Shown here piece by piece: positions 1 through 64,000 of a stretch of DNA of 64,000 bases. The notes under the pieces are model-generated. The model did no database searches. It was given only the letters and a program-made list of their open reading frames with translations, and was not told the DNA's origin. How positions within the stretch are numbered: position 1 is the stretch's first letter; every line of letters begins with the position of its first letter. Made by a program: the position numbers and the translations under genes. The stretch comes from Patescibacteria group bacterium (GTDB taxonomy: Bacteria > Patescibacteriota > Patescibacteriia > UBA9934 > GWF2-40-263): contig JBAZTR010000001.1 in the NCBI GenBank assembly GCA_041661745.1, positions 300,306 through 364,305 of the forward strand, given 5' to 3'.

Positions 1-539
1 GGGCCGTAATTATTGGAACAGTTGGAAATAGTTACCGGCAAACCGTAAGTAATATGATACGCCCGAACTAAATGATCGGCCGCGGCTTTTGAAGCCGAAT
101 ACGGATTGCACGGACGATATGGTGATTCCTCGTTGGTCGAAGGAGCGTCAAGAGTTAAGGCACCGAAGACTTCGTCGGTTGAAACATAATGGAAACGTTT
201 TAAACCATTATGTCGAGCGGCTTCTAAAAGAACTTGTGTTCCCAAAACATTGGTTTTAATAAATTCGCTTGAATCCATAACCGAACGATCAACGTGCGTC
301 TCGGCGGCAAAGTGAACAACCGTGTCAGTATCTTTAACCAGGTTAAAAACCAAATCACGATCGCAAATATCGCCCTTAACAAATTTTATTTTGTCCATGG
401 CCGCCTCAAGGTTACGCAAATTGCCGGCGTAAGTAAGTTTATCTAAAACTACCACCTCGTCTTCGGGGTGATTCTTTAACCAATAATGAACGAAGTTAGA
501 ACCAATGAACCCGGCCCCTCCGGTAACTAAAAGTTTCAT
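1..539 (-). CDS. rfbB: dTDP-glucose 4,6-dehydratase (N-terminal part; C-terminus lies outside the window)
   Basis: Reverse translation gives MKLLVTGGAGFIGSNFVHYWL...GDICD...STDEVFG...YSASKAAADHLV...NCSNNYGP, the Rossmann GxxGxxG and YxxxK motifs of RfbB-type SDRs. ATG at 537-539. Confidence 0.8.
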   Translation of the reverse strand, partial: MKLLVTGGAGFIGSNFVHYWLKNHPEDEVVVLDKLTYAGNLRNLEAAMDKIKFVKGDICDRDLVFNLVKDTDTVVHFAAETHVDRSVMDSSEFIKTNVLGTQVLLEAARHNGLKRFHYVSTDEVFGALTLDAPSTNEESPYRPCNPYSASKAAADHLVRAYHITYGLPVTISNCSNNYG

Positions 540-565
540 ATCTTTAAAAACAGTTTTAAACGATC

Positions 566-970
566 CTAAATCAAGCGTCTAATCTTTTCGGAAACATCGG
601 CTAAGCTGTCCTCGGAATTTTTGTCGCGACTCCATGGTTCAAAACCATCATTGGTGTAACGTGGAATAATGTGAAAATGCGTGTGAAAAACCACCTGACC
701 GGCGGCATGGCCAACATTACAGTGAACGTTACAGCCGGGCGCCCCAACGCTTTGCATAATGGCCGGAGCGATTCTTCTAATCACACTAACCAAGGCATGC
801 ACGTCATCGCTATCGGTTTCCAAAAGATGATCAGCGTGTTTTTTTGTAGCAATTACGGTGTGGCCCGGGTTAAGTGGTTTAATGTCCAAAAAGGCCAAAA
901 TTCGTTCATCCTCATAAATTTTGTGGCACGGCACTTGACCAGCGACAATCTCGCAAAAAAGACAGTTCAT
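566..970 (-). CDS. HIT-family (histidine triad) nucleotide hydrolase
   Basis: 134 aa; HTHFHIIPR histidine-triad motif and a CxxC-containing N-terminus typical of the HinT/HIT family. Confidence 0.8.
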   Translation of the reverse strand: MNCLFCEIVAGQVPCHKIYEDERILAFLDIKPLNPGHTVIATKKHADHLLETDSDDVHALVSVIRRIAPAIMQSVGAPGCNVHCNVGHAAGQVVFHTHFHIIPRYTNDGFEPWSRDKNSEDSLADVSEKIRRLI

Positions 971-1002
971 ATTTTTATTGGATTAACCCGCCTTGGTCCA
1001 AA

Positions 1003-1431
1003 CTAACGGGGCCTTGGCGAGGCTAGAAGATATATTACTAATAATGGCACGACTAAAGCAAGCGGTAAAACTAAAACCAAAAAGTCACTTAAATTAGCCC
1101 GAAATTGCCACACGACAAAAACGCCGGCTAAACCAAAGATAAACGCTGATAAAAATTGTAAAATTTTATTTTCCTTTCTTTCTTTTACCACGCCAGCCCA
1201 CCAGATTCCGGACACAATGGCCACCAGTAAAAACCAATGAATAGAAAAAGTATTGGAAACAAAACCCGGGCGAAACAAATCAAAAGCCAAAAAAACAAAA
1301 AAAGAAACAACCGTCGTCAAAAAAATAGTGCGGGTTAAAATTTCTAAAACCGAAAATTTTTCTTGATGCTTAAAAAACATAATCAAAAACTTTTTTAACC
1401 AATTCGCTAAAAGTGGTGGGCTGGCGAACAA
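1003..1431 (-). CDS. small integral membrane protein, function unknown
   Basis: 142 aa, four predicted TM helices, low-GC host codon usage. Confidence 0.4.
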   Translation of the reverse strand: MFASPPLLANWLKKFLIMFFKHQEKFSVLEILTRTIFLTTVVSFFVFLAFDLFRPGFVSNTFSIHWFLLVAIVSGIWWAGVVKERKENKILQFLSAFIFGLAGVFVVWQFRANLSDFLVLVLPLALVVPLLVIYLLASPRPR

Positions 1432-2833
1432 ATTTAATCTTAATGGAATTTAGTAGCAGTTCCCGATCAGATTGATTAACGGTCGGAGCGGAAATGGCTA
1501 ACTTCCAGGTTTGATCGACAAACGGCACGTTGGCCGTAGGAAAGGTTGCGGTAGCCACCAGCCACTCCCCGGCACGTTCAGGCGGTGTATAGTCGGCAAT
1601 AATATAGTTGACGCCGGCCCGATCAAGGTCGGTCTCCGCGGTTAAATGAAGCGGGTCAGGATTAAAAAATTGCGAATAAGAAAAAGCAAAGTGACCGTCG
1701 GCACGAATAAGCAAATCCTCGGCCGCGGGAACGCGGCCGGCCACCACCCCGGTTTCCGGCGGCGCATAAGAATATTCCAAATACGGTTGGGTTATAGCCA
1801 CTGTCCCCCGACCAACCGAAACCGTTTGTGCTCCGGTGGCGTGACGAGTGGAAAGTTTTAAATTTTTTCCTTCAGTCCAAAAATTTACCGTCGGCGCGGT
1901 GGCCAAATAACCAACCGTATCAGCCAACCAGATCTGATTTAAAAAAGTCATTTTTTGTTGAGAAGTGGAAATGGCTCGAAAAAAAATGTCCTCCGTTGCT
2001 TTCATTTGAACTTTGTAAACACCTTCCGATAAATTTGGGACGGAAACTATCAGAGTTTGCAATGATGAAGCCGAACTATTGTTGGTGGTATTACCGTCGT
2101 CATAAGCGCGTTCTTCGGCCACCGGTTGCCCAGCTTCGTTTGTCACGACAATATCGACCCAATCTTCACCAACTTGGCGATTGGTGTCGGAAAAAGAAAA
2201 TTTAAAATTTAATGTCTCATTTTTAATATAAGTATAAAACTCATGCGAGCCGCGCAAAGAAACATTGGTCGATTTTAATTCAAAAGACGGCACGTAGTCG
2301 GATAGCCGATATGGCCGAGCCAAATCATAATGATAGATGGCAATTTCCGATAAAGCCGGCGGGTTGGCTAAAAAAGAGGCAAGCGTTTCATAATTTTTCT
2401 GACGCTGCAACAAAATCGTGTCATCAATGGAAATTTTATTCCAAAGCGAATTATCGATAATTAAATTTTGCAACGGTTCAAGTTGATAAGCCCCGGTGGT
2501 GGCGTCGGCCAACAGGCCAGCCTCGACAATTGGGGTATTTTTATTTTTAAAACGATATTCGACAACAATGGAATCAAACGAGCGTTGCGGATGGACAAAA
2601 AAGAATACCGGATCACCAATAATTTTCTGAACCCAGTTGCCGTCACTTTCCTGAAAAGTTTCTTCGACCCGGGCATCAGGCAAAAGGCGATCAAGGTACG
2701 GCGAGCTTTCATTAACATTTCGTGAAGTGACAAAAACCCCGCTGGGCACAACGGCAATATTAAACAGCCAGAAAAACAACCCACAAGGAATGAGAATTAT
2801 AACTACTTGAATAATGCGAGCGAAAATTTTCAT
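1370..2833 (-). CDS. hypothetical secreted or membrane-anchored protein
   Basis: 487-aa ORF with an N-terminal hydrophobic segment. It overlaps the downstream ORF by ~60 nt, so the true start may be internal. Confidence 0.45.
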   Translation of the reverse strand: MKIFARIIQVVIILIPCGLFFWLFNIAVVPSGVFVTSRNVNESSPYLDRLLPDARVEETFQESDGNWVQKIIGDPVFFFVHPQRSFDSIVVEYRFKNKNTPIVEAGLLADATTGAYQLEPLQNLIIDNSLWNKISIDDTILLQRQKNYETLASFLANPPALSEIAIYHYDLARPYRLSDYVPSFELKSTNVSLRGSHEFYTYIKNETLNFKFSFSDTNRQVGEDWVDIVVTNEAGQPVAEERAYDDGNTTNNSSASSLQTLIVSVPNLSEGVYKVQMKATEDIFFRAISTSQQKMTFLNQIWLADTVGYLATAPTVNFWTEGKNLKLSTRHATGAQTVSVGRGTVAITQPYLEYSYAPPETGVVAGRVPAAEDLLIRADGHFAFSYSQFFNPDPLHLTAETDLDRAGVNYIIADYTPPERAGEWLVATATFPTANVPFVDQTWKLAISAPTVNQSDRELLLNSIKIKFVRQPTTFSELVKKVFDYVF

Positions 2834-4452
2834 GGTAAAAGAGTAAAACGATATAACGATTCGCTTCCCAAGGTTTCCACCAAATCGATTCGTAATTTTG
2901 CGGCCGCTAATTTCTGATTATTTAAATAATCTAAATCAATTTGTGGCAAAGTTACCCCGTAATAGTATAAAGGAGCGATTGTAATAATTTGCGGCAACAA
3001 GGCGTAGGTCGTTTCGTCGCGCAAGTAATAACGAATCACCCGATCGGGAAAAAACAATTTGTCGCCGCGCTCCGTAACAATCACCGCATTATCTTCGGTT
3101 AAAGTAAGAACGCGTTCACGAACAACTTCAGCTTCAATCAAACGTTCGCGGGTCGGCCACAAAGCATCAACCGAAGAAAAAAAGACGATATTAATGCTAA
3201 GGGCGAGAATAGCCAAAAAACAAACAACCGGAATAAACTTTTTAGTTTTTTCCGCTAGCTTAGTCAAAACCACGGCCACCAACGGGGTAATGGCGACAAA
3301 CAACGGCAACCAATAGCGCGAATAAGAATTACCAATAGTTATAGCCGACAAATCAGGATTATCATGAATGGCCGAAGAACCGTAAACAATAACCAAAATT
3401 GCCGCCGTCAAAAATAATCCCAATAAAGGCCATAAAAATCTACGTCTGGTTTTTTCTTGCCAAAGTAAAAGGCCGGCCCCGACCAAAGCTGGAATGGTTA
3501 ACCACCAAAACATGAGCAAACCATAATTCCAAACATTGTGCCACATGGCCCGTGGATGCAACCCGAATGGTAAATAAACTGATAAATGGTCGCGTGCCGT
3601 CATAAGCCAAGACTGTTCGACGGCAACATTATTGTTAGCTGGCGCGCTAAACGTAACAATACTGGGTGAGGCAACAGTATAACCGGTAACAAAATAATTA
3701 CCGTACATAGCCTTATTTACAAACAAAAGCGGCAAAACCACGACAAATAAACCAAGACCGAAAGCGGCTATGGTCGACCACGAAACTTTTTTTCGCGCGA
3801 CTACCCACGCAAGGAACAAAATTGGCCCAAGCCAAAAAATTTCTGAAGTTCTGATCCACAAGGCCCCGCCGAAAGTTAAACCGGCCAAAAGGAAATCGCC
3901 CCAACGGTTGTTTGAAAAAATTTTTAAACACGGTCGAGTTACCAAGAAGTAAAGCGAAAAAATCAAAAAAGAAACAAGTAAAACATTCGGCATAAGTGGC
4001 CGACCAGACCAATACCACCAAGCCGGCGTAACCAATAAAAGCAGGGCGGAAAAAAGACCAATTCGCCGATCAAAAATTTTAGTCCAAAGCGTGTACCAAG
4101 CAACCACAGCTAAAAAAGAAAAAAGCGGCGTCCAAAAAGTCGTTGACCAAAAACCAAAAATCTTAATCAGCATGCCGAAAAGCAAAGGCAAGCCTAAAAA
4201 TCCAATCGGTAAAAGACGGCCGTCAACAGCAACTGTGCCGCGCGGATAGAAAAAATCACCTAAGACGCTGTTAAAAGGCTCGAAGGAATACAAGTGCCCT
4301 TGGACAGAAAAAGTCTCGGAAAAAAAAGCGTTGGCGGTTTCATCGGGCGAAACAAAAGTTGAACCAACAAAAGACAAAATCTGCGTGGAAATTAAAAAAA
4401 CCAAACCGGCCACGCCTAAAATTAGCAGATCCCGTCTGGTTTCAGATGCCAT
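2830..4452 (-). CDS. polytopic GT-C-type membrane glycosyltransferase (ArnT/PMT-like)
   Basis: 540 aa, about 12 TM helices in the N-terminal two-thirds plus a C-terminal soluble domain. Its position in a glycosyltransferase-rich neighbourhood fits the ArnT/PMT architecture. Confidence 0.5.
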   Translation of the reverse strand: MASETRRDLLILGVAGLVFLISTQILSFVGSTFVSPDETANAFFSETFSVQGHLYSFEPFNSVLGDFFYPRGTVAVDGRLLPIGFLGLPLLFGMLIKIFGFWSTTFWTPLFSFLAVVAWYTLWTKIFDRRIGLFSALLLLVTPAWWYWSGRPLMPNVLLVSFLIFSLYFLVTRPCLKIFSNNRWGDFLLAGLTFGGALWIRTSEIFWLGPILFLAWVVARKKVSWSTIAAFGLGLFVVVLPLLFVNKAMYGNYFVTGYTVASPSIVTFSAPANNNVAVEQSWLMTARDHLSVYLPFGLHPRAMWHNVWNYGLLMFWWLTIPALVGAGLLLWQEKTRRRFLWPLLGLFLTAAILVIVYGSSAIHDNPDLSAITIGNSYSRYWLPLFVAITPLVAVVLTKLAEKTKKFIPVVCFLAILALSINIVFFSSVDALWPTRERLIEAEVVRERVLTLTEDNAVIVTERGDKLFFPDRVIRYYLRDETTYALLPQIITIAPLYYYGVTLPQIDLDYLNNQKLAAAKLRIDLVETLGSESLYRFTLLP

Positions 4453-5062
4453 AGGAAAGCAAACTCAAAATTGCAAAAAGAATCGCCAAAGTAAAAGTTC
4501 CGACCGAGACACTTTTAAACAAATCAAAATCCGCCCACAACGAAATCAACAAAAACATTACCCCGGCAACCTGCAGAATCATTTTAATTTTTCCAAAGAC
4601 ATTGGCGCTTACGAAAGACCCTTTGTATTTACGAAAAAAAGCGCCGGCAATTATAACCACTTCAAAAAAAACGATTAAAAGTCCAAAATATAAACCAATG
4701 TACTTGATGACAAATAAAAGAACAACTAAACCAATCAATAATTTATCGACCACTGGATCAGCCAAGGTTCCCCAGGCGGTTATTTGCCTTCGCGTCCGGG
4801 CGAGTGAGCCATCGACAGCATCGGTAAAAGCCGCGGCAAAAAACAACGGAACGCCAATAGCGTATTGCTCTGTAATCAAAAACCACAAAACAAAAGGCGT
4901 CAAAACCAAACGCAAAATAGTTATGTGGTTAGGAAGAACAAATTTTGGAATGAGTTTTAAAATCGTGGCGGCCATTAAACGGTCGTGCAGAAACAACCGA
5001 TACGGATCACGTTCGGCTTTTGGGTGAAACTTCTTTAAAAAATCAACTATTCGCGAAAACAT
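4442..5062 (-). CDS. CDP-alcohol phosphatidyltransferase family protein
   Basis: Motif AAAFTDAVDGSLAR-x8-G-x3-D-x3-D matches the D(x)2DG(x)2AR(x)8G(x)3D(x)3D signature; multi-TM. Confidence 0.75.
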   Translation of the reverse strand: MFSRIVDFLKKFHPKAERDPYRLFLHDRLMAATILKLIPKFVLPNHITILRLVLTPFVLWFLITEQYAIGVPLFFAAAFTDAVDGSLARTRRQITAWGTLADPVVDKLLIGLVVLLFVIKYIGLYFGLLIVFFEVVIIAGAFFRKYKGSFVSANVFGKIKMILQVAGVMFLLISLWADFDLFKSVSVGTFTLAILFAILSLLSYGI

Positions 5063-5079
5063 GGTATTATATTTAGCGT

Positions 5080-7203
5080 ATGTTTCGCCTTTTAACCAAT
5101 GCCAAGTTTACCATAATAAGCGTAATTTTTCTAGCTGTTTTCGTCGCTAACATCTTTGTCTTTAAAAATATTCCCGTTGGAGTAATTCTGCTTATAAGTT
5201 TTATTGCTATCACGGCGCCGCCATTTGGTCGGGCCGCGGCGCCAAAAGAAGCCCGCTTGGCCCAATTCGTCTTTGGTTTTTTCTCCCTACTTTCCCTTAT
5301 CGCCATCATTGGCTCAGGCTTTTATTATCTGGCGGAGTTTACAGCCCCGGTCGCCATAACACTGGTTTTGCTAATTCCCTCGTTAGTTTGGTTAATTGAA
5401 AAAAGGGCCGGCCGCACAGCCATTCCGGCCGGAGCAAAACATAATCCTTGGGCCGAACCATTACAACAATCGCAAAAAATCGGGGCAGCCGTGGCCGTTG
5501 TTCTGGTTTTACTTGCCACAACCGTCTCGCTTGTTATAAAAGCCGCTACAGAAACCGCTGTTCGTTCGCCGTGGGAAGTAGTTACACCAAGCGTATTCAT
5601 TACCTTTGGCCTGGCGGCAATTCTCCTTACTGCCCTTCTAGTTCGCGGTCGGGAACGAATTTTAACCTTACCGCTTGTTTCAGCTGCCCTTTTTGTTTTT
5701 CTCTCCATCGCTTTATTTGTTTTCCCGCTTGGTTACGGTTTTGACTCGTTTATTCACCAGGCTACCGAAAGTCATATTGCCGAATTTGGTACCATCACTC
5801 CAAAACCTTTTTACTATATCGGCCAATATTCCATTGTTCTTTTTCTTTATCACGCTTTCCTGGTACCAATTGACTTGGCCGATAAAATTCTTGTGCCACT
5901 TCTCGCCGCCTTATTACTACCTATGGCTTGGTTTTCGGCCGCTGCCCACCTTTTAAAAGAAAAAAGAAGTGCTGCCCAGTCTTTAATTCCGATCTTTCTG
6001 ATTCCTCTTTCATCTTTCATTGTTACCACACCACAAGGTCTGGGTAACCTTTGGTTTTTTATTTTAGTCCTTTTGGCGGCTCCGCGGCTTATGGACCGAG
6101 AAAGTTTGCCCATTTGGCCCTTGGCCTTAAGTGCTTTGGCCACCCTACTTATTCACCCGATTGCCGGCATTCCTGCCGTTCTATTCCTGGCCCTTTTAGC
6201 CGCCAATCCAAATGAGCCAAAACAAAAAAACCCGACTTTAGCTCGAGTATTCTCTTGGATAATTATTTTATTCGGCTGTTTTGCTCTACCTATTACCTTT
6301 GTCGTAAATAACCTACGCTCTGGTCAAGGCTTGGGGTTTGATTTCTCGGCTTTATCCCCATTGGTACTTGTCCACAACCTGCGCCTCGATTTGTTTTTTG
6401 AAAACCGCTTTTCGCCAATCCTGGACTTTGTCTATTTATTCGGTTGGAATCAAATAATTCTCTTAATCATTGGCGCGGTTATCGGCATGGTCTGGGCTCG
6501 ACGAACAATTTTAAAAAACCTTCGCGTTTATTTGGCCATGGCCGCAATTTTATTTATTAATTTTCTGGTCATAAAATCAGCCATTGATTTTTCTTTTCTA
6601 ATTGATTACGAACGCGGCAATTATGCCGACCGTTTGGTACCGCTGGCTATTTTCTGTTTGGTTCCCTTCCTTATTATTTTGGCCGGACGAACTTTAACTA
6701 CTCTGCGAGAAAAACCTTTTGTTTTACAAGCTGGAGCTGTCATCTTTTTGGCTGCGCTAATCACCTCGGCTTTTTACCTAAATTACCCGCGCCAGGATGC
6801 TTACGAAACCAGCCACGGTTATAATGTCAGTCGAGCCGATGTTTCCGCGACCATGGATATTGATCGCGACGCCGCCGGAATTGAATACGCTGTCTTAGCT
6901 AATCAGTCGGCCGCCGCGGCCGCCATTCGCGAATTCGGCTTTGCTCATTACTACGGCGAACAATTTTATTATCCCATTCCAACCGGTGGAACTTTGTATC
7001 AACTTTTTCTTAAAATGAACGAAGCTCCAACAAAAACCACGGCCTTGGCGGCCATGGATTTACTGGGGATCGAACGAATTTATTACTTGGTCAGTGATTA
7101 TTGGTGGCAGGCTGATCGACTTCGTGAAACGGCCAAAACTAACGCTGATGACTGGTGGAGTGTTGAGAATGGAAAAGTAACAATTTTTGAATATAACCGT
7201 TAG
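5080..7203 (+). CDS. large polytopic membrane protein with a C-terminal soluble domain, function unknown
   Basis: 707 aa with more than 12 hydrophobic segments followed by a ~150-aa hydrophilic tail. No catalytic motif recognised. Confidence 0.5.
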   Translation: MFRLLTNAKFTIISVIFLAVFVANIFVFKNIPVGVILLISFIAITAPPFGRAAAPKEARLAQFVFGFFSLLSLIAIIGSGFYYLAEFTAPVAITLVLLIPSLVWLIEKRAGRTAIPAGAKHNPWAEPLQQSQKIGAAVAVVLVLLATTVSLVIKAATETAVRSPWEVVTPSVFITFGLAAILLTALLVRGRERILTLPLVSAALFVFLSIALFVFPLGYGFDSFIHQATESHIAEFGTITPKPFYYIGQYSIVLFLYHAFLVPIDLADKILVPLLAALLLPMAWFSAAAHLLKEKRSAAQSLIPIFLIPLSSFIVTTPQGLGNLWFFILVLLAAPRLMDRESLPIWPLALSALATLLIHPIAGIPAVLFLALLAANPNEPKQKNPTLARVFSWIIILFGCFALPITFVVNNLRSGQGLGFDFSALSPLVLVHNLRLDLFFENRFSPILDFVYLFGWNQIILLIIGAVIGMVWARRTILKNLRVYLAMAAILFINFLVIKSAIDFSFLIDYERGNYADRLVPLAIFCLVPFLIILAGRTLTTLREKPFVLQAGAVIFLAALITSAFYLNYPRQDAYETSHGYNVSRADVSATMDIDRDAAGIEYAVLANQSAAAAAIREFGFAHYYGEQFYYPIPTGGTLYQLFLKMNEAPTKTTALAAMDLLGIERIYYLVSDYWWQADRLRETAKTNADDWWSVENGKVTIFEYNR

Positions 7204-7865
7204 ACGGAAAAAACCGCCTCATCTGGTTCGGTTTTAACGGTAATTCTTTCTTTGGTAACTGGCTGATCAAAAGACAACGAAACCGCACACAAAGCAATAC
7301 GGCCACCATGTGGAATTGTGGAGCCGTATTTTTTGTCGCCAACAATTGGCGTCCCTAAAGACGACATGGCCACACGAATTTGGTGCGAACGACCGGTTTT
7401 CGGTTCAACCTCAATCAAGGAAAAAAATTTATGACCGCGCTTAATCGTATTGACCACATGATAAGCCAATTCGGCTTTTTGCGCTTCCGGCGCGGGATGA
7501 TCAAAAGCTTCGACAATGTTAGTCTGATGATTTTTTCGCAAATATTGAATAACCGTGCCGTCTTGTCTTTTAGGTTCGCCTTCAACCAAGGCCAAATATC
7601 TTTTCTCCACTTCGCGCGACATAAACTGCTCGGACAAACGCGAAGCCCCTTTGCTGGTTTTGGCAAACAACACCACCCCGCCAACCGGGCGATCAAGTCG
7701 GTGCACTAATCCTAAAAAAACATTACCAGGTTTATTATCACGAGCCTTGATAAAATCTTTGACCTCGTCCATGAGTGAACGATCGCCGGTTTCATCGCCC
7801 TGCGTTAAAAGACCATGGGGTTTTACCACGGCCAAACAATGATTATCTTCGTACAATATTTTCAC
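7200..7865 (-). CDS. RluA-family pseudouridine synthase
   Basis: LAVVKPHGLLTQ ... HRLDRPVGGVVLFAKT ... KRYLALVEG matches RluA-family motifs. The catalytic Asp lies in HRLD, but the usual TSG that follows is replaced here by PVGG. Confidence 0.7.
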   Translation of the reverse strand: MKILYEDNHCLAVVKPHGLLTQGDETGDRSLMDEVKDFIKARDNKPGNVFLGLVHRLDRPVGGVVLFAKTSKGASRLSEQFMSREVEKRYLALVEGEPKRQDGTVIQYLRKNHQTNIVEAFDHPAPEAQKAELAYHVVNTIKRGHKFFSLIEVEPKTGRSHQIRVAMSSLGTPIVGDKKYGSTIPHGGRIALCAVSLSFDQPVTKERITVKTEPDEAVFSV

Positions 7866-7868
7866 AAG

Positions 7869-9089
7869 TTACTTTTTTAAAATTTCTTTCATCATCTTTT
7901 CCAATTCGTCGACATAAGCTTTAAGCGAACAATTGGAAACTGAGTTGCGAATAATTTCTTCGCTCGCGCGAAACACCGGAAGTTCTTCGGACATTTTTTT
8001 AATAGCCTCGGCCAGCGCCTGAGCGTTACCCGGTTCAACCAGATAACCATTTTGCCCGTGTTTTAATAATTCGCCGATACCGCCAACATCGGAAGCAATA
8101 ACCGGAACGCCGCACTGCAGGCTTTCGTAAATTATCGTTGGAGAATTTTCAAAACATCGCGATGGCACAACGGTGGCGTCAACAATGGAAAAAAGGCGTT
8201 CCAAATCACCCAACGAAACATAACCATGATAAACAATGTCTGGATTCGTTTTACAACTTTCTTCAACCAACGAACGAAAAGTACCGTCGCCGGCAATATG
8301 AAGTTCAACCGGGACTTTGGATAATTTTACGGCTTCTAAGATTTCTTCGATTCCTTTATGACGTTCCAGTTGAGCGGCAAACAAAAGTCGCAACGGACCA
8401 GTTGGTTCGGCCCCGCCGCGCGCCGTACGGCGCGGGACCCCATGCATTTCCGGCGCGGGATTCCTTAACACCTTAACTTCGGTTCCTTTAAAAAAGCCGC
8501 GCTGACGATAAAAATCAGCTAAAAACTTTGACGGTGAAATAACTAAATTTGGTTTACCTATGGCTCGACGAACGGCTAATTCATATGGCCGGCGCAAAAA
8601 ATTTTCAAACGGCAGCATTGGCTCGCCATAAATTAATAAACCGCTTGGCACGGACAACTGAATATCGTGGACGGTATGAATAAAAGGAATACCAAGTTTT
8701 CGCATGGCCTGCGGCGCCTGCATTCCAAAACCTTTTAAATTATGGGTTAAAACTATTTCTACTCGTTCCGCTCGCAAAATACCGACAACTGCCTTGGTCG
8801 CGAATGGTGAAAAAAGATCAACGGCGTGCCAAACTGCCCTAAGCAGATAAGGTTTTTTATAATCATTAAGCACGTAATAAACATTCGGTGGAAAAAAACG
8901 ATAAACGGTTTCTGATAAACTTTCTTTTATTTGCGGAGAAAAAGCATTATAACCATAAAACGGCATGGTGGAAATTACCACCACTTCGTGACCGCGCTGT
9001 GACAATTCGCCCACAATGCGCTGGGCCACCTTTTCCGCGCCACCACGACTGATGGGCGGATATAGATTGGTTATAACGGCAATCTTCAT
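7869..9089 (-). CDS. glycosyltransferase family 4 (GT-B, retaining)
   Basis: C-terminal E-x7-E-like sugar-donor motif ENSPTIIYESLQCGVPVIASDVGGIGELL with an N-terminal GT4 domain. Confidence 0.75.
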   Translation of the reverse strand: MKIAVITNLYPPISRGGAEKVAQRIVGELSQRGHEVVVISTMPFYGYNAFSPQIKESLSETVYRFFPPNVYYVLNDYKKPYLLRAVWHAVDLFSPFATKAVVGILRAERVEIVLTHNLKGFGMQAPQAMRKLGIPFIHTVHDIQLSVPSGLLIYGEPMLPFENFLRRPYELAVRRAIGKPNLVISPSKFLADFYRQRGFFKGTEVKVLRNPAPEMHGVPRRTARGGAEPTGPLRLLFAAQLERHKGIEEILEAVKLSKVPVELHIAGDGTFRSLVEESCKTNPDIVYHGYVSLGDLERLFSIVDATVVPSRCFENSPTIIYESLQCGVPVIASDVGGIGELLKHGQNGYLVEPGNAQALAEAIKKMSEELPVFRASEEIIRNSVSNCSLKAYVDELEKMMKEILKK

Positions 9090-10219
9090 AAATCGGTAAG
9101 TTCACGATACACCCCTTCAAGCTTATCCATCAATGGGGTCCAGGCGAACTCATTTTCAGCTCGCCGACGAGCGGCTATACCAAAAAAACGGCGTAAACTG
9201 GCGTCGTCAAGCAGGCGAGCAATGGACGCTGTAAGTTCGGCCTGCCCTTCTGGCCTTACCAAAAGACCGGTTTCTTCATTTTTTACAACACTCCTTACGC
9301 CCGGCAAATCAGAGGCAATACACGGCAAACCGCTGGCGGCTGATTCCAGGGCCACCAAACCAAAAGCTTCGGAACGATCGATCGAAGGAAAAACATGAAT
9401 ATCCGCGGCCCGATAAGCGCGCGGTTTTTCTTCCTCGGAAATTGTCCCAAAAAATTTTATACGTTCACTTAAACCAGACATTCGTGCCTGAGCCATATAA
9501 CTCTCTTTCATTTCACCATCACCAATCACCAACAGTTGCCAAGTTTTTTCTTTAAGGTCAGCCAGGGCCTCGATTAAAACCGATAAACCCTTAAAATAAT
9601 GAGCCCGATCAAGCCCACCGATAAATAATAAAACCGGCGTTTCCAAAGAAAAATTCAAGGCGGCACGAAAAGCGTCGTCGCGGCCGGGATGGAAACGCTC
9701 AAGATCAATTCCAAAAGGCATGATGGCAATTTTGTTGGTGGCTCCGGAAATTTCGTGCAAAGCGCAAGTGTCGGCGTAATCACGCGAGCTGACTAAAATT
9801 TTATCCGCCCGTTCGACAATCCACGGCAAAATAGCCCGGCGGTGCATGTCAAAAAGCAAATTTTTTAAACCAGAACTTTTGTTGTCCATGTGATAAGTCA
9901 TGACAAGCGGCTGGTGTGGCTGAAGATACTTTCGGACAATTATTGGTTCGGCTCCGCCGAAAAAAGGATAATGCAAATGGACTAAATCAAAACCCTTTAA
10001 ACGATAAGCCAAGGACGGCACCACCCCGGCATTGCCCCAATGCATTGGTGAAGGAACGCGATGGACATATTCGGGGTCACCGACGGTTTTTTCGTAGCGC
10101 GGTGTAAAGACATGGACATTGTGGCCACGTGAACGCAATCGCTCGGTATATTCAAAAGCCACCGCGCCCATGCCGCCGCGATATGGCGGATAAGTTGAAA
10201 CCACCTGGGCAATCTTCAT
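9086..10219 (-). CDS. glycosyltransferase family 4
   Basis: SEAFGLVALESAASGLPCIASDLPGVRSVV motif. Its stop overlaps the upstream GT4 start by 4 nt (coupled operon). Confidence 0.75.
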   Translation of the reverse strand: MKIAQVVSTYPPYRGGMGAVAFEYTERLRSRGHNVHVFTPRYEKTVGDPEYVHRVPSPMHWGNAGVVPSLAYRLKGFDLVHLHYPFFGGAEPIIVRKYLQPHQPLVMTYHMDNKSSGLKNLLFDMHRRAILPWIVERADKILVSSRDYADTCALHEISGATNKIAIMPFGIDLERFHPGRDDAFRAALNFSLETPVLLFIGGLDRAHYFKGLSVLIEALADLKEKTWQLLVIGDGEMKESYMAQARMSGLSERIKFFGTISEEEKPRAYRAADIHVFPSIDRSEAFGLVALESAASGLPCIASDLPGVRSVVKNEETGLLVRPEGQAELTASIARLLDDASLRRFFGIAARRRAENEFAWTPLMDKLEGVYRELTDL

Positions 10220-10545
10220 ACTTTTTTATTTTGTTTTGTCACGGCTTCGTTTATTTTGGTTAAATTTTCTTCGATCTTTTCCAGTTTAATTCGCACACGA
10301 AAAATAAGATAAAACAAAACAGCAATAGCCAAATAAACAGCGACTTGAATGGCCGAAACCGAAAAACCGAACGAGGCTACCAATTGGTCCAACTGTTTTA
10401 AAAAAGCCACCAACACCAAAGACGCCACCCAAAAAACAAACCAAAAAATAAATTCACTGGTGGAAACCGCGCCTTTACGCTTTTGCCAATAAAGTTTGGC
10501 CAAGAAAAAAAGAATAATTACCGCCGCGACTAATAATTGTGCCAT
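10216..10545 (-). CDS. small two/three-TM membrane protein (DUF2304-like partner of the GT2 gene)
   Basis: 109 aa, hydrophobic, immediately downstream of a Dpm1-like GT2 gene; a common pairing. Confidence 0.4.
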   Translation of the reverse strand: MAQLLVAAVIILFFLAKLYWQKRKGAVSTSEFIFWFVFWVASLVLVAFLKQLDQLVASFGFSVSAIQVAVYLAIAVLFYLIFRVRIKLEKIEENLTKINEAVTKQNKKV

Positions 10546-10548
10546 ATC

Positions 10549-11208
10549 TTAACTTAATTTTTTTATAAAAATATCTACTAAAAGTTTGAAACCGCCTAAA
10601 AAGCTTTGTCCGAATTCATGATAAATAACGGTAATCGGCACCTCAACGACCCGCCAACGTTCATGAACGACCAACGAAAGAATTTCCGAAGCATGCGCCG
10701 CGCGATCTTGTCGCCAGTTTAATTTTTCACCAACAATTGCAGTAAAAGCGCGAAAGCCTGATTGAGGGTCGGTCATTTTCACTCTAAAGAAAATCCGATT
10801 AACCGCTCGGGCTATTGGCATAATCAAATTCTTTTTAGCCCATGGCAACTTAGTGGTGTTGTCTAAAAACCTCGAGCCAAAAACCACATCGGCTTTTCCT
10901 TCAACCAACGGCTTAACCACCCGAGCAATATCCTCAACTCGAAACTGTCCGTCGGCATCAAAATGAACAACGATTTCGGCACCGTTTTCAATTGACCAAT
11001 TAGTGCCGGTTCTTAAGGCCGCGCCCTGACCGCGATTTATGATATGGCGCAAAACCACGGCCCCGACTTTTTCAGCCAGCGCCGCGGTTTCATCCTTTGA
11101 ACAGTCATCAACAACCACTGTTTTATAACCAGCGTGCAGTACCTCCTCAACAACCTTAGCAATCCACCGCGCTTCATTATACGCCGGAATTACGACAAAA
11201 ATTTTCAT
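10549..11208 (-). CDS. glycosyltransferase family 2 (polyprenyl-phosphate sugar transferase, Dpm1-like)
   Basis: MKIFVVIPAYNEA...VVVDDCSKDET...RGQGAALRTG contains the GT2 DxD and QxxRW-like region. Confidence 0.75.
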   Translation of the reverse strand: MKIFVVIPAYNEARWIAKVVEEVLHAGYKTVVVDDCSKDETAALAEKVGAVVLRHIINRGQGAALRTGTNWSIENGAEIVVHFDADGQFRVEDIARVVKPLVEGKADVVFGSRFLDNTTKLPWAKKNLIMPIARAVNRIFFRVKMTDPQSGFRAFTAIVGEKLNWRQDRAAHASEILSLVVHERWRVVEVPITVIYHEFGQSFLGGFKLLVDIFIKKLS

Positions 11209-11251
11209 AAAAACCTTTAACGCCCTTCAACGCCTTAATGCCCTAACGCCC

Positions 11252-12268
11252 CTAACCCAGAGTGGTTAACAAAATTTTATTTGCCTTAATATATTCAACA
11301 GTCTTGCGCAAACCATCTTCTAAGCGAGTTAATGGCAACCAACCAAGCTCTTTAGCTTTGGTAAGCTCGGGTAAACCCAACTCGGTCAAAAAGAGCAAAC
11401 CGTCATCAAATTTTATTTGTGAAGACGAACCGACCATTTTAATTATCATCTCAGCTACTTGTGCCATTTTGATATCAAGATCGCTACCAATGTTAACCGG
11501 GCCAAATCCTTCGGGGGCTTTCATGACACGAATTAACCCGTCAACAGCATCGTTAACATGACAAAGCGAAGTGGTAAAATCTTCACGGCCGTAAATTATC
11601 AAATCTTTATTGTCCAGGGCGTTTAAAATAAAATCCGGAATTAACTGAGCGTCAAACAACGGCATGCGCGGACCGTAAATGCGAAAGACCCGAGCGATTT
11701 TTGTATCCAAGCCGTGGACCTGACGGTAGGTTTCAAACATGGTTTCGGAGAAGCGTCGGCCTTCGTCGTAGCAACCGCGTGGCGTTAAATGCGAGACACA
11801 GCCGGTGTCTTCCTCACGAAAAATTTTGTGATCCTCGGTCCGTGATCCGTAAACAACCGAACTCGAGGCCAATAAAACTTTAGCGCGATATTTTACCGCG
11901 GCTTCTAAAACATAATAGTTACCGAGCGAATTGGACAACAAGGTTTGAATTTTAAATTGATCAAAATTTTTGATCGACATGGGACAGGCCAAATGATAAA
12001 TTTCCTGCACCCCTTGAAAAGGAATTTTAAAAGCCGCCAATTCTTTAAACGATTCCAAATTAAAAGGTTGATTAATATCCAACCGTAAAAATTGAAAATC
12101 AGGATTAGCTAATAATCCTTCAATGTTGCGTGGATGCGAGGTAGCAAAGTTATCGACGCAAATAACATGATTGTTTTCGTGCAACAAATGTTCACACAAA
12201 TGCGAACCGATAAACCCGGCTCCACCGGTTACTAAAATATTTTTTTTACCGGAAATATATTCACTCAT
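11252..12268 (-). CDS. NAD-dependent sugar-nucleotide epimerase/dehydratase, most similar to UDP-glucuronate decarboxylase (UXS)
   Basis: ILVTGGAGFIGSHLCEHLL...VDNFATSHPRNI...YxxxK, an extended SDR fold with the UXS-like VDNF motif. Confidence 0.65.
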   Translation of the reverse strand: MSEYISGKKNILVTGGAGFIGSHLCEHLLHENNHVICVDNFATSHPRNIEGLLANPDFQFLRLDINQPFNLESFKELAAFKIPFQGVQEIYHLACPMSIKNFDQFKIQTLLSNSLGNYYVLEAAVKYRAKVLLASSSVVYGSRTEDHKIFREEDTGCVSHLTPRGCYDEGRRFSETMFETYRQVHGLDTKIARVFRIYGPRMPLFDAQLIPDFILNALDNKDLIIYGREDFTTSLCHVNDAVDGLIRVMKAPEGFGPVNIGSDLDIKMAQVAEMIIKMVGSSSQIKFDDGLLFLTELGLPELTKAKELGWLPLTRLEDGLRKTVEYIKANKILLTTLG

Positions 12269-12280
12269 AGTTTTTTAGGT

Positions 12281-12356
12281 GTGAGTATGTAGTAGGTAGT
12301 ATGTAGGCAATAGTTCTAATTGGATCTTTTGCCTACCTACTACATACTACCTACTA
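12281..12356. repeat. intergenic hairpin repeat, 'tacctac' family, copy 1
   Basis: gtagtaggtagtatgtaggcaa...ttgcctacctactacatactacctac forms a long imperfect inverted repeat. Related copies are at 52641-52720 and 53981-54090. Confidence 0.6.
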
Positions 12357-12370
12357 AATACCTTTAATTT

Positions 12371-14392
12371 TTACCACCCCGCTACAAATATACCATCATT
12401 AAGCGAATCAGAAAATGGAAAGAAACCACCAATAGTTGTACCCGAGGCGTTAAAAACACGTAAATGCGGCCCACCACCCGGTCCGGCCGCTGTGTAAATT
12501 TCCGCCGAACCGTTATCGTCTAAATCAGCAACCGCCACCCTAACACCGCCGCGAAAAAACTCATCGTAAGCGAAAAATGACGCCATAACCGTTCCATCAG
12601 CCTCAAAAGCTCGCACATGCGGCCCACCACCGTAATCAGTGCCGGTAACTATTTCGTCAACCCCGTCGCTATCCAAATCACCGGCTTCAACATAAATTCC
12701 TTTGTCGTAAGTTGTAGCATAGGCTTCAAAAGATTTTATAAAAGTGCCGGTGCCGCTAAAAATCGAAACTGTCGGCTGATGTCCGGATCCGGTCCCGACA
12801 ATAATTTCGTCCGTGCCATCATTGTTTGTATCACCGGCGGCCACGCGTAAACTAAGCGGTGTCACACCAAAAGGTTTAATAAAACCATTTTGTTCACCAT
12901 TCATTTCAAACCAGCGGACTTCCCCATTACCGCCCTTGTCCGGCGCAGTTAAAATTTCGCCAACGCCATCACCGTCAGTGTCGCCAACCCCAACAAAAAT
13001 TCCATGAGTATCACTGGTGCTATAAGCAAAAAATTGTTTAATCAGTGTTCCGTCGGTTTCAAACACTCTAACCTGCGGCCCGCCGCCCGGCCCCGGACCA
13101 GTAACAATTTCATCCACTCCATCACCATCGACATCGCCCATAGCCAAACGAACGCCGCCACCAAAATTTTCGTCATAGGCATAAAACTCGGTTTGTCGAT
13201 TGCCATGCGCGTCAAAAATTCTAACTAGCGACGAATCACCAGCTGGCGCGGTGGCTAAAAAACCGCTAGAAACTTTTGAGATGCTTGAAGCGCCGGCCGA
13301 CGAAGCAAAACTAGCTCCCAATTCAATCGCTTTGGAAATATTCAATCGTCCCGCCCCCAATTGGCCAACAGCTATAGTTCCCTTTTCTTTTAATGGATCG
13401 ACAGATAACTGAAGAACCAGCTTTACTTCGTCAGGGGTGATTCCCGGATAGGCAGCTCGCAGTAAAGCTGCAGCACCAGAAATCATTGGCGCGGCCAACG
13501 AGGTGCCGTCCCAGTTGCCGCCGTAATAATCAGTAAATTCAAGACTGGTATCGTCTTGTAAAAGTGTACTAAAAATATCCACACCGGGCGCGGAAATATC
13601 GGCACAACTAGAGCCGTAATTAGAAAAAGAGGCGCGTTCATCAGACATGTCCGAAGCGGCCACGCCAATAACATAGTCGATCAAACCATCTTGGCTCGCA
13701 AAACAAGCAGGATAAATCGGTATGTCATTAACACTTTCACTTTCGTTACCCAAAGCGGCCACCATAATCACTCCAGCTTCATGGGCTGTTTTAGCCGCAC
13801 TCAAAAAAGAAGAATCAAAAGTTGTGCCGGTTAAACTAAAATTAATAACATCGGCTCCGTTGGCCACCGCGTATTCAACGGCCGCGGTAGCGTTGCGCGA
13901 ATCACCCGAACCAAAACGATCAAGAATACGTACTGGCATTAATTTTATTTTCCAATTTAGTCCGGCAATGCCTTCATCGTTATCAGTTTGTGCCCCAATA
14001 ATGCCGGCCACAAAAGTTCCGTGCAAAATTGCATCAGCGTCAAAAGACTCGGTTGTGTATTCCGGTTCAACCGTGGCATCGTTACGAACAAAATCCCACC
14101 CCTCGACATCATCAATGTAACCGTTATGATCATTATCAATTCCGTCATCGGCAATTTCGTCGGTATTTTGCCAAAAATGACCAACCAAATCGGGGTGATC
14201 GGTATCAATACCAGTATCTAAAATTGCGACCACCACGTCATCAGAACCAGTTGTGGTATTCCACGCCGTGAAAGCGTCAATTTGTCCAAGGTACCATTGC
14301 TTATCCAGATATAAATCATCGGGTGTTTCGGCCAAAACCGGGGTCGCTGTGAAAAAAAAGATAAAGAGAAAAATAAAAAATTTCTTTTGCAT
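12371..14392 (-). CDS. secreted subtilisin-like serine peptidase (S8) fused to C-terminal FG-GAP/VCBS-like beta-propeller repeats
   Basis: Signal peptide; catalytic triad VAILDTGID (Asp), HGTFVAGIIGA (His) and GTSLAAPMISG (Ser). Then about six GDxDGDGxxEIVTGxGxGGGPxVRVF repeats. Confidence 0.8.
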   Translation of the reverse strand: MQKKFFIFLFIFFFTATPVLAETPDDLYLDKQWYLGQIDAFTAWNTTTGSDDVVVAILDTGIDTDHPDLVGHFWQNTDEIADDGIDNDHNGYIDDVEGWDFVRNDATVEPEYTTESFDADAILHGTFVAGIIGAQTDNDEGIAGLNWKIKLMPVRILDRFGSGDSRNATAAVEYAVANGADVINFSLTGTTFDSSFLSAAKTAHEAGVIMVAALGNESESVNDIPIYPACFASQDGLIDYVIGVAASDMSDERASFSNYGSSCADISAPGVDIFSTLLQDDTSLEFTDYYGGNWDGTSLAAPMISGAAALLRAAYPGITPDEVKLVLQLSVDPLKEKGTIAVGQLGAGRLNISKAIELGASFASSAGASSISKVSSGFLATAPAGDSSLVRIFDAHGNRQTEFYAYDENFGGGVRLAMGDVDGDGVDEIVTGPGPGGGPQVRVFETDGTLIKQFFAYSTSDTHGIFVGVGDTDGDGVGEILTAPDKGGNGEVRWFEMNGEQNGFIKPFGVTPLSLRVAAGDTNNDGTDEIIVGTGSGHQPTVSIFSGTGTFIKSFEAYATTYDKGIYVEAGDLDSDGVDEIVTGTDYGGGPHVRAFEADGTVMASFFAYDEFFRGGVRVAVADLDDNGSAEIYTAAGPGGGPHLRVFNASGTTIGGFFPFSDSLNDGIFVAGW

Positions 14393-14417
14393 AACCTAAA
14401 CACAAAAACGGAAAAAA

Positions 14418-15122
14418 TTATTCCGCCATTTTACTCCGAACTTCGGCGATTTTTTCGTTAATCGTCTCGTCATCAGGTGATAATTGTTTTACAACTTTGT
14501 AGTGTGACAAAGCACGATCGTATTGCTCATTATCAGCATACCAATCACCAAGCCGACGAACCAGACCAGGGGTTTGGCCAAGATTGGCAATAGCTTCCTC
14601 AAGAATACTTTGAATTTCTTTTTGACGATCTGGAAATTTATTGTAAATAAGATCAACTAGTTTTAAATAGGTTACTTCCCATGGGTTAACCGAAATAGCC
14701 GCTCGCCAACGGAGCTCGGCTCCTTCGTAATCTTGCATTTCAAACAAAGTTTGACCTAAATTTTCTAAAGCCGCGCCGTCAGCCGGATGATCGGCCAAAA
14801 TTTTTGTTTCGTAAATTTCTTTAGCCGCCGCCAAATCGCCCAATTGGTATTTCATGTTTCCCAAAGTAAGCCATTGAGAAATATCCTTAGCAAGTTCGGA
14901 ATCGGTCGCTAATTTATTTTCCAATTCAGAAATTTTTTGTTCCAAAGTGGCTTTATCACCTTCATTAAAACCACGGTCAATATAATACAAAAAATTATCC
15001 TCAGGCGAAACGATTATTTCGTTATTAAACAGGCCTAGTTTCCACGATAATCCGGAAACGGCCAAAACTAACACGGCAATAATAAAAATCACTCCTTTTA
15101 TTGTAATTTTTGGTAGTTTCAT
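14418..15122 (-). CDS. membrane-anchored TPR-repeat protein
   Basis: Real start MKLPKITIKGVIFIIAVLVL (ATG at 15120-15122); TPR-like helical repeats (GNMKYQLGDLAAAKEIYE..., ALSHYKVVKQL). The ORF-track 5' extension into the high-GC island is spurious. Confidence 0.6.
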   Translation of the reverse strand: MKLPKITIKGVIFIIAVLVLAVSGLSWKLGLFNNEIIVSPEDNFLYYIDRGFNEGDKATLEQKISELENKLATDSELAKDISQWLTLGNMKYQLGDLAAAKEIYETKILADHPADGAALENLGQTLFEMQDYEGAELRWRAAISVNPWEVTYLKLVDLIYNKFPDRQKEIQSILEEAIANLGQTPGLVRRLGDWYADNEQYDRALSHYKVVKQLSPDDETINEKIAEVRSKMAE

Positions 15123-15202
15123 AGTGGTAAAAGTATAACTAAAAACCGTAATTTTCGCAAGAAAAAAATCCCCAGGGCCGAAGCCAAGGGGAAAGCGCCC
15201 CG

Positions 15203-18160
15203 TTAGGGGCAGGAAAGGTCGGTGCCGTTGTCGTAGACGTACGGCTCCCACCTCACGTAGCGACAGCCGTCCCACGCGGTGCTGTTGTACGTACAGCACT
15301 CGGAGTACGTCGAACAGTACGCGGTGAAGGACGGGATCTTCCAGTCGGCACAGTCGGTCGTTCCGACCGGATCGAGTGGATTGGACGCCGAGAGTGTCGA
15401 CACCAGACGGAACGACCCGGCCCCGGTGGCAAAGTCGTCCGTGGTGACGCACCACGAATCCATGACTCCGTCGTCGTCGACATCGCCGTTCAGGGCCCGG
15501 GTATCGACGAGGGCGGTGTACGGCGTGCCAAACTGGAGGTAGGTCGAGGCTTCGCTGTACGGCGAGGCCAGAACCAGGAAACCGGGCACGCAGGCATCGA
15601 TGCCTCCGTCGCCGTCGGCATCGATGAGGTCAACGAGGTCTTCACTGTTCAAGATCCCGTCGGAATCCACGTCCTCGCAATCCCAGATGTCGTCGGCCGT
15701 ACCGCTGCAGTCTTCGTCAATTCCGTCGCAGGTCTCGGTGGCGCCGGGGTAGACGGCTGCGTCGGCGTCATCGCAATCGGTGTTGTCTGCGATGTAGCCC
15801 GTGGGCTGATCGCAGGCATCCTGAGACATAGCACTGCTGCCGTACCCGTCCTCGTCCGCGTCCGCGTACCAGGTGGTGGCGTCGAGAGCATCGGCTTCGT
15901 CAGTGGTACCGTCGCAGTCCTCGTCGACTCCGTCGCAGGTTTCGGTGGCGCCGGGATAGACGGCTGCGTCGGTGTCGTCGCAGTCGTCGTCGTTCAGGAC
16001 GTAATCGTCCGGCTTGCTATCGGGGCAGCCGGAGGCTTGGGTTCCTTCGGGATCACCGTAGCTATCGCTGTCTTCGTCGGGCCAGCCGACGTAGTAGGTG
16101 AAGCCTTCATCAGTCGCGCCGTCACAGTTGTTGTCGAGGCTGTCACAGATCTCCTCAGCGCCGGGGTTGATCTCGGCGTCGGTATCGTCGCAGTCGGAGT
16201 CGTCCTCGACGTAACCCGAGAGCACAGTGCAGGCCTCGACCGAAATCGAAGCGTCACCGTAGCCATCGGAATCAGTGTCGGGAGACTGGGTGATCAGCAG
16301 GTCGTTGTCGATCACACCATCACAGTCCTCGTCGACTCCATCGCAAGTCTCGGTAGCGCCCGGGTAGATACTGGCATCGCCGTCATTGCAGTCGTCGCAG
16401 GCAGCCGAACCGTCGCTGTCTGCATCAGCCCAACCAGTCGAGCCGTCGCAGTTGTAGTCGGCCGGGTCGGAGCAGTTGGACTCATCGGCTCCGGGATGGT
16501 AGGCCGCATCGGTGTCGTCACAGTCGTCGTCGTTCGTGACGTAACCCTCGAGTACAGCGCAATCCTCGGTCGAAACCAAGGGGTCGCCGTAGCCGTCGGA
16601 GTCAGCGTCGCGATACTGAGTGACCATCAAGCCATCGTCGGCCGTGCCGTCGCAGTCCTGATCCACACCATCGCAGACCTCGACCTCGTCGGGGTTGATG
16701 GCGGCGTTCGTGTCGTCGCAGTCAGTTGCGTCCGTGACATAGCCATCGAGTACAGCACAGTCCTCGGTCGAAACCAAGGCGTTGCCGTGTCCATCGCCGT
16801 CAAGATCCTGGTACTGAGGAATGGTGGCGATACCATCATCGGCCGTGCCATCGCAGTCCTGATCCAGGTCGTCACAGACTTCGGCCGCGCCGGGATTGAT
16901 GGTGGCGTCGAGGTCGTCGCAGTCGGTCGCGTCCTCGACGTAACCAGTGGGCTGGTCGCAGGCGTCCTGGGACACGGTACTGTCGCCGTATCCGTCACCA
17001 TCGACATCGACGTACCAGGTGGTGGCGTCGAGAGAGTCGGCTTCGTCGGTGGTACCGTCGCAGTCGTTGTCGACCAGGTCGCAGTACTCATCGGCGTCCG
17101 GGTTGATGGTGGCGTCGGTGTCGTCACAGTCGGTCGCGTCCGTAACGTAGCCTGTGAGGGCCTCGCAGTCCTCGATAGACATCGCGGCGTCGCCGAAGCC
17201 ATCACCGTCGGAGTCCTGGAACTGGATGATGGTGACGAGACCATCGTCGGCCGTGCCGTCGCAGTCCTGATCCACACCATCGCAGACCTCGACCTCGTCG
17301 GGGTTGATGGCGGCGTTCGTGTCGTCGCAGTCAGTTGCGTCCGTGACATAGCCATCGAGTACAGCACAGTCCTCGGTCGAAACCAAGGCGTTGCCGTGTC
17401 CATCGCCGTCAAGATCCTGGTACTGAGGAATGGTGGCGATACCATCATCGGCCGTGCCATCGCAGTCCTGATCCAGGTCGTCACAGACTTCGGCCGCGCC
17501 GGGATTGATGGTGGCGTCGAGGTCGTCGCAATCCTCACAAGCCGCCCAACCGTCGGTGTCAGCGTCAGTGAGGGCAGAAGAACCATCGCAGTTGTAGTCG
17601 TTCGGATCCGTGCAGTCGTCCTCGGTGGCGCCGGGGTGGTAGGCCGGGTCCGAGTCATCGCAGTCAGTATCGTCCTCGATGAAGCCCGGGGGCTGGTCAC
17701 AAGCAACCTCGTAGACATCGGGGTCGCCGTAACCGTCCTCGTCGCCATCGAAGAACCAGATGGGCGCATCGATCGCGTCCGCCTCGTCGGTCGTGCCGTC
17801 GCAGTCGTTGTCGACCAGATCGCAGTACTCAGCGGCATCCGGGTTGATGGTGGCGTCCTCATCGTTGCAGTCGCCTTCCTCAACCGTCCATCCGTCGTCG
17901 TCCACGTCGACCGGATCGATCCCGGTATCGCCGGTATCGGTATCCGTGTCCGTGTCGGTGTCGGAATCGGTGTCCGCATCCGTATCGGTATCCGTGTCAG
18001 AGTCGGTATCGACATCGGTATCCGTGTCGGAATCCGAATCAGTGTCAGTGTCCGAGTCGATGTCGGTGTCAACTACCGGATCCCCAGTGTCGACTCCGGG
18101 CCACGGCGGCAGACAGCCGGCCATGAAAAGCGCCAAGAAAGCGGCCAGAATGAAACGCAT
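15203..18160 (-). CDS. high-GC lipoprotein built from at least 12 MopE-type (Pfam PF11617-like) Cys/Asp-rich putative metal/Ca-binding repeats
   Basis: Lipobox signal MRFILAAFLALFMAGC, then a DTDSDTDTD linker, then repeats of CDDxDAxINPxAxExCDxxDxDCDGxxDE. GC3 is about 90% against the low-GC flanks. Promoter TTGCCA-N17-TTTAAT and RBS GAGGGA lie upstream. Confidence 0.7.
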   Translation of the reverse strand: MRFILAAFLALFMAGCLPPWPGVDTGDPVVDTDIDSDTDTDSDSDTDTDVDTDSDTDTDTDADTDSDTDTDTDTDTGDTGIDPVDVDDDGWTVEEGDCNDEDATINPDAAEYCDLVDNDCDGTTDEADAIDAPIWFFDGDEDGYGDPDVYEVACDQPPGFIEDDTDCDDSDPAYHPGATEDDCTDPNDYNCDGSSALTDADTDGWAACEDCDDLDATINPGAAEVCDDLDQDCDGTADDGIATIPQYQDLDGDGHGNALVSTEDCAVLDGYVTDATDCDDTNAAINPDEVEVCDGVDQDCDGTADDGLVTIIQFQDSDGDGFGDAAMSIEDCEALTGYVTDATDCDDTDATINPDADEYCDLVDNDCDGTTDEADSLDATTWYVDVDGDGYGDSTVSQDACDQPTGYVEDATDCDDLDATINPGAAEVCDDLDQDCDGTADDGIATIPQYQDLDGDGHGNALVSTEDCAVLDGYVTDATDCDDTNAAINPDEVEVCDGVDQDCDGTADDGLMVTQYRDADSDGYGDPLVSTEDCAVLEGYVTNDDDCDDTDAAYHPGADESNCSDPADYNCDGSTGWADADSDGSAACDDCNDGDASIYPGATETCDGVDEDCDGVIDNDLLITQSPDTDSDGYGDASISVEACTVLSGYVEDDSDCDDTDAEINPGAEEICDSLDNNCDGATDEGFTYYVGWPDEDSDSYGDPEGTQASGCPDSKPDDYVLNDDDCDDTDAAVYPGATETCDGVDEDCDGTTDEADALDATTWYADADEDGYGSSAMSQDACDQPTGYIADNTDCDDADAAVYPGATETCDGIDEDCSGTADDIWDCEDVDSDGILNSEDLVDLIDADGDGGIDACVPGFLVLASPYSEASTYLQFGTPYTALVDTRALNGDVDDDGVMDSWCVTTDDFATGAGSFRLVSTLSASNPLDPVGTTDCADWKIPSFTAYCSTYSECCTYNSTAWDGCRYVRWEPYVYDNGTDLSCP
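16627..16920. repeat. intragenic near-exact direct duplication, ~295 bp, copy 1 (copy 2 at ~17225-17520)
   Basis: The stretch catcgtcggccgtgccgtcgcagtcctgatccacaccatcgcagacctcgacctcgtcggggttgatggcggcgttcgtgtcgtcgcagtcagttgcg... recurs about 600 bp later. It encodes two identical MopE double-repeat blocks. Confidence 0.7.
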
Positions 18161-18267
18161 GTGTGTATCCCTCGCAGTCGATTGTTTCGGTTTTTTTGGG
18201 TGTTTATCATGTTAAAGAACAGCTGATAATTAAAGCATAAAACAACGGGGGTGGCAAGTCTACCCAT

Positions 18268-18310
18268 CAAAACCAAAAGCACAGCCCGAAAGCTGTGCCT
18301 TTGTTTCTTA
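18268..18310. terminator. bidirectional intrinsic terminator (gcacagcccgaaagctgtgc hairpin flanked by A/T runs) ending the giant surface-protein gene
   Basis: Perfect 7-bp stem at 18279-18298, followed on the minus strand by UUUUGGUUUUG. Confidence 0.6.
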
Positions 18311-18473
18311 TAAGTCGTCTTGTGTTGCGATGGTTTCACTAAATCACAAGGATAAAGCGAAGAGTCGCAACGAAATTTTACGGGACTACCCGCAGGCAGG
18401 TGGGGCCGAGCGAACTCGGCCCCACCGCCCTCCATTGATTTACTCAATAGATTTTTTCGGACTTTGGCTACGA

Positions 18474-21400
18474 TTAGAAGGTCAAGGAGTTGCCACGAAC
18501 TGGCAAGGTCTTGAGCAAGGAAGCATATAACTCGGTTGTGGCCGAATCGTCTTCCCAGTTAATCGTACCATCTGTTCCGGCGTGTGCAGAAGAACCAGTG
18601 GCAGAGTTTGCGTTTGTTTCAAGAGTAATACGCAAAGTGTCATCGTTCGAAGCATTAGCGCCGGTCGAAGCCACTGTCATATACAAAGCATATGTGACAG
18701 ATGAGCCAGCCGCAATTGTATCAAGACCTGCGGCGTCTGCATCATCAACAACGATATAGAGAACATCTTCATGACCAGTAGTACAAGCTGCACCAGAAGT
18801 TGTAAAGAATGACCAATCTCCATCAGCGTCAAGAGCTGTTCCAAGATCGGCAATGTCGTACAAGGCCATATCAGGTTCGTCCAAATAAGCCGAGGCAGTT
18901 GTATCGCAAGTGTTCCAGTCTGAAGCACCCTGGTCAGTCGAACTCAAAGCGAAGGTAACTTCGTTTAAGGTAACATAACCACGCGAGTCAGCGGAAACTG
19001 TGAAGTGGAAGACGTCGTTCGCACCGTTATAGACAGCACCAGAAGGTGTGCCAGACGAAGGCGAGATTGTCGGCTTGGTCTTGTAGAGGGTCATTTCGTT
19101 AGAGGCAACCGCAGTATAAGTTACTGTGGTACCGGTAAGAGTTGTACCCGAACCTTGACCAACAGCTGATAGGTCGCCAGCAATCTTAGTCAAAGAGGCA
19201 GCTACTAAAGTTCCGGAAGTCGCACCAGTAGTTGAAACTGCACTTGTGTCAGCAGTAATTGTGACATAAGCACTGGCGTTTTCACCGACATAGAAATCCA
19301 TGCCAGTGAACGTTACTTTACTACCTGTAAAGTAACCAGTCTTTGTTTCGGTTACGCCATCGGAATTGGTGTAAGAGGCAGTCAACAAAGTGGCGACGTT
19401 GTCAGCACCAGAAGTTTCGGTGCCGTCATTACAATCGTTAGCTAGACCATCATAGCTGGTGCCATCAGTGTCGTAGCAGTTGTAGAAGGCCATCTTATCA
19501 ACCACGAAAGCTTCGTTGGCCGAAGTGAATTTGTACTTGGCAATCGACACACCGGTCGAAGAACCAAGAACAATTGTTGACGTCGGCATATCCGAAGCGG
19601 CAGTGATTGTCAAAGTTCCAGAAGCAGCGACTGTAAGAATCGGGACTCCCGGAATGTTAGCGGCAACTGTGTCATGTTCGGTGTCGTCGCTGGTATCAAC
19701 AGTACCACTACCATCAGAGTCATAAGAACCATCAACAGAGTCACCGTCTTCATCCTCGGCAACGAGCAGAGGAACGCCGTTGGTTGTCTGCAGATAGAAC
19801 TTATAAGTATCGCTAGCAGCATCAGTGTCGTCCAAAGCCACGTTGGCCAGGTCGCACTTCATGAGCAACTTTTCAGTTTCACCAGCATCGACCGTCCACG
19901 CAAAGCTCTCAAAAGCAATGGTGTAATCGGCTGTAGCTTCGGTGGCTGAACTGGCTGAAACGCCCTCTGGGCCATCAACCAAAGCGCCGGTCACGCTGTC
20001 ATAAATTGAGCAGGAGCTAATATGATCAGAAGGAACCAGGTCAACGTCAGGAGTATATGTGGCATCAGAATCACCGGCTACCATATATGTAGCTTCGGAA
20101 ATTGTAATGCTCGAGGATTCAGCAGCTGTGAAAGCATAACCAACCACCGGAACCGCGGCAGTACCAATAACATAGGTACCGGCCGACGGGGTGGAAGATT
20201 CATCAACCGTCAAGGACGAGGTTGTGATGGTCATGTAGTAACCAGAGATATCAGCTGTTGGTACGATATCAGTCGAGTTTGTCAAGGCATCGCCATTGGC
20301 GTCCTCGGCAGTAACAAGACTCACGTCAATCGTGGCTCTGACCAAATCAGCATTCAAGTCAGTGTCAGAATCGACATCAACTGTAACCATAAGGTCGAGT
20401 GAATCACCGGCTTGAAGATCTTGATAATCATCAAAGGTCAAAGTCTGGGTTTGGTCATCGGCGTGAGAGGCGGAAGCATTAGTAACGCTAAGTTCTTCCG
20501 GACCCATCCAAACCGTACCATCCGATTCACGAATAGAGATATCGGTGTAGTTGGCACCATCGCTGGTGTTGTTCAACAAATCATCGTCATCGGCGGCATC
20601 GTCAGCACCAGTGCCTATGTTCAAGATGATCGGCAAGTGTTGCAACTGAGTCCAGTTGGCTGAAGTGAGGGTAAATTCCAAGAGAACTTGATCAGCACTA
20701 TCAACCGCGATATCAGTAGATGTAGGACCATTGAAAGCAAAGGTCAAATCACCGCCCTGGATTGTTGACTCAGAACATTGTGTGGAGCAGGAGGCATTAC
20801 CGGTTTCATCGTAACCAGTAACATCAATACCCATGTTAAAGCCATAGATACTACCAATAGCCATAACATCGGCACTTTCTTCGATGGCAACGCTGATAAC
20901 TTCAGCAGATTCACCACCAACATCGGCCTTAACATACAATGTTTGGTCGCCACCTTTTTCAATTACCAACGGTTCGGTAAGAATAAAGGTAACTTTTTTT
21001 CCATCAACTGTTCCTTCTGAGAGAAGGTCGGCGCCATCATAAAGTGTAAAATTGTCGTGATCGCCGGCGTTATCAACATCGAACATGACTTGTTCAAGAG
21101 AAGCGCCTTCGGTGGCCGCGGCAAATTTAACTTTAGCAAGGGTGGCCTGTTCTTGACCGATGGTTGGGTTTGTGATCGAACCATTCTTGGTTACGGTCAA
21201 AGTTCCAGCAACGGTATCAGAAAAGGTCATAGTATTACCGGAAATTGGGAAGTTGCCAGAGACATCGTTATCAGTGACAACATCAGCCGCTTCAACCAAG
21301 GTGAAGTTCACTGTATCACCAGATGCAACCGTGGCCGCAGCTGCGACATCGATGCGAACGGTGAGATATTTGGTTTCGCCATCGGTGAAATCCAAATCCA

Positions 21401-22364
21401 ACGAACCAAAAGTAACTTCACGAGTTGTGGAATTAATGGAGCGGGCATTGGTCAAACGATCAGTTCCCTCATAGAGGTAGGTATTGGAGATGTTGGCTGT
21501 TGCGCCAACGCCACCAAGACGGAAAATCATTTGATCAATTGTGGCCGCACCTTCGGTAGCTGTCACTTTGAAAGTGGCAACTTCCACGGAATCAGCCGAG
21601 GAAGGAATTGTGACTGAAGCCGGGGAATCTGAAGCTAACGAAATTGACAAACCGCCAGTACTCACGCTAATGCCACCCTGTTGGGCAGTGTCAACGAGTT
21701 CAGCGCTCTCGGCAGTTATGGCAGAACCGGTGGTAATACCATCGAGATCAATGCCAGAACCATCAAGAACCAAACGAGTCTGGAAGTTGTTGTCGCTCAT
21801 GGCATCGATAAGGTGCTTTTCACCGTCCCAGATCAGGTAGGTGTCAGAACCGTCTTTCACTAACGCGCCTTCGTAGGCATCGCTAGCGCTCATGAGAGAA
21901 GTACCAACTGTGTAATCGACAAAGAATGTATCAGAGACGTCGTCAATGAAAGCATTCCAGTCGGCGCCGGCCAAACCTTCGGCAACATCCTCGGTTTCAA
22001 TCCAGCGGATTGTACCATCGGGTGTTGGGGCGTAGGTCTTCGGATCGCTTTGAATTTTAATCCAATGTGAACCTGGGCGATATACGATGTTTCCAGCCAA
22101 CGGGATAGCCGCCAAAGCGGAATCGGAGATGGTTTCAACATCGCTGAAATCAGCGTACCAGGAGAAATAGGTTTTTTCGTTCGGGAAAGCGTAACGGGAG
22201 CCATCGCCACCATAATAATAAACGGTGGAAAGGGTTGTACCCTTGATGACGTCACCAGCGGAGGCCGCGTGTGCTGTCATTGGGAGGTTGGCAATGCCGA
22301 CTGACCAGACAATGGTCAAAACGGCTACTGCACCCGTAAACGCCTTTTTAAAAGCATTTTTCAT
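18474..22364 (-). CDS. giant secreted surface protein, ~1296 aa, Thr/Ser/Asp/Gly-rich with repetitive beta-sandwich-like segments
   Basis: Real start MKNAFKKAFTGAVAVLTIVWSVGIANLPMTAHA (signal peptide; ATG at 22362-22364). Long low-complexity T/S/D/A/G-rich repeats; host-like mixed GC3. Confidence 0.6.
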   Translation of the reverse strand: MKNAFKKAFTGAVAVLTIVWSVGIANLPMTAHAASAGDVIKGTTLSTVYYYGGDGSRYAFPNEKTYFSWYADFSDVETISDSALAAIPLAGNIVYRPGSHWIKIQSDPKTYAPTPDGTIRWIETEDVAEGLAGADWNAFIDDVSDTFFVDYTVGTSLMSASDAYEGALVKDGSDTYLIWDGEKHLIDAMSDNNFQTRLVLDGSGIDLDGITTGSAITAESAELVDTAQQGGISVSTGGLSISLASDSPASVTIPSSADSVEVATFKVTATEGAATIDQMIFRLGGVGATANISNTYLYEGTDRLTNARSINSTTREVTFGSLDLDFTDGETKYLTVRIDVAAAATVASGDTVNFTLVEAADVVTDNDVSGNFPISGNTMTFSDTVAGTLTVTKNGSITNPTIGQEQATLAKVKFAAATEGASLEQVMFDVDNAGDHDNFTLYDGADLLSEGTVDGKKVTFILTEPLVIEKGGDQTLYVKADVGGESAEVISVAIEESADVMAIGSIYGFNMGIDVTGYDETGNASCSTQCSESTIQGGDLTFAFNGPTSTDIAVDSADQVLLEFTLTSANWTQLQHLPIILNIGTGADDAADDDDLLNNTSDGANYTDISIRESDGTVWMGPEELSVTNASASHADDQTQTLTFDDYQDLQAGDSLDLMVTVDVDSDTDLNADLVRATIDVSLVTAEDANGDALTNSTDIVPTADISGYYMTITTSSLTVDESSTPSAGTYVIGTAAVPVVGYAFTAAESSSITISEATYMVAGDSDATYTPDVDLVPSDHISSCSIYDSVTGALVDGPEGVSASSATEATADYTIAFESFAWTVDAGETEKLLMKCDLANVALDDTDAASDTYKFYLQTTNGVPLLVAEDEDGDSVDGSYDSDGSGTVDTSDDTEHDTVAANIPGVPILTVAASGTLTITAASDMPTSTIVLGSSTGVSIAKYKFTSANEAFVVDKMAFYNCYDTDGTSYDGLANDCNDGTETSGADNVATLLTASYTNSDGVTETKTGYFTGSKVTFTGMDFYVGENASAYVTITADTSAVSTTGATSGTLVAASLTKIAGDLSAVGQGSGTTLTGTTVTYTAVASNEMTLYKTKPTISPSSGTPSGAVYNGANDVFHFTVSADSRGYVTLNEVTFALSSTDQGASDWNTCDTTASAYLDEPDMALYDIADLGTALDADGDWSFFTTSGAACTTGHEDVLYIVVDDADAAGLDTIAAGSSVTYALYMTVASTGANASNDDTLRITLETNANSATGSSAHAGTDGTINWEDDSATTELYASLLKTLPVRGNSLTF

Positions 22365-22573
22365 AATTATTTTCGAACTCCATTTTATTGAGCGCGGGAG
22401 CACGCGCCATTTGCCATGCACCGTATGGTGCATGGGTTGCGGCAATTATTTCACGTCATGGCCCCAGCCGTTGGTTCAACCTTTGCCAGTGACGCATTTT
22501 AGATTGGTTGCGAGGTGAAAAAACACCTCTCCGCAGATTCCCTTTTTTAGAATCTGCCGAGAATTGTCTTTAT

Positions 22574-23593
22574 TTAGTTCGTTGTTGTCACCATGATTTC
22601 CAGATCAGCCACAACCGTTTCAGCGTTGGTGAGAATAATTTTCATTTCAGAAATTTTTTCGAAAACCGATCGGTAACCACCAGCCGCGAAGACCTCGGAT
22701 AAAGCTTGAATTTTCTCAGAAAAATCTTTTATGGCGGTTTTTGTAATTTTAATCGTATTATTGATATCGTCGGTCATGGCATTATTACTATTTAAGGTTG
22801 TCTCGATTCTCGACAGTCTAATACTCAGCATGTCGACGCGATTACGAATGTCGAAAGTATCTTTTTGAAAAGCGGTGTCAAGATACTCAGCTGTTTCTTG
22901 CTCTGGTTGTTCTTCGTGCTCAGTAACCACAGTTTCCGTAACCTGTTCTTGGGCTTCAACCACCACTGCAGTAACTTCGGTCACATCCTCGGACGACTGT
23001 CCAATGACTGCGGAATATTCCTCAGCCTTGCGATCAACTGCCTCGGCTAATTCAGTAACGGCTTGCGCGCCTTCGGCCGAAGAAACATTTTTTAACTCAT
23101 CAGTCACTGAAACGACTTCTGTTCTGAAACTATCGACAGCTGTTTTCATTAATTCTTCCTTATTAGAACGACTGGACAAAGAAATATCCATGGCTTCATC
23201 CAAACGGCGGCCGGCAAATTCAGCATGCAAACGAGCTCGCTGTTCGCTAGTGGCAGTAAGTATAAGCTGAGTGCGCTCGGTAGCCATTTTAACCGGATAA
23301 AGTAAATCGCCCGGCACACTGGCTAAAGAAACATTTACCGCTCCGACCCAACCAGACACAACAAGAACAAAAATTGAAGCAAGCGCCCCGGCTGGTTTTA
23401 ACACAACTCTGGATCCAATGTGACTGATATATTCGGTGTAGTCGTGCCAAGTTAAATTAGTTTCACTGAAATCTTTTTCAAAGTCGTATTTTTCAACAAA
23501 TTTACCCCAGCTCTTTTTTACGTCAAAACCCCCGCCAAGGTCGGGGTCATTCTTTAAACTCTTAATAAGTTTTATTACTTCTCGGTTTGTCAC
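22574..23593 (-). CDS. membrane-anchored DUF5667-like protein (putative anti-sigma/partner of the ECF sigma)
   Basis: 339 aa, one TM near residue 70, an acidic coiled-coil C-terminal half; translationally coupled (4-nt overlap) to the upstream ECF sigma gene. Confidence 0.5.
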   Translation of the reverse strand: MTNREVIKLIKSLKNDPDLGGGFDVKKSWGKFVEKYDFEKDFSETNLTWHDYTEYISHIGSRVVLKPAGALASIFVLVVSGWVGAVNVSLASVPGDLLYPVKMATERTQLILTATSEQRARLHAEFAGRRLDEAMDISLSSRSNKEELMKTAVDSFRTEVVSVTDELKNVSSAEGAQAVTELAEAVDRKAEEYSAVIGQSSEDVTEVTAVVVEAQEQVTETVVTEHEEQPEQETAEYLDTAFQKDTFDIRNRVDMLSIRLSRIETTLNSNNAMTDDINNTIKITKTAIKDFSEKIQALSEVFAAGGYRSVFEKISEMKIILTNAETVVADLEIMVTTTN

Positions 23594-24117
23594 AATTTTT
23601 TTTCAAATTTGGCGCGAAGTTTTTTTGTGGCGCGATGAATCAACATTCGTGTCGCGCTTTCTGATTTTTGTATATGATCGGCTACTTCGCTTATCGTTTT
23701 TCCTTCAAAGAATCGCAAGGTCAAAGCCAACCGGGTTTCTTCATCCGTTTCACCAAGTGCTCTCTTAATCAGGGCAATGTCCCCTAAGGTTTCAGAGGTT
23801 TCATCCTTACTAGCTACATCCTCTTCAATTGAGGTCGTTTCAATCCGTTTAGTTCGATAGAACTCCGAGACTACGCCGCGAGCTATGGTGAAGATTAGAC
23901 CGGAGACCTTTTCAACCTCCGACGAAGTCAGGTAATTCCAGGTTCGAAGGAAGGTCGTGGACAAGGCGTCTTCGGCGTCTTCACGAGCGGGAAGCTTTGT
24001 TAAAAGAAAACGATGAACGGCTGAGGCATGCTGTTCATAGATTTTTGCGAAGGCTTTTTCGTCTCGCCGGGTTCTGATCTTAAAGAGGAGTATTTTCTCT
24101 TGCATGCTCACAGACAA
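23590..24117 (-). CDS. ECF-type RNA polymerase sigma-70 factor
   Basis: 175 aa; region 2 (FLRTWNYL...) and region 4 HTH (ISEVADHIQKSESATRMLIHRATKKLR). Confidence 0.75.
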   Translation of the reverse strand: MSVSMQEKILLFKIRTRRDEKAFAKIYEQHASAVHRFLLTKLPAREDAEDALSTTFLRTWNYLTSSEVEKVSGLIFTIARGVVSEFYRTKRIETTSIEEDVASKDETSETLGDIALIKRALGETDEETRLALTLRFFEGKTISEVADHIQKSESATRMLIHRATKKLRAKFEKKL

Positions 24118-24247
24118 GGTCGTGAGTTAGTTAATAAAACGTCACTAAGTGACACGATGATACACTTTTTTTGGCCAAGATAACAGAAGAAATCTACCAG
24201 AAACTGTGGAAAAGATCAAGGGTTACAACTAAGTTTTTATGGGCTAT

Positions 24248-24276
24248 TTGACAAAACAAAAAAATCTGGCTACACT
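24248..24276 (+). promoter_or_regulatory. sigma70-like promoter TTGACA-N17-TACACT driving the small HTH gene
   Basis: Consensus -35 at 24248-24253, 17-nt spacer, -10 TACACT at 24271-24276, about 30 nt before the ATG at 24306. Confidence 0.5.
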
Positions 24277-24305
24277 GGTGTGGACAAATACTTAAATTAC
24301 TCAAT

Positions 24306-24620
24306 ATGGCATTAAACTCGGTTATTCGTCTTTCCGTCTCGGAAGCTGCCCGCATGTTTGGGGTCAGCCAGCGCACCATTCGCCGAGCAATCGCCGAACA
24401 AGCTGTTACTTATGTGGTTGTCCAGGGTCGGTACAAGATCAATTTCGAGTCACTTTTAAAATGGTCGCAAGATACCACCACAGTTAAAAACAAACGCGAC
24501 AACAAAGGCTTGGGACAATACGTGGTACAATGGAGGATAAAGAATAAATTATTTTCTCCGAACCCAAAGGTTTTGGATGAAAATTTAGGGGAACCGCGTG
24601 AGGGCATTGATGGGCATTAA
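24306..24620 (+). CDS. small helix-turn-helix DNA-binding protein (excisionase/MerR-like HTH_17 class)
   Basis: LSVSEAARMFGVSQRTIRRAIAEQ is a classic HTH; 104 aa. Confidence 0.5.
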   Translation: MALNSVIRLSVSEAARMFGVSQRTIRRAIAEQAVTYVVVQGRYKINFESLLKWSQDTTTVKNKRDNKGLGQYVVQWRIKNKLFSPNPKVLDENLGEPREGIDGH

Positions 24621-24634
24621 GGCGCTAAGGCTTT

Positions 24635-26611
24635 GTGAAAAAAATCCTAATAACAATTTTCATAGCAACACTTCTCTTCCCGTTTGGTTCAAGTGCGGAA
24701 ACCGCCGCTGATAAATATCCGCGCACTGCCAATTATTATTTAATGTCTGGTAGTGCCTTGGAGGGTGAGACGGCAATAGCAACTTTGTCGTCTTTTGATT
24801 TACTAGTTTTGCCGGCTGAAGCACAGCTTTATAACAAAACTTTTTTTACCGAGGCCCGCAAACGAAATCCCGACATAATTATTTTGGCCTATGTTCCATC
24901 GGTCAGTTATAACAATCTTTATTGGAACGACGCTCTTCATAAGGGTTTAAAATCAGGTATTCAAAGTTCGTGGTGGCTTAAAAATTCAAGCGGCAACAAT
25001 ATCAGCATTTGGCCTGGAACAAGTGCCTTAAATTTAACTTCCGGTTGGACTGAATATTTGGCCGGTTACGCCGCAACTTCGGTTTATGGAAGCGGGCTTT
25101 GGGATGGAATATTTTTTGATGAAGTAAACGATTCGGCACCGAGTGGTAGTACGATTACCAACAGTCAGTGGGCCGATGGTTATGCCAAACTTTTTAAAAC
25201 AACTCGAACCATGATTGGCCCTGACGCGATTATTATTACCAACGGCAGTTCAAACTCAGCTTTCTACAATTATATTAACGGCCGTATGTTTGAGTCGTTC
25301 CCCACTCCATGGGAAGGTAACGGTGATTGGGATACCGTGGAAAAAAATTATTTAGCTATGGAGGGAGCGGTTGGTTACGATTCGATTTTTTTCCTTAATG
25401 GCAATACCAACAACACCGGCGAACAAAACGATTATCAAACCGTTCGTTTTGGTTTGACTTCATCCTTACTTGGTGGTGCCTACTTCGGCTTTGACTATGG
25501 AACAGAAAGCCATGCTCAACTTTGGGAATACGATGAGTATGATGCCTACTTGGGTGAACCCAAAGGCGAACCAGAAGATTTAATTGATTCGGATAACACC
25601 ACAATAAAAGATAGTGTCTGGGCCAGAGATTTTACCAACGGCAAAGTTGTAGTCAACGCCACGAACCAAACACAAACGGTAAATCTTGATGGTGAATATG
25701 AAAAGCTTCACGGCACACAAGATCCAAATATTAACAACGGGGCCATCGTGTCACGGGTTACCTTACCGGCCGAAGATGGATTGGTACTTCTCCGCCCCAT
25801 CGAGGAGATAAACAATACTGCTTATACCAACGGCGCCTTTGCTCGCATTTACGATGCCAAAGGAAACATGAAACGGGCCGGCTTTTTTGCCTACGATTCT
25901 GATTATCTTGGTGGTCAAACCGTAGTTAATTATGACATTGATGATGATGGAAAACTCGAAACAATTACCGCCGACAAAACCGAAGTTGTAATTTACGAAG
26001 ATGACGGTTCACAACACGCCGCCTTTTGTCCGTTCACCGAAAATTATGAATTAGGTATCAATTTATCGGTTGGTGATTTAGAAGACGATGGCTCAGCCGA
26101 AATTGTTACCGGGACTGAATACGGGGCCGGTCCGCAAATTAGAATATTTAATAAGGACGGGGTGTTAATAAACCCCGGTTTCTTTGCTTATGACTCGGCC
26201 TTCCGCGGTGGTGTTCATGTGACTTTGGGAGACGTTAATGGTGATGGCAACTTGGAAATTATTGCCGGCGCTGGAAAATCTGGTGGGCCACACGTGCGAA
26301 TTTTTAATAAAAACGGAGTTCTAATTAACCCGGGATTCTTTGCCTATGGCCAAGCTTTCCGCGGTGGGGTTTATGTCGGCTCGGGCGATGTTGACGGCGA
26401 TGGTCAAATTGAAATAGTCACCGGCGCTGGTCCGAGCGGCGGGCCGCATGTTCGGGTGTATAATTACAATGGAGTTCTGAAAAATGAATTTTTTACCGGT
26501 TCGGCTTTTGACAAAACCGGAGTAAAAATTACAGTAGCCGATGTCGATGACGACGGGATTGATGAAATCATAACTTTAAGTGAAGACGTTTTCACCTTCT
26601 CTTCGTTTTAA
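24635..26611 (+). CDS. secreted protein with an N-terminal carbohydrate-active-like domain and C-terminal FG-GAP repeats
   Basis: Signal peptide; C-terminal GDxxxDGxxEIVTGxxxGxGPxIRIFN repeats (x5), paralogous to those of the S8 peptidase. Confidence 0.6.
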   Translation: MKKILITIFIATLLFPFGSSAETAADKYPRTANYYLMSGSALEGETAIATLSSFDLLVLPAEAQLYNKTFFTEARKRNPDIIILAYVPSVSYNNLYWNDALHKGLKSGIQSSWWLKNSSGNNISIWPGTSALNLTSGWTEYLAGYAATSVYGSGLWDGIFFDEVNDSAPSGSTITNSQWADGYAKLFKTTRTMIGPDAIIITNGSSNSAFYNYINGRMFESFPTPWEGNGDWDTVEKNYLAMEGAVGYDSIFFLNGNTNNTGEQNDYQTVRFGLTSSLLGGAYFGFDYGTESHAQLWEYDEYDAYLGEPKGEPEDLIDSDNTTIKDSVWARDFTNGKVVVNATNQTQTVNLDGEYEKLHGTQDPNINNGAIVSRVTLPAEDGLVLLRPIEEINNTAYTNGAFARIYDAKGNMKRAGFFAYDSDYLGGQTVVNYDIDDDGKLETITADKTEVVIYEDDGSQHAAFCPFTENYELGINLSVGDLEDDGSAEIVTGTEYGAGPQIRIFNKDGVLINPGFFAYDSAFRGGVHVTLGDVNGDGNLEIIAGAGKSGGPHVRIFNKNGVLINPGFFAYGQAFRGGVYVGSGDVDGDGQIEIVTGAGPSGGPHVRVYNYNGVLKNEFFTGSAFDKTGVKITVADVDDDGIDEIITLSEDVFTFSSF

Positions 26612-26612
26612 G

Positions 26613-26659
26613 CCCTCTCCTCTTATCCTCCCCCATCGTGGCGATGAGGGAGGAAGAAC
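26613..26659. repeat. C-rich hairpin repeat, family 1b (ccctctcc...tcctcccccatcgtggcgatgagggagga)
   Basis: Inverted repeat immediately after the stop codon. An inverted copy is at 55503-55547. Confidence 0.6.
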
Positions 26660-26672
26660 TATTTAAAAATTT

Positions 26673-28487
26673 ATGGAAACTTTAGGCGAACAAATAAAAC
26701 ACGGTCTAGCTCACAACGCGACCACTCCACCGCACACGGCGTTGGAATATTTTGTGCGCTTATTAACACATCCAGGCCGCGTTATCTTAACACCGTTTTA
26801 TCGCCATATTGAAAAACGTTATGTTAAGGTTGAAAAATTTGAAGCAAAATTTCTGATAATCGACCTGGTTCTTTTATTGGTCGCTTTGGGAATCGCCGGC
26901 ACAGTTATCGGCTGGTTTATTTGGCACAACAAAATTGAAAACCAAATTTTCTTTGAAGCGCAAATTGCCCCAACGGAAATTGTTTCCGGCGCGCCTTCGA
27001 CTTTGGTTTTGCGCTACACCAATGGCACTGGTCAAGAATTAAAAAATGTTTATTTAAACCTTTCTTATCCGGCTCACTTTACTCTGCAGGAATTGGCCAA
27101 CGGCGAAACGCCGGTTGAAAACAATGCGATTGCTCTGGGCAACTTGTCGCCCGATGCTGTTGGCTCGGTAAAGATTCGCGGCATTATGTTTGGTGATGTT
27201 GGCGGCGAACAAGTTTTTGAAGCCAAAATGACTTTTACCTATGGCGAAAAAAATCGCCAGGGCGAAAAAATTTCTCGTCATGCTTTTTCACCAACCCGTT
27301 CGGTCTTAGCCTTGTCGCTCGAGATACCAGAAAAAATCGTGGCTGGTCAAAATTTTACCGGTCAAATTGTTTATAAAAATACCGGCGAATTTGCTTTGCC
27401 GCAAATCAAAGTCCAACCCGAGTGGCCGGACAATTTTGGCTTTGTCTCGCTTTCCCCAAGCAATTGGACCGTCCCAACTGTGGCCGCTGGTGAAGAAGGC
27501 CGTCTTACTTTTGTCGGCGCGCCAGCCGCCGGGGCGGAAAAATTATCATTAGTGTTTGTTCCTTCGTTTGTTTTTGGGGCTGATGAATATAAGCAAGAAA
27601 CCTTAAAACAAGACATCGCCGTAGTTCAACCGCAAATTAAAGTCAGTCACAGTATTGAGGCAACCTCGGTTAGTCCGGGCAACACGCTTAAAGCCGTAAT
27701 TAAATACGAAAACATTGAGGACACCCCAATTTATAATGTAAAAATTTCCCTTTCCTCCAACAGTCCGTTTGCTGGTTCGGCTACCGAAACGATCGTTGGC
27801 ACACTGGCTGGTCATACTTCAGGCGAAACCGAAGTTACAATAAAACTTCGTCCGTCAATTGCTCAAAGCGAAACTTCAATCTACGAACATTTAAATCTCG
27901 ATTCTCGCGCAACAGCTTTTTACACAATCGAGGGCACTCCCTTATCGTCGTTTATTCCTGTTTACGGAACAAAACTTGAAACTCCTATAACCACCCCTAT
28001 CGTTTTTCATTCGTCTGGCCGCTATGCCACCGAACGTGGTGATCAGCTTGGTCGCGGTCCCTTACCACCAATTGTTGGCGAGGAAACAAAATATTGGATC
28101 TTTTGGAACATCTCCGGCACAACAAATGAAATCAACAATCTTTCCATCACCGGTGAACTACCGGCCAATGTTGCTTTCACCGGCCGCCAAACCGTTTCCA
28201 CCGGCTCGGCTGTAACCTACGATGAGACAACAAAAACCGTCAGTTGGAAAACCAGCAAGATTACCCCAAGTTTTTCGCCATCGGCAAAAATAATCGGTGC
28301 GGCCTTTGAGGTGGCGATTATCCCTTCAGAAAATCAGGTCGGAACCTCGCCTACCCTTATTTCTAATGTTTTGCTCTCCGGAACCGATGACTGGACCGGG
28401 GCCTGGGTTACCGCGGCCGGCAATTATGTCACCACCAACCTGCCTGGCGACCTCTTGGCCAATGGCCTTGGTGTGGTCATAAAATAG
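26673..28487 (+). CDS. membrane-anchored hypothetical protein with repeated beta-sandwich-like domains
   Basis: 604 aa, N-terminal TM (LIIDLVLLLVALGIAGTVIGWFIW), no catalytic motif. Confidence 0.45.
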   Translation: METLGEQIKHGLAHNATTPPHTALEYFVRLLTHPGRVILTPFYRHIEKRYVKVEKFEAKFLIIDLVLLLVALGIAGTVIGWFIWHNKIENQIFFEAQIAPTEIVSGAPSTLVLRYTNGTGQELKNVYLNLSYPAHFTLQELANGETPVENNAIALGNLSPDAVGSVKIRGIMFGDVGGEQVFEAKMTFTYGEKNRQGEKISRHAFSPTRSVLALSLEIPEKIVAGQNFTGQIVYKNTGEFALPQIKVQPEWPDNFGFVSLSPSNWTVPTVAAGEEGRLTFVGAPAAGAEKLSLVFVPSFVFGADEYKQETLKQDIAVVQPQIKVSHSIEATSVSPGNTLKAVIKYENIEDTPIYNVKISLSSNSPFAGSATETIVGTLAGHTSGETEVTIKLRPSIAQSETSIYEHLNLDSRATAFYTIEGTPLSSFIPVYGTKLETPITTPIVFHSSGRYATERGDQLGRGPLPPIVGEETKYWIFWNISGTTNEINNLSITGELPANVAFTGRQTVSTGSAVTYDETTKTVSWKTSKITPSFSPSAKIIGAAFEVAIIPSENQVGTSPTLISNVLLSGTDDWTGAWVTAAGNYVTTNLPGDLLANGLGVVIK

Positions 28488-28551
28488 AGCTTTCGGCCTT
28501 TAAAAAGCCTTAATTTTGACCTTAAAAGTTATCCACAATGTTCAGATTCTA

Positions 28552-28580
28552 CCATTGACAAAGTGGCTATTTTCTGCTAT
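28552..28580 (+). promoter_or_regulatory. sigma70-like promoter TTGACA-N17-TATACT upstream of the GT4 gene
   Basis: ccattgacaaagtggctattttctgctatacttagc, about 12 nt before the ATG at 28593. Confidence 0.5.
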
Positions 28581-28592
28581 ACTTAGCTGTTT

Positions 28593-29774
28593 ATGAAAAT
28601 AGTAATGATTGGACAAAAGGGTTATCCGGCACTTTCCGGCGGTATTGAAAGGCATGTGCAGGAACTCTCAGAACGTTTGGTTTTACAAGGTCACGAAGTG
28701 ATCGTGTTTTGCCGTAATTGGTATTCCAAAGACGCTGCCTATCAAGGCAAGGTAAAGCGGGTTTTTGTTCCAACAGTTCACAGCAAACATTTGGACGCCA
28801 TTGTTCACACCTTTTTATCAATCTTTGTCGCCGCTTGGATTAAGCCTGATGTTTTCCATATTCACGGCGTTGGCCCGGCTCTTTTGGCCTGGTTGCCTAA
28901 GTTACTCTGTCCTTCGGCCAAGGTCGTTGTGACTTTTCACAGCATTGATCGCCTTCAACAAAAATGGAATTTTCTCGCTCGCACTATTTTGCGTTTAGGT
29001 GAAATGGCCGCTTGCCGCTTCCCCGACAAAACCATTGTTGTTTCCAAAACCCTTTTGGAATACACTCGCGAAGTTTATGATGCTGATCCGATTTATATTC
29101 CCAACGGCGTAAATGTTCCCGAACAAAAAAATAATAAAGAATTAATCAAACCGTTCGACCTTAAGGCAAACAAATATTTTATAATGGTTTCCCGCTTGGT
29201 TGAACACAAAGGACAAAAAACCTTGATTGCCGCTTGGAAAAAAGCTCGCACCGCCGAGCCAAAACTTCTTGGTGACATGAAATTGGCGATTGTTGGCGGT
29301 GGTTCGTTTACCGACAGTTATGTAGAAGAATTAAAAGAAGCTTCAATTGGTGATGATTCGATTGTTTTAACCGGCGAACAAACCAGCGAAACCCTTCATG
29401 CTTTATTTACCAACGCTTATGCGGCCATTCATCCTTCCCGTCTTGAGGGTTTGCCAATTGCTATCCTAGAGGAAATGAGTTATGGCAAATGCGTTTTAGC
29501 TTCCGATATCCCGGAACACATGGAGATAATTCGCGATCATGGTTTGGCTTTCAAAGCCGGCGATATTGACGACTTGGCCAAAAACATAATCATGGTGGCC
29601 GAAGCCCCGGAATTGGCGGCCCATGTCGGCAGCGAATCAGCCGTCTTTGTCAAAAATAATTTTTCTTGGAACGAAATTGCCGATCGAACAGAAATGTTGT
29701 ATCGTCAAATCACTCGGACCAATAAAGAAAACGCGGTGATGGTTTGGTTGACCAAGAAAAAACCAATGTTATAA
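28593..29774 (+). CDS. glycosyltransferase family 4
   Basis: EGLPIAILEEMSYGKCVLASDIPEH motif; GT-B fold. Confidence 0.75.
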   Translation: MKIVMIGQKGYPALSGGIERHVQELSERLVLQGHEVIVFCRNWYSKDAAYQGKVKRVFVPTVHSKHLDAIVHTFLSIFVAAWIKPDVFHIHGVGPALLAWLPKLLCPSAKVVVTFHSIDRLQQKWNFLARTILRLGEMAACRFPDKTIVVSKTLLEYTREVYDADPIYIPNGVNVPEQKNNKELIKPFDLKANKYFIMVSRLVEHKGQKTLIAAWKKARTAEPKLLGDMKLAIVGGGSFTDSYVEELKEASIGDDSIVLTGEQTSETLHALFTNAYAAIHPSRLEGLPIAILEEMSYGKCVLASDIPEHMEIIRDHGLAFKAGDIDDLAKNIIMVAEAPELAAHVGSESAVFVKNNFSWNEIADRTEMLYRQITRTNKENAVMVWLTKKKPML

Positions 29775-29780
29775 AAAAAA

Positions 29781-29808
29781 GACCGTCTCGGATATCCGGG
29801 ACGGTTTT
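29781..29808. terminator. bidirectional terminator between the convergent GT4 genes
   Basis: aaaaaaaagaccgtctcggatatccgggacggtttttt: a hairpin flanked by A-run and T-run. Confidence 0.55.
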
Positions 29809-31035
29809 TTAAATTCTTCGATGCTCGGCTATGGCTGATTTGTAAATTTCCATTAATCCCTCATAATGCTTTTCCATTGTAAAATCTTTTAGAACCCGCT
29901 CGCGCCCGGCAAAACCCATCTCCCGCGCCAAACCATGATCGTGGAAAAGCCGCTCAATCGCCTCGGTTAATTCGGGGACGCTCCCGGGTTGAACCAGCAG
30001 GCCAGTCACGCGATCAACAACGGTTTCGGGTAGGCCACCAATATTCGAGGCGATGACCGGCTTGCCGGCGGCCATGGCCTCCAAAACAACCAAACCGAAG
30101 ACTTCCTGCCAAAGCGACGGCACGACCACACAACGCGCTCCACGATACAGGTTCCACAAAGCTTCACCCGAGGCAAAGCCGACAAATTCCACATTGGATA
30201 AAGGTTCGGCCGCTTGCTTTAACCGTTCTTCCTCAGGACCGGTGCCGACAAATTTAAAATTTATTTGCGGCAATTGTTTGGCCGCCCGAAGCAAAGGCCA
30301 AACGCCTTTTTCCTCAACCAAACGACCGACAAACAAAACATAACCATGATCCCAGCCAATAGCCGGGGTTATTTTTTTGGCGTCGATGCCGAACGGCAAT
30401 AAACAAATTTTCCAGGCCTCGAAACCTTTTTTTATCAATTCACCTTTAACAAAATTGGTTGAAACGATATAACGATCAATTAAATGATACAGGCCCATCC
30501 GTTCATGTAGACGATAAGTCGCGGCCGCGGCCAAACTGGCAAAAAAAGAATTTTTGTGAAAGCGGGAAAGGGCGGCCTGGATAATGCCGACCCGGCTTAA
30601 ATCTTCAACTCGATGATGCGACCAACGCATGTATTGCGGCGAAATCATGTGATAATCCTGAACAGTTATGACCGTGGGCATGCCCAGTTCGCGCAAAGTC
30701 AAAAAAATCGATGGAGAAATCTGATAATAAATTGTATGAGCGTGAAGAATATCCGGTTGTGTACGACGAATTAGTCGTGATAATTTTTCTTGAGCCTCAA
30801 AAGAAAATAACATGCGCCCAAGCGTTCGTAATCCCTGCCAATTCAATTGAACCCTTTCAGTTTCCACTTTGCTGACAAAAAATTTGCTACAAGGTGTTGG
30901 AAGATTTGAAGAATTTTGCATGGAAAACGGAATTGTTTCATGGCCGTGTTCGCGCAACAGTTGTTCCAAATCTAAAAGATAGCGCGTGGCTCCGCATCTA
31001 AGAAAATAAAATTTATTGGCGAGCACGATTTTCAT
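29809..31035 (-). CDS. glycosyltransferase family 4
   Basis: EVFGLVVLEAMAAGKPVIASNIGGLPE motif. Confidence 0.75.
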   Translation of the reverse strand: MKIVLANKFYFLRCGATRYLLDLEQLLREHGHETIPFSMQNSSNLPTPCSKFFVSKVETERVQLNWQGLRTLGRMLFSFEAQEKLSRLIRRTQPDILHAHTIYYQISPSIFLTLRELGMPTVITVQDYHMISPQYMRWSHHRVEDLSRVGIIQAALSRFHKNSFFASLAAAATYRLHERMGLYHLIDRYIVSTNFVKGELIKKGFEAWKICLLPFGIDAKKITPAIGWDHGYVLFVGRLVEEKGVWPLLRAAKQLPQINFKFVGTGPEEERLKQAAEPLSNVEFVGFASGEALWNLYRGARCVVVPSLWQEVFGLVVLEAMAAGKPVIASNIGGLPETVVDRVTGLLVQPGSVPELTEAIERLFHDHGLAREMGFAGRERVLKDFTMEKHYEGLMEIYKSAIAEHRRI

Positions 31036-32551
31036 ACGACAAAGCTACAATAAAACCACCATATAACCACAGATAAAAAGCCAACGTTCTAACCTCGAGG
31101 AAAGTGGCCAAAAAGGCATTCAGGGCCACGGCAATCATGGCCGCGGCAAAGCCAAGGGAAAGCGCCCGCAAAAATGGATCGTTTTTTGTATCGCGATACG
31201 CCATTAAAGAATAGGTGAACAAAGCCAGATACATCCAAATATAAAAAGCTAAACCAAGCGTGCCGGTTTCTCCCCATAACGAAAACCAGTTGTTATCAAT
31301 ATAGCCGTCGGTACCGTAAACCCCAAAAGGCAAACCAAGCTGTTCGTAAACATGAGTATTGTTCAGGGCGGCCACAGCCCCACCACCGTATTGCCCAGGT
31401 CCAAAACCAAACAAAGGCGCGGCCGGCACCACCGTGGTTACGGTTTGAACCATCCAGTACAACCGACCCATGCCATAATATTCTCCCCGCCATCTTTCGT
31501 AAGAAAAAGTTTCGTAGAATCTTTCGACAATAGTTTGTTGAGGTGTATCAATTAAATAGCTAACCATCAAACCAGAATAAGCTAAATACCCCACCAGGAT
31601 TGCAACAATTGATAGCGAAGCAACTAATACTTTTTTATCCTTTTTAATCCATAAAGCGATAAACAAAAAGCCGAGAAGAAAACCAAACCAAGCCGAACGA
31701 GAGTAAGTAAGAACCAAAGCAGGAAGACCAATAACAAAAGTTGTCCAGATAAATTTTTTACCAATTTCGCTTCCCTTCTTCATTTGATAAAGAATAGCCG
31801 AAGCTATAACCAAAAAGAAAGCTAAAAATGTTCCAAGACGATCGTATCGCCCAAGTGTCGCAAAAACCCGCGTCCCTGACTCCCAGGTTTGCGCCACCCC
31901 GGAAGTTAAAACCATTTCGCCGAAGGTTCTGGTTTCGGAAGGCAGAAGTAATAAATCAAGCTGTTCACCAATAATCGCTTGAACAATGCCCAGGCCAGCT
32001 TCAAACAAAACCACGGCCAACAAGGCCAGAGTTATTTTTTTGACAAAGGATCGATCCGGCCGCAAATAAATAACAACAAAAAAGATTAGAATAAAGCGAA
32101 TAATCTGTCGTAAACCCAAAATAGCAATGGACGGCTCGACAAAATTAATTATTGCCGAAGAAATCGCGACAACCAAAAATAAAACAAAAGGTAAATTTAT
32201 TGGGGTGCTTTTAATTTTTAACTTTCCGTTAATTGCCCGCCACACAACCACGGCACACAAAAGGTAAATCAAAACTTCAGAAAAATATCGAGCAAAAACA
32301 TAAATATCATCTGGAACAAATTTCAAAACAAACGGCTCAAAAGGCAAATAGACGGCAACAAAGGCTAAGGTCCAAAGTGGCCGTAAAATGGTCAAAATAA
32401 CAAAACAAACACCGATAACGATTGATAAAATCGTTAGGCCTGAATAAACGGATTGCAAAGCAATCAGTCCGGCCAACAGAAAAAAAAGTCCGGCCGCATA
32501 CCAAGCGGTATTTTCTTCGGCGTTTTTGTATATCCCCCTAAAGTCTGGCAT
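31013..32551 (-). CDS. O-antigen ligase/polymerase-like (Wzy_C) polytopic membrane protein
   Basis: 512 aa, more than 10 TM helices, with a periplasmic loop carrying RSAWFGFLLGFLF, the typical Wzy_C region. Confidence 0.55.
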   Translation of the reverse strand: MPDFRGIYKNAEENTAWYAAGLFFLLAGLIALQSVYSGLTILSIVIGVCFVILTILRPLWTLAFVAVYLPFEPFVLKFVPDDIYVFARYFSEVLIYLLCAVVVWRAINGKLKIKSTPINLPFVLFLVVAISSAIINFVEPSIAILGLRQIIRFILIFFVVIYLRPDRSFVKKITLALLAVVLFEAGLGIVQAIIGEQLDLLLLPSETRTFGEMVLTSGVAQTWESGTRVFATLGRYDRLGTFLAFFLVIASAILYQMKKGSEIGKKFIWTTFVIGLPALVLTYSRSAWFGFLLGFLFIALWIKKDKKVLVASLSIVAILVGYLAYSGLMVSYLIDTPQQTIVERFYETFSYERWRGEYYGMGRLYWMVQTVTTVVPAAPLFGFGPGQYGGGAVAALNNTHVYEQLGLPFGVYGTDGYIDNNWFSLWGETGTLGLAFYIWMYLALFTYSLMAYRDTKNDPFLRALSLGFAAAMIAVALNAFLATFLEVRTLAFYLWLYGGFIVALSYENRARQ

Positions 32552-32589
32552 GTGGTTATTTTATCACATTTTATTTGCTAGATGAAGAG

Positions 32590-32640
32590 AAATAAAAAAG
32601 ACGCGCGTTCCACCAGGTGTGTCCTAGTAGTCGCGCGTCG
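32590..32640 (-). terminator. intrinsic terminator of the first island-2 lipoprotein gene
   Basis: Minus-strand read: stem gacgcgcg/cgcgcgtc followed by UUUUUU. Confidence 0.45.
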
Positions 32641-32668
32641 GAAGTGGCCGACCTGCCTTCAGGCCGGT

Positions 32669-34258
<1,590 letters not shown>

Positions 34259-34467
34259 TGGGGTGAAGGATCTATATCAACCTGTTTTTAACTCTTTTAA
34301 GCTAAAAAGGATCAAAAACAGATTGAAATTTTCAACGCCATATTTCAACATTTTTTAAAGCTTTTGTCAATATCTAGTGAGGATATTTTAACAAAAACAA
34401 TAGACCTCCGATCGCGTCCCACCCAGAGGGGGTAGAACACGTCGGAGGTCTGAGGCTCCCCTGCTAG

Positions 34468-35559
34468 CTAGAGGCTGCAGAGGAGGTCGTAGCCGCCCAC
34501 TCCGTTCGAGAGGGGGTAGCAATCGGAAGTGGCGGTGGCGCCGATGGTCAGCGCGACGCCGTTGAGGGCGATGCCGGTGATGTGGACGACGGGCCCGTAT
34601 TCCACGAGCCAGCCGCCCGACCTGACGCCGTTCAGCTGTACGTTCGTGGCGCTGGCCGCGAGACCGGTGGCGAAGGTCGAGGAGGTCCCGGCCGCGACCG
34701 AATCGCAGCCAGATGCTCCGCCGAACCAGTGGGACCAGTCGCCGCCGGCCGCGTAGCACAGGGACCACGCACTCGAGGAGACGGTCGAGTCGACGGTGAC
34801 GACCAGGCCGTTGTCGACCGTGTCGTCGCAGTCGTTGTCGATGAGGTCGCCGGCGACTTCAGTCGCGCCGGGGTGAATGGTGACGTCGGTGTCGTCGCAG
34901 TCGCGGCCCGAGGCGGCACCGCAATCGACGCCGTACCCGTCGCCGTCTTCGTCTACTTCGGCGCCGGCGAAGCAGACGCCGGAGTCGCAGTAGTACGTGT
35001 AGCACGCGTCTGCCGGGCAGTCCGCGTCCGTCACGCACTCGGGCTCGACATCCGTGTCGGTGTCCGTGTCGGTATCGGTGTCGCTGTCGGAATCCGTATC
35101 GGCATCGGAATCGGAATCGGTATCGGTGTCCGAGTCCGTATCCGCGTCGGTGTCGCTGTCCGTGTCGGCGTCGGTATCGGAATCGGTGTCGCTGTCGGCA
35201 TCCGTATCCGCATCCGTGTCCGAGTCGCTGTCGGCGTCCGTGTCGGTGTCGGACTCTCCGGTATCGCCGGTGTCCCCGACGCCGGTGTCACCGGTGTCCG
35301 TATCGGTGTCGGAATCGGTATCGCTGTCGGCGTCCGAATCCGAGTCGGCGTCGGTATCCGTGTCGGCTTCGCCGGTGTCGGCCGTGTCGGTCTTGCCGGT
35401 GTCGCTGGTATCACCAGTGTCGGTGTCCTCGGTACCGGTGTCGTCGACAATCTCGACGCCGGTGTCCTGCTGACCACCACTCACCACCGACGGGGCATAG
35501 CAGCCCCAGAGGGTGAAGGAAGCGGCGAAGGCGAGGACGAGGGTCAGGGCGCGGTTCAT
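34468..35559 (-). CDS. high-GC lipoprotein with a long poly-(Asp-Thr/Ser) acidic linker and a C-terminal Cys-rich domain containing one MopE-like repeat
   Basis: Start [20 protein letters not shown] (lipobox; ATG at 35557-35559, GGAG RBS). [17 protein letters not shown] low complexity, then [23 protein letters not shown] ... [14 protein letters not shown]. Confidence 0.65.
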
Positions 35560-35754
35560 GGGAGTCTCCGGGTTGACTGGGTGCTGCCTCAGTTTTTTCC
35601 CTAAAACCAATACGGCTTGTTGGGATTGGGCAGCGTCTGAAAGGGCTTTGTTCAGGGTCTTTTAAGACCTTAAACAAGCATTAAATAATACCACAAAAAA
35701 GGCCTTTTGTCAACCGTGATAGGGGGCCTTTTGGTGGGGGCTTTTTGATAAATT

Positions 35755-35805
35755 TAGGCGGCGTTCGGGCATTAAAGGGCTTTAAAGGGCGTTAAGGCAA
35801 GGAAA
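35755..35805. repeat. 'gggcgttaagg' short-tandem-repeat element, copy inside island 2
   Basis: taggcggcgttcgggcattaaagggctttaaagggcgttaaggcaaggaaatattt. Related copies at 11215-11262 (reverse complement), 38536-38640 and 39035-39110. Confidence 0.55.
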
Positions 35806-35895
35806 TATTTAAAAAAAATACGACCCCCGGACCACTCGCTTCGCCTTGGGAGGCAAAGAAGTGGTACAGGGGCCGAAGCCCGCAGGATGAAGTCC

Positions 35896-36666
35896 TTACG
35901 GGAGGATGTCGAGGACCTGGGCCTCGCACCCGTCGACGACGCCGGTGGTCTTGTGGTAGATGCTGATGACGGGGTCGCTCGACGACCCGTCCTCGCACTC
36001 GACCACGACCTGGTGCGTGCCGACCAACTGGTCGTCCGCCTCGTCCTCCGTGGTGCTCTCGCACCCGTAGCGGACGAAGTAGGGCTCGGACTCGAACTGG
36101 TACGTCACGTTGTACCGGAGGTCCGAGGAGGCCGACAGGTAGGCCTGGAACTCGACGGAGATGCCGACCTCGTACTCCACCGACCAGATCTCGTCCCAGC
36201 CGGTGTAGTTGTCGTCGACCTCCATCGAGAGGGTGAGGATGTCGGCCGCCTCGCTGCCGGGGACGGTCCAGTCGACGTTGATCGTGCAGAGCACCTCTTC
36301 GTCGCAGCCCTCGTCGGTGTCGCCGTCGCAGTCGTCGTCGATGTCGTTGCAGACCTCCTCGGCGTCGGGGTTGACCTCGGCCTTGGTGTCGTCGCAGTCG
36401 GTGTCGTCCGCGACGTAGCCGTCGGGGACGGTGGTGGCCTCGACCTTGAGGTTGGGGTCGCCGAAGCCGTCGCCGTCGAGGTCGCGGTACCAGGTGGTGT
36501 CCGCGCCGGTGTCGGTGTCGGCGTCGGTGTCCGAGTCGGAGTCGGTGTCGGCGTCCGTGTCGGTGTCGCAGTCGGTGTCCTCGGTGTCGGGGCCGTCCAC
36601 CTTGGAGGTGGGGTAGGCGCAGGCGTTGACGAGGGCGAGGAACGCGAGGGAGAACAGGTAGCGCAT
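35896..36666 (-). CDS. high-GC lipoprotein with a DT-repeat linker, one MopE-type repeat and a C-terminal beta-rich domain
   Basis: Start MRYLFSLAFLALVNAC (lipobox; ATG at 36664-36666, GGAGA RBS), then [19 protein letters not shown], then YRDLDGDGFGDPN...CDDTKAEVNPDAEEVCNDIDDDCDGDTDEG. Confidence 0.65.
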   Translation of the reverse strand: MRYLFSLAFLALVNACAYPTSKVDGPDTEDTDCDTDTDADTDSDSDTDADTDTGADTTWYRDLDGDGFGDPNLKVEATTVPDGYVADDTDCDDTKAEVNPDAEEVCNDIDDDCDGDTDEGCDEEVLCTINVDWTVPGSEAADILTLSMEVDDNYTGWDEIWSVEYEVGISVEFQAYLSASSDLRYNVTYQFESEPYFVRYGCESTTEDEADDQLVGTHQVVVECEDGSSSDPVISIYHKTTGVVDGCEAQVLDILP

Positions 36667-36701
36667 GGGAATCTCCACGAAAGCGGCCCGAATCGGGCCA
36701 T

Positions 36702-36709
36702 GGGGGGGG
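36702..36709. repeat. poly-G8 tract ~40 nt upstream of the lipoprotein start, preceded by a ggcccgaatcgggcc hairpin
   Basis: ccatggggggggtgtcagg. It is the same arrangement as at the neighbouring island gene. Confidence 0.5.
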
Positions 36710-36918
36710 TGTCAGGGAACGATGAGACTGGGGCTTTCCCCTGGTCTCGATGAACGGTTCACCGAGACGCTGTAGGGTTGAACCACAGTGCTCGGGGCGT
36801 ACATTCAACTAAGTTGAAGATACATCCTGAAAACTATGATTGATAGATTAAGTTGAATAATCTGGGGACGGCAGGCGTATCGCTACGCGTGCCGCCCCAG
36901 ACAGAGTTGTTGTCCCTC

Positions 36919-38298
36919 CTAGTAGGCGAAGACCAGCCCGCCCTGGACGAAGGTCATCCCCGCCCCGTCGATGTCCTGCCCGGTGGCGGACAGGACGGAC
37001 CGGACGCCCGTCCCGACCTTGAACCCGCCGGTGAGGGCGAGGCCGTTGGTCAGGAGGTAGGAGGCGTAGGCACCTCCGTGGATGCCGTAGCCCTCGACCT
37101 CGCCCTCGCGGCCGACCACGCCGGTGGAGGCGTAATAGCCGCCGACGGTCGCCCCGATGCCCAGGCGATCCCAGTCGTATCCGACCGTGGGGCCAGCCAG
37201 GAAGCGGACGCCGCGCTCGGACGGGACCCAGCCGCCGACCACCTCGACTCCGGCGTTGAGGCCGTTGTCGAAGGGGTGGCCGTGGAGGCTGGTGGAGACG
37301 GCCGGGGCGATGAAGCTGCCCGATCGGAGCTCCTGCCCGTCGGCGTCGACCACGGGGGTCTGCACGCCGGCGATGAGGGCCGCACCGACCGTGCCACCGA
37401 GATGGCTGGAGGTGTGGGTGTCGAGCTTGTCGGAGACGGCCTTGGCCTCGGCCTTGGCGCCGTCGGCCGCGGACTTGGCCTCGCCGATCTCCGCGTCCTG
37501 CTCACGCTCGATCCGGACGAGCTCGGCGCGGAACTGATCCTCTTCCGACTTGTGGGCCGCGACGGCTGCGTCCCGCTCGGTGCGGTACTGCAGCCAGGCC
37601 GCGCCGTCGGCGTCGCCGTTGGCTTCGATGGCACGCTGCAACTCGGCGTCACGGGCGGTGAAGCCGGTGTGCGCCTCGGTGTCCGCTTCCGTGTGGGTCT
37701 GGAGCGCGGCGGCGTTGTCGGCCGCGGCCTTGCGGGCGCGGGCGTCGTAGCCGCCGGACCCCGCGCCGCCGTGGATGGCGTCACAGGTTCCTTCCCACTT
37801 GTGGGTCTGGTCGTTGCGGTAGATCCGCCAGACGAACCCGACCCCGAACTGGGAATCGGCGGCGCTTTCCTTCTCCGTGCAGTTGCAGACGCCGCGGTAG
37901 ACGATCCAGGTGTGGCCGAGACCTTCGCAGGCCTCGATCTGGTCGCGCGCCTTGACGAACACGGGGGACGCCGGGTCGGCCTGGGCGGGCATGAGCCCGA
38001 TGGTCCAGGCGGCCTTGTCGGCCGAGGTCGGGGTGGGGACGGTGGGCGCGACAGGGGAGACGAACTTGTTGGTGTCGTCCGGCTCCATGCCAGCGCACTC
38101 GGCGAACGACTTCATCCCGCTGGGGCGGGCGACGGCGTTCACGGCACTCGACTCGAGGCAGTAGCCGTCGGCGTCCTTGTCCTGGTACCACCATCCCTGG
38201 TGGGGGTTGGCGGGCGGGGGGACGGGCGTGCCGGTGGCGGCGGTGGCGACGAACGGGAACACGATGGCCGCGATTGCGGCGAAGACGATGGACCGCAT
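36919..38298 (-). CDS. high-GC secreted protein: Cys-containing N-domain, central coiled coil, Gly-rich C-terminal beta-rich domain ending ...GGLVFAY (outer-membrane-barrel-like)
   Basis: Signal peptide MRSIVFAAIAAIVFPFVATAATG with AGGAGG RBS 7 nt upstream. The C-terminal ~140 aa alternates Gly/aromatic residues and ends in an aromatic residue. Confidence 0.55.
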   Translation of the reverse strand: MRSIVFAAIAAIVFPFVATAATGTPVPPPANPHQGWWYQDKDADGYCLESSAVNAVARPSGMKSFAECAGMEPDDTNKFVSPVAPTVPTPTSADKAAWTIGLMPAQADPASPVFVKARDQIEACEGLGHTWIVYRGVCNCTEKESAADSQFGVGFVWRIYRNDQTHKWEGTCDAIHGGAGSGGYDARARKAAADNAAALQTHTEADTEAHTGFTARDAELQRAIEANGDADGAAWLQYRTERDAAVAAHKSEEDQFRAELVRIEREQDAEIGEAKSAADGAKAEAKAVSDKLDTHTSSHLGGTVGAALIAGVQTPVVDADGQELRSGSFIAPAVSTSLHGHPFDNGLNAGVEVVGGWVPSERGVRFLAGPTVGYDWDRLGIGATVGGYYASTGVVGREGEVEGYGIHGGAYASYLLTNGLALTGGFKVGTGVRSVLSATGQDIDGAGMTFVQGGLVFAY

Positions 38299-38535
38299 GG
38301 TGTGGTCCTCCTGTGGTGCTGCGGGTTGTTGTTGCCCCGGAGGGGGCTAGAAGCCACTCCGGGGCGGAATGGCAGATTTGATAGAACAACTACAGGCGCA
38401 ATAGGATCGCGCACTGGAAAGGCTTGGCATCGGCTTTCACTACGAGGAGGAGACGCAGTGAAAGGATGTCTAGCCGTTCCGGGGCACGAGTTGTTTTTTT
38501 AAGTGACGTTTGGGCTCTATAGGCTTTTTTGTCTA

Positions 38536-38640
38536 AGCGGCGTTCCACCGTCGCTCGAGGCGAGCTATGGCGGACACGGTCGGGCGTTACAGGGCTTTAA
38601 GGCCTTATAGGGCTTTAAAGGGCCTTAAGGGGGGTTTTAG
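38536..38640. repeat. 'gggcgttaagg/gggctttaaagg' repeat element at the upper boundary of island 2
   Basis: ctaagcggcgttccaccgtcgc...gggcgttacagggctttaaggccttatagggctttaaagggccttaaggggg. Confidence 0.5.
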
Positions 38641-38814
38641 GCTAATTTTTCCGCCATGTTCTGAACGACGTAATGTATCAGGTTTTGGCATTTTTGTCAA
38701 GAGTAAATGGGCTTATACCCCCTCCTTTCCACAACGAATGGGGTAACCCTCGCTATTAGGCCCCCTCCCCCAAATCAAATGAGGACACCCTCCCCCTTTG
38801 GTGGAGGGATTTAT

Positions 38815-38935
38815 TTGGCTAAAATAACAAAAAATCCGACAGGTCGGCTTGGCACTCGCGGGTCAGGACGAGGAGGAGACGTTCTGACCGCTGTTACCAA
38901 GCCGACTTGGCGGACTTTTATTTTCTTGTGAAGCC
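38815..38935 (+). ncRNA. candidate structured small RNA or terminator: a long imperfect hairpin (gtcggcttgg...ccaagccgac arms) followed by a U-tract
   Basis: aaaaaatccgacaggtcggcttggcactcgcgggtcagga...tctgaccgctgttaccaagccgacttggcggacttttattttc in a ~690-bp ORF-free stretch. Confidence 0.3.
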
Positions 38936-39034
38936 TAAGTTATCAGTTTGTTTGGTGGTCGTCAAGCGCCTTTTTTGGGTCTATTGGAGGGACTGTGGAG
39001 ACTGAGATACTGAGGGGGGTATTTAATAATAAGC

Positions 39035-39110
39035 GGCATTCGGGCGCTATGGGGCGTTAAGGTTTTAAGGCGTTACGGGGCGTTAAGGCGAGGAAGTTAT
39101 TTCTTTAATT
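39035..39110. repeat. 'gggcgttaagg' repeat element, copy
   Basis: aagcggcattcgggcgctatggggcgttaaggttttaaggcgttacggggcgttaaggcgaggaagttatttc. Confidence 0.5.
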
Positions 39111-39188
39111 CCTTAAGTTCATCAAATCTTTTTTCCGACATAAGCCTTAATGCCCGATTGCCGCTTAGACATAGAGCCCGTACACCAC

Positions 39189-39752
39189 CTAGTCAACCAC
39201 TCCCTCAGTCTCCCCAAAAACACCTTCCGCTACTTGTTCAGACGGAGCCGCAATATCATCCCGAGCTTCGCGAGTAATAATCACCCGATCGTAGGAAACA
39301 ATATCAGAATGCTCGCCAGCCCATTCCAAAACAAAATCACCATCGTCATCAGTAACCATTTCACCGGTGGAGAAAAAATCATAAGGCGCTTGGCGCACCA
39401 GCCAGCCTTCGTAAAATTCGGTTTCGCGATTTATTTCCGGTAAGGAAACTTTTATTGTGTGATACAAAATTCCTTTTTCAATACCACGTTCGGCGGCGCC
39501 AACTTCTAAATTACTAGACAAACTTTTTACCACGGTTGTTTGTTTTGCCAGAACAACAATCGGCGCGGCCACGACTTCCCCGCTCTCGGCAACAATTTCA
39601 GAAGTATTATTTTTTGCCGCGTTATTTTTTTGACTGGTCCGCAAATAAAAAAGTCCGACGCCGGAAATTATCAAAGTTAAAATTCCCATTCCAATTATTT
39701 GCAGTGGCAAACGAAAACGCGACTTGTTTTTTTGGTGGCTGTGATAATACAT
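39189..39752 (-). CDS. membrane-anchored hypothetical protein
   Basis: 187 aa with an N-terminal TM (LQIIGMGILTLIISGVGLFYL). Confidence 0.45.
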   Translation of the reverse strand: MYYHSHQKNKSRFRLPLQIIGMGILTLIISGVGLFYLRTSQKNNAAKNNTSEIVAESGEVVAAPIVVLAKQTTVVKSLSSNLEVGAAERGIEKGILYHTIKVSLPEINRETEFYEGWLVRQAPYDFFSTGEMVTDDDGDFVLEWAGEHSDIVSYDRVIITREARDDIAAPSEQVAEGVFGETEGVVD

Positions 39753-39753
39753 A

Positions 39754-39802
39754 CCCTCTCCCCATCCCTCCCCCGTATGAGGCCATACGAGGGAGGGAGA
39801 AT
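39754..39802. repeat. C-rich hairpin repeat, family 1a, copy A
   Basis: ccctctccccatccctcccccgtatgaggccatacgagggagggagaat; arms ctccctcccccgtatg/catacgagggagggag. Near-identical copies at 43975-44023 and 55436-55484. Confidence 0.7.
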
Positions 39803-39810
39803 AAAGTAAT

Positions 39811-41874
39811 TTAAAGTTCGTCGATATCCCTTAAAAATCCCGAACGTTTTTTAGTTTCAGGTTTTGTTTCACCGTATTTGTCCAAAACAATTGTCGGGCC
39901 ATCGTCAAATTCCCCCCAATCCCTTCCCAACCCTTCAGGACCCTTCCCAACCCTTCTTTTCTCTTCCATTATACCCCGCGGTAACTCTGATAAAAACATG
40001 GAAGGTTGACCAAACGAAAAATCACTGCTGCCACCACGATTATCAGACAAGGCATAGGTTAAATACAGGCGATCACGAGCTCGAGTGGTGGCCACATAAA
40101 ACAAACGGCGTTCTTCCTCAATTGTTCCTTCGGCCAAAGCGCGCGGATTTGGAAATCCGCCATCTCTGAGGCCGATAACAAAAACTGCGTCCCATTCCAA
40201 ACCTTTGGCTTGATGGATAGTGGAAAGAATAATTCGTTCGGCCGGGTCAGTGCGCGCGGCCCCGTAATTTTCGGCCAAAGTAACGTCATCAAGAAAAGTG
40301 GTTAAATCAGTGGCCGACTCGGCAAAGGTGGCAAATTGTTCAAGGTCATCAAGGCGATCGCGGAAATCGGGTTGCTCGGCTTCCAAATAATCACGATACC
40401 CTTGGGCGACCACGGCGCGAATCATGTCAGAAGGATGGGTGGCGGCCAGCATGTGTTTTAAAACTCCGCGACACAATTCCCAACCGCTAGCCGCGCGCGT
40501 GGGCGACAAACCTTCGGGTGATATTGCCTCGGCCAAAGTTTCAAACTGTCTAACTTGATCCAAAATCTTTCCGGCCGTACTCGCCCCAATGCCCGGATAA
40601 AGACCAAGTACGCGAAGCCAAGCGGCTTCATCTTTCAAATTAGCCAACACCCGCAAGTGTGAGGTGACATCTTTAATATGAGCACGCTCAAAAAAACGCA
40701 TACCACCGCGAAATTCGTATGGGGTGTTACGTTTCATTAATTCGTATTCAAGCGGCTGGGCGTGGAAAGCGGCCCGGAATAAAACAGCGATTTCTTTAGT
40801 CGGCACACCAGAGGCTTTAAGTCGAACAATTTCATCGGCCACGTGACGCGCTTCGTCGGTAATTGTCGCCGTGGTGACGACTTTTGGTCTGTTGCCTTCT
40901 TTCTTCATTGCTATTAACGGTTTATCAAATTGCTGACGATTATTTTTAATAATCGCGTTAGCCAGTCCTAAAATTTGCGGTGAAGAACGATAGTTGGCGG
41001 TTAAACGAAAAACTTTTGTGCCAGGATAGGTTTGTGGAAAATCCAAAATATTTTTAATCTCGGCCGCCCGAAAAGAATAAATACTTTGCGCGTCATCACC
41101 AACGACTAAAAGATTTCGATGAACACTGGATAGCAACTGAACAATTCTCGCCTGAATACGATTGGTATCCTGAAATTCATCAACCAAAACATAACGAAAC
41201 TGCGTGGCTAAACGTTCACGAACATCGGGACGCTTTTCTAAAAGTTCCAAAAATAATAAAAGCAAATCATCAAAGTCAACAGCATCGGCCGTGTGTTTGC
41301 GATCTTCGTACAGTTCGATTACATGTTCCAAGGTTGGAGCCATCATAGCCAAGGCCGGACTGCGATCTTCAAGCACCTGACGCAAGCCAACCCCGGCATT
41401 CCTGGAATAACTGTACATTGATTGAAAAGAATTTGGCGAAGGAAAACGCTTGTCGCGCGAGCCATCGGCCCCGGCATCTTTTAAGCACAATTTGATTAAG
41501 GCTTTAGAGTCGTCTTCGTCAAGAATTGTAAAACCATTGGTATGCCCGACCAGCGGCGCATAGGTACGAAGAATACGACTGGCTGTGGAGTGAAAGGTGC
41601 CACCCTTCACCCCTGTTTCCCCTCTCCCTAAGGGAGAGGGGTTGGTTAGGGCAGTAACCCGATTCAACATCTCTTTGGCGGCTTTGTTGGTAAAGGTTAA
41701 AAGCAAAATTTCGTTGGGGGAAATTCCCTGTTCTAAAAGATAAGCCACACGGTAGGTAACCGTGCGGGTTTTGCCAGAGCCGGCCCCAGCTAAAACAAGA
41801 CAAGGGCCGTCGCCATGGAGGACAACTTCAAGCTGTTCGGGGTTGAGTTCTTTCTGGTAATCAATATTATTCAC
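39811..41874 (-). CDS. uvrD: ATP-dependent DNA helicase, UvrD/PcrA family
   Basis: Walker A GAGSGKTRTVTYRVAYLL, motif Ia TFTNKAAKEM, GTFHS, and the QDTN and VGDDAQSIYSFRAAE motifs, with a C-terminal extension. Confidence 0.85.
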   Translation of the reverse strand: MNNIDYQKELNPEQLEVVLHGDGPCLVLAGAGSGKTRTVTYRVAYLLEQGISPNEILLLTFTNKAAKEMLNRVTALTNPSPLGRGETGVKGGTFHSTASRILRTYAPLVGHTNGFTILDEDDSKALIKLCLKDAGADGSRDKRFPSPNSFQSMYSYSRNAGVGLRQVLEDRSPALAMMAPTLEHVIELYEDRKHTADAVDFDDLLLLFLELLEKRPDVRERLATQFRYVLVDEFQDTNRIQARIVQLLSSVHRNLLVVGDDAQSIYSFRAAEIKNILDFPQTYPGTKVFRLTANYRSSPQILGLANAIIKNNRQQFDKPLIAMKKEGNRPKVVTTATITDEARHVADEIVRLKASGVPTKEIAVLFRAAFHAQPLEYELMKRNTPYEFRGGMRFFERAHIKDVTSHLRVLANLKDEAAWLRVLGLYPGIGASTAGKILDQVRQFETLAEAISPEGLSPTRAASGWELCRGVLKHMLAATHPSDMIRAVVAQGYRDYLEAEQPDFRDRLDDLEQFATFAESATDLTTFLDDVTLAENYGAARTDPAERIILSTIHQAKGLEWDAVFVIGLRDGGFPNPRALAEGTIEEERRLFYVATTRARDRLYLTYALSDNRGGSSDFSFGQPSMFLSELPRGIMEEKRRVGKGPEGLGRDWGEFDDGPTIVLDKYGETKPETKKRSGFLRDIDEL
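41619..41641. repeat. perfect palindrome cccctctccctaagggagagggg inserted in-frame inside uvrD (encodes ...NPSPLGRGETG... between motif Ia and GTFHS)
   Basis: The 23-bp palindrome resembles the arms of the intergenic C-rich hairpin family. The extra ~15 aa sit where UvrD homologues normally have only a short loop. Confidence 0.5.
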
Positions 41875-41906
41875 AGCTGGGATATTTTATCATGAGATCA
41901 AAATCG

Positions 41907-41914
41907 TGTATAAT
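41907..41914 (+). promoter_or_regulatory. extended -10 promoter element TGTATAAT for the Cache-domain gene and its leader
   Basis: aaatcgTGTATAATgaag, a perfect TGnTATAAT. Confidence 0.5.
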
Positions 41915-41930
41915 GAAGACCGGAGGAAAA

Positions 41931-42002
41931 ATGGAGCTCCGAAAGGAGTATCCCCCTTCGCCCCGCATTCGCGGGGCTACGGCGGGATTATCCGCCTTAT
42001 AG
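41931..42002 (+). CDS. possible 23-codon upstream ORF/leader peptide (MELRKEYPPSPRIRGATAGLSAL) within a GC-rich structured leader
   Basis: GGAGG RBS 4 nt upstream. It overlaps stable hairpins gccccgcattcgcggggc and ggcgggattatccgcc, and is followed by a long hairpin at 42003-42040 before the Cache gene ATG. Confidence 0.25.
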   Translation: MELRKEYPPSPRIRGATAGLSAL

Positions 42003-42061
42003 CGACATCCGTCCGAAGTCGAGCCGTGCTCGACGAAGGCGGATAAATATTAAAATTTTGT

Positions 42062-42607
42062 ATGAAAAAACAAAAGCGAATCAAATACCTGATGACCGCC
42101 TTAATCGTCATTATGGTCGTGTCCGTAGGCTACCTTAGTCTGAACCAGTGTTACCAAAACAAAATGCAAAGACAACGAGTTGTCACGCAAGACGCTTTAA
42201 TTAAAAGCGAAGTGCAAACCGCCGTCAGCATGTTGCAGGGTATCTACGACAAGCATTTACAAGGGACATATTCCACAAGTCAGGCCGAAAAACTTGGAGC
42301 CGACCTTTTGCGAGGTTTGCGCTATAACGGCGACGGGTACTTCTTTGCCGACACTACCGAAGGCGTTAATGTGGTTCTTTTCGGCAGCGATGTTGAAGGT
42401 ACCAACCGCTTAGACGCAAGTTTGAATGGCGTTGATTACGTTAAGGAAATCTTGCTCAAAGGTACCGAAGCTGATGGTGGATATACCAATTACTGGTTTC
42501 CTAAAAAAGATGGCACCGAAGCCAAAGCCAAGCGTGCTTACAGTTTATTATTTGAACCGTTCGGTTGGGTTGTTGGAACCGGTTATTATCTGGAAGACAT
42601 AAAATAA
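42062..42607 (+). CDS. membrane-anchored single-Cache (sCache_2-like) extracellular sensor-domain protein, stand-alone
   Basis: N-terminal TM; GYFFADT...GTNRLDASLNGVDYVKEILLKG...GYTNYWFPKKDGTEAKAKRAYSLLFEPFGWVVGTGYYLEDI matches the sCache_2 consensus. Confidence 0.55.
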   Translation: MKKQKRIKYLMTALIVIMVVSVGYLSLNQCYQNKMQRQRVVTQDALIKSEVQTAVSMLQGIYDKHLQGTYSTSQAEKLGADLLRGLRYNGDGYFFADTTEGVNVVLFGSDVEGTNRLDASLNGVDYVKEILLKGTEADGGYTNYWFPKKDGTEAKAKRAYSLLFEPFGWVVGTGYYLEDIK

Positions 42608-42621
42608 TTTTTTCAAAAAAT

Positions 42622-42650
42622 CCGGGGCAAGACCCCGGTTTTTTGTTTTA
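42622..42650 (+). terminator. intrinsic terminator (ccggggcaagaccccgg plus T-run)
   Basis: Perfect hairpin at 42622-42638 followed by ttttttgtttt. Confidence 0.65.
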
Positions 42651-42651
42651 A

Positions 42652-42690
42652 AAAAACTCGCTGTTGGTGACAGCGAGGCGAGGCATGGCC
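42652..42690 (-). terminator. intrinsic terminator of the high-GC 401-aa gene (minus strand: cctcgctgtcaccaacagcgag plus UUUUUUU)
   Basis: Hairpin ctcgctg/cagcgag directly after the stop codon, sharing the A/T run with the plus-strand terminator. Confidence 0.6.
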
Positions 42691-42691
42691 C

Positions 42692-43897
42692 CTAGAGCGG
42701 TTCTTGAGCCTTCCGCAAGTAGGCGTAGACGACGCCAAGACCGTTCAGGTCGGAGTCCAGGGCCAGGCGAGCGTGCGTGAGGAGGGCCACGACTCGCTCG
42801 GTGACCGGCGTCTTGAAATCGCAATCCAAGGACAACGAGAGCGAGTGGATGATGGCGTCGATGCCGTAGCCCAGATCGACGGTCGGGATTTCTCCCTTGA
42901 GTCGCCGCAAGGCCAGGACAACGGTCATGGCTTCGACGATCTCGCGCTTCACGATGAGGAGGAAGAGCGAACGCAGCGAACGCTCCATGACCACCTTGGC
43001 CTCGGCGTCGTTGCCGTGCTCGAGGAGTTGGGCGGCGTAGGCCGTCTCCCGGGCGACATGACTGAAGGTACGCCGGCCGAACGGAGCAAGCGAAACCGAG
43101 CCGCACCGGTTGGACAACCGCTCGAGCCGCTTCACCATGCCTGGCACACTCTTCGGAGCGAAGTGGCCGTCGGTGAACCTGGCCAGCATGCTGTCGAGTT
43201 CGTGTTCGACTTCGCTGCGGAACTGCCAGGCCTGGTCGAAGACCAGGAGAAGCGCGGTCTGGCGTTGGCCGATCCTGCCGGTGATCTTCCTCACCTCGAT
43301 CCGACGACGACCGAGGCGCCGTTCCGCGGCCCAGATCATTGGCGACAGAGCCGTATACGGAATTGCTTCCCAGCTCTGTTCCGCCCGTGTGGCGAGGTCG
43401 AGAGCCTCGATCTTGAACTTAGCCTGCCAGCGATGCCACCGCTGCACGAAATCGAGCAGATGGCCACGAACCTCTTCCCGCTCGGAAGGCGACGAGGTTT
43501 TCCGAACCACCCAGGTCATGGCCAGGATGATATCCAGACTGGCGGACGAGACCTCGAGGTCGTTGAGATCCTGCGCCTCGGTGCTCGGGATGTGTTCACC
43601 AGTGGCCCTGAGGGCGTCGAAGATGCCGTTGTTGTAGGTCCAGAACTTCACGAGTCCCTGTCGAGCCGAGCGGTTGGCCATGAGGATGGCCCCGCGCTTG
43701 ATGCAGTGTCCCTTGTCATCGGCGTCCACATACTTCACCTCTTCGGCGACAATGTAGACGCGCTCGTCGAGCACTACCTTGACCCGAAGATCGACATAGA
43801 CGTCCTTGGCCACGAGCAGGCGGCGCTCCACGACTGTGTTGTCGGGGTGCGCATCAGAACAAGTTTCGGCGCCAGTGGCGGGATTAAGTCGTGGCAA
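42692..43897 (-). CDS. high-GC 401-aa hypothetical protein (single-gene island); possible nuclease-like N-terminus plus a helical C-terminal domain
   Basis: TTG start with GGAG RBS; promoter TTGACA-N16-TATTCT inside an upstream hairpin. GC3 is ~90%. The N-terminus reads ...VYVDLRVKVVLDERVYIVAEEVKYVDADD (a D...ExK-like pattern). No confident family assignment. Confidence 0.5.
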   Translation of the reverse strand: MPRLNPATGAETCSDAHPDNTVVERRLLVAKDVYVDLRVKVVLDERVYIVAEEVKYVDADDKGHCIKRGAILMANRSARQGLVKFWTYNNGIFDALRATGEHIPSTEAQDLNDLEVSSASLDIILAMTWVVRKTSSPSEREEVRGHLLDFVQRWHRWQAKFKIEALDLATRAEQSWEAIPYTALSPMIWAAERRLGRRRIEVRKITGRIGQRQTALLLVFDQAWQFRSEVEHELDSMLARFTDGHFAPKSVPGMVKRLERLSNRCGSVSLAPFGRRTFSHVARETAYAAQLLEHGNDAEAKVVMERSLRSLFLLIVKREIVEAMTVVLALRRLKGEIPTVDLGYGIDAIIHSLSLSLDCDFKTPVTERVVALLTHARLALDSDLNGLGVVYAYLRKAQEPL

Positions 43898-43974
43898 GAT
43901 TGACTCCGTGGGCTGAATGCCAAAATTGGCGCTTGAAGAATAACAAAAAAGACGGTTTTGTCAATCGTCTTCTG

Positions 43975-44023
43975 CCCTCTCCCCATCCCTCCCCCGTATG
44001 AGGCCATACGAGGGAGGGAGAAT
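43975..44023. repeat. C-rich hairpin repeat, family 1a, copy B
   Basis: ccctctccccatccctcccccgtatgaggccatacgagggagggagaat, 49/49 identical to copy A. It lies between the mltG stop and the island-3 promoter. Confidence 0.7.
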
Positions 44024-44028
44024 AATTT

Positions 44029-45075
44029 TTATCTTAAATACAAAGCTCGATTTTGATTTTGTTCATCATTTGTCGCCGCGTAATGAACTTTGCCGTCGGC
44101 ATCAGTTAAAAAATACCAATAATTATTTTCTGTGGGATAAATTACCGCGTTGATGGCCGATAGACTGGGATTAGAAATTGGCCCGGGGGGCAAGTCACGA
44201 TATTTATAGGTGTTGTAAGGCGAATCAACCGAACGATCGACATCGGAAGTATAAGCTGTTTTGCCGTCACTCCCAACAACAAAATGAACAGTTGAGTCGG
44301 CCTGCAAAGCCATGCCAATATCAAGTCGCCGCCAAAAAATATCAGCCACTATGGCGCGGTCCTCGTCAGAAGTTACTTCCTTTTCAATAATCGAAGCAAG
44401 GGTCACGACATCGTGGACAGATTTACCCTGGCGAATAATTTCGGCCCGCAGCTCTGGTGAAAACTTTTTACTGAAATTGGTTAGGAGTTTATATGTCAAT
44501 TCGTCGGGAAAACCGCTCCGCGAAACGCGATAAGTATCGGGAAATAAATAACCCTCTAACGACTCTTCTTCTTCTAAAGCGCGACGAATAAGTTCGTGCT
44601 CAGATAAAAGAGAGGTTGCCTCCGGCCAGTCGATCTCGGCCAAACTGACTTTCCAATCATTACCCCAACCGTTACCAAAAACCGAATCAATTCGCTCGAC
44701 CATCTGGTCGATCGTCAAACCCTCGGGAAAAGTTATGGTAACTTCATCCGGCGTAATGTCGGTCAGCACATTCACCAGTGAAGCGTAATTCATGCCGGTC
44801 TGTAAAGTGAAATCACCCGGTTGAAACCGATGTTCGACGCCTGTGAACTTTACATAAAACCGAAAGCCCCAACGACTGGGAATTAAATCAGCTTCTTTTA
44901 AAGCCTGGGAAATCTCGCTGACACTTTCACCTGAAACCACGGTTAAAGAAACTTCCGAAGCGTTAGGCCCCGGAGAGCGCAGAAAAGCGTCCCAAACAAA
45001 AGAGGCCCCGACCACGGTCGTGACCAAAATCGCGACGCTGCAAAAAACTATAACGAGATTAATTAATCTACTCAT
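44029..45075 (-). CDS. mltG: endolytic murein transglycosylase MltG (YceG-like)
   Basis: N-terminal TM, then the YceG domain: ...KTAYTSDVDRSVDSPYNTYKYRDLPPGPISNPSLSAINAVIYP...YWYF. Confidence 0.8.
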   Translation of the reverse strand: MSRLINLVIVFCSVAILVTTVVGASFVWDAFLRSPGPNASEVSLTVVSGESVSEISQALKEADLIPSRWGFRFYVKFTGVEHRFQPGDFTLQTGMNYASLVNVLTDITPDEVTITFPEGLTIDQMVERIDSVFGNGWGNDWKVSLAEIDWPEATSLLSEHELIRRALEEEESLEGYLFPDTYRVSRSGFPDELTYKLLTNFSKKFSPELRAEIIRQGKSVHDVVTLASIIEKEVTSDEDRAIVADIFWRRLDIGMALQADSTVHFVVGSDGKTAYTSDVDRSVDSPYNTYKYRDLPPGPISNPSLSAINAVIYPTENNYWYFLTDADGKVHYAATNDEQNQNRALYLR

Positions 45076-46157
45076 AACAAATCGTGTTGTTCTTTTTTTT
45101 GAAGCTCGGAAATTATTTCTTTAACCCGTTGAGCCTGACTTTTTGGACAAACCAGCAAAGCGTCGCCAGTATCAACCACAACAATGTCGTTCATGCCAAG
45201 CACAGCCACAGTCTTCCCTTCTGGAGCGTAAATAAGTGAGCCGGTGGTTTCCACTAAAACGCTGTTACCTTTTACAACATTGCCACCATTATCACACAAA
45301 CGATCATAAAGTGTGTCCCAAGCACCAATGTCGCTCCAACCAAAATCGCCTTTTATAATTAAAACATCGTTCGGGTCCATTTTTTCGGTCACCGCATAAT
45401 CAAAAGATGTTTTTGGTAATCGGGAATACAAATCGCATATATCATCCGTAGGGGCACAAAATTTTGTGCCCCTACGGGCGATTTGTATTTTTCGTAAAAT
45501 TTCCGCCATTTCCGGCGCATATGTTTCAAACGCCTCCATAAACTTTCGCGGTGTCCACATGTAATACGAAGCGTGCCACAAGTACGAACCGTCTTCTAAA
45601 TATTTTTTAGCCACCTCAAACGGCGGTTTTTCGGTGTGACCTAAAAATTCGTAGACTTCGACGCTGTCACGAGTTTCAATTTTTTTTCCAAACTTGGTGT
45701 AACCAAGCACTGTGCTGGGAAAAGACGGCACTACCCCAATATCCAACATCTTACCGGTTTCCAAAATCAACTGTTCGCCAACTTTCAAACAATTCAAAAA
45801 TTTATCTTCATCGCCAATAAAGTGATCGGACGGAACAAAAACAATCGGTTCGTCCGGGTCGTCCAGCTCAAGAGTGGCGGCAACATAGCCCATGGCCGGA
45901 CCAGTGTCACGTTTTTCCGGCTCAACGATAATTTGCTTTTCCGGAAGATCAACAAAATTTTCACGCAAAGTTTTTTCCAAAGCCGCGGACACGGAAAAAT
46001 AAATCTTCTCGGCCGGAAACGACCGCAACAAACGACGATAAGTGTCGCGAATCAAGGGCTCCGCGGAAACCAACTCGCAAAATTGTTTTGGTTTGGCCGC
46101 CCGGCTCATGGGCCAAAGTCTTGTTCCCGAACCGCCGGCAAGAATTACAGCTTTCAT
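45072..46157 (-). CDS. mannose-1-phosphate guanylyltransferase-like sugar nucleotidyltransferase
   Basis: MKAVILAGGSGTRLWPMSRAAKPKQF is the NTP_transferase G-x-G-T-R-L signature; 361 aa. Confidence 0.75.
   Translation of the reverse strand: MKAVILAGGSGTRLWPMSRAAKPKQFCELVSAEPLIRDTYRRLLRSFPAEKIYFSVSAALEKTLRENFVDLPEKQIIVEPEKRDTGPAMGYVAATLELDDPDEPIVFVPSDHFIGDEDKFLNCLKVGEQLILETGKMLDIGVVPSFPSTVLGYTKFGKKIETRDSVEVYEFLGHTEKPPFEVAKKYLEDGSYLWHASYYMWTPRKFMEAFETYAPEMAEILRKIQIARRGTKFCAPTDDICDLYSRLPKTSFDYAVTEKMDPNDVLIIKGDFGWSDIGAWDTLYDRLCDNGGNVVKGNSVLVETTGSLIYAPEGKTVAVLGMNDIVVVDTGDALLVCPKSQAQRVKEIISELQKKEQHDLL
45446..45477. repeat. perfect 32-bp palindrome ccgtaggggcacaaaattttgtgcccctacgg inserted in-frame in the nucleotidyltransferase gene (encodes ...ARRGTKFCAPTD...)
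   Basis: The identical core gtaggggcacaaaattttgtgcccctac recurs in non-coding DNA at 61423-61450, upstream of the tmRNA. Confidence 0.6.
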
Positions 46158-46160
46158 AAA

Positions 46161-46649
46161 TTACAGAATAAAATGAGTCACAAAAGTTGCCACCGTTATA
46201 CCCAAAACAGCTCCGCCAATTATATCGCTAACATAATGAACGCCAACGGCAATACGACAAAAAGCGATTAAGGCCGCCAAAATAAAAAACAAACTTCCCA
46301 AAAGCGGATCATAAGCAAAAACCGCCGCGGCCATTCCACAAGATAAGGAGGTGTGCCCCGAAGGAAACGATGGGGTGCGCCACAAAAGATTCATCAATGG
46401 TTTTTCATGGTTCTGTTGAAACGGCCGATGGCGATTAAACAAATAGGCAATCGCCAGCTGGAGGATCCAAGTGAAAGCCACTGACAAAAGAACCGGAACA
46501 ATTCTTCCGGTCACAAGGCTCCATAAAAAAACCGCCGCGGCTAAAAGCCAAATTAATTTCGTTGCCCCAAAAACCGCTAACCAAGAAAAAAAATCTGAAT
46601 GCTTGGTCGCTAAAAAAACCTTCTCCGCAATTTTTTTATCTAAACTCAT
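46161..46649 (-). CDS. PAP2-family phosphatase (undecaprenyl-diphosphate/phosphatidate phosphatase-like)
   Basis: KxxxxxxRP-like region, then SFPSGHTS and HYVSDIIGG motifs; multi-TM. Confidence 0.7.
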   Translation of the reverse strand: MSLDKKIAEKVFLATKHSDFFSWLAVFGATKLIWLLAAAVFLWSLVTGRIVPVLLSVAFTWILQLAIAYLFNRHRPFQQNHEKPLMNLLWRTPSFPSGHTSLSCGMAAAVFAYDPLLGSLFFILAALIAFCRIAVGVHYVSDIIGGAVLGITVATFVTHFIL

Positions 46650-48238
46650 AAAAGGTTCACGCCGGACATTTCCGGTGGCGGAGTAATTTTCATTATGGCC
46701 AAGGCGGTTGGCGCGACATCAGCCAACATTCCCACGGTTTGTAATAACGAAAGATCACCCTCAACCACTTCGCCAGTCGGCCCAACTTTGCCTGCCAAAC
46801 TTTCCGAGATAATGAGAAACGGAACCGGATTGGTTGAATGTTCCTTATCCATTTCACCGGTACGTAAATTTTTAACTTCTTCGGCATTGCCGTGATCAGC
46901 TGTAACCAATAATGCTCCGCCTTTGGCCAAAATTGCTTCAGACAATCGACCCAAGCAATCATCGGTCGCTTCGTTGGCCTTAACCGTGGCCTCAAAATCC
47001 CCGGTATGGGCCACCATATCAGGCGCGGCAAAATTCATAACAATAAAATCAAATTTTTCGCTGTTGATTTCTTTAATCACGCGATCGGTTATTTCGTAAG
47101 TACTCATGGCTGGCGTTTGATCGTAAGTGGCAACACGCGGCGAAGGAACAATAATTCGTTCTTCGCCCGGGAAAGGTTCTTCCCTTGTTCCATTCAAAAA
47201 GAAAGTCACGTGAGCGTATTTTTCCGTTTCAGCAATATGCAGTTGTTTTAAACCAGCGGCCGAAATTACCTCAGCTAAAGAATTGACAATCGCCTCCGGT
47301 GGAATAGCTACCTCGACTGGCAAACCTTTTTCGTATTCAGTCATGGTCACGGGAAAAATATTGTTCAAACGCGGCCGAGGAAACTTATCAAAATCCGGCA
47401 AAACAAACGCCTTAACCAATTGACGCATGCGATCCGGACGAAAATTGAAAAAGATTATGGCGTCGTTATCCTTAACTGTTGCCACCGGCGCGCCGTCTTT
47501 AAGCAAAACTGTTGGCACAAACTGCTCGTCAAAAACTTCTTTGCTGTAAGAAAGTTTGATTGCCTCCAAAGGGTCTTCGGCGGTTTCACCCTGTCCCAGG
47601 ACCATGGCGTTATACGCTTTTTCCGTGCGCTCAGCGCGGTTGTCGCGATCCATGGCATAAAAACGACCAGAAAGACTGGCAATTTTTCCAACCTTGGTTT
47701 CTTTAATTTTGTTTTGCAAATTTTGAATAAAATCAATCGCGGCGTTATAAACCGTATCGCGACCATCAAGAATAGCGTGAACAAAAACGCGATCAAACTT
47801 TTCCTTTTTGGCCAATTCCAAAAGAGCATAGCAGTGTTCGTCCAGAGAATGAACGCGACCAGTTGAAACCAACCCAATCAAATGAACGGCGCTATTATTT
47901 TTTTTGGCGTGTTCGATGGCCGCCAAAAAAGTTTTTTCCTTAAAAAAATCTCCGGTGGCAATTTCCCGATTAATGCGCGGCAGCGACTGATAATAAACAC
48001 GACCGGCCCCAATGGCCAAGTGCCCAACTTCGGAATTACCCATTTCACCCCACGACAAACCAACTTCTTCACCGCTAGAGCGCAGCATCATGGCCGGATA
48101 ATTCTGAATTATTTTTTTGAAATTTGGCATCTTGGCCCGAGTTACGGCGTTGCCGTCAGCGTCGGGGGCAATACCAAAACCGTCCACGATTAGTAGAACC
48201 ACTGGTTTGGGACGATTATTTTCTTGTGTGTCAGGCAT
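46646..48238 (-). CDS. gpmI: 2,3-bisphosphoglycerate-independent phosphoglycerate mutase
   Basis: [14 protein letters not shown]... [16 protein letters not shown] ... ADHGNAE; 530 aa. Confidence 0.9.
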
Positions 48239-49490
48239 AAAGCTCTTCTTCTACCTCCATTAAACGATTATATTTTTCCACGCGCTCGGAACGGGACAAG
48301 GAACCGGTTTTGATAAACTCGGCGTTAACGGCCACAGCCAAATCGGCAATTGTTGTGTCAGAAGTTTCGCCAGAACGGTGCGAAACAGAAACTTTGTACC
48401 CGACCTGCTTAGCCAAAAAGATCGCTTCCATGGTTTCGGTTAAAGTTCCGATCTGATTTAACTTAATCAGAATGGCGTTACCGGATTTTTCAGCAATTCC
48501 TTTTTTGAGACGCTCGACGTTGGTGACAAAAAAGTCATCACCGACCAGGGCAATTTTGTCACCCAACTCTTTGGTAAGTTTTTTCCAACCAGCCCAGTCG
48601 TCTTCGGCCAAACCATCTTCCAAAGAAACGATTGGATATTTTTTAACCCACTTTTGCCACATGGCAATCATTTGCTCGGCGGTTTTTTGGCCACCGCCTT
48701 TTTTTAACTGATATTTTTTCGTTTTTGGATTATACAATTCGGACGTAGCCGGATCAAGGGCAAAAGCAACATCCTTACCCGGGCGATAACCAGCCGCCTT
48801 AACAGCTTTCATAAGCCATTGCAACGCGGCCTCGTTTGTTTTAAATGGAACAGCAAAACCGCCTTCATCCCCCACGCCAACCGGAAAGCCGGCTTTCTTA
48901 AGTAATACGCCGAGAGCATGAAAAACTTCCGCGCCACAACGTACCCTTTCGCGCAAAGTCTTTTGTTGCGGGACAATCATGAATTCCTGAAAATCAAGAC
49001 ACCAACCGGCATGGGCTCCACCATTTAAAACATTCATGGTCGGGTGTGGCAAACGAAAGGTTTTATCTTTAACATCAAAAGCAAAACGTAAATATTGATA
49101 GAGCGGCATTTTTTTGTGTCGAGCCGCAGCGTGAGCACAAGCCAAAGAAACACCTAAAATGGCGTTAGCCCCCAAACGCGATTTATTTAACGTGCCGTCG
49201 AGCATGATAAGTTTCTTATCAATTTCCTGCTGACGCATAACATCAAAACCAGTCAATTCTGGGGCAATAATTTTGTTGACATTGCGGACGGCTTTCAAAA
49301 CTCCTTTTCCGCCATAACGATTTTTGTCACCGTCGCGAAGCTCCAGGGCCTCGTGGACACCGGTCGAAGCGCCGCTCGGAACCGCAGCTGAACCAATGGT
49401 GCCATCGGTTAACAACACCGTAACCTTAAGCGTTGGATTACCGCGTGAATCCAAAATTTCGTGAGCGTGAACGGTTTCAATTTTTGACAT
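48231..49490 (-). CDS. eno: enolase
   Basis: [23 protein letters not shown]...; [18 protein letters not shown]; 419 aa. Confidence 0.9.
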
Positions 49491-49491
49491 A

Positions 49492-50679
49492 CTAATTTTC
49501 TAAAGCGATTAAACCTGGTAATTTTTTTCCAGCTAAGAACTCCAGCATAGCTCCGCCACCAGTTGAGACTAAAGTAAAACTCTCGGCTAAATTTACTTCT
49601 TCAATCATTGGTACAGTATCGCCGCCACCAACCACGGTTTTGGCCTTACCGGTCCGAGCGGCAATGGCCTTAATTAAAGCCTGCGTTCCGGAACAAAAAT
49701 TTTTGACTTCGCAATATCCAAGCGGTCCATTCCAAACAATGGTTCGAGCCGTCTCGATCGTCTCGATCAAACCGGCCAAAGTTTTTCTACCTATATCAAT
49801 AATAATATCCTTTTCATCAACCTCTTCAATAGCGACTAATTTTAATTTAGCTTGAGTACTTAAACGGCGAGCTACACAAACATCAACCGGAAGAACAATT
49901 TTTTCAGACCACTTTTTTAAAATATTTTTGGCGGACGACACGCCATCTTTGTCAAAAGCCGATTTACCAATTTCTTTCCCTTGGGCCACAAAAAAAGCAT
50001 TGGCTAAAGCGCCACCAATAAAAACTTTATCAACTCGTGGTAGCAAGGCTTCCAAAACCGGTAACTTGTCAGCCATTTTTAAACCACCGGACACCAAAAT
50101 AAACGGCCGTTTTGGTTTAGTTTCAAAAAGTGATTCAAGCACGGAAACTTCGTGGTTCAAAAGTGGACCGGCGTAAGACGGCAGTTCCTCGGTAATTGCA
50201 TCAACTGAAGCGTGAGCGCGATGCGAAACAGCAAAAGCGTCATTAATATAAATATCACCCAAAGCCGCCAACTGTGTGGCAAAGGCTTTGCTGTTTTGTT
50301 CTTCGCCCGGATTAAACCGTAAGTTTTCCAACAAAATAATGTCGCCGTCGTGCATGCTCTCAATTAAGCGAACAGCTTTTTCGCCCACCACATCGCGGCA
50401 AAGTTTCACCTTGGTGCCAAACAATTCGCTTAAACGCTTGGCAATGGGGGCGTTGGAAAAAGCCGCCACCCGTTTACCACCCGGCCGACCACGATGCGAC
50501 AAAACGATAATTTTGGCTCCATGTTGGCGCAGCCATTCCAAATCAACCGCGGCGCGGGCGATGCGGCCTTGTGGGCCATCAATCGCTTTACCGTGTTTAA
50601 CCGGCACGTTGCCGTCGATTCTAACTAGCACGCGCTTACTGCGAAGATTATCGGGACTGGTTAAACGGCGCAGTTTCAT
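49492..50679 (-). CDS. pgk: phosphoglycerate kinase
   Basis: [12 protein letters not shown]...; [20 protein letters not shown]; 395 aa. Confidence 0.9.
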
Positions 50680-50709
50680 AAGTACTTATAGGGTACACTT
50701 TTAAGGTGG

Positions 50710-51615
50710 CTATTTCAACTCCAAAATAACAATCTCCGGAGGATTAAAAAGGCGCGCCCGCGGTCCGGTTTCGCCGAGACCTGAAGTAACAAAAAGTTTG
50801 GTTCCGGAAAAATCAAAAAGTCCTTTGCTGTATTCTTTAGACAAAACTGTGGGAACAGAAGAAACTGAACCAACAAAAGGCAACCGGATTTGCCCACCGT
50901 GTGCATGCCCCGAAACAATCAAAGCAACTTTTGAACTTTCAATATTAAAAACCGCATCTGGGTTGTGCGACATTAATATAACCGTTTCGTCGGGACAACT
51001 ATTCACAGTTTCACTAACGACACCGCCGTTCCACAAATCATTAACCCCGGCCAAACAAAAAAACTTTTCATCAGATATTTTAATCTCAGCAGAAGAATCA
51101 ATTAGAACCGTTATCCCCAGGGCTTGGAGTTTATTTTTTATTTCATCTGGCAGCTCGGCTTCAAAGTCATGATTTCCTAAAACCGCAAAAACACCCAAAG
51201 GGGCGGAAAGTTCGGCTAAAGCGTTTAAATCTTCGGCCTCACCTAAATATCCAAAAACATAATCACCGAGTAGCAAAACCAAATCAGGTTTTTGTTTATT
51301 GGTTTTTTCCACAACCTCTTCAACCCAGCCACCTCCTTTGTAAGGGCCGACATGCAAATCAGAAAGAAGCGCGACTTTAATTGACTGATCGATTCCCTCT
51401 ACTTCAATTTTCTCTTGATTAACCACTAAAAGTCTTGGTTCAATAAAGCTACCGTAAAAAATCACGCTCCAAGAAAAAAATAAAACAATGACCACTAATA
51501 AAAGGAGCCATTGCTTTAAAATTTTTCGACCGAATTTTGTAACAATATCAATCAGAGCCGCCCCGACCACGACTAAAAAAACCCAAATTACCGCTTCAAA
51601 CATCAACCACAACAT
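50710..51615 (-). CDS. membrane-anchored calcineurin-like metallophosphoesterase
   Basis: Two N-terminal TM helices; DLHV...GDYVFG...GNHDFE...SHNP...GHAHGGQ metallophosphatase motifs. Confidence 0.7.
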   Translation of the reverse strand: MLWLMFEAVIWVFLVVVGAALIDIVTKFGRKILKQWLLLLVVIVLFFSWSVIFYGSFIEPRLLVVNQEKIEVEGIDQSIKVALLSDLHVGPYKGGGWVEEVVEKTNKQKPDLVLLLGDYVFGYLGEAEDLNALAELSAPLGVFAVLGNHDFEAELPDEIKNKLQALGITVLIDSSAEIKISDEKFFCLAGVNDLWNGGVVSETVNSCPDETVILMSHNPDAVFNIESSKVALIVSGHAHGGQIRLPFVGSVSSVPTVLSKEYSKGLFDFSGTKLFVTSGLGETGPRARLFNPPEIVILELK

Positions 51616-51621
51616 AGCCGG

Positions 51622-52626
51622 TTATTTACCGACAAACATGGCCAGATCCATAAGTCGCATCGAATACCCCCATTCGTTGTCATACCAAGCCAGAACCTTA
51701 ACCATATCGCCATCAACCACCCGAGTCATTTCCAAATCAACAACCGATGAACATGACTCATGAATAAAGTCAGAAGAAACTAATGGTTCGTCCGAGGCTT
51801 TCAAAATTCCCTTCCAGCGTGGTGATTTAGCCGCCTGTTTAAAAACCGCGTTAACTTCTTCGACCGTGGTATTTTTCTTTAAAAGAAAAGTGAAGTCAGA
51901 CAACGAAACATCAATGGTTGGCACCCGAACTGCTAAACCATCAAACTTACCCTTAAGAGTTGGAACAACTTCGCCAGTGGCTTTGGCCGCACCGGTTGAA
52001 GTCGGGACAATATTAATCAAAGCTGCGCGAGCGCGACGCATATCCGGGTGCATTTTTGGTGGCAAACCGTCAACAATATTTTGTTCAGCCGTAACCGAGT
52101 GAATTGTCGTCATCATGGCTTTTTTGATTCCAAAGGCTTCCTCCATAATCGCTGCCACTGGAGCAATGGAGTTGGTGGTGCAAGAAGCATTGTTAATAAT
52201 CTTGTCAGATTTTTTATAATCCTTGTGGTTCACGCCCATAAGGTAAGTCGGCACCTCCTTAGCTGGCGCGGAAATAACCACCTTCTTGGCCCCAGCCGTA
52301 AGATGAGCCGAAGCCGCGGTTTTGTCGGCAAAGCGACCGGTGCATTCTAAAACCACATCAACTTTGTATTCCCCCCACGGCAACTTGGTCGGCTCGGTTT
52401 CGGCGATGACCGGAATTTTTTTACCATCAATAATCAAATGTTTGGCATCAAAAGAAACCTTGTGTGGCCATTCACGAAAAACCGAATCGTATTTTAAAAG
52501 ATGAGCAAGAATTTTTGGTTCGGTTAAATCGTTGATGGCCACAAACTCAACACCCTTGCGTTCAAAACCGGCCTTGAAAACCGTGCGGCCGATACGACCG
52601 AAACCGTTAATGGCAATGCGAATCAT
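51622..52626 (-). CDS. gap: glyceraldehyde-3-phosphate dehydrogenase (type I)
   Basis: MIRIAINGFGRIGR...; ASCTTNS active site; 334 aa. Confidence 0.9.
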   Translation of the reverse strand: MIRIAINGFGRIGRTVFKAGFERKGVEFVAINDLTEPKILAHLLKYDSVFREWPHKVSFDAKHLIIDGKKIPVIAETEPTKLPWGEYKVDVVLECTGRFADKTAASAHLTAGAKKVVISAPAKEVPTYLMGVNHKDYKKSDKIINNASCTTNSIAPVAAIMEEAFGIKKAMMTTIHSVTAEQNIVDGLPPKMHPDMRRARAALINIVPTSTGAAKATGEVVPTLKGKFDGLAVRVPTIDVSLSDFTFLLKKNTTVEEVNAVFKQAAKSPRWKGILKASDEPLVSSDFIHESCSSVVDLEMTRVVDGDMVKVLAWYDNEWGYSMRLMDLAMFVGK

Positions 52627-52640
52627 ATTTGTTTATTAAG

Positions 52641-52720
52641 GACACGAGTATGTAGTGTGTAGTAGGTAGGCAGAGGCTTAGTTAGTTTCCGCCTACATAC
52701 TACCTACTACGTACTCTGGC
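52641..52720. repeat. intergenic hairpin repeat, 'tacctac' family, copy 2
   Basis: gagtatgtagtgtgtagtaggtaggcagaggcttagttagtttccgcctacatactacctactacgtactc. Confidence 0.6.
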
Positions 52721-52747
52721 CTAGATTAAATCTGAGACAATTTTAAC

Positions 52748-52786
52748 ACAAAACCGCCAGGTTCGCACCTGACAGTTGTGTATGAA
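52748..52786. repeat. upstream copy of a ~39-bp imperfect direct repeat flanking the acidic-protein cassette
   Basis: acaaaaccgccaggttcgcacctgacagttgtgtatgaa, against acaaaaccgccgggtttaaccccgacggctgtacatgaa at 53304-53342. It has an 11-nt exact core and ~74% identity overall. Confidence 0.45.
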
Positions 52787-52806
52787 TTTTTCAGACAATA
52801 CTTACC

Positions 52807-52835
52807 TTGACAGGAGGGGAAAAAATCCATAAGAT
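52807..52835 (+). promoter_or_regulatory. sigma70-like promoter TTGACA-N17-TAAGAT driving the small acidic-protein gene
   Basis: -35 at 52807-52812 and -10 at 52830-52835; AGAGAGG RBS at 52870-52876. Confidence 0.5.
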
Positions 52836-52882
52836 GGCCGCGACTTCCGACACTCCAGCCGGAAATGCAAGAGAGGCCCCAC

Positions 52883-53242
52883 ATGCCCCGAACCCTAACC
52901 TTGGAAGAACAGAAGAGGCTTCTGGTCGGTCTCGCTGATGGAGACAAGAACGTTCCGGGTTCCATCGATCCAGACGAAGACGTCTCCGATGAGGACGGCA
53001 ACCTCGTCTTCGATGCCGGGTACTTCTTCGAGGCCGGCATCTGGAAGGATCTGGGAGCGGCCATGGCCGCCATGGTAGAGCTCTTCGGGCGGAAGAGTGT
53101 GGTTGTCCAGTGCCTTCCGATCGAGGGCAACGACACCGCCATGATCATCGAGTTCGTCTCCGTGCCCGACGATCTCAAGATCCCCGACATCGACGTCGAC
53201 CCCGACGACGAGGAAGACGAAGAGGAGGACGAGGAGGACTAG
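52883..53242 (+). CDS. small (119-aa) high-GC protein with a strongly acidic C-terminal tail (DPDDEEDEEEDEED); function unknown
   Basis: Start MPRTLTLEEQ (ATG at 52883, RBS 6 nt upstream). GC3 is saturated. It has its own promoter and terminator and sits in the gap-tsf intergenic region. Confidence 0.5.
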   Translation: MPRTLTLEEQKRLLVGLADGDKNVPGSIDPDEDVSDEDGNLVFDAGYFFEAGIWKDLGAAMAAMVELFGRKSVVVQCLPIEGNDTAMIIEFVSVPDDLKIPDIDVDPDDEEDEEEDEED

Positions 53243-53268
53243 ACCAAGACCTCCCGACTCCGACACGT

Positions 53269-53297
53269 GCGTTCCACCTTCATGGAGCGCTTTTTTT
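53269..53297 (+). terminator. intrinsic terminator of the acidic-protein gene (gcgttccaccttcatggagcgc plus TTTTTTT)
   Basis: 7/8-bp stem then a U-run. Confidence 0.55.
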
Positions 53298-53303
53298 ATA
53301 AAA

Positions 53304-53342
53304 ACAAAACCGCCGGGTTTAACCCCGACGGCTGTACATGAA
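53304..53342. repeat. downstream copy of the cassette-flanking direct repeat
   Basis: See 52748-52786. Confidence 0.45.
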
Positions 53343-53377
53343 ATTTATCCCTCCGAAGCCCGAAGGGCGAAGGGGGA

Positions 53378-53968
53378 TTATTCACCCAAACTCATTCTTG
53401 TAAAACGACCGACCTGCATGTTTTCACCCAAAATCCCCACAACCTCTTTAACCATAATTTCTACAGTCTTGGTATCGTCTTTAATAAACAACTGCTCCAA
53501 CAAACAAACTTCAGAATAAAATTTATTCAACTTGCCTTCGACAATCTTTTCAACAATTTCGGCCGGTTTGTTTTGTTCGGCAATTTCGGCGCGATAAGTT
53601 TCTTTTTCTTTTTCAACTATCTCGGCCGGTACTTCTTCACGACGCACATAGCGCGGCGCGGTTGCGGCCACGTGCATGGCCAAATCGCGACCCAAATTTT
53701 GGAATTGTTCGGTTTTAGCAACAAAGTCAGTTTCACAGTATAACTCCACCATGGCAGCTAATCTGTTGTTAGAGTGAAGGTAGGTAAAAATTCGGCCTTC
53801 CTTGGCGACCCGTTCGGCTTTTTTATCAGCCTTGGCCACACCTTTTTTACGAAGAATCTCAGTTGCTTTTTCCAAGTCGCCGCCGGATTCCTCCAACGCC
53901 GCTTTGGCGTCCATCATGCCAGCGTCGGTCATTGCCCGAAGCTGCATGACAATTTTGGCATCGATCAT
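53378..53968 (-). CDS. tsf: elongation factor Ts (short form)
   Basis: MIDAKIVMQLRAMTDAGMMDAKAALEESGGDLEKATEILRKKG is the UBA-like N-domain; 196 aa. Confidence 0.85.
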   Translation of the reverse strand: MIDAKIVMQLRAMTDAGMMDAKAALEESGGDLEKATEILRKKGVAKADKKAERVAKEGRIFTYLHSNNRLAAMVELYCETDFVAKTEQFQNLGRDLAMHVAATAPRYVRREEVPAEIVEKEKETYRAEIAEQNKPAEIVEKIVEGKLNKFYSEVCLLEQLFIKDDTKTVEIMVKEVVGILGENMQVGRFTRMSLGE

Positions 53969-53980
53969 ATTTTTATTTTA

Positions 53981-54090
53981 GCTTGTAGCTGGTAGGAGGT
54001 AGCTGGTAGGTCAGAATCTATTTTAGAATCCGCCTACAAGGCCAGCTAAGCTGGCCAAGCTACAAGCTACTTCCTACAAGCTGTAAATTT
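53981..54090. repeat. intergenic hairpin repeat, 'tacctac' family variant, copy 3 (rpsB-tsf spacer)
   Basis: gcttgtagctggtaggaggtagctggtagg...gcctacaaggccagctaagctggccaagctacaagctacttcctacaagc. Confidence 0.55.
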
Positions 54091-54835
54091 ATTTTTCGGT
54101 AATCACCGGGGCGGCGACATTTTGTGGGGCCGCCATTTTGGCTGTTTCAAACGCCTTGCGGCCTTCGATAATTGCCTCGGACATTAATTTAGTAATTAAC
54201 GCCAGTGATTTGGCAGCGTCGTCGTTAGCCGGAATAACAAAGTCAACATCGTCAGGATTAATATTGGTGTCGCAGATGGCGATAACCGGAACATGCATGG
54301 TCACGGCTTCACGCACAGCGGTTTTGTCGCAATGCATGTCGAGAACAAATACCGCTTCCGGCATACGTTCAAGCGCTTCAATGCCCCCAACCTTACCGGT
54401 TAACTCTTCGATCTCGCGAGCAAACCACAACTGTTCTTTTTTAGTATATTTTTTTAATTCACCGCGTTCGTTTTGTTCACGCAACATTTTTAAACGGCGA
54501 ATAAGTTTTTTGACTTCACCGAAGTTGGTTAAAGTACCGCCAAGCCAGCGAGCCGAAACATACGGCATACCGCAACGAGTCGCTTCCTTAGCCACCGGCT
54601 CTTGAGCCTGGCGTTTGGTGCCGACAAATAAAATAAGGCCACCGCGTGAAACGACGCCTTTAACATACTCTAAGGTTTCCTTAAGAAGCTTTTGAGTCTC
54701 CTCAAGATTGATGATATGGATACCGCCACGTTCAGCGAAAATGTACGGTTCCATTTTTGGGTGCCAGCGTTGGGCCTGATGGCCAAAATGCACGCCAGCC
54801 TTAAGCATTTCCTCCAAGGAAGGAATGGTAGGCAT
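54089..54835 (-). CDS. rpsB: 30S ribosomal protein S2
   Basis: MPTIPSLEEMLKAGVHFGHQAQRWHPKMEPYIF...; 248 aa. Confidence 0.9.
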   Translation of the reverse strand: MPTIPSLEEMLKAGVHFGHQAQRWHPKMEPYIFAERGGIHIINLEETQKLLKETLEYVKGVVSRGGLILFVGTKRQAQEPVAKEATRCGMPYVSARWLGGTLTNFGEVKKLIRRLKMLREQNERGELKKYTKKEQLWFAREIEELTGKVGGIEALERMPEAVFVLDMHCDKTAVREAVTMHVPVIAICDTNINPDDVDFVIPANDDAAKSLALITKLMSEAIIEGRKAFETAKMAAPQNVAAPVITEK

Positions 54836-54951
54836 AAATTTGTTCCTTTTAGTTACCCGACGGATCGACTTAAGCCCGAATTTCGGGAGGAAAAAGCCGA
54901 TTTTGCCCGTCTTAGAGATTAATTACGTTGGAAGTATAAATGAATATGGCC

Positions 54952-54980
54952 TTGACGTCAAGACTAAATCCGTGTATTTT
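54952..54980 (+). promoter_or_regulatory. sigma70-like promoter TTGACG-N17-TATTTT (a perfect TATAAT also at 55005-55010) upstream of the small high-GC gene
   Basis: ccttgacgtcaagactaaatccgtgtatttt; RBS GGGAGAG at 55018-55024. Confidence 0.45.
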
Positions 54981-55033
54981 AATTCGGCCGTGCCGCATGG
55001 CCGGTATAATCCAACTCGGGAGAGTTGCTACCG

Positions 55034-55342
55034 ATGTCGACTAGCCAGGGAACTTTCACCCCGCCCCGCCGCGCCGCCCACACCACCGAGACGCGGACCA
55101 TCGTCGGCCTGTCCATCGACAAGGCCGCGAAGAGCTTCAAGGCCGCTGTCTTCGCCAAGAAGGGCGACGACCCGGTCAAGCGTCTCGCGACGATCCGGGA
55201 GCGCGCCATCGCGCTTCTGAACTGTCACACCCTCGGGGACGACCCCAAGAGCAGCGAGATCCTCCGCAAGGCCGGGAGGCTGGCCAAGAAGAACAGCCTC
55301 CCCGACGACATCGTCGACATGTTCCCTGTCTCGGCCAACTAG
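55034..55342 (+). CDS. small (102-aa) high-GC basic protein, function unknown
   Basis: ATG at 55034 (MSTSQGTFTPPRRAAH...) 9 nt after the RBS; GC3-rich, with its own promoter and terminator. It is inserted between rpsB and the downstream membrane-protein gene. Confidence 0.45.
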   Translation: MSTSQGTFTPPRRAAHTTETRTIVGLSIDKAAKSFKAAVFAKKGDDPVKRLATIRERAIALLNCHTLGDDPKSSEILRKAGRLAKKNSLPDDIVDMFPVSAN

Positions 55343-55382
55343 GGTCGTACACCTTCCTCGTCTTCCGACCGTCTAACTAAAA

Positions 55383-55430
55383 GACGCCCACACCTGCGGC
55401 GTCTCTGAGTAGACCGGCCGGAATTTTTTT
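55383..55430 (+). terminator. tandem hairpins plus T-run terminating the small high-GC gene
   Basis: gacgcccacacctgcggcgtc, then gaccggccggaattttttt. Confidence 0.5.
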
Positions 55431-55435
55431 ATTTT

Positions 55436-55484
55436 CCCTCTCCCCAGCTCTCCCCCGTATGAGGCCATACGAGGGAGGGAGAAC
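55436..55484. repeat. C-rich hairpin repeat, family 1a, copy C
   Basis: ccctctccccagctctcccccgtatgaggccatacgagggagggagaac. Confidence 0.7.
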
Positions 55485-55502
55485 TAAAATTTTATAAATA
55501 TT

Positions 55503-55547
55503 TCTTCCTCCATCATCGCCACGATGGGGGAGGATAAGAGGAGGGGG
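55503..55547. repeat. C-rich hairpin repeat, family 1b, inverted copy of 26613-26659
   Basis: ttcttcctccatcatcgccacgatgggggaggataagaggaggggg. Confidence 0.6.
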
Positions 55548-55548
55548 A

Positions 55549-56190
55549 TTAAATCTGCTCATCAACCAATTGATGACGACGACGCACGCGCTCGGCTTGC
55601 AACAAAACATATCCCACTCCGGTTAACCCCCCAAGAACTAAACCAGAAAAAGCATTGGATGGAATATTTGGTCGAGCCGGCCAGCGAGAATTGAGTGGTG
55701 TATCAACCACCCGCACTGAAATATCACCACCAGACAAATACGAAGTGGCTTGCTGTGTTAAAACATAAGCCATGGCATTAACAATTTGTTCAGCTTGATC
55801 AACATCAACATGATAAGCCGCCAAGGTTAACAAACCGTTACCGCGCGAAACCGAAGCGGAAACCATTTTACCCCAAGCTTTGCGTTTTTTATCTTCGCGA
55901 TCAGGAAAAACCGATTGATCGATTTCAAAACCAGCACTCATGACTTGGTCAAAAAAAGATGTGGTGTAAACAATGGTCGCCAAATTTTCCGCCAAACGTT
56001 CAACCGAACGGCTGGCCGTGTAAGCATCAAGGGACGAGGCGTTTTCTTGTAAAATTAAAAGACGAACCGTGGAAGAATATTTTAGGGGCTGAACAAAAGA
56101 AACAATGAGCGCAATAACCAATCCGGTAAAGGCCATGGAAATAATTGTGGCCCAGCCGCGCAAAAGAACGGTGGAATGATTTTTAGCCAT
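55549..56190 (-). CDS. bitopic membrane protein, Wzz-like (polysaccharide chain-length determinant family) candidate
   Basis: 213 aa with an N-terminal TM, a periplasmic region, and a C-terminal TM containing GLVLGGLTGVGYVLL. Confidence 0.35.
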   Translation of the reverse strand: MAKNHSTVLLRGWATIISMAFTGLVIALIVSFVQPLKYSSTVRLLILQENASSLDAYTASRSVERLAENLATIVYTTSFFDQVMSAGFEIDQSVFPDREDKKRKAWGKMVSASVSRGNGLLTLAAYHVDVDQAEQIVNAMAYVLTQQATSYLSGGDISVRVVDTPLNSRWPARPNIPSNAFSGLVLGGLTGVGYVLLQAERVRRRHQLVDEQI

Positions 56191-56210
56191 ACTTTTTAAA
56201 ATTTCAAATT

Positions 56211-57290
56211 TTAGTGGGAACCAAGAACCAAATCAATTTTCAAACTTGTCCCGTTGCGATCAATAGTCAAACTAACCGAATCACCAATGTGATAATCAGA
56301 CAGCAATTCGTCGAGCGATTGTTTTTCGGAAATTTCCAAACCGCCGACCGAAATAATTATGTCACCACGCAACAAACCAGCGGTTTCGGCGGGACTGCCT
56401 TTAGTTATTGTACCAAGTAATGTCCCTTTGGTGTAGCTGCGCGTGTAAGTTTCATTGTAGCCAACGGCCCGGGCCAGATCAGTGGCCACTGCCCCAAACC
56501 ACAAAGAGGCGATTTTATTTTCTTTTAACAAAGAATAAACGACCGGCTTAAAAGCCGTTACCGGTAAAACCGTTTCGGTTTCGCCAATTTTATTGGCCAT
56601 TAAAACACCAATCACTTCACCCGAAGAATTAACCACGGCACTACCAGAAAAACGTGAATCAATTGAGGTGTTCAGAACCAAGCGCCGACTAACAGTTTCG
56701 GCTGGCAAAGAAATTTCGCCAATGCGTTCGGTGCGCACCAACGGCGAAACAAATAATTCGTTAGCCGCCGAAACGACAAACAGATTATCGCCCGGGTTAA
56801 CCGACAAAGAATTACCAAAAGAAACAACGGGCGCGTTAGAAATTTCTATTTTCAAAAACAAGACACCGGTCGCAGTATCGGCTAACGCCTGCTGCACGGC
56901 GTAAACTTTTCCGTTATAAAGAATCATCGCTTGGGCGGCCTCGGTCGCGGAAAGATAAAGGGGAGCCGTTAAAAGCCAACCGTCAGAAGTAATAAAAAAT
57001 CCGCTTGCTTGCCCTTCGCCCGGTTCGTAAGCTCCGGTAGCGTCGGATGGAGCGGAAAAAATTTCCACCGCGGCCACTCCAACATCTTCTCGGACCTGTT
57101 CGACAGCTTGGCCGTAATTGCTTGGATCAGGGCGGACGCGCTCGTCTGACAAATTAATGGAATTGGGAGTGGAAATAACCGTATCGTAATCACGTAAATA
57201 ACTTAAAGTTAACGATGCTGTTATGACACCGGCTCCGCCGCCCAAAACTATAGCCAGTAAAAGAATTGATGGGGTCGAAAGCATTTTCAT
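56211..57290 (-). CDS. HtrA/DegP-like trypsin-family serine protease with a C-terminal PDZ domain
   Basis: N-terminal TM; SIDSRFSGSAVVNSSGEVIGV (GxSGxx region); PDZ GSPAETAGLLRGDIIISVGG. Confidence 0.65.
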   Translation of the reverse strand: MKMLSTPSILLLAIVLGGGAGVITASLTLSYLRDYDTVISTPNSINLSDERVRPDPSNYGQAVEQVREDVGVAAVEIFSAPSDATGAYEPGEGQASGFFITSDGWLLTAPLYLSATEAAQAMILYNGKVYAVQQALADTATGVLFLKIEISNAPVVSFGNSLSVNPGDNLFVVSAANELFVSPLVRTERIGEISLPAETVSRRLVLNTSIDSRFSGSAVVNSSGEVIGVLMANKIGETETVLPVTAFKPVVYSLLKENKIASLWFGAVATDLARAVGYNETYTRSYTKGTLLGTITKGSPAETAGLLRGDIIISVGGLEISEKQSLDELLSDYHIGDSVSLTIDRNGTSLKIDLVLGSH

Positions 57291-57300
57291 ACAAGAAAAA

Positions 57301-58074
57301 TTAAGTCCATTTGGCGGTTAAAACAATAACTACCGCAATCAAACCGAAGGCTAACAGGTAACGTTTTAAAACCATCGGACTTAATCGGTTAAATAAATGG
57401 GCGCGTACTATACCAAGAAAAATGTAAAAAAACAAGGTTAGGATAGCCGCGTTGGAAAAAAAGCTGGCCGGTAAAAAAGCTAGACACAAAAACAATTCCG
57501 CTAACAATAAAACGGCCCCAAAGGCGTTGGGAATAATTTTTTCCTTCCCGATCTTACAAACCCAAAGAACCGAAGCAAAAAGAGCAAAAATAAAAACCGC
57601 ATGCAATGGAACGATTAACCAAAGCGAAAAACCAAAAAAAAGTCGCAGGGCAAAAAAGGCCGCGGTAACAAAGAAAACGCTTACCACTCCCATGACCAAC
57701 GACAAATATTCCAAGGCGTTAACTTGATACGTGCTAGATAAATACAGAAAGGAAAAAATGTTTTCCGCAAACAACCAAAGTAAAAGGGTGGCTAAGGTAA
57801 TAATTAAAATTTTCATGTCCCGCCCTTCGACAAAAAGCAACAAAGAAAAGGCCGAAACAGCTAAACAAAAAGGTAAGGCAAAGAAAGACCAAAAATCAGC
57901 TTTATTAAAAGACCAACCGGCCAGTTTGGCTAAAATAAAAAAAAGAATCAAAAGGGCCACGCCGATAACTATAAAAGGATGACCGGGAAACCAAAACAAA
58001 GCCATTGACCCAATGGCCATGGTTAAACCAGCTAAGATGGGAAGGGCGCGTAGAAAAACCAACATGTTATTCAA
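57301..58074 (-). CDS. polytopic membrane protein, function unknown
   Basis: 257 aa, about eight TM helices. Confidence 0.45.
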   Translation of the reverse strand: MNNMLVFLRALPILAGLTMAIGSMALFWFPGHPFIVIGVALLILFFILAKLAGWSFNKADFWSFFALPFCLAVSAFSLLLFVEGRDMKILIITLATLLLWLFAENIFSFLYLSSTYQVNALEYLSLVMGVVSVFFVTAAFFALRLFFGFSLWLIVPLHAVFIFALFASVLWVCKIGKEKIIPNAFGAVLLLAELFLCLAFLPASFFSNAAILTLFFYIFLGIVRAHLFNRLSPMVLKRYLLAFGLIAVVIVLTAKWT

Positions 58075-58828
58075 TCTTCATTATTTCCACGGTCAGGGTG
58101 CCAAAAACTTTCAAAAATCCAGTGGTGGTCTCAAGTCTGTCAATCAAAGCGTAACGACCGATTTCTTGATTTAAGTAACTAAGTCCGTTATTTATTATCG
58201 GCTTAAGTATAATATTGGTCAAAAAAGAAGGAATGGATAAATTACCAATTTTTATCTTAATGTCTTCGGCCACCACCAAGCCGTCCTTGGCCGCCGGGAT
58301 GACTATAAAACGCAGGGCGTTTCCGTTAGACTGACCGGCTATTGGCAAAAATATCTCAACTCCCTGCCTTTCGTCAATTGCCACCTGAGCCAGGTTGCCG
58401 GAAAAGAAAGACAAATTGTTATCTTTTAAAAGAGTCCGAAAAGAGGTAGTGATTGAATTTTCCGATAAAGACAACTCGACACTGCGATCGGCCAGACTGC
58501 CGGCTCCAGATTGTAGACGTTCGGTTAAAACCGCACCAAAGGTTTCTGAAATATAAGTTTCCAGTGGGGCGCCGGCCGCAACAACATGAAGCGGGGCCGG
58601 AGTTTTGTAAGCCAAACTGGAAAGTACGGGCACATTAATAAGACCCGAGGCCGCGACAATCCAAGCAAGGCCAACAACCGCCAACAATAGAATCAAAAAT
58701 AAAAAAAGACAGCCCCAAAGTCTTCCGTGACCATGTCGCTGTGGTAATGATTCCTTTTTTTCTGACGGGGGAATTTTTTCTGTTTCTTTAGCCGCCACCG
58801 GTCCGGATTTTTTTTCGATCATAACCAT
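58067..58828 (-). CDS. membrane-anchored hypothetical protein
   Basis: 253 aa; a Lys/Glu-rich N-terminus, then one TM. Confidence 0.45.
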   Translation of the reverse strand: MVMIEKKSGPVAAKETEKIPPSEKKESLPQRHGHGRLWGCLFLFLILLLAVVGLAWIVAASGLINVPVLSSLAYKTPAPLHVVAAGAPLETYISETFGAVLTERLQSGAGSLADRSVELSLSENSITTSFRTLLKDNNLSFFSGNLAQVAIDERQGVEIFLPIAGQSNGNALRFIVIPAAKDGLVVAEDIKIKIGNLSIPSFLTNIILKPIINNGLSYLNQEIGRYALIDRLETTTGFLKVFGTLTVEIMKIE

Positions 58829-58831
58829 AGA

Positions 58832-59248
58832 TTATTTTTGCAGCCAGGAATTTTCGGACAAAACTTTTTGAAGGCGGGTCTGCCCTTCTTCAAGTTTATT
58901 CGGCTCACCGGACAAACCTTGTTTTAGCAACTCCATGGCGCTAACCAATTCAAAATGAACGGCCCGACCTTCGGCCGGCACGCGCAAGGCCAACAAATTT
59001 TGTTCAACTTCGGAAACAAGCGCCAAGCGCGCTTCCCAATAAGTGTCTGTCTCGTAACGATTTTGAAAATCACCCAAAGCTAAGCGAGCCGAAGTTTGAT
59101 ACTGTTCGAAAGTTATGGTTGAACCCTCGTTGATAACCTCAGATGAATTTTTTGACACAATGGCCCAAACCACAAACAAAAGTAAAAGTAATGACAGAAA
59201 ACCTAAAACAAAAGGAAACCAATTTCGATGATGAATGTCGTGAAACAT
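58832..59248 (-). CDS. small membrane-anchored hypothetical protein
   Basis: 138 aa; N-terminal TM. Confidence 0.4.
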   Translation of the reverse strand: MFHDIHHRNWFPFVLGFLSLLLLLFVVWAIVSKNSSEVINEGSTITFEQYQTSARLALGDFQNRYETDTYWEARLALVSEVEQNLLALRVPAEGRAVHFELVSAMELLKQGLSGEPNKLEEGQTRLQKVLSENSWLQK

Positions 59249-59266
59249 AATTAAAAGCGAAAAAAA

Positions 59267-60313
59267 TTATTTTTCGGAGGACGACCCGGAAAACAATTCT
59301 TCAACAGCCACGGAAATCATGGTCGCCGCCGGAATGGCTAAAAGAGCCCCGGCAAGTCCGCCAAATTTAATACCAACAAGCATGGCCAAAATACTGATAA
59401 CCGGATTAAGTCCGGTCACTTTTTGCATAATTTTTGGTACCAGAATGTTATTTTCAATTTCTTGAATAGCAACGAAAAGAATTAATACCAAAATTCCCTT
59501 AAGAGGTGAAATGGAAAAAGCGATAATTAAAGTCGGCACGGCTGCGAGCATTGGTCCGGCATAAGGAATAATTTCCAACAAGCCGGCCACTAAACCTAAA
59601 AGCAAGGCGTAAGGCACGCCAAGAATGGTCAAACCAAGGTAAACGGCCAAACCGATAATTACTCCGAGAATTAATTGACCGCGCAACCACGAGCCGATAC
59701 GCTTCTGCATTTTGTTAAATAACGAAGCCAGAAAAGGTTGATATTCAGCCGGCGCAAAACTTTTAACAAAGCGTTTGGCCGCGTCTTCCTCAACCACCAT
59801 GTAAAAAGTCAAAACTAAAACGATGACAAAAGCTGCCAGGCTGCCAAAGAAACCAGTGACTGTGGAAAAAATTCCGGAAAAAGATTCACTAAAGCCGTCT
59901 TGAATTGCTTGAAAGCCGGATTGAAAATTTGCACCAAAACCGTACTGAACGGTTAAGTCTTGAAAACGACTAAAGGTGTTGGTCAAGCCATCAAAAATCT
60001 GAGGAAAATTAGAAACAAATTGTTGTACCTGAGACATTATTGGCGGAACCAACAAAATAACGATTAAAGTCCCCGTGGCCAACAAACAAAAATAAACAAT
60101 AATCACAGCCAGAGCTCGAGGGATGCGATGCTTGGCAAACCAAGTAGCAAATGGATCAATTAAAGCCGACAACAGTAAGGCCACAAACAGCATGGCCACG
60201 ACATCACGCAACATCCACAGCAATCCGATTATCACCAACATGATTAAAACCTTGGCGATCGTCCAAGTTGAGACCGAAACCAAATGCGGTCGGTCGGTTG
60301 TTCTAATGGGCAT
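59267..60313 (-). CDS. AI-2E family transporter (PerM/UPF0118)
   Basis: 348 aa, eight TM helices; conserved EIIPYAGPMLAAVP and LLAIPAATM regions. Confidence 0.7.
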   Translation of the reverse strand: MPIRTTDRPHLVSVSTWTIAKVLIMLVIIGLLWMLRDVVAMLFVALLLSALIDPFATWFAKHRIPRALAVIIVYFCLLATGTLIVILLVPPIMSQVQQFVSNFPQIFDGLTNTFSRFQDLTVQYGFGANFQSGFQAIQDGFSESFSGIFSTVTGFFGSLAAFVIVLVLTFYMVVEEDAAKRFVKSFAPAEYQPFLASLFNKMQKRIGSWLRGQLILGVIIGLAVYLGLTILGVPYALLLGLVAGLLEIIPYAGPMLAAVPTLIIAFSISPLKGILVLILFVAIQEIENNILVPKIMQKVTGLNPVISILAMLVGIKFGGLAGALLAIPAATMISVAVEELFSGSSSEK

Positions 60314-60378
60314 AAGATAAAAATGATTTGATAATAGTATAGCACAAAAACACCACTTAGTCAGACGTGCTAGAAAAA

Positions 60379-60669
60379 TTAAAGGTTTTTATAGGCAAAA
60401 TTTTTAAGGGTCAGATTAAGTTGCTGTTTTAGTGCGGCCCGACCATTACCGCCTTTCAAAAATTTTTCTCTCTTTTTCGCTTCTTGTTCAGTTCTGTAAA
60501 CCTCGTAATACAACAAGACAAACGGCCGCCGATTTTTTGTCGACTTTGTTGTGCCTTCATTATGTTCTTTCATGCGACGATCCAAGTCGGTCGTAAAGCC
60601 AGTATACAATCTTCTATCTTTTAAACTCAAAAGAACATAAACAAAATATGGGATCGCAATTAATTTCAT
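60379..60669 (-). CDS. GIY-YIG nuclease-superfamily small protein
   Basis: YFVYVLLSLKDRRLYTGFTTDLDRRMKEHNEG...RPFVLLYYEVY is the GIY-YIG core; 96 aa. Confidence 0.75.
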   Translation of the reverse strand: MKLIAIPYFVYVLLSLKDRRLYTGFTTDLDRRMKEHNEGTTKSTKNRRPFVLLYYEVYRTEQEAKKREKFLKGGNGRAALKQQLNLTLKNFAYKNL

Positions 60670-60720
60670 ATCAATTTAAATTATAAAACAAAATCCCGGT
60701 TGTTTAAACCGAGACTTTGG

Positions 60721-60823
60721 TGTCGAGCTGAGCTCGACTTCACCAAGCTGAGCGTGGTGTATCAGACTGTTTAATCAGGAAAGAAGCTAAGCTTCTTTCC
60801 TTGCCTGTAACTATAAACCAAGC
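60721..60823. repeat. tandem duplication downstream of tmRNA, copy 1 (~105 bp, ~95% identical to 60885-60989)
   Basis: tgtcgagctgagctcgacttcaccaagctgagcg[t/c]ggtgtatca...ggaaagaagctaagcttctttcc...ataaaccaagct. Each copy contains the perfect palindrome ggaaagaagctaagcttctttcc. Confidence 0.6.
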
Positions 60824-60884
60824 TGTAATGATAGGAAGGGGAATGAATTAAAACAAAATCTTGGTCTATGAAACCAAGATATTT

Positions 60885-60989
60885 GTGTCGAGCTGAGCTC
60901 GACTTCACCAAGCTGAGCGCGGTGTATCAAACAGTTTAGCCAGGAAAGAAGCTAAGCTTCTTTCCTTACCTGTAACTATAAACCAAGCT
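60885..60989. repeat. tandem duplication, copy 2, abutting the tmRNA 3' end
   Basis: See copy 1. Its end, accaagctcagcttgg, forms a hairpin with the tmRNA CCA region. Confidence 0.6.
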
Positions 60990-60994
60990 CAGCT

Positions 60995-61402
60995 TGGTGG
61001 AACTGGAGGGAATTGAACCCTCGTCTGGTGAGAGCAACCCGAACGCTTCTTCAAGCGTAGTCCCGCTTGGAATGTGCCTGCGGTGTGATATAAGCGGAAC
61101 AAAACTCACAACGCAGCGCCGGTCGCCTTTTCTTAGTGTCTAGAGACCGGATACCTAGACGCCCAGCCCGAGATTATGACACCTCAATTTCCCTTATCAG
61201 GCGTCGGGGAACGAGATGGGTTGTTTGCCCTTAGGCGACAACCGAAACAAAGCTAGGAACAGCGAACGCTTTCGCGAAGGTGTTCTTCACTTGTGAGAAG
61301 ATATTGGCATTTGCTTCTCTAATACCCAGGATTTACGAGGTAAGGTATGTCCTCGGCTTGCACATTCGGATCGCAGGCTCCCATCGATCCCGATCAGTCC
61401 CC
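60995..61402 (-). ncRNA. ssrA: tmRNA (SsrA), one-piece, ~408 nt
   Basis: Minus-strand 5' end GGGACUGAUCGGGAUCGAUGGGAGCC... 3' end ...GACGAGGGUUCAAUUCCCUCCAGUUCCACCA, giving a T-arm GAGGG/UUCAAUU/CCCUC and an acceptor CAGUUCC pairing with the 5' GGGACUG. Candidate tag reading frame ...GCG AAA GCG UUC GCU GUU CCU AGC UUU GUU UCG GUU GUC GCC UAA. Adjacent to smpB. Confidence 0.75.
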
Positions 61403-61469
61403 CATTGGTGGTAATCAATGGCGTAGGGGCACAAAATTTTGTGCCCCTACGACACCACCAATGGGGGCG
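61399..61469. repeat. composite palindrome immediately upstream of the tmRNA: outer arms cccccattggtgg/ccaccaatggggg around the gtaggggcacaaaattttgtgcccctac core
   Basis: The core is identical to the in-frame palindrome at 45446-45477. Confidence 0.55.
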
Positions 61470-61481
61470 CGACCGGAATAT

Positions 61482-61925
61482 TTATTCCCGCATTTTTTCG
61501 CGAATCTGGCGATCGACCTCGCGTTTTTTAATGGAAGCGCGTTTTTCGTATTTCTTTTTACCGTGAGCCAAGGCAAAAGAAATCTTAACAAGATTCCGAA
61601 GAGTATATACTTTAATTGGCACTAAAGTCAAGCCTTGGGTGTTGATTTTGCCGATCAATTTATTGATATCGCGACGGCGAAGAAGAATTTTACGATTGCG
61701 ATACGGGTCGTATGATTCTTGGGCCCCGGCCGGCTCGTATCGTGAAATGAGTGCGTTCTTTAACCACGGCGCGCCATCTCTAATCATAATAAAAGCGCCT
61801 TTGAGTTGAACGTGACCGGCCTTGGCCGATTTAACTTCAGCGCCAGTTAAAACAAGACCACCCTCAAAAGTCTCGAGAAACTCGTAATCGTATTGGGCAC
61901 GCTTATTGATAGCCAACGATTCCAT
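61482..61925 (-). CDS. smpB: SsrA-binding protein SmpB
   Basis: Real start MESLAINKRAQYDYEFLETFEGGLVLTGAEVKSAKAGHVQLKGAFIMIRDG...GLTLVPIKVY...ALAHGKKKYEKRASIKKRE (ATG at 61923-61925). The ORF-track 5' extension is spurious. Confidence 0.85.
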   Translation of the reverse strand: MESLAINKRAQYDYEFLETFEGGLVLTGAEVKSAKAGHVQLKGAFIMIRDGAPWLKNALISRYEPAGAQESYDPYRNRKILLRRRDINKLIGKINTQGLTLVPIKVYTLRNLVKISFALAHGKKKYEKRASIKKREVDRQIREKMRE

Positions 61926-61991
61926 AACCGATTTTAGTATAGCACATCTTGATTTTTGCCCAATATCTGATACACTCTTCCATATAAAAAT

Positions 61992-62543
61992 ATGCGCATC
62001 CATCGACATCGATTTCGTAAGCCAAAATTCGACATTCCGGAATATCGGGTTAATGAAGAGATTACTGCCCCGGAATTGCGAGTGATTGACGAAGCTGGCC
62101 AACCGCTTGGGGTAATCAGCACCATTGAAGCCATCCGCATTGCCGCGGAAAAAGGTTTTGATTTGGTTGAAGTTTCGCCTAAAGCCGAACCGCCGGTGGC
62201 CAAAATTTTGGACCATGGCCAATTTAAGTATCAAAAAGAAAAGGAAGTGCGAAAACAAAAGGTGCAGTCGCACGAAGTTGACACCAAGGGTATTCGGCTA
62301 TCAGTGCGTATTGGCGAACACGATTTGGAAATCCGCCGACTGCAAGCCAAAAAGTTCTTGGAGCGTGGTGACAAAATTCGCCCGGAAATAGTTCTCCGTG
62401 GCCGCGAAAAAGCCCATACTGACTTGGCCGAAGAAATAATTAAGGGTTTCGTTAAGTCCCTGGAAATATACTTCCCGCTCCGCATTGAACAACCCATTTC
62501 TAAAATGAATGGCCGGGTTACCACCACCGTGGCCCGCGGCTAA
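61992..62543 (+). CDS. infC: translation initiation factor IF-3
   Basis: ELRVIDEAGQPLGVISTIEAIRIAAEKGFDLVEVSPKAEPPVAKILD ... RGREKAH. A non-AUG start is likely, as in other infC genes. Confidence 0.85.
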   Translation: MRIHRHRFRKPKFDIPEYRVNEEITAPELRVIDEAGQPLGVISTIEAIRIAAEKGFDLVEVSPKAEPPVAKILDHGQFKYQKEKEVRKQKVQSHEVDTKGIRLSVRIGEHDLEIRRLQAKKFLERGDKIRPEIVLRGREKAHTDLAEEIIKGFVKSLEIYFPLRIEQPISKMNGRVTTTVARG

Positions 62544-62590
62544 ATTGACAGAAATAAGCGTTTCCGTTATACTCCTAGCGCTTTTCTTTA

Positions 62591-62797
62591 GTGAAAAATA
62601 TGAAGTGCAAGACCCACAAAGCGCTCTCCAAAAGAGTGCGCGTCACAAAAACCGGTAAGGTCATGAAACGCTATTGCGGTCAGGGCCATTTTAACACACG
62701 CGACCCGGGTAAAATCACCCGCAAGAAGCGTCGTGATACTGAAATGTCTCAAGCTCATCACAAAGCTTTTATTACGCTTTTGCCGTATTCAGCTTAA
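62591..62797 (+). CDS. rpmI: 50S ribosomal protein L35
   Basis: MKCKTHKALSKRVRVTKTGKVMKRYCGQGHFNTRDPGKITRKKRR... (the start is probably the second Met). Confidence 0.85.
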   Translation: MKNMKCKTHKALSKRVRVTKTGKVMKRYCGQGHFNTRDPGKITRKKRRDTEMSQAHHKAFITLLPYSA

Positions 62798-62809
62798 TCT
62801 ACAAATTCT

Positions 62810-63157
62810 ATGGCTCGTGTAAAACGCGGTACGCAACATGTTAAGCACCGCAAAAATCTTCTTAAAAAAACCAAAGGTTACAAATGGGGTCGCAAGTCCA
62901 AAATTAAGGTTGCCCGCATTGCCTCCATTAAAGCCGGGGCTTACGCCTACCGCGATCGTCGCGCCAACAAACGCAACTTTCGTCGTTTGTGGCAGGTGCG
63001 TATTAACGCCGCGGTTCGCCAGTACGATTTAAGCTACAGTCGCTTCATTGACTTGCTAAAAAAAGCCAACATTGAACTTGATCGCAAGATCTTGTCTCAA
63101 CTGGCCATGGAACACGAAGCGGTTTTCAAGAAACTGGTTGAAGAAGTTAAAAAATAA
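62810..63157 (+). CDS. rplT: 50S ribosomal protein L20
   Basis: [71 protein letters not shown]. Confidence 0.9.
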
Positions 63158-63172
63158 ATTACAAACCAATCA

Positions 63173-63196
63173 AAGAGCGCTAAGGCGCTCTTTTTG
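63173..63196 (+). terminator. intrinsic terminator of the infC-rpmI-rplT operon
   Basis: agagcgctaaggcgctct hairpin plus ttttt. Confidence 0.65.
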
Positions 63197-63228
63197 GTTG
63201 ATGCTTCAACCATGAGCCACTAGAATGG

Positions 63229-63257
63229 TTGACAGAAACCATAGGTGGTAATATATT
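63229..63257 (+). promoter_or_regulatory. sigma70-like promoter TTGACA-N17-TATATT upstream of the terminal high-GC gene
   Basis: ggttgacagaaaccataggtggtaatatatt. The same -35/-10 pair recurs at 63903-63931. Confidence 0.5.
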
Positions 63258-63355
63258 AACGCGCCAATCGGCTAAGCCGGTCTGACTCAAAACCCTCCTC
63301 TCCACCCCTCCCACCTGCTCCGTCCCCAGATGGAGCAACAAAGAAAGGCAGACAA

Positions 63356-63859
63356 ATGGTCAGGAACTGCAGTCTTGTCTTCGGAACATGTATTGAAGGA
63401 CAAGAATCCTTCATCACGGTCTCCTTCAGTCTTCGCGAGCCGGCTCTCCCGCCCGGTTCGGTCATGAACTGGAGGATCAATGTAATGAACGAGAGTGGCT
63501 CGGCCCTTCAAGGGCGCGGCCAAGCCAATCTGGAAGATGACGGGAGGCACTTCCAAATTGCCTTCACCCCCACGCGCCACGGTCTGGCCAATCTCGAGTT
63601 CGACATTCCCGGGTTCCTCGGAACCCAGGTGCAGAGCTTCGAGATTCAACAGGCCACTGTTCTGGAGTCCAACAACAGTGGTGCTGTGAGGAACACCGGA
63701 GAGATCGACCAGACCGACGACGACCAGTCGATGGAACGAGAAGACACCCAGCCTGTCCAGCCGCCGCAAAGCGGCACCGGTCGCATCGCCATGGTGATCC
63801 TGGCCGTCATCGTGACCGGGCTTCTTCTCATCAGCCTCATCGGGTGGCTCCTCTACTAG
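63356..63859 (+). CDS. high-GC hypothetical protein with a C-terminal transmembrane anchor (start uncertain; possible internal start near 63464)
   Basis: 167 aa; ...GRIAMVILAVIVTGLLLISLIGWLLY is a C-terminal TM. GC3 is high from ~63470 onward; own promoter upstream. Confidence 0.4.
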   Translation: MVRNCSLVFGTCIEGQESFITVSFSLREPALPPGSVMNWRINVMNESGSALQGRGQANLEDDGRHFQIAFTPTRHGLANLEFDIPGFLGTQVQSFEIQQATVLESNNSGAVRNTGEIDQTDDDQSMEREDTQPVQPPQSGTGRIAMVILAVIVTGLLLISLIGWLLY

Positions 63860-63902
63860 GGATCTCACGAAGAGAATCGCGCTTGCGGTTCTCGTTTTTT
63901 TA

Positions 63903-63931
63903 TTGACAAAATTCTAAAAAAGTGATATATT
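63903..63931 (+). promoter_or_regulatory. second TTGACA-N17-TATATT promoter, leading into GC-rich sequence that continues beyond the window
   Basis: tattgacaaaattctaaaaaagtgatatattc, preceded by a hairpin plus T-run terminator at ~63875-63900. Confidence 0.4.
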
Positions 63932-64000
63932 CTTGTGTCTTTCGGCCAAGCCGAACTGACTCAATTCGAACCCGGCGCGACAACCCGCGCCCTTCCAGAG

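Follow-up and report, generated by a model that had tools for sequence, protein, structure and literature searches.

A GC-rich MopE-type repeat lipoprotein gene of Patescibacteria is probably a resident, fast-remodelling surface gene

Introduction

Compositional islands in MAGs are routinely taken as horizontal transfer or contamination. A gene with a GC content of 0.62 in a Patescibacteria genome of ~0.44 raises the question of whether such a reading holds. The gene lies in a stretch of 64,000 nucleotides (the window), which also contains a second GC-rich region (island 2). The initial annotation had regarded both as parts of one foreign family, acquired or spread more than once. Here, we describe the gene, its 985-residue product (MopE985) and its relatives. 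We conclude that MopE985 is probably a resident, fast-remodelling surface lipoprotein gene of a Patescibacteria clade and not a freshly imported island. The best taxonomic hint for this clade within Patescibacteria is an Uhrbacteria-like affiliation.

The locus and its signals

The gene is located on the minus strand between a TPR gene (14418–15122) and the gene of a giant 1323-aa surface protein (18474–22445). Its features, in the direction of transcription, are as follows.

18274–18303, minus strand: terminator-like hairpin of the giant surface-protein gene, upstream limit of the slot (hairpin scan)
18229–18257, minus strand: putative promoter, TTGCCA (18257–18252), 17-nt spacer, TTTAAT (18234–18229), read in host-like AT-rich DNA
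18168–18173, minus strand: Shine-Dalgarno-like GAGGGA, 7 nt before the ATG (sequence)
15203–18160, minus strand: coding sequence of the 985-aa MopE-type repeat lipoprotein, MopE985 (ORF and PF11617 search)
18113–18160, minus strand: signal peptide with putative lipobox, aa 1–16, ending in FMAG and C16 (sequence)
17870–18091, minus strand: acidic low-complexity linker rich in Asp-Thr/Asp-Ser, aa ~24–97 (12-nt periodic repeats, family D5)
15686–17869, minus strand: array of 12 MopE-type units, aa 98–825 (PF11617 and unit listing)
17241–17530, minus strand: copy 2 of a perfect 290-nt tract, unit 3 and the MopE motif of unit 4 (self-comparison)
16632–16921, minus strand: copy 1 of the same tract, unit 6 and the MopE motif of unit 7 (self-comparison)
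15206–15685, minus strand: C-terminal non-repeat domain, aa 826–985, Cys-containing and mostly β, putative distal or ligand-binding tip
15160–15189, minus strand: intrinsic-terminator-like hairpin (15170–15189) and T-run, which follow the stop codon and immediately precede the TPR promoter (scan)

The slot between the TPR gene and the terminator of the giant gene, as it had been described, was recovered with both genes and a terminator-like hairpin at each end. The proposed promoter and ribosome-binding site were recovered in part: the two hexamers, the 17-nt spacer and GAGGGA are present, but a consensus scan does not call the promoter, because the −10 hexamer TTTAAT has no A at position 2. 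The BamHI/SalI pair to which attention had been drawn at the 5′ end of the gene is insignificant, as GTCGAC occurs eight times in the gene and many times in island 2, and the BamHI site six times in the window. GTCGAC is frequent because GTC-GAC encodes Val-Asp in preferred codons.

Architecture of MopE985

The translation of the ORF opens with MRFILAAFLALFMAGC and is identical to NCBI MFA6131754.1, a [quoted passage not shown] annotated on a 366-kb Patescibacteria MAG contig. PF11617 matches MopE985 with 373.6 bits against a cut-off of 27 (E 2.2e-114) in 12 stretches, with the 12 unit starts between aa 98 and 796. The 985 residues and at least 12 MopE-type units described for the product, a putative lipoprotein, are thus confirmed, as is the Pfam family that it shares with the island-2 genes. 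The N-terminus, MRFILAAFLALFMAG followed by the Cys, carries Gly at −1, Ala at −2 and an atypical Met at −3. A hydrophobic N-terminus ending in Cys is common to all related island proteins (LAGC, LTGC, LVSC, LTAC, LCGC and TSAC). The ORFs scanned in the 64-kb window include neither Lgt nor signal peptidase II (LspA), the enzymes that process bacterial lipoproteins. Judged from its sequence, MopE985 is probably lipid-anchored at the cell surface; its C-terminus (…NGTDLSCP) is devoid of an LPXTG sorting signal.

Ten of the 12 units are 66–70 residues long and the other two 44. Most full-length units contain four cysteines (five in unit 9) and two DxDxDG-like loops, and the unit types follow the order A B C D A C D B x x A x. 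The whole protein contains 57 Cys, 25 DxDxDG-like motifs and 290 Asp and Glu compared to 7 Lys and Arg. A 30-row alignment of three-unit segments has 32 invariant columns, all of them Cys, Asp, Pro, Glu or Gly and including three Cys per motif core, which recur in each unit. An AF2 model of units 5–7 (pLDDT 96, pTM 0.69) consists of small β-hairpins and coil, in line with a chain of small, stapled modules. The C-terminal domain has three weak relatives among 1.84 billion representative proteins, and its AF2 model is unusable (pLDDT 44).

Relationship to known proteins and proposed function

By sequence, MopE985 is a member of the known PF11617 repeat-protein family ("Cu-binding_MopE / putative metal-binding motif"), with more than 7,500 homologs at E ≤ 1e-10. 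Such proteins are abundant in Myxococcota and many MAGs, where NCBI names include "MopE-related protein". They share with MopE985 units of ~67 residues, built from a ~30-residue core, CDDxDxxxxPGxxExCDGxDxDCDG, in alternation with DxDGDGYG spacers. At the C-terminus, the matches typically have a variable "business" domain (C-type lectin, fibrinogen-like, FG-GAP, β-helix or LTD). MopE985 is shorter than most of its top matches (985 compared to 1100–1700 residues). It differs from other PF11617 proteins in its lipobox and Asp-Thr linker, its near-orphan C-terminus, its setting in a Patescibacteria genome of 44% GC and the confinement of its GC-rich codons to the ORF.

The family name invites the suggestion that the repeats serve to collect copper or other trace metals on the cell surface, as in copper acquisition by MopE of Methylococcus. 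MopE985 is indeed extremely acidic and rich in Cys, its single sequence match in the PDB is MopE* of Methylococcus capsulatus (2VOV, residues 5–44, E 2e-4), and weak binding of Cu(II) by MopE* requires its first 24 residues (PMC3423442). MopE* is secreted or surface-associated and is stabilised by calcium (PMC3423442). However, it bears one copy of the motif at its N-terminus instead of an array, shows nothing similar to MopE985 beyond these 40 residues, and has a copper site and a solved fold unrelated to the repeat. Its high-affinity Cu(I) site (His132, His203 and kynurenine-130) lies outside the motif, and the crystal structure lacks the N-terminal 46 residues, which bear the motif (PMC3423442). 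In addition, MopE985 has only four His in 985 residues, and its even Cys spacing would, for an extracellular protein, be more in keeping with structural disulfides than with metal thiolates. Copper binding by MopE985 is not supported, and we regard metal acquisition as its role as distinctly improbable.

Two other likenesses bear on the shape of the protein. In the MSCRAMM adhesins SdrC/D and ClfA/B, as in MopE985, an acidic dipeptide spacer separates the anchor from the functional domains. MSCRAMMs have a C-terminal LPXTG anchor and Ser-Asp repeats, whereas MopE985 has an N-terminal lipid and Asp-Thr, Asp-Ser and Asp-Ala. The linker of the island-2 protein DT380 gives low-complexity matches to Sdr/Clf SD-repeat regions, with 45–63 bits against cut-offs of 999–2500 (e.g. 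63 against 1700), and an NCBIfam search with MopE985 gave no match. The likeness is one of spacer working, not of ancestry. Thrombospondin type-3 repeats and LDL-receptor class A modules are, like the MopE985 units, short tandem modules in which DxDxDG-type acidic loops are interleaved with paired Cys, a design that would be expected to give a Ca2+-dependent rigid rod. MopE985 resembles these by motif only; neither TSP_3 nor Ldl_recept_a matches it in Pfam at E ≤ 0.01, and Foldseek found no match to it in the PDB.

From these features, we infer that MopE985 may act as a stalk, stiffened by calcium and stapled by disulfides, with a variable tip at its end. The signal peptide and lipobox Cys would anchor the protein in the membrane, and the Asp-Thr/Asp-Ser linker would span the envelope as a flexible, acidic spacer. 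The 12 MopE-type units would then form an elongated stalk, probably stiffened by disulfides and by Ca2+ or another bound divalent cation, as the four cysteines and two acidic loops of most full-length units suggest. The stalk would present the poorly conserved C-terminal β domain as the working tip, which probably contacts another cell or a surface polymer. To our knowledge, all Patescibacteria brought into culture to date grow attached to other microbes, and only a few of the proteins that they use for attachment have been described. With its putative lipid anchor, fast remodelling and exchangeable tips, and with its gene situated in an envelope and glycosylation region, such a stalk would be a reasonable candidate for host contact.

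Relatives and the two slots

Relatives of MopE985 occupy two slots in related genomes, where orthology outside L001 and L013 is positional only. The first slot is that of MopE985 itself. In L001, whose S8 neighbour is 82% identical, the C-terminal part of an ortholog (74% amino acid identity) is followed by the same terminator element as in the window and then by the TPR and S8 genes. The dS between the window and L001 is 0.83 for this ortholog fragment, a value that rests on 66 codons, compared to 1.17–1.27 for the TPR and S8 flanks. L013–L016, with a TPR protein 69% identical, contain in the slot a same-strand gene of a 503-aa lipoprotein with a similar N-terminus and, in L013, an equivalent linker of ~190 residues. 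The part of MopE985 to which its two MopE motifs correspond is precisely the duplicated module (aa 412–508, 64% over 98 residues). The slot of L002, between the giant gene and TPR/S8, holds two MopE lipoprotein genes oriented opposite to MopE985, and that of L007 an unrelated 951-aa ORF.

The second slot, that of island 2, adjoins a Wzy-GT4-GT4-DUF11-GHL15 cluster; MopE lipoprotein genes occupy it in the window, in L005 and in L009/L010. The best match of MopE985 overall, P0002 (48%), comes from the Wzy slot of a relative of the clade and is identical on nine contigs from several samples. The island genes of the window are 39–48% identical to those of L005 or L009. The MopE985 units are least similar to those of the island-2 protein MopE529 (37–55%), which means that neither island is a recent copy of the other. 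Relatives differ in unit number, linker length, C-terminal domain (LTD-like or orphan tips), gene number and orientation; the sequences thus compared indicate a locus that is remodelled quickly.

A perfect internal duplication

The two copies of the perfect tract are offset by 609 nt, or three units, and encode 99 identical residues. The very recent internal duplication that had been proposed is supported, although its length is 290 nt instead of 295 and its coordinates shift by ~5–15 nt. Relatives show shorter exact repeats of 49 and 76 nt at the same three-unit offset of 621 nt. The 290-nt tract is the latest remodelling event, an intragenic duplication or conversion in three-unit register.

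Both the tract and the sharp compositional steps could be imagined to arise in assembly or binning, if a foreign high-GC fragment had been joined into a low-GC contig and the duplicate produced by mis-assembly. Such repeats do break short-read assemblies, and L001, L011 and L012 all end inside the gene. However, L012, a MEGAHIT k141 contig from an independent assembly, stops at 16772, exactly 141 nt into copy 1. A stop k bases into the copy is the branch point that a de Bruijn graph requires if the tract has two left contexts, and it supports a real duplication. The junction of the gene, its terminator, TPR and S8 is present in three assemblies of the strain, namely the window, L011 (Logan SRR6484324) and L012 (ENA ERZ27249449), the latter two with 99.7–100% identity to the window, and it recurs in the diverged L001 and L013–L016. 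The repeated recovery of P0002 in the sister slot also speaks against an artefact. A chimeric junction is largely refuted, and an artefact of any such kind appears extremely improbable.

Composition and origin

The GC3 of the MopE985 gene is 0.77, compared to 0.434 ± 0.058 for 40 host genes, a deviation of 5.8 sd. The gene had been described as near-saturated in GC3; it is strongly deviant instead, and the saturated genes are those of island 2 (0.85–0.99). Values as high as the latter would be hard to keep up by selection alone. The compositional step is sharp and coincides with the gene, rising at about 15160 (terminator and stop codon) and falling at the ATG at 18160. Host and island GC3 are 0.25 and 0.67 in L001, 0.36 and 0.73 in L009, 0.39 and 0.76 in L002, 0.42 and 0.77 in the window, about 0.55 and 0.75 in L013, and 0.75 and 0.92 in L005. 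Outside the GC-rich L005, spacers within the islands have a GC of 0.39–0.55, within or near the host intergenic range, compared to 0.60–0.71 for the ORFs. The spacers flanking MopE985 are at 0.46 and those inside island 2 at 0.40–0.55 (ORFs 0.66–0.71), and the same is seen in L002 and L009. In four-fold codons, the ratio C/(C+G) varies from genome to genome with that of the host. The shift towards GC-ending codons is positive in every codon family and, in most genomes, amounts to ~0.9–1.8 on a logit scale.

One explanation for such a composition would be that the gene was acquired recently by horizontal transfer from a high-GC donor, for example a member of the Myxococcota, with the high GC3 as a donor signature not yet ameliorated. 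Besides the GC3 deviation itself, several observations are consistent with this. The best non-self full-length matches are, by name, MAG proteins of Myxococcota, Pseudomonadota and Thermodesulfobacteriota, and a high-GC organism (L006, GC 0.75) has both MopE repeats and the same rare C-terminal domain. Island-2 genes reach the upper end of the GC3 range, one of them ending like an outer-membrane barrel, and the slot carries different cargo in L002 and L007. Yet there is no close donor: the top external identity is 40–53%, over the repeats only, and the best match, P0002, itself comes from a relative of the clade. The L001 and L013 orthologs are about as diverged as their flanks, the promoter, spacers and terminators lie far below the ORF in GC, and the four-fold preference for C over G is that of the host. 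No integrase, transposase or other mobility domain was found in the ORFs neighbouring MopE985, no direct or inverted border repeats were found, and there is no tRNA in the window, but a tmRNA lies 43 kb away. Of the marks of a genomic island, deviant composition is present, whereas the same site is occupied in the close relatives L001, L013–L016 and L002, and the non-coding parts are less GC-rich instead of donor-like. Together, the L001 and L013 orthologs, the MopE genes in the slots, the low-GC spacers and the dissimilar island-2 units make a recent high-GC import unlikely for island 1. What stands of the foreign origin proposed earlier is the deviant composition and the common family with island 2, but not a recent import, given the relatives in the same slot and the host-like spacers.

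An exchange of cassettes within the clade is slightly more plausible, though still rather unlikely. Here, ORFs would be swapped by homologous recombination with GC-richer relatives (L005-like, about 60% GC), as in O-antigen and capsule loci, and high GC3 would arise without codon selection. Host GC3 in the clade does span 0.25–0.75, the flanks of both slots (giant gene and TPR-S8, Wzy-GT4) are conserved, content, orientation and C-terminal domains vary among relatives, and the L007 slot holds unrelated cargo. The O-antigen and capsule clusters of enterobacteria are, like the MopE985 locus, variable surface loci of deviant GC in a fixed slot of an envelope or glycosylation region. They are usually AT-richer than the genome, however, and deviate over whole operons including the spacers, whereas the deviation of the MopE985 locus is towards GC and confined to ORFs. 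Moreover, no pair of relatives has near-identical island genes (the window differs from L005 and L009 as given above), the L001 ortholog has diverged about like its flanks, and whole cassettes would bring donor spacers, yet the spacers are well below the ORFs in GC. For island 1, an ancient acquisition or such an exchange within the clade is possible. In a rough amelioration estimate of our own, starting from a GC3 of 0.95 at the split of the window and L001, ~0.6 would be expected, compared to the observed 0.77. Slow decay after an old import is possible, as is repeated replacement at a slot hotspot.

The GC3 excess is confined to ORFs and recurs in relatives with host GC3 values anywhere between 0.25 and 0.75, and long residence under a G/C-favouring force fits these observations better than recent transfer. 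Ribosomal protein S2, EF-Ts, GAPDH, PGK and enolase have GC3 values of 0.41–0.48, and ordinary expression-linked codon bias therefore does not explain the shift. We tentatively suggest, as a reading that falls somewhat short of probable, that G/C-ending codons have long been kept against AT-biased mutation in this family of secreted, Cys- and Asp-rich lipoproteins by a gene-specific force on synonymous sites, the cause being neither horizontal transfer nor expression-linked bias. If so, candidate forces would be selection on mRNA GC or structure (for secretion or the folding of disulfide repeats) and a bias of repair or conversion linked to ORFs. Found in the same slots in at least six related genomes, always with GC-rich codons and with spacers far nearer to host composition, the MopE family would be a clean counter-example to the usual reading of compositional islands, and the forces that shape synonymous sites in small genomes drifting towards AT could be tested on it. 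Speaking against our reading, GC3 is also raised in ORFs that are not secreted or lack the repeats (p401 and the L007 ORF of 951 aa). L017, from a second, unrelated Patescibacteria lineage, shows the same effect in weaker form (GC3 of 0.56 compared to 0.30–0.40).

Genomic setting and architecture of MopE985

The window carries envelope and glycosylation genes among housekeeping genes (glycosyltransferases, Wzy, PMT-like, S8-FG-GAP, GHL15-FG-GAP, UvrD, MltG, glycolysis genes, S2, EF-Ts, and SmpB with tmRNA). A TPR homolog with 54% identity carries the label Candidatus Uhrbacteria. The protein encoded by the GC-rich gene of island 1, MopE985, is identical to NCBI MFA6131754.1, annotated on a 366,405-bp contig as 'putative metal-binding motif-containing protein [Patescibacteria group bacterium]'. 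It adds a member to a known repeat family of uncharacterised function, as its public annotation already indicates.

Features of the window
15203–18160 (minus): MopE985, 985-aa repeat lipoprotein
18474–22445 (minus): giant 1323-aa surface protein without a Pfam domain, the upstream border of the MopE985 slot
32669–38298 (minus): island 2, four secreted proteins, namely MopE529 (7 units, GC3 0.94), DT380 (Asp-Thr-rich lipoprotein, GC3 0.85), MopE260 (1 unit, GC3 0.99) and p459
36919–38298 (minus): p459, 459 aa, signal peptide, no Pfam match, GC3 0.93
38299–39188: 890 nt upstream of p459, GC 0.51, no ORF of 150 aa or more
42692–43897 (minus): p401, 401-aa ORF between a Cache-domain gene and MltG/YceG, GC3 0.79
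52726–53190 (minus): ORF without a Pfam match, GC3 0.67
60995–61401 (minus) and 61482–62273 (minus): tmRNA gene (tag ANANIFSQVKNTFAKAFAVPSFVSVVA) adjoining SmpB
63287–63868 (minus): ORF without a Pfam match, GC3 0.60

The initial annotation of a MopE-type repeat protein is borne out by Pfam, which places 12 stretches of PF11617 (Cu-binding_MopE, 'putative metal-binding motif') in the ORF with an E-value of 2e-114; no NCBIfam model matches it. MopE985 begins MRFILAAFLALFMAGC and consists of a signal peptide with Cys16, an acidic dipeptide linker, 12 units and a C-terminal domain. The units (residues 98–825; ten of 66–70 aa and two of 44 aa) follow the type order A B C D A C D B x x A x. Most full-length units contain four cysteines, and two DxDxDG-like loops are found in most, with totals of 57 cysteines and 25 loops for the protein. 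The mature chain has 290 acidic versus 7 basic residues. AlphaFold2 modeled three units with a pLDDT of 96 as small modules of β-hairpin and coil, and a fold search with the repeat returned no matching solved fold. The C-terminal domain is nearly an orphan, with only three weak relatives in an exhaustive HMMER search, and its AlphaFold2 model (pLDDT 44) is unusable.

The promoter-like hexamers and the GAGGGA proposed upstream of the gene are in the sequence as claimed, and a consensus promoter scan did not call this promoter. The BamHI/SalI pair pointed out at the 5′ end carries no meaning: GTCGAC is frequent in all GC-rich genes because it writes Val-Asp in preferred codons, and a cloning-site reading was rejected. 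Two long open frames overlap MopE985, one antisense (16037–18226, plus, 729 aa) and one in an alternative sense frame (16627–18072, minus, 481 aa); their translations are rich in Val/Gly/Arg or Thr/Pro/Arg, and the frames look like a common side effect of GC-rich codon usage and not like genes.

Probable internal duplication within the repeat array

The initially reported near-exact duplication of about 295 bp is present, its exact extent being a perfect tract of 290 nt (16632–16921 = 17241–17530) at an offset of 609 nt, or three units, with 319 nt (16922–17240) separating the copies. The tract comprises unit 3 and the motif of unit 4, equal to unit 6 and the motif of unit 7, and sequence identity collapses at either end. 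Two further assemblies of the same strain cover part of the gene. L011 (Logan SRR6484324) is 100% identical to window positions 12281–16454, and L012 (ENA ERZ27249449, MEGAHIT k141) spans 13884–16772 with its gene part fully identical; both reproduce the 3′ half of MopE985 joined to TPR and S8. L012 ends at 16772, exactly 141 nt (the k-mer length) inside repeat copy 1, where a de Bruijn graph is expected to branch if the tract has two left contexts. This supports, from independent reads, a real two-context repeat, although strain mixtures could look alike. The SNPs between L012 and the window are uninformative on MopE985, as all fall in S8. Relatives carry shorter exact repeats of 49 and 76 nt at a three-unit offset of 621 nt and, because this three-unit offset is shared, recombination in a three-unit register is seemingly habitual. 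Thus, the duplication is most likely genuine and the newest step of a rapidly remodelled array.

Related loci and the two MopE slots

The island-1 slot is bounded by the giant surface-protein gene and by TPR/S8, and scans with the neighboring S8 and TPR genes recovered corresponding loci from relatives. The L002 version of the giant protein is 64% identical, and L013 encodes counterparts.

Occupants of the island-1 slot in related loci
L001 (S8 82% identical): true MopE985 ortholog within which the contig ends; last 66 aa 74% identical (...TDCSDWEIPSFTDYCTTYSDCCTY...LSCP*)
L013–L016 (TPR 69% identical): same-strand 503-aa lipoprotein with an N-terminus (MRFFHILFFAVLTSACRPPW...DTGD) resembling MopE985
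L002 (S8 74% identical): a pair of opposite-strand MopE lipoprotein genes whose products (1333 and 339 aa) have LTD-like C-termini
L007 (GenBank JAGVPA010000043, 'bacterium isolate DeMMO3_36'), 203–3058 (plus): unrelated 951-aa ORF upstream of TPR

The terminator hairpin recurs after the ortholog in L001, with TPR (73%) and S8 next, and dS to the window is 0.83 for the ortholog fragment versus 1.17–1.27 for the flanks. The 503-aa lipoprotein combines an Asp-Thr/Ser/Ala linker of ~190 aa and an LTD-like C-terminus with only two MopE motifs, and these correspond precisely to the module duplicated in MopE985 (residues 412–508, 64% over 98 aa). Since the L007 ORF is unrelated, the slot can also take other cargo; this ORF does not look secreted, has no Pfam match and has a moderately raised GC3 (0.57 versus 0.38). 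In L002, four GC-rich, near-perfect hairpins in a row (8880–9110) separate the start of the 339-aa MopE gene from the TPR promoter, and they look like REP or MITE elements.

The second slot adjoins Wzy-GT4-GT4-DUF11-GHL15, and MopE-type lipoprotein genes occupy it in L005 (a 668-kb contig) and L009/L010 as well as in the window; island 2 is syntenic with the clusters beside Wzy in L005 and L009. The L009/L010 protein P0002, identical on nine contigs, is the best non-self match to MopE985, and the L005 gene P0124 bears its rare C-terminal domain. The C-terminus of p459 is Gly-rich β, ends ...GGLVFAY and resembles the C-terminal signature of outer-membrane β-barrels, which is unexpected in a Patescibacterium; BLAST detected no similarity between p459 and its positional analogues in L005 (1083–2438) and L009 (5832–7271).

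The two islands belong to the same family, PF11617, as originally proposed. However, the units of MopE985 are closest to one another (71–100%); those of relatives and those from outside organisms come next, at similar levels (54–72%), and those of MopE529 are the least similar (37–55%). The two islands are thus separate lineages of the family and not recent copies. Family members carry 2 to about 19 units and differ in linker length and tip domain; the number and orientation of their genes also vary. As MopE genes recur in the same two slots across relatives, the family is a standing component of the clade.

Likely function

The sole PDB sequence match of MopE985 is to residues 5–44 of MopE*, the Methylococcus capsulatus form (PDB 2VOV). 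The crystal structure lacks this region, and the Cu(I) ligands of MopE* are located in another part of the protein (PMC3423442); copper binding by MopE985 is not supported. MopE985 would be lipid-anchored, with the acidic linker acting as a spacer, a role likened to that of the SD repeats of staphylococcal adhesins, although the resemblance is in composition only. The 12-unit array could form a rod kept stiff by disulfide bonds and divalent cations, and the variable C-terminal tip may bind a partner. Such a tip would suit Patescibacteria which, to our knowledge, live attached to other microbes where cultivated so far.

Origin of the GC3 excess

GC is 0.59–0.62 across MopE985 versus about 0.44 in its surroundings, and the step coincides with the gene: GC goes up around 15160, where the terminator and stop codon lie, and drops at the ATG (18160). 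GC3 had been described as near-saturated; at 0.77 it is not, although it exceeds the average of 40 host genes (0.434, sd 0.058) by 5.8 sd. Island-2 genes reach 0.85–0.99.

GC3 of host and island genes
L001: host 0.25; island 0.67
L009: host 0.36; island 0.73
L002: host 0.39; island 0.76
Window: host 0.42; MopE985 0.77, island 2 0.92, p401 0.79
L013: host about 0.55; island 0.75
L005: host 0.75; island 0.92

The excess is confined to ORFs: spacers within or beside the islands have a GC of 0.39–0.55 (GC-rich L005 excepted), and those between island-2 genes only 0.40–0.55, versus 0.60–0.71 for the ORFs. The choice of C or G at four-fold codons tracks each host's own preference, and the shift to G/C-ending codons is positive across every amino-acid family. 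Neither mobility genes nor a tRNA nor border repeats were found with the MopE985 island. Together with the raised GC3 across relatives, these observations argue for long residence and against a recent arrival from a donor of at least 65% GC. The earlier foreign-island view is unsupported as recent transfer, given the ortholog and MopE genes in the same slot of relatives, the less GC-rich spacers and the lack of mobility signatures.

Several causes of the high GC3 were considered. Ordinary expression-linked codon bias was rejected, as S2, EF-Ts, GAPDH, PGK and enolase are without the excess (0.41–0.48). A tRNA-specific (NAY/Q34) cause was rejected because Glu, Gln, Leu, Ile and Pro codons, like every other family, shift toward G/C endings. 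Biased gene conversion among repeats is rejected because non-repeat parts are at least as GC-rich: the C-terminal 66 non-repeat codons of MopE985 have a GC3 of 0.85, higher than the whole gene, and the non-repeat p459 has 0.93. GC3 may be decaying slowly after an old import; for this case, a rough dS-based estimate predicts about 0.6, compared to the observed 0.77. Exchange of cassettes with GC-richer relatives could also maintain it, which we consider improbable, and a gene-specific selective or repair bias may do so. The clade-wide, ORF-confined excess is the most interesting remainder of this analysis; within the set of papers that our literature search covered, there was no account of it, or of the MopE985 gene family, in Patescibacteria.

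An unrelated Patescibacteria lineage encodes a Lys-rich 1357-aa MopE protein (L017, GCA_041294325.1, JBGCVI010053584, 6536–10609) with a smaller GC3 excess, 0.56 versus 0.30–0.40 in its neighbors. The genes around it are core genes (LytR, signal peptidase, HisRS, T4SS pilin), and protein P0032 is encoded in the same neighborhood. In the window, p401 is a third compositional outlier, with no signal peptide, no Pfam or NCBIfam match and no detected homology to the 951-aa ORF of L007. The two ORFs at 52726–53190 and 63287–63868 could be either spurious frames or additional small outliers.

Follow-up and report, generated by a model that had tools for sequence, protein, structure and literature searches.

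Palindromes within a uvrD-type and a manC-like gene of a Patescibacteria genome: probable copies of REP-type hairpin repeats

GTAG-tagged REP/REPIN elements together with RAYT transposases are a described system, as set out in three reports (Nunvar, 2010; Bertels and Rainey, 2011, PMC3116915; Di Nocera et al., 2013, PMC3733652). According to the last of these, REPs occasionally lie in-frame within genes, including those for UvrD/Rep helicases, CobN, and other repair proteins; the RPEs of Rickettsia, also cited there, were described still earlier (Ogata et al., 2000). With the palindromes analyzed here, a phenomenon already described is seen in a new host, and one of the repeat families involved occurs in many phyla. 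They are probably copies of small non-coding REP-type hairpin repeats that became fixed in insertion-tolerant loops.

The window, i.e., the whole 64-kb stretch of DNA analyzed, belongs to an Uhrbacteria-like Patescibacteria genome (an ultra-small bacterium) that hosts both palindromes. The first is in a gene for a UvrD/PcrA-type helicase of 687 aa (39811–41874, minus strand), assigned from the ORF list, the translation, and Pfam (UvrD-helicase at 5.5e-77, plus UvrD_C). This protein is 100% identical to 'MAG: ATP-dependent helicase [Patescibacteria group bacterium]' and aligns with D. radiodurans UvrD (4c2t) at 1.7e-103. The second is in a gene for a mannose-1-phosphate guanylyltransferase-like nucleotidyltransferase (ManC-like; 45072–46157, minus strand), which matches Pfam NTP_transferase and ManC_GMP_beta-helix. 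Both palindromes are in-frame within these long minus-strand ORFs. Their positions and sequences (41619–41641, CCCCTCTCCCTAAGGGAGAGGGG; 45446–45477, CCGTAGGGGCACAAAATTTTGTGCCCCTACGG) are those given by a sequence-only reading of this DNA, and translation verified the peptides quoted there (...TNPSPLGRGETGVKGGTFHS... and ...ARRGTKFCAPTD..., respectively).

The ManC palindrome is perfect over 32 bp and contains a 28-bp unit of a repeat family here termed Family A (GTAGGGGCACAAAATTTTGTGCCCCTAC; 45448–45475, minus strand). Thirty nucleotides of this element (CGT...ACG) form 10 codons that are read as RRGTKFCAPT. The two halves of this stretch match codon by codon as reverse complements, so it is the DNA rather than the protein that is symmetrical. 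The protein has 361 aa in the window; most orthologues have 357 aa, which makes the net gain 4 aa, and the shortest has 350 aa. In this segment, most orthologues have 13 (or 6) residues, without the inserted peptide. In the AF2 model, residues 229–237 form a loop between helices 215–228 and 238–245, within the block of lowest confidence in this protein (pLDDT 79). The orthologues L001, L002, and L242 have palindromes of different sequence at one shared codon position, and the ManC insertion is orthologous and old rather than recently landed.

The uvrD palindrome has 11-bp arms and a 1-nt centre. It is part of a longer element (41603–41641, minus strand) that reads on the coding strand as CCCCTCTCCCT-T-AGGGAGAGGGG, followed by AAACA and a GGGGTGAAGGG tail; these 39 nt, or 13 codons, encode the peptide (N)PSPLGRGETGVKG. 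The loop from RV(x) to GGTFHS has 16 residues in the window versus 10–11 in insertion-free orthologues, such that the net gain is 5 aa. The earlier statement that about 15 residues are added refers to the coding length of the element, not to this net gain. In the AF2 model, the element forms a coil (residues 78–89) that connects the motif Ia helix to the GTFHS strand, and pLDDT falls below 50 at residues 81–85. Both gene sites are low-confidence AF2 loops that are highly variable among orthologues (other inserts, tandem repeats, or nothing) and, judging from these models and alignments, are permissive. Most Uhrbacteria/Patescibacteria orthologues lack the segments, which are therefore not ancestral protein sequence. 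To this extent the insertions are lineage-specific, as had been proposed, but they are not private to this genome and are common to a sub-clade with orthologues that are about 72–85% identical.

The uvrD palindrome belongs to the same family (Family B) as three intergenic hairpins of the window, all on the minus strand. The design of this family comprises a C-rich arm, a variable inner stem, a G-rich arm, and a GGGGTGAGGG-type G-rich tail (GGGGWGAGGG). Copy 1 (39754–39802) lies between the uvrD stop and the ATG of the next gene (39752), reads ATTCTCCCTCCCTC-GTATGGCCTCATAC-GGGGGAGGG-AT-GGGGAGAGGG, and has a predicted RNA fold of −32.9 kcal/mol (z = −4.2). Copy 2 (43975–44023), directly after the stop of a yceG-like gene, equals copy 1 over 49 nt. 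The intergenic copy 3 (55436–55484) has the same inner stem and four differences, of which three are in the G-rich arm/spacer and one is at the end of the C-arm. The kinship of the uvrD palindrome to these C-rich hairpins, suspected from sequence, is supported by L001, in which the insert in the UvrD loop has all of their conserved modules (ATTCTCCCTCCCTC...GGGGGAGGG..GGGGAGAGGG). In addition, orthologous post-uvrD copies in five genomes, L001, L245, L242, and L243 among them, have different inner stems, and the architecture is also found at loci from several phyla.

Family A, judged by its sequence, is a REP-like, GTAG-ended palindrome family present in many phyla. The unit is perfectly palindromic over 28 bp, its two ends being GTAG and CTAC. 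As in Family B, the layout is modular: conserved outer arms (GTAGGGGC / GCCCCTAC) enclose a 12-nt centre that is variable yet self-complementary. The pattern CGTAGGGGC-N12-GCCCCTACG occurs at no fewer than 120 loci in genomes that span more than 15 phyla; among the matches listed, the centre is perfectly self-complementary at about 65% of genome loci and has at most one mismatched pair at about 90%. The exact 22-nt core is present in at least 118 metagenome contigs (GC 29–59%). In nearly all of those listed, GTA...TAC flanks the core and the bases beyond are not complementary; therefore, the unit is 28 bp. More than 100 metagenome contig copies match the ManC-type unit exactly. Elsewhere, this exact 28-mer is found in-frame in unrelated genes (IspG, twice; PurL; a YjeF-N-like protein; and others), where it encodes RRGTKFCAPT, the same as in the window, or VGAQNFVPL. 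Other centre variants are in-frame in CobN, RecG, Mfd, and QueA. A RAYT-like (IS200-like Y1) gene contains or adjoins the palindrome in 18 of the 238 fetched loci. Among genome loci, the palindrome is within the RAYT-like ORF or at its 3' end (9 of 120); among metagenome loci, the gene contains the palindrome or lies within about 20–50 bp of it (9 of 118). The linked proteins match Pfam PF01797 (Y1_Tnp); among NCBIfam models they score best against NF047646 (REP-associated tyrosine transposase), with 58–67 bits, below the cutoff of 80 bits. A Candidatus Uhrbacteria genome has one of these linked genes (L110, with L082).

The window has a second, intergenic Family A copy (61422–61451; no strand assigned) in the smpB-ssrA spacer, with the tmRNA gene (60995–61401, minus strand; ARAGORN, and Rfam RF00023 at 118.8 bits) on one side and smpB (61482–61925, minus strand; 147 aa) on the other. 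It is identical to 45447–45476 at 30 of 30 positions, compared with the 28 nt of the sequence-only reading, and so relates the ManC palindrome to intergenic repeats as that reading had supposed. A leader hairpin (61399–61467, minus strand; arms 61399–61412 / 61454–61467, CCCCCATTGGTGGT / ACCACCAATGGGGG) encloses this copy; the 3' arm of the hairpin extends over the first tmRNA nucleotides, and the predicted nested fold reaches −65.6 kcal/mol. The element is absent from the smpB-ssrA spacer of L247–L249 (SmpB 90% identical), which retain the leader hairpin with a loop of 13 nt (empty site), versus 11 nt plus the 30-nt element in the window (filled site). The leader hairpin is pre-existing and received the Family A element into its loop.

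Family A most likely spreads as proposed for classical REP/REPIN elements. A RAYT-type HUH/Y1 (IS200-like) transposase would bind the element where it is extruded as a hairpin from single-stranded DNA, cut next to the stem that bears the GTAG tag, and join it to another single-stranded site without target duplication. Insertions would be lost wherever they disrupt the frame or fall within structured regions of essential proteins, and the survivors would be in-frame copies in flexible loops, read as a neutral peptide (RRGTKFCAPT; PSPLGRGETGVKG). The earlier suggestion of miniature palindromic mobile elements is supported by the GTAG-ended REP-like unit, the RAYT-like linkage, and the in-frame copies elsewhere, and the distribution of these palindromes suggests mobility. 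As for landing in-frame, the copies are indeed in-frame, but the simplest account of the preserved frame is that only such copies survive. A length of 28 bp is not divisible by 3, and the unit has TAG in one frame per strand. This unit alone cannot keep the frame; the in-frame 30-nt form needs two more bases, for which this explanation does not account. Copies within one genome are identical, whereas orthologous sites elsewhere have other, perfectly paired family variants, a pattern that suggests turnover, in which other copies replace or convert the resident one, instead of passive decay.

Several observations count against this REP-type explanation. Neither the window nor 137 kb of DNA from seven relatives contains a RAYT-like or other transposase gene, such that a cognate enzyme in this genome is putative; full-length IS and tnpB are likewise absent from the window. 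Family A is low-copy in this lineage, with two copies in the window and only the ManC copy in the 11–25 kb of each relative, and may be inactive. Its GTAG end that pairs with CTAC, its symmetry through the centre, and the two added bases of the in-frame form also speak against the explanation. No strain-level presence/absence polymorphism of the palindromes was seen. Family B has no GTAG tag and no linked enzyme was identified for it; the uvrD RNA hairpin (about −25 kcal/mol) has a z-score of −1.6, which is unexceptional for its composition.

If the hairpins are kept by selection that serves the host at these sites, rather than as selfish passengers, orthologous coding sites would likewise retain perfect pairing; examples of such a role include mRNA structures that slow ribosomes or set mRNA half-life and DNA hairpins bound by a host factor. 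Across four orthologues, the ManC palindromes are paired in 96.7% of cells and both sides have changed in 8 of 15 pairs, which was matched by none of 500 shuffles. The window and L242 have UvrD palindromes that co-vary likewise (CCCCTCTCCTG-C-CAGGAGAGGGG + GGGGTGAGG in L242). Moreover, the RNA hairpin of ManC is highly stable (−31 kcal/mol, z = −8.8), the intergenic copies of Family B directly follow stop codons, and their G-rich tail adjoins the next ATG in the manner of a ribosome-binding site. However, the same loops in other close orthologues lack a hairpin: L245 and L244 have 7-nt and 8-nt tandem repeats, respectively, and the UvrD loops of L002 and L243 are short. The identical 28-mer in unrelated genes and in intergenic DNA of unrelated organisms makes a gene-specific role unneeded, and the centre variants are discrete and widely shared rather than lineage-private drift. 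Such host function is unlikely, and nothing in the analysis requires the mRNA-level role that the sequence-only reading offered as an alternative.

A local origin, in which replication template switching perfects a quasi-palindrome and mismatch correction within the hairpin maintains it in the absence of transposition, could account for arms that co-vary at orthologous sites, for perfection through the centre, an unusual feature among REPs, and for the low copy number. It is nevertheless quite improbable given the identical 30-nt copy 16 kb away in a different context, the exact 28-mers in other organisms, the tight Family A linkage to RAYT-like genes, and the 49-nt identity of intergenic copies 1 and 2 of Family B. 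That the segments are ordinary ancestral coding sequence or chance/assembly artefacts, for which only the intact reading frames speak, was rejected as extremely improbable: dinucleotide-preserving shuffles of the whole window gave no match to either palindrome with up to 3 mismatches allowed, most orthologues lack the segments, the codon symmetry is at the DNA level, and the independent assemblies L002 and L003 share the same ManC palindrome, which excludes an assembly artefact.

Taken as copies of REP-type repeats, the palindromes resemble REP/REPIN elements in being short (20–40 bp), GC-rich, hairpin-forming, GTAG-bearing, dispersed, and mostly intergenic, with Family A physically linked to IS200-like Y1/HUH genes. 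In contrast to the canonical tag, which is unpaired at one end, GTAG here pairs with CTAC and both ends are involved; the unit is palindromic through its centre and often lies inside the RAYT-like ORF, not solely beside it. REPs are usually described as species-specific, whereas identical 28-mers occur here across very different GC contents. The Patescibacteria host with no RAYT in the DNA searched and the sub-cutoff RAYT-like proteins are further differences. Like RPEs, the elements are in-frame palindromic repeats in still-functional genes of a small-genome bacterium, read as a neutral peptide at a tolerated place. However, RPEs are restricted to Rickettsia and are unrelated in sequence to the palindromes of the window. 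RPE-1 is about 100–150 bp long, longer than the elements here, and is not known to be linked to a RAYT. The cyanobacterial small dispersed repeats that Elhai et al. described in Genome Research in 2008 are reportedly about 20–30 nt long, nested in repeats or hairpins, and occasionally genic, and are said to have no assigned enzyme. By this description they are similar to the present elements, and cyanobacterial hosts (Nostoc, Pseudanabaena, and Leptolyngbya) carry Family A variants. Finally, IS200/IS605 elements share the enzyme superfamily (Y1 HUH, PF01797), recognition of hairpins in single-stranded DNA, and no expected target-site duplication; their two different subterminal hairpins flank genes, whereas the element here is a single 28-bp hairpin.

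Perfect palindromes lie in frame within two conserved genes of the window, as the sequence-only reading had claimed; coordinates, open reading frames (ORFs), Pfam matches and shuffled controls all agree on this. A 23-bp palindrome (CCCCTCTCCCTAAGGGAGAGGGG) occupies positions 41619-41641 within the minus-strand uvrD ORF (39811-41874), which has strong Pfam matches to UvrD-helicase and UvrD_C. A 32-bp perfect palindrome (CCGTAGGGGCACAAAATTTTGTGCCCCTACGG) occupies positions 45446-45477 within the minus-strand ORF of a mannose-1-phosphate guanylyltransferase-like gene (ManC; 45072-46157), which has strong matches to NTP_transferase and ManC_GMP_beta-helix. Neither palindrome was matched in any of 100 dinucleotide-preserving shuffles of the window with three mismatches allowed. 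The reported recurrence of the ManC palindrome core upstream of the tmRNA also holds, as positions 61422-61451 are identical to 45447-45476 over 30 nt. These two copies represent a GTAG-ended 28-bp perfect palindrome, here termed Family A, with an RNA fold of -31 kcal/mol (z = -8.8). In an Rfam scan of the whole window, only the tmRNA was detected and no palindrome was covered by a known RNA family. Database entries identical (100%) to both proteins are labelled as Patescibacteria MAG proteins; the closest relatives with a name belong to Candidatus Uhrbacteria, to which the source genome is close. For the uvrD and ManC genes themselves, nothing unusual is implied.

The view of the palindromes as insertions was borne out when both proteins were aligned with their orthologues, most of which lack the extra segments. 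Most ManC orthologues have 357 aa and 13 residues between IQ and LY, and a few have 350 aa and six residues; the window protein has 361 aa and 17 residues. Peptides resembling RRGE[WR]PFAPT occur at the same position in close orthologues (72–85% identity), so the ManC insertion is clade-specific rather than genome-specific. Orthologous DNA at both sites was fetched for seven loci. At the ManC site, the window has CGTAGGGGC-ACAAAATTTTGT-GCCCCTACG, L001 has CGTAGGGGC-GAATGGCCATTC-GCCCCTACG, L002 and L003 have GGTAGGGGC-ACGAATTTTCGT-GCCCCTACC, and L242 has GTTGGGGCGCACCATGGCGCGCCCCAAC in the other open frame. In the four ManC-site palindromes, 96.7% of cells pair and 8 of the 15 pairs are changed at both positions, a degree of pairing that was approached by none of 500 shuffles and by no slid register. 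The remaining loci have an unrelated insert of 96 nt between copies of a 9-bp direct repeat, CTCCATCAC (L243, 10670-10790), or short tandem repeats, namely (CTCCACGA)x4 (L244, 3390-3425) and (CCCCAAA)x3 (L245, 6470-6500). Because the loop is filled by tandem repeats or a direct-repeat-bounded insert in these orthologues, several mutational processes act there.

In most of the 60 best UvrD homologues, the motif Ia helix is separated from GGTFHS by a loop of 11 residues (G-L-L-G-x-x-P-x-G-L-W). The palindrome had been said to add about 15 residues at this point. The insertion stands, but its size has to be corrected: the window loop has 16 residues, a net gain of only five, and the element spans 13 codons. 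This loop is six residues longer than that of Deinococcus radiodurans UvrD (4c2t). Among the closest relatives (68–84% identity), the inserts range from none (P0008) to more than 50 aa and differ in sequence, being typically Pro/Ser-rich and then Gly/Arg/Glu-rich, and TTPNPSLKRRGTG is found at the same loop position in two more distant proteins of the alignment. An orthologous element is common to the window and L242; its arms co-vary (CCCCTCTCCCT-T-AGGGAGAGGGG versus CCCCTCTCCTG-C-CAGGAGAGGGG), and a GGGGTGARG tail follows in both. At the same site, L244 has two hairpins, L245 has an insert of 56 aa, and L002 and L243 have no insert. Such varied inserts at orthologous positions indicate that the UvrD and ManC sites are hypervariable, permissive loops. 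AlphaFold models based on 50-sequence alignments agree with this reading, as UvrD residues 78-89 are predicted as coil (pLDDT below 50 at 81-85) and ManC residues 229-237 form a predicted inter-helix loop within the least confident block of a model that otherwise has a pLDDT of 92.8. No target-site duplication was recognisable at the ManC, UvrD and smpB-ssrA sites, where orthologues are too diverged for exact junctions.

The uvrD palindrome belongs to a second group of repeats, Family B, which are hairpins composed of a C-rich arm, an inner stem, a G-rich arm and a G-rich tail. Three intergenic copies are present at 39754-39802, 43975-44023 and 55436-55484, the first two being identical over 49 nt. 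Each is located just past a stop codon and oriented with transcription, and on the transcribed strand reads ATTCTCCCTCCCTC, an inner stem-loop, GGGGGAGGG, 2 nt and GGGGAGAGGG. On the 3' side of these copies, the G-rich tail leads into either the next ATG or A-rich sequence. The resemblance of the uvrD palindrome to C-rich intergenic hairpins, as originally proposed, can be traced through L001, in which the UvrD-loop insert (AATTCTCCCTCCCTC-ATCGCCACGAT-GGGGGAGGG-GTGGGGAGAGGG) is, judging from its modules, plainly the same element as intergenic Family B; through this match, the in-gene copies are linked with the intergenic ones. The window uvrD copy (41603-41641, minus strand) is a sister sub-type with CCCCTCTCCC arms and a GGGGTGAAGGG tail. 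The element after uvrD has a counterpart at the orthologous position in L001, L245, L242 and L243, where the outer modules are the same and the inner stems are different yet paired. Family B-type architecture was also found in fetched loci of several phyla, and no linked gene was found for this family. Of note, the tail GGGGAGAGGG of the first copy stops one base short of the next gene's ATG (39752-39765); it resembles a strong ribosome-binding site, which the C-rich arm could sequester.

Several other features were observed in the same loci. A third inverted-repeat family of approximately 70–80 nt with GTAG-rich arms (GTATGTAGTAGGTAG... / ...CTACCTACTACATAC) is present at 12283-12363 and 52648-52717, each copy separating a minus-strand stop codon from the start that follows it. 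The regions 16001-20000 and 32001-40000 have 56–60% GC, compared to 43–47% elsewhere, and contain numerous long, overlapping ORFs in both orientations; these regions may be foreign or compositionally distinct. In L001, a small PDDEXK_3 gene is located between pgk and eno (5047-5690) with AT-rich inverted repeats (cgaatatacgaattacgaatt...) on either side, whereas pgk and eno are adjacent in the window and the PDDEXK_3 gene is absent.

The second Family A copy is found in the spacer between the tmRNA gene (ssrA) and its upstream gene, which is smpB. In three relatives with 90% identical SmpB (L247-L249), this spacer is a hairpin with a 17-bp stem and a 13-nt loop, its 3' arm running into the 5' end of the tmRNA. 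The window spacer (61399-61467) has an analogous hairpin with a 14-bp stem, in which the 'loop' consists of 11 nt plus a 30-nt palindrome. Family A thus occupies the loop of a hairpin that was already there, and this position accounts for the nested inverted repeat of the spacer. In L250, two Family B copies occupy the spacer instead. The leader hairpin has the first 3–5 nt of the tmRNA within its 3' arm (window 61399-61467; L247 3445-3510) and is kept in relatives despite a completely different stem sequence, which points to a possible conserved function in processing of the tmRNA precursor or in smpB termination. Immediately 3' of the tmRNA gene is a direct repeat of approximately 165 bp (60716-60980), each copy of which contains the 25-bp palindrome AGGAAAGAAGCTAAGCTTCTTTCCT (60777-60801 and 60942-60966); this repeat may be the remnant of an integrated element, in the form of a duplicated attachment site.

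Family A is widely distributed. A scan of one genome per species for CGTAGGGGC-N12-GCCCCTACG gave at least 120 loci, with matches in Chloroflexota, Planctomycetota, Cyanobacteria, Gemmatimonadota, Bacteroidota, Acidobacteriota, Desulfobacterota, Omnitrophota, Actinomycetota, Bacillota, Patescibacteria and others. Among the matches listed, the 12-nt centre is perfectly self-complementary in approximately two-thirds, and most others have at most one mismatched pair; the chance for a random 12-mer is 1/4096. Searching metagenome contigs for the exact 22-nt core of the window gave at least 118 loci, on contigs of 29–59% GC among the matches listed. Nearly all of these listed matches have GTA...TAC flanking the core and non-complementary bases further out, so the unit is the 28-mer GTAGGGGCACAAAATTTTGTGCCCCTAC, which is present in many different organisms. 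GTAG bounds the unit in approximately 100 of 125 exact-core copies among the matches listed, occurring at both ends as paired GTAG/CTAC (GTTG/CAAC in one orthologue). The exact 28-mer lies in frame in IspG (twice), PurL, a YjeF-N-like protein and others, and other centre variants do so in CobN, RecG, Mfd, QueA and a large membrane protein; the in-frame insert is 30 nt, compared to the 28-bp unit. Neither scan gave source-genome matches among those listed, and the count of two identical copies refers to the 64-kb window; the fragments from relatives have the ManC copy only. Both window copies are singletons, with no inverted dimers (REPINs) in the window, and clusters and partial tandem copies exist in some other genomes. 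The exact window palindromes were absent from IMG/VR viral contigs. The degenerate pattern GTAGGGGC-N12-GCCCCTAC was present in at least 120 viral or proviral contigs (L251-L370), with a perfect centre in 79 of the 146 matches listed and no RAYT-like gene nearby on the contigs listed; phages are thus no more than a candidate vehicle. An intergenic palindrome at 18399-18426 of the window (GGTGGGGCCGAG-CGAA-CTCGGCCCCACC), with a GTGG head and 48 nt past the stop of a 1323-aa ORF, looks like a Family A relative.

Clustering of the ORFs in the genome loci revealed one non-housekeeping family, present in nine loci and ranking after ABC-transporter ATPases. These small proteins have ...VIMPNHVHGI... 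(HUH) and ...WQRNYYEHIIR... (Tyr) motifs and match Pfam Y1_Tnp (PF01797). Their best NCBIfam match is NF047646 (REP-associated tyrosine transposase, RAYT) at 58–67 bits, under the 80-bit cutoff, and they are thus referred to as RAYT-like. The palindrome is in or beside a RAYT-like gene in 9 of 120 genome loci among the matches listed. In the independent metagenome set, a RAYT-like gene contains the palindrome or is within approximately 20–50 bp of it in 9 of 118 loci among the matches listed. RAYT-like ORFs with an in-frame GTAG palindrome were found in genome loci L016, L043, L070, L084, L089, L094, L104, L110 and L112 and metagenome loci L163 and L195. In eight of the nine genome loci, the palindrome lies between the HUH and Tyr motifs; in the exception, L089, the pattern-matching copy overlaps the 3' end of the ORF, and further related copies are inside it. 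The in-ORF palindrome is read in either stop-free frame, as RRG..APT or VGA..PLR, sometimes in two or three copies, and may reflect either regulation of the enzyme or simply insertion near the gene. A Candidatus Uhrbacteria genome (L110, L082) is among the hosts of the gene and palindrome. Searches with tblastn of the 64-kb window and of 137 kb of DNA from relatives detected no RAYT-like gene.

HUH/Y1 transposases, including E. coli TnpA-REP, provide the established background for hairpin mobilisation. We infer that a RAYT-type enzyme would mobilise the Family A hairpin via single-stranded DNA, and that selection would then clear all but the in-frame copies in tolerant loops. This combination of transposase mobilisation and a selection filter is the best-supported reading. 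The original suggestion of mobile elements gains support from the distribution of Family A across phyla, the RAYT-like linkage in other genomes and the in-frame copies in unrelated genes.

Perfect pairing with double changes at the orthologous ManC site, at 15–26% protein divergence, needs an active explanation. The sequences compared would favour replacement by other family variants, as the window has a centre that is shared widely and L086 contains the one that the RRGERPFAPT orthologues imply, although the centre of L001 was seen in L001 alone among the sequences listed. Conversion between arms and selection for the hairpin are further candidates for the same pairing. It is conceivable, if rather unlikely, that the palindromes are not passive scars and that an active process keeps them perfect and periodically rewrites them at fixed coding sites, for example by RAYT-type cutting at the GTAGGGGC/GCCCCTAC arms and swapping of the inner cassette between copies. 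If true, such a process would amount to a recombination system, spread over many phyla, that rewrites loops of approximately 10 codons in essential proteins, including the transposase's own ORF, and cassette swapping would explain the identical 28-mers in unrelated phyla. Intrinsic terminators were rejected because no T-run follows any copy on the transcribed strand, CRISPR repeats because there is no array, and ancestral coding sequence was also considered and rejected.

REPs are usually pictured as species-specific and vertically inherited. They have been divided into GTAG- and CGTC-tagged super-families, with GTAG REPs tied to RAYT genes (Di Nocera, De Gregorio and Rocco 2013, PMC3733652). 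The intragenic REPs tabulated in that study include those in UvrD/REP helicases and CobN, and the Rickettsia palindromic elements (RPEs), as cited there, are classical in-frame palindromic inserts (PMC3733652); the phenomenon is therefore already known. In the searchable literature, no paper linking REPIN/RAYT to Patescibacteria was found, and full-text searches for the Family A and Family B repeat sequences returned nothing or primers only. Family A resembles REPs in its short (20–40 bp) palindromic stem-loop unit and its association with RAYT-like genes in other genomes. However, canonical REPs have an unpaired GTAG at one end, whereas Family A has paired GTAG/CTAC at both ends, symmetry that is perfect through the centre, identical units across phyla and copies frequently inside the RAYT-like ORF. 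Family B shares with the tagged super-families its dispersed near-identical copies just downstream of genes, but lacks a GTAG or CGTC tag and has a G-rich GGGGWGAGGG tail 3' of the G-rich arm instead. The likeness to RPE-1 to RPE-8 is functional only, as in-frame palindromic inserts, with the elements here being from another phylum and 28–49 nt long. These findings extend REP-type hairpin repeats and in-frame intragenic insertions to reduced Patescibacteria genomes. Loops filled by such repeats identify places in UvrD and ManC that are permissive. In metagenomic proteins, the recurrent RRG..APT, VGA..PLR and PSP..GRG..GVR peptides stem from the repeats and are not functional motifs. Finally, a GTAG-ended perfect-palindrome family that is common to many phyla, sometimes base for base, and tied to RAYT-like genes sits uneasily with the species specificity and vertical inheritance usually ascribed to REPs.

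Follow-up and report, generated by a model that had tools for sequence, protein, structure and literature searches.

A clade-restricted gene for an acidic protein between gap and tsf of Candidatus Uhrbacteria, probably inherited vertically, with flanking repeats that resemble the tsf terminator

The window, the whole 64-kb stretch of DNA analysed, comes from a ~44% GC Candidatus Uhrbacteria (Patescibacteria) MAG. Between 48378 and 58968 it carries eno, pgk, a metallophosphoesterase gene, gap, tsf, rpsB, a Wzz-like gene, an HtrA-like gene and unannotated ORFs. A 119-aa ORF lies between gap and tsf, divergent from the former and convergent with the latter (Table 1). At this location the first-pass annotation had described a TTGACA-N17-TAAGAT promoter, an AGAGAGG ribosome-binding site 6 nt before the ATG, a 119-aa ORF of high GC3 and a hairpin followed by seven T residues (T7), and all of these elements are present. 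An assembly chimera was rejected, since the identical arrangement is found in two further public assemblies (ENA, Logan; possibly the same samples) and the architecture recurs in other species.

Table 1. Features of the spacer between gap and tsf in the window
Feature	Coordinates	Strand	Remarks
gap	51622-52626	-	
Proposed extended -10 of the gap promoter, TGTGTTAAAAT	52740-52750	-	Directly after the T tract of the left hairpin
Left repeat, probable extra copy of the tsf terminator	52745-52790	-	Stem-loop 52752-52777, then UUUUGUGUU; window lineage only
ORF promoter, putative sigma-70 type	52807-52835	+	TTGACA 52807-52812, 17-nt spacer, TAAGAT 52830-52835; consensus and conservation in orthologues
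Shine-Dalgarno-like AGAGAGG	52870-52876	+	6 nt 5' of the ATG at 52883
Gene for the 119-aa acidic protein	52883-53242	+	Family conservation, dN/dS, AlphaFold2
Predicted intrinsic terminator of the ORF	53269-53297	+	8-bp stem (stem-loop 53269-53290) and T7; folding and conservation
Right repeat, predicted ancestral intrinsic terminator of tsf	53301-53346	-	Stem-loop 53308-53333, then UUUUGUUUUU
GC-rich insert of ~25-28 nt, CCCTCCGAAGCCCGAAGGGCGAAGGGGG	53349-53376	.	Between the tsf stop codon and the tsf terminator; window only
tsf	53378-53968	-	

The promoter pattern taken alone is not significant, with 3 matches in the region against 1.1 expected, and the call is credible because the element is conserved in orthologues. 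The same hexamers and spacing, together with CCATAAGAT, are found in L004, L087 and L090, so that the promoter is identical in four lineages counting the window, and the counterpart in L005 reads TTGACC-N17-TAAGTT. Orthologues carry AGGAG, AAGG or GGAG as Shine-Dalgarno sequence, at a similar spacing from the start. The ATG at 52883, and not the one at 52865, agrees with the N-termini of the family and with the NCBI gene call (119 aa, P0001). On the plus strand the terminator stem of the ORF folds at -12.6 kcal/mol (z = -3.0); this hairpin is kept in 6 of 6 aligned lineages with differing stem sequences, and compensatory changes occur in 5 of its 8 pairs. These observations support the reading of the ORF, with what appear to be its own promoter, Shine-Dalgarno sequence and terminator, as a complete, self-contained expression unit.

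The encoded protein is strongly acidic, with 35 D+E against 8 K+R, and ends in DPDDEEDEEEDEED. Structure prediction, which had been recommended by the first-pass annotation, gave a folded alpha/beta domain at residues ~1-100 and a disordered poly-acidic tail at residues ~101-119. The AlphaFold2 model, built from only 8 sequences, has a pLDDT of 79.6 and a pTM of 0.68; pLDDT reaches 87-92 at residues 41-100 and falls to 53-58 at residues 101-119. The order of the predicted fold is alpha-beta-beta-alpha-alpha-beta-beta, and it has no significant match in two structure libraries (solved structures and viral models). Searches of Pfam, PHROGs, PADLOC, NCBIfam and PDB sequences likewise gave no match to the family. 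The product is thus predicted to be a cytoplasmic, very acidic protein with an alpha/beta domain that has no recognisable relatives. Across the members the length of the tail ranges from 0 to ~35 residues. It is absent in P0005 and only 4 residues long in L004, so the acidic tail cannot be essential for the core activity of the family.

A word-indexed search with the single protein matched only itself. The first homologue was then obtained by synteny-guided tblastn and the rest by profile searches, and orphan status of the protein was thereby rejected. Of 1.84 billion representative proteins, an exhaustive HMMER search matched only 7 at E <= 0.001, and the L083-type protein P0003 is the eighth member. 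When metagenome contigs were scanned with the conserved promoter pattern, two loci only were recovered, both from lineages already known. Members adjoin gap on the opposite strand in the window, L004/L092, L005, L083, L087/88/89 and L090/L093/L085; in L086, where assembly covers the tsf side only, the ORF converges on tsf. The same convergence is found in every lineage with that side assembled except L083. The loci of L090 and L093 carry two tandem coding paralogues. Comparison of the gap-tsf spacer across relatives bears on the claim that the unit had been inserted between the two genes: its location stands, whereas insertion was an interpretation that the related loci, with the gene at the same position, do not favour.

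Orthologues share 26-40% identity, against 84-90% for Gap, and pairwise identities over the core columns, L090a disregarded, are 0.20-0.39 except between L005 and L083 (0.81). These two lineages form the sole pair close enough for substitution rates to be measured, and give a dN/dS of 0.23 (dN 0.089, dS 0.382). Nonsynonymous evolution is ~17 times faster than that of Gap. Judged from these substitutions, the protein evolves fast and yet is under purifying selection. The dS of gap in the same pair is 0.33, similar to the 0.38 of the ORF, which fits co-inheritance. Outside this pair the family is too saturated to inform on tree congruence.

The first-pass annotation had also described imperfect direct repeats on either side of the unit (52748-52786 and 53304-53342), and these are real. 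In the best register, 52745-52790 against 53301-53346, 34 of 46 positions match (74%), whereas 300 shuffles of the spacer that preserve dinucleotides gave 25.1 matches on average and at most 30. What had been overlooked is that each repeat, read on the minus strand, is a stem-loop followed by a T tract, with 10-11 pairs and then TTTTGTTTTT or TTTTGTGTT. As minus-strand RNA the left and right copies reach -21.1 and -19.0 kcal/mol, against only -10.8 and -11.6 kcal/mol as plus-strand RNA. None of 200 shuffles folds as well on the minus strand, and the left copy has a z of -4.7. The right copy lies 45 nt 3' of the tsf stop codon, back to back with the ORF terminator, and an A/T tract is common to both.

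Orthologous AAAACCGCC...GGCGGTTTT hairpins with compensatory changes are found downstream of tsf in L004, L086, L087 and L090. The consensus of these terminators comprises 11 pairs over six sequences, 4 of them with double changes. The left copy aligns within this family and shares its conserved U-G pair, and the resemblance of the two window copies reaches into the flanks outside the stem. A GC-rich stem-loop with a U tract and compensatory conservation at orthologous positions, as expected of Rho-independent termination, were both found. By sequence and folding, then, both repeats are recognised as minus-strand Rho-independent terminators, the right one the native terminator of tsf and the left one an extra local copy. 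The GC-rich insert CCCTCCGAAGCCCGAAGGGCGAAGGGGG next to the right copy is missing in all five other lineages of the tsf-side alignment, and by eye it could form a small putative hairpin.

Orthologous loci were also searched for flanking repeats. Five loci from four other lineages were compared, and none has any above shuffled controls: for L004, L005 and L087 the best-matching flanking 46-mers stay in the range of the controls, and the sole pair that exceeds them in L090 and L093 falls between the two tandem coding paralogues. The left hairpin corresponds to an indel of ~20-28 nt relative to L004, L087 and L090. Directly after its T tract comes the proposed gap -10, where ATTTTAACAC is nearly invariant in the window, L004, L087 and L090, and where L003 and the outgroups carry TGnTAnAAT right after the tsf terminator. 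Consensus and conservation suggest that this element may act as a promoter. In the outgroups L009, L011, L014 and L019 the tsf-gap spacers are 70-102 bp long, with the terminator directly before an extended -10 and with no ORF. The same empty arrangement is found in L003, yet this lineage is nested inside the ORF-bearing clade in NJ trees of both Gap and Tsf, which suggests secondary loss of the ORF.

Taken together, we consider it likely that the unit is a resident, clade-restricted gene of a low-GC Uhrbacteria subclade and not a recently acquired mobile cassette, that it is inherited vertically, and that its apparent repeats are the tsf terminator and a lineage-specific copy of it. The gene would have been gained once, near the base of the low-GC Candidatus Uhrbacteria subclade, at the ancestral junction between the tsf terminator and the gap promoter directly next to it. 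Vertical inheritance would have followed, with the gene kept divergent from gap and convergent with tsf. Transcription would start from its own TTGACA-N17-TAAGAT and stop at its own hairpin and T7. The gap-proximal repeat would be a paralogous terminator copy acquired only in the window lineage, placed between the divergent promoters of gap and the ORF, with a U tract that runs into the gap -10. It may serve as a second stop, before the gap promoter, for read-through from rpsB-tsf or for antisense transcription over the ORF.

The NJ trees, each of a single gene, do not resolve the branching of the ORF-bearing lineages, and for this reason both the loss in L003 and the gain of the left hairpin rest on parsimony. 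The left copy could instead be the original one, dating from a duplication of the tsf terminator when the gene entered, kept only in the window lineage and lost elsewhere. In the window the left hairpin followed by TTTTGTGTTAAAAT does have the ancestral junction layout of L009, L011, L014, L019 and L003. Moreover, AAAACCGCC...GGCGGTTTT is kept in tsf-type terminators across the whole clade, so that 74% identity between the repeats is no proof of a recent copy. This scenario calls for two or three independent losses where a single gain would do, however, and at that place L087, L090 and L004 have a homologous hairpin-less block, AACAAACCTATACACAC, whose common possession points to a hairpin-less common ancestor. 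Since the similarity of the window copies also extends beyond the stems, we regard so early an origin of the left copy as unlikely.

The composition of the ORF differs sharply from its surroundings. Its GC3 is 0.79, compared with 0.35-0.48 in adjoining genes, and its 4-fold-site GC is 0.75, compared with 0.48-0.56 in its neighbours in the window. Across the family, the ORF has a GC3 of 0.66-0.90 in 5 of 7 lineages where gap and tsf beside it have 0.36-0.53, and 4-fold-site GC is 0.67-0.93 against 0.48-0.61 in neighbours. This C-ending, GC3-rich codon usage is kept in most lineages, though synonymous sites of the neighbours are near saturation. There are eight other GC3-rich genes in the window, and they lie on both of its strands, so a replication-strand effect was rejected as the cause of the C3 bias. 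A similar-looking unit of 102 aa between rpsB and wzz and several lipoproteins with MopE repeats are further candidates for such usage. A literature search yielded no relevant report of GC-rich genes or heterogeneous codon usage in Uhrbacteria or CPR.

Taken alone, the foreign-looking synonymous composition suggests horizontal acquisition. Recent transfer, or repeated allelic replacement, from a high-GC donor, with synteny kept by homologous recombination through gap and tsf, would explain the GC3 contrast in 5 of 7 lineages. Some Uhrbacteria genomes do reach 61-62% GC (L007-L009), and the eight other GC3-rich genes of the window would fit as well. In these high-GC genomes, however, the slot between gap and tsf holds an unrelated ORF (L007, L008) or is empty (L009), and no family member is found in a high-GC context, all loci with assembled flanks having low-GC flanks. 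In the window low-GC sequence reaches directly to the promoter and the terminator, and the similar dS of the ORF and gap in the one close pair also argues against a donor. Such an origin is thus improbable. A further possibility, tentative and rather doubtful, is that the ORF is one of a set of clade-restricted Uhrbacteria genes that actively keep a separate C-ending, GC3-rich codon dialect through a gene-specific force, and that the acidic protein is a decoy against a rapidly evolving phage or host partner.

The first-pass annotation had favoured a mobile or portable cassette, whose insertion duplicated ~40-46 bp of target, so that the repeats would mark its ends as a target-site duplication (TSD) or an att-like scar. 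The repeats are indeed non-random, the composition departs sharply from the flanks, empty sites exist in L003, L009, L011, L014 and L019, and recombination between the two copies would restore the single-terminator and gap-promoter junction of L003 and the outgroups. However, the very finding that the first-pass annotation had named as refuting its view was made: the ORF is a conserved gene in related genomes, and the orthologous units of four other lineages (five loci) have no flanking repeats. The family has a fixed position beside gap, and beside tsf too with the sole exception of L083. The right copy is no more than the conserved terminator of tsf, and the left one is a hairpin of the window only; a 46-nt duplication of 74% identity is unlike a TSD, and no inverted-repeat pair links the two ends of the unit. 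No recombinase or transposase domain was found within ~5 kb, the ORF itself has no Pfam match, and the repeat core has only these 2 matches within the 64-kb window, where it bounds no other cargo. With the ORF dS equal to that of gap in the close pair, and with phage and plasmid origin rejected after tblastn found no match to the family in either collection, a mobile cassette is very improbable. The unit is self-contained, as had been claimed, and compositionally unlike its neighbours, but with its position fixed in orthologues it does not look portable or dropped in. Least credible of all is the view that the locus encodes no protein, and that the ORF arose by chance in GC-rich spacer DNA or marks an antisense or other non-coding RNA: both strands have several open frames (e.g. 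52726-53190, minus, 154 aa) and libraries of known protein families do not recognise the product, but amino acids of the plus frame are conserved across 8 proteins, dN/dS is 0.23, GC3 far exceeds GC2 in the ORF frame, the Shine-Dalgarno sequence and start are conserved, the AlphaFold2 model is confident, and the identity of any known non-coding RNA was rejected since no Rfam family matches in the region.

Several known systems resemble parts of this locus. In the Firmicutes RNAP delta subunit (RpoE), an N-terminal domain of residues 1-90 is followed by an acidic C-terminal region of residues 91-173, with a net charge of -47 (PMC7749165). The 119-aa protein matches this architecture of a folded N-terminal domain of ~90-100 residues and a disordered poly-acidic C-terminal region. 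It differs in that no member has any Pfam match, HARE-HTH included, the predicted fold is not a winged helix, and the tail is far shorter, with some members lacking it. We know of no link between the 119-aa protein and RNAP. Among DNA mimics, T7 Ocr, a monomer of 116 aa, has an unusual composition (PMC3439906) and Neisseria DMP12 binds the histone-like protein HU (PMC3643605). The 119-aa protein is small, strongly acidic and cytoplasmic like Ocr, ArdA, DMP12 and DMP19. Its gene is chromosomal and vertically inherited, however, its charge lies largely in a disordered tail and not on a rigid DNA-like surface, and no sequence or fold homology to Ocr, ArdA, DMP12/19 or UGI was found among solved structures and viral models. 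The suggestion that it acts as a DNA mimic or in a chaperone-like way thus keeps its basis in acidity, but finds no known mimic that matches by sequence or predicted fold. The protein may, as a speculative and not very likely proposal, serve as polyanionic decoy or as chaperone to a basic partner that binds nucleic acids and itself evolves fast.

Integron cassettes and small att-duplicating integrative elements similarly consist of a single ORF bounded by imperfect hairpin-forming repeats. Unlike an integron cassette, this ORF has its own promoter and terminator, its hairpins are 26-nt terminators with T tracts and not attC sites, its position does not vary and the orthologous loci lack the repeats. 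No integrase domain was found in the neighbours, and the attC core GTTRRRY was not seen by eye at the repeat borders. Back-to-back intrinsic terminators between convergent genes are a closer parallel, since both window repeats have a GC-rich stem-loop and a U tract on the tsf strand. In contrast to ordinary intrinsic terminators, the left copy has no gene immediately upstream on its strand, lies 556 bp further on and is fused to the gap -10, which points to local duplication of a terminator and not to an ordinary gene end. The unit is most like orphan small genes in conserved intergenic slots, which are likewise confined to one subclade, evolve fast, lack a recognisable domain, keep a fixed synteny and differ in presence and absence. 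Against these, it keeps GC3-rich, C-ending codons despite near-saturated neighbours, which is unexpected for an old resident gene.

As the mobile-cassette reading appears to be wrong, the interest of the locus as a mobile element falls away. Instead, it defines a small undescribed protein family of one Uhrbacteria subclade, with a confident predicted fold that has no significant match in two structure libraries. It also appears to show, as a clean case from nature, how a terminator can be copied locally and become fused to the promoter beside it. Simple amelioration theory does not account for GC3-rich usage that stays conserved in a resident gene evolving this fast, and such usage recurs in other genes of the window. 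If a codon dialect were true, it would imply a gene-specific force in a reduced symbiont genome; candidates would be codon-based control of expression, or GC-biased gene conversion at recombination hot spots acting on fast-evolving accessory genes. If general, the pattern would affect the reading of compositional islands in CPR genomes, which are most often scored as recent horizontal transfer.

The tsf-gap spacer in the window spans 751 bp and lies in a minus-strand gene order of rpsB, tsf, spacer, gap, metallophosphoesterase, pgk and eno, within DNA of ∼44% GC whose minus strand carries almost all genes. The promoter, ribosome-binding site, 119-aa ORF, hairpin plus T7 terminator and two flanking direct repeats described in the first-pass annotation were all found in this spacer. 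The resemblance of the repeats exceeds chance, since 300 dinucleotide-preserving shuffles of the spacer gave a mean of 25.1 and a maximum of 30 identical positions. Their core has no further match anywhere in the window, so the idea that the same repeat bounds other cargo was not borne out there. A single-protein search returned one database match, hypothetical protein WC702_01765 of a Patescibacteria MAG, and a comparison of Tsf places the window closest to genomes of Candidatus Uhrbacteria (74-77% amino-acid identity).

Features of the tsf-gap spacer, of other parts of the window and of related loci (L numbers)
Feature	Position	Strand	Remarks
ORF promoter	52807-52835		TTGACA-N17-TAAGAT
ORF Shine-Dalgarno	6 nt 5' of ATG at 52883		AGAGAGG
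ORF	52883-53242	+	119 aa; C-terminal end DPDDEEDEEEDEED
ORF terminator	53269-53297		hairpin, then T7
Direct repeats, best register	52745-52790; 53301-53346		34/46 identical
28-nt insert	53349-53376
GTAGTAGGTAGG hairpin, gap leader	52647-52723		-39 kcal/mol, z = -6.1
Related hairpin	12269-12363		upstream of gene 11252-12268
CCCTCTCCCC...GTATGAGGCCATACGAGGGAGGGAG repeat family	55440-55485; 43975-44032; 39754-39805		at gene ends
66-nt module	55488-55553; 26607-26672		inverted, 91% complementarity
Palindrome CGTAGGGGCACAAAATTTTGTGCCCCTACG	45447-45476; 61422-61451		30 nt, perfect
tmRNA gene	60995-61401	-	tag ANANIFSQVKNTFAKAFAVPSFVSVVA; within 60379-62273
smpB	61482-62273
GIY-YIG nuclease gene	60379-60669		small
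Second small unit	54950-55440		between rpsB and Wzz-like gene
ORF of second unit	55034-55342	+	102 aa, basic; GC3 0.92
Other GC3-rich genes	15203-18160; 32669-34258; 34468-35610; 35896-36678; 36919-38298; 42692-43897; 63356-63859
Tandem paralogues, L090	2541-3379
Tandem paralogues, L093	202-1086
Rearranged flank, L083	2798-3868
Empty site, L003	6583-6680		98 bp, 16% GC
Unrelated ORF, L007	6624-6965		tsf strand
Unrelated ORF, L008	4948-5283		tsf strand

To compare tsf neighbourhoods, one genome per species was used, giving a series of Uhrbacteria loci. Tblastn with the window proteins found an ORF homologue of 33% identity in L004, with slot and orientation unchanged, and ORF listing added another divergent homologue in L005. 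A profile search of a 5.8-billion-protein index returned 4 family proteins, and an exhaustive one across 1.84 billion representatives found 7 with E ≤ 0.001; these seven and the L083-type P0003 from the index search make up a family of eight sequences, P0001-P0008. The order gap, ORF, tsf is found in L087, L088 and L089, and two tandem paralogues lie between gap and tsf in L090, L093 and L085. In the tandem arrays, P0005 is tailless with a GC3 of 0.70, and P0006 has a long acidic tail ending CCD, a GC3 of 0.90 and, by inspection, its own TTGACA...TAACAT-like signal. The family HMM found no second copy in the window or in any other fetched locus. In L086, assembled on the tsf side alone, the ORF is convergent with tsf. 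L083 has gap on one side; in place of tsf stand an ORF of 160 aa that weakly matches an IS200-like Y1 transposase (22.3 bits against a cutoff of 23) and, next to it, a GH1 glycosidase gene, an arrangement that indicates a local rearrangement adjoining the slot.

The spacer measures just 70-102 bp in L003, L009, L011, L014 and L019. In L003 the tsf terminator passes directly into TGTGATATAAT, as expected for either the ancestral state or deletion of the whole unit. In L007 and L008, Uhrbacteria of high GC (61-62%), the tsf-gap spacer contains an unrelated ORF of 111-113 aa with a lipoprotein-like N-terminus; the slot has therefore been occupied on more than one occasion within the group. Neighbour-joining trees of Gap and Tsf, which are single-gene trees with an insecure order within the clade, unite the ORF-bearing lineages in one clade with L003 nested inside it, and place L007-L009, L011, L014 and L019 outside. 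On these trees, the simplest history would be that the ORF was gained once, at the clade's base, and later lost in L003.

The reading of the unit as a portable cassette with a target-site duplication or att-like scar is not supported, because in relatives the ORF is conserved as a gene but has no such repeats around it. Flanking 46-mer repeats in orthologous spacers did not rise above shuffled controls, except for the tandem coding paralogues in L090 and L093. No terminal inverted repeats were found at the unit, and no recombinase within ∼5 kb of it. The location between gap and tsf stands, but a recent insertion is not supported, as orthologues hold the same slot. The description of a complete expression unit was upheld, with promoter and terminator both conserved in relatives. 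L004, L087 and L090 have the same TTGACA, 17-nt spacer and CCATAAGAT 5' of the ORF, and L005 has TTGACC-N17-TAAGTT. A hairpin plus T run follows the ORF in six lineages, with a varying stem sequence and compensatory change in 5 of 8 pairs. The ORF is a resident gene, confined to this clade and evolving fast, that encodes a small acidic protein and has its own conserved promoter and terminator.

Both repeats form a minus-strand stem-loop followed by a T tract. As minus-strand RNA they fold at -21.1 and -19.0 kcal/mol, matched by 0 of 200 shuffles, whereas in plus-strand RNA, where G-U pairs replace several others, the energies are only -10.8 and -11.6 kcal/mol; they are therefore oriented as tsf and gap, not as the ORF. 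The right copy starts 45 nt 3' of the tsf stop codon, back to back with the ORF terminator. The hairpin that ends tsf, AAAACCGCC...GGCGGTTTT, sits beyond the ORF terminator and is conserved across lineages with compensatory changes, so the right repeat is the orthologous tsf terminator. On the left, the repeat leads straight into TTTTGTGTTAAAAT, which is conserved in relatives and is probably the gap promoter's extended -10. Nothing corresponds to this left copy in L004, L087 and L090; compared with them, the window is longer by ∼20-28 nt in the stretch from the conserved ATTTTAACACAAAA to the ORF promoter. Retention of the original tsf terminator in the window lineage only could account for the left hairpin, whose position before the gap -10 matches the ancestral terminator-promoter junction of outgroups; this is improbable, however, as the corresponding block is shared by L087, L090 and L004 and lacks the hairpin, pointing rather to a gain in the window lineage. 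Only in that lineage do two copies flank the ORF, one being the native terminator of tsf and the other a local duplicate of it.

Several other hairpins and repeats were observed. The gap leader, from the proposed promoter to the start codon, contains a long near-perfect hairpin on GTAGTAGGTAGG, and a related one occurs elsewhere in the window. At the leader position L004 and L090 have a different palindrome, GTCATTGCGAGC...GCTCGCAATGAC, and L087 and L005 have none; the turnover of intergenic hairpins is therefore rapid in this region. The 28-nt insert shows a loose likeness, by eye, to the three-copy CCCTCTCCCC...GTATGAGGCCATACGAGGGAGGGAG intergenic family; a 66-nt module found twice forms a second such family. 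The two copies of palindrome CGTAGGGGCACAAAATTTTGTGCCCCTACG are identical and 16 kb apart, the second lying between the tmRNA gene and smpB. The tmRNA gene is flanked by smpB, whose ORF has an extra ∼120 residues ahead of the SmpB domain at its N-terminal end, and by the GIY-YIG nuclease gene.

The ORF is under purifying selection. In the one close pair, L005 and L083 (81% identical), dN/dS is 0.23 with dS 0.38 for the ORF, and 0.016 with dS 0.33 for gap; non-synonymous change is ∼17 times faster than in gap, and the matching dS values fit co-inheritance with gap. Between lineages, orthologue identity is 26-40% for the ORF, 84-90% for Gap and 74-88% for Tsf. Every family member is acidic (D+E 35 versus K+R 8 in the window protein), and the acidic tail varies from none (P0005) through 4 residues (L004) to ∼35 (P0006, P0007). 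By inspection, no export signal in the form of a hydrophobic N-terminus was seen.

The 119-aa protein was modelled by AlphaFold2 from the 8-sequence alignment, with mean pLDDT 79.6 and pTM 0.68; the prediction comprises helices at residues 7-20, 46-50 and 57-69, strands at 34-37, 40-44, 74-79 and 86-93, and a low-confidence tail from about residue 101. Using this model, Foldseek returned nothing significant in PDB (best E 0.5) or BFVD (best E 0.06), and the protein had no match in Pfam, PHROGs, PADLOC, NCBIfam, PDB sequences or phage and plasmid collections; therefore no homology links it to known DNA-mimic or anti-restriction families. The RNAP delta subunit combines an N-terminal domain of residues 1-90 with an acidic disordered C-terminal region (PMC7749165), and the predicted architecture of the ORF protein, a folded domain with a disordered poly-acidic tail, is alike. 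In size and charge it resembles the DNA mimics Ocr and DMP12 (PMC3439906, PMC3643605). These likenesses tentatively suggest that the protein may act on a basic partner, either as a polyanionic decoy or as its chaperone.

The codon composition of the ORF is anomalous, with a GC3 of 0.79 against 0.35-0.48 in its neighbours. GC at four-fold sites is 0.75 (0.48-0.56 in gap, tsf and rpsB) and C/(C+T) at two-fold NNY codons is 0.80 (0.42-0.47), which rules out residue composition as the source. Four-fold GC is 0.67-0.93 in the ORFs of L004, L087, L086 and both L090 paralogues; the bias is slight in L005 (four-fold GC 0.56) and its close relative L083 (GC3 0.56). Between ORF-bearing lineages, gap and tsf are near saturation (pS 0.62-0.66).

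In the window GC3 is bimodal, with nine genes at 0.73-0.99 and the remainder at 0.35-0.50. Three of the nine are MopE-repeat genes (PF11617) with lipoprotein-like N-termini, the gene at 34468-35610 also has an N-terminus of this kind, and the 985-aa and 380-aa genes contain long D/S/T-rich 12-nt tandem repeats. These islands are each about one gene long, with low-GC spacers between them. Replication orientation is ruled out as the cause because GC3-rich genes occupy both strands. The second small unit is of the same design and opposite to its neighbours, with a TATAAT box, a GGGAGAG Shine-Dalgarno and hairpins 3' of its ORF. That ORF has no Pfam match; L004 has a syntenic homologue (28% identity, E 5e-8, GC3 0.71), and L005 a GC3-rich ORF in the same rpsB-wzz slot.

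A gene acquired once, long ago, should drift to genomic composition. The ORF has not done so, and the exhaustive search and locus context revealed no family member in a high-GC genome; therefore, the bias is either kept up by some gene-specific factor or renewed by repeated import of alleles from unsampled donors. The interest of the ORF is modest, and lies in an undescribed family and a persistent codon-composition anomaly.
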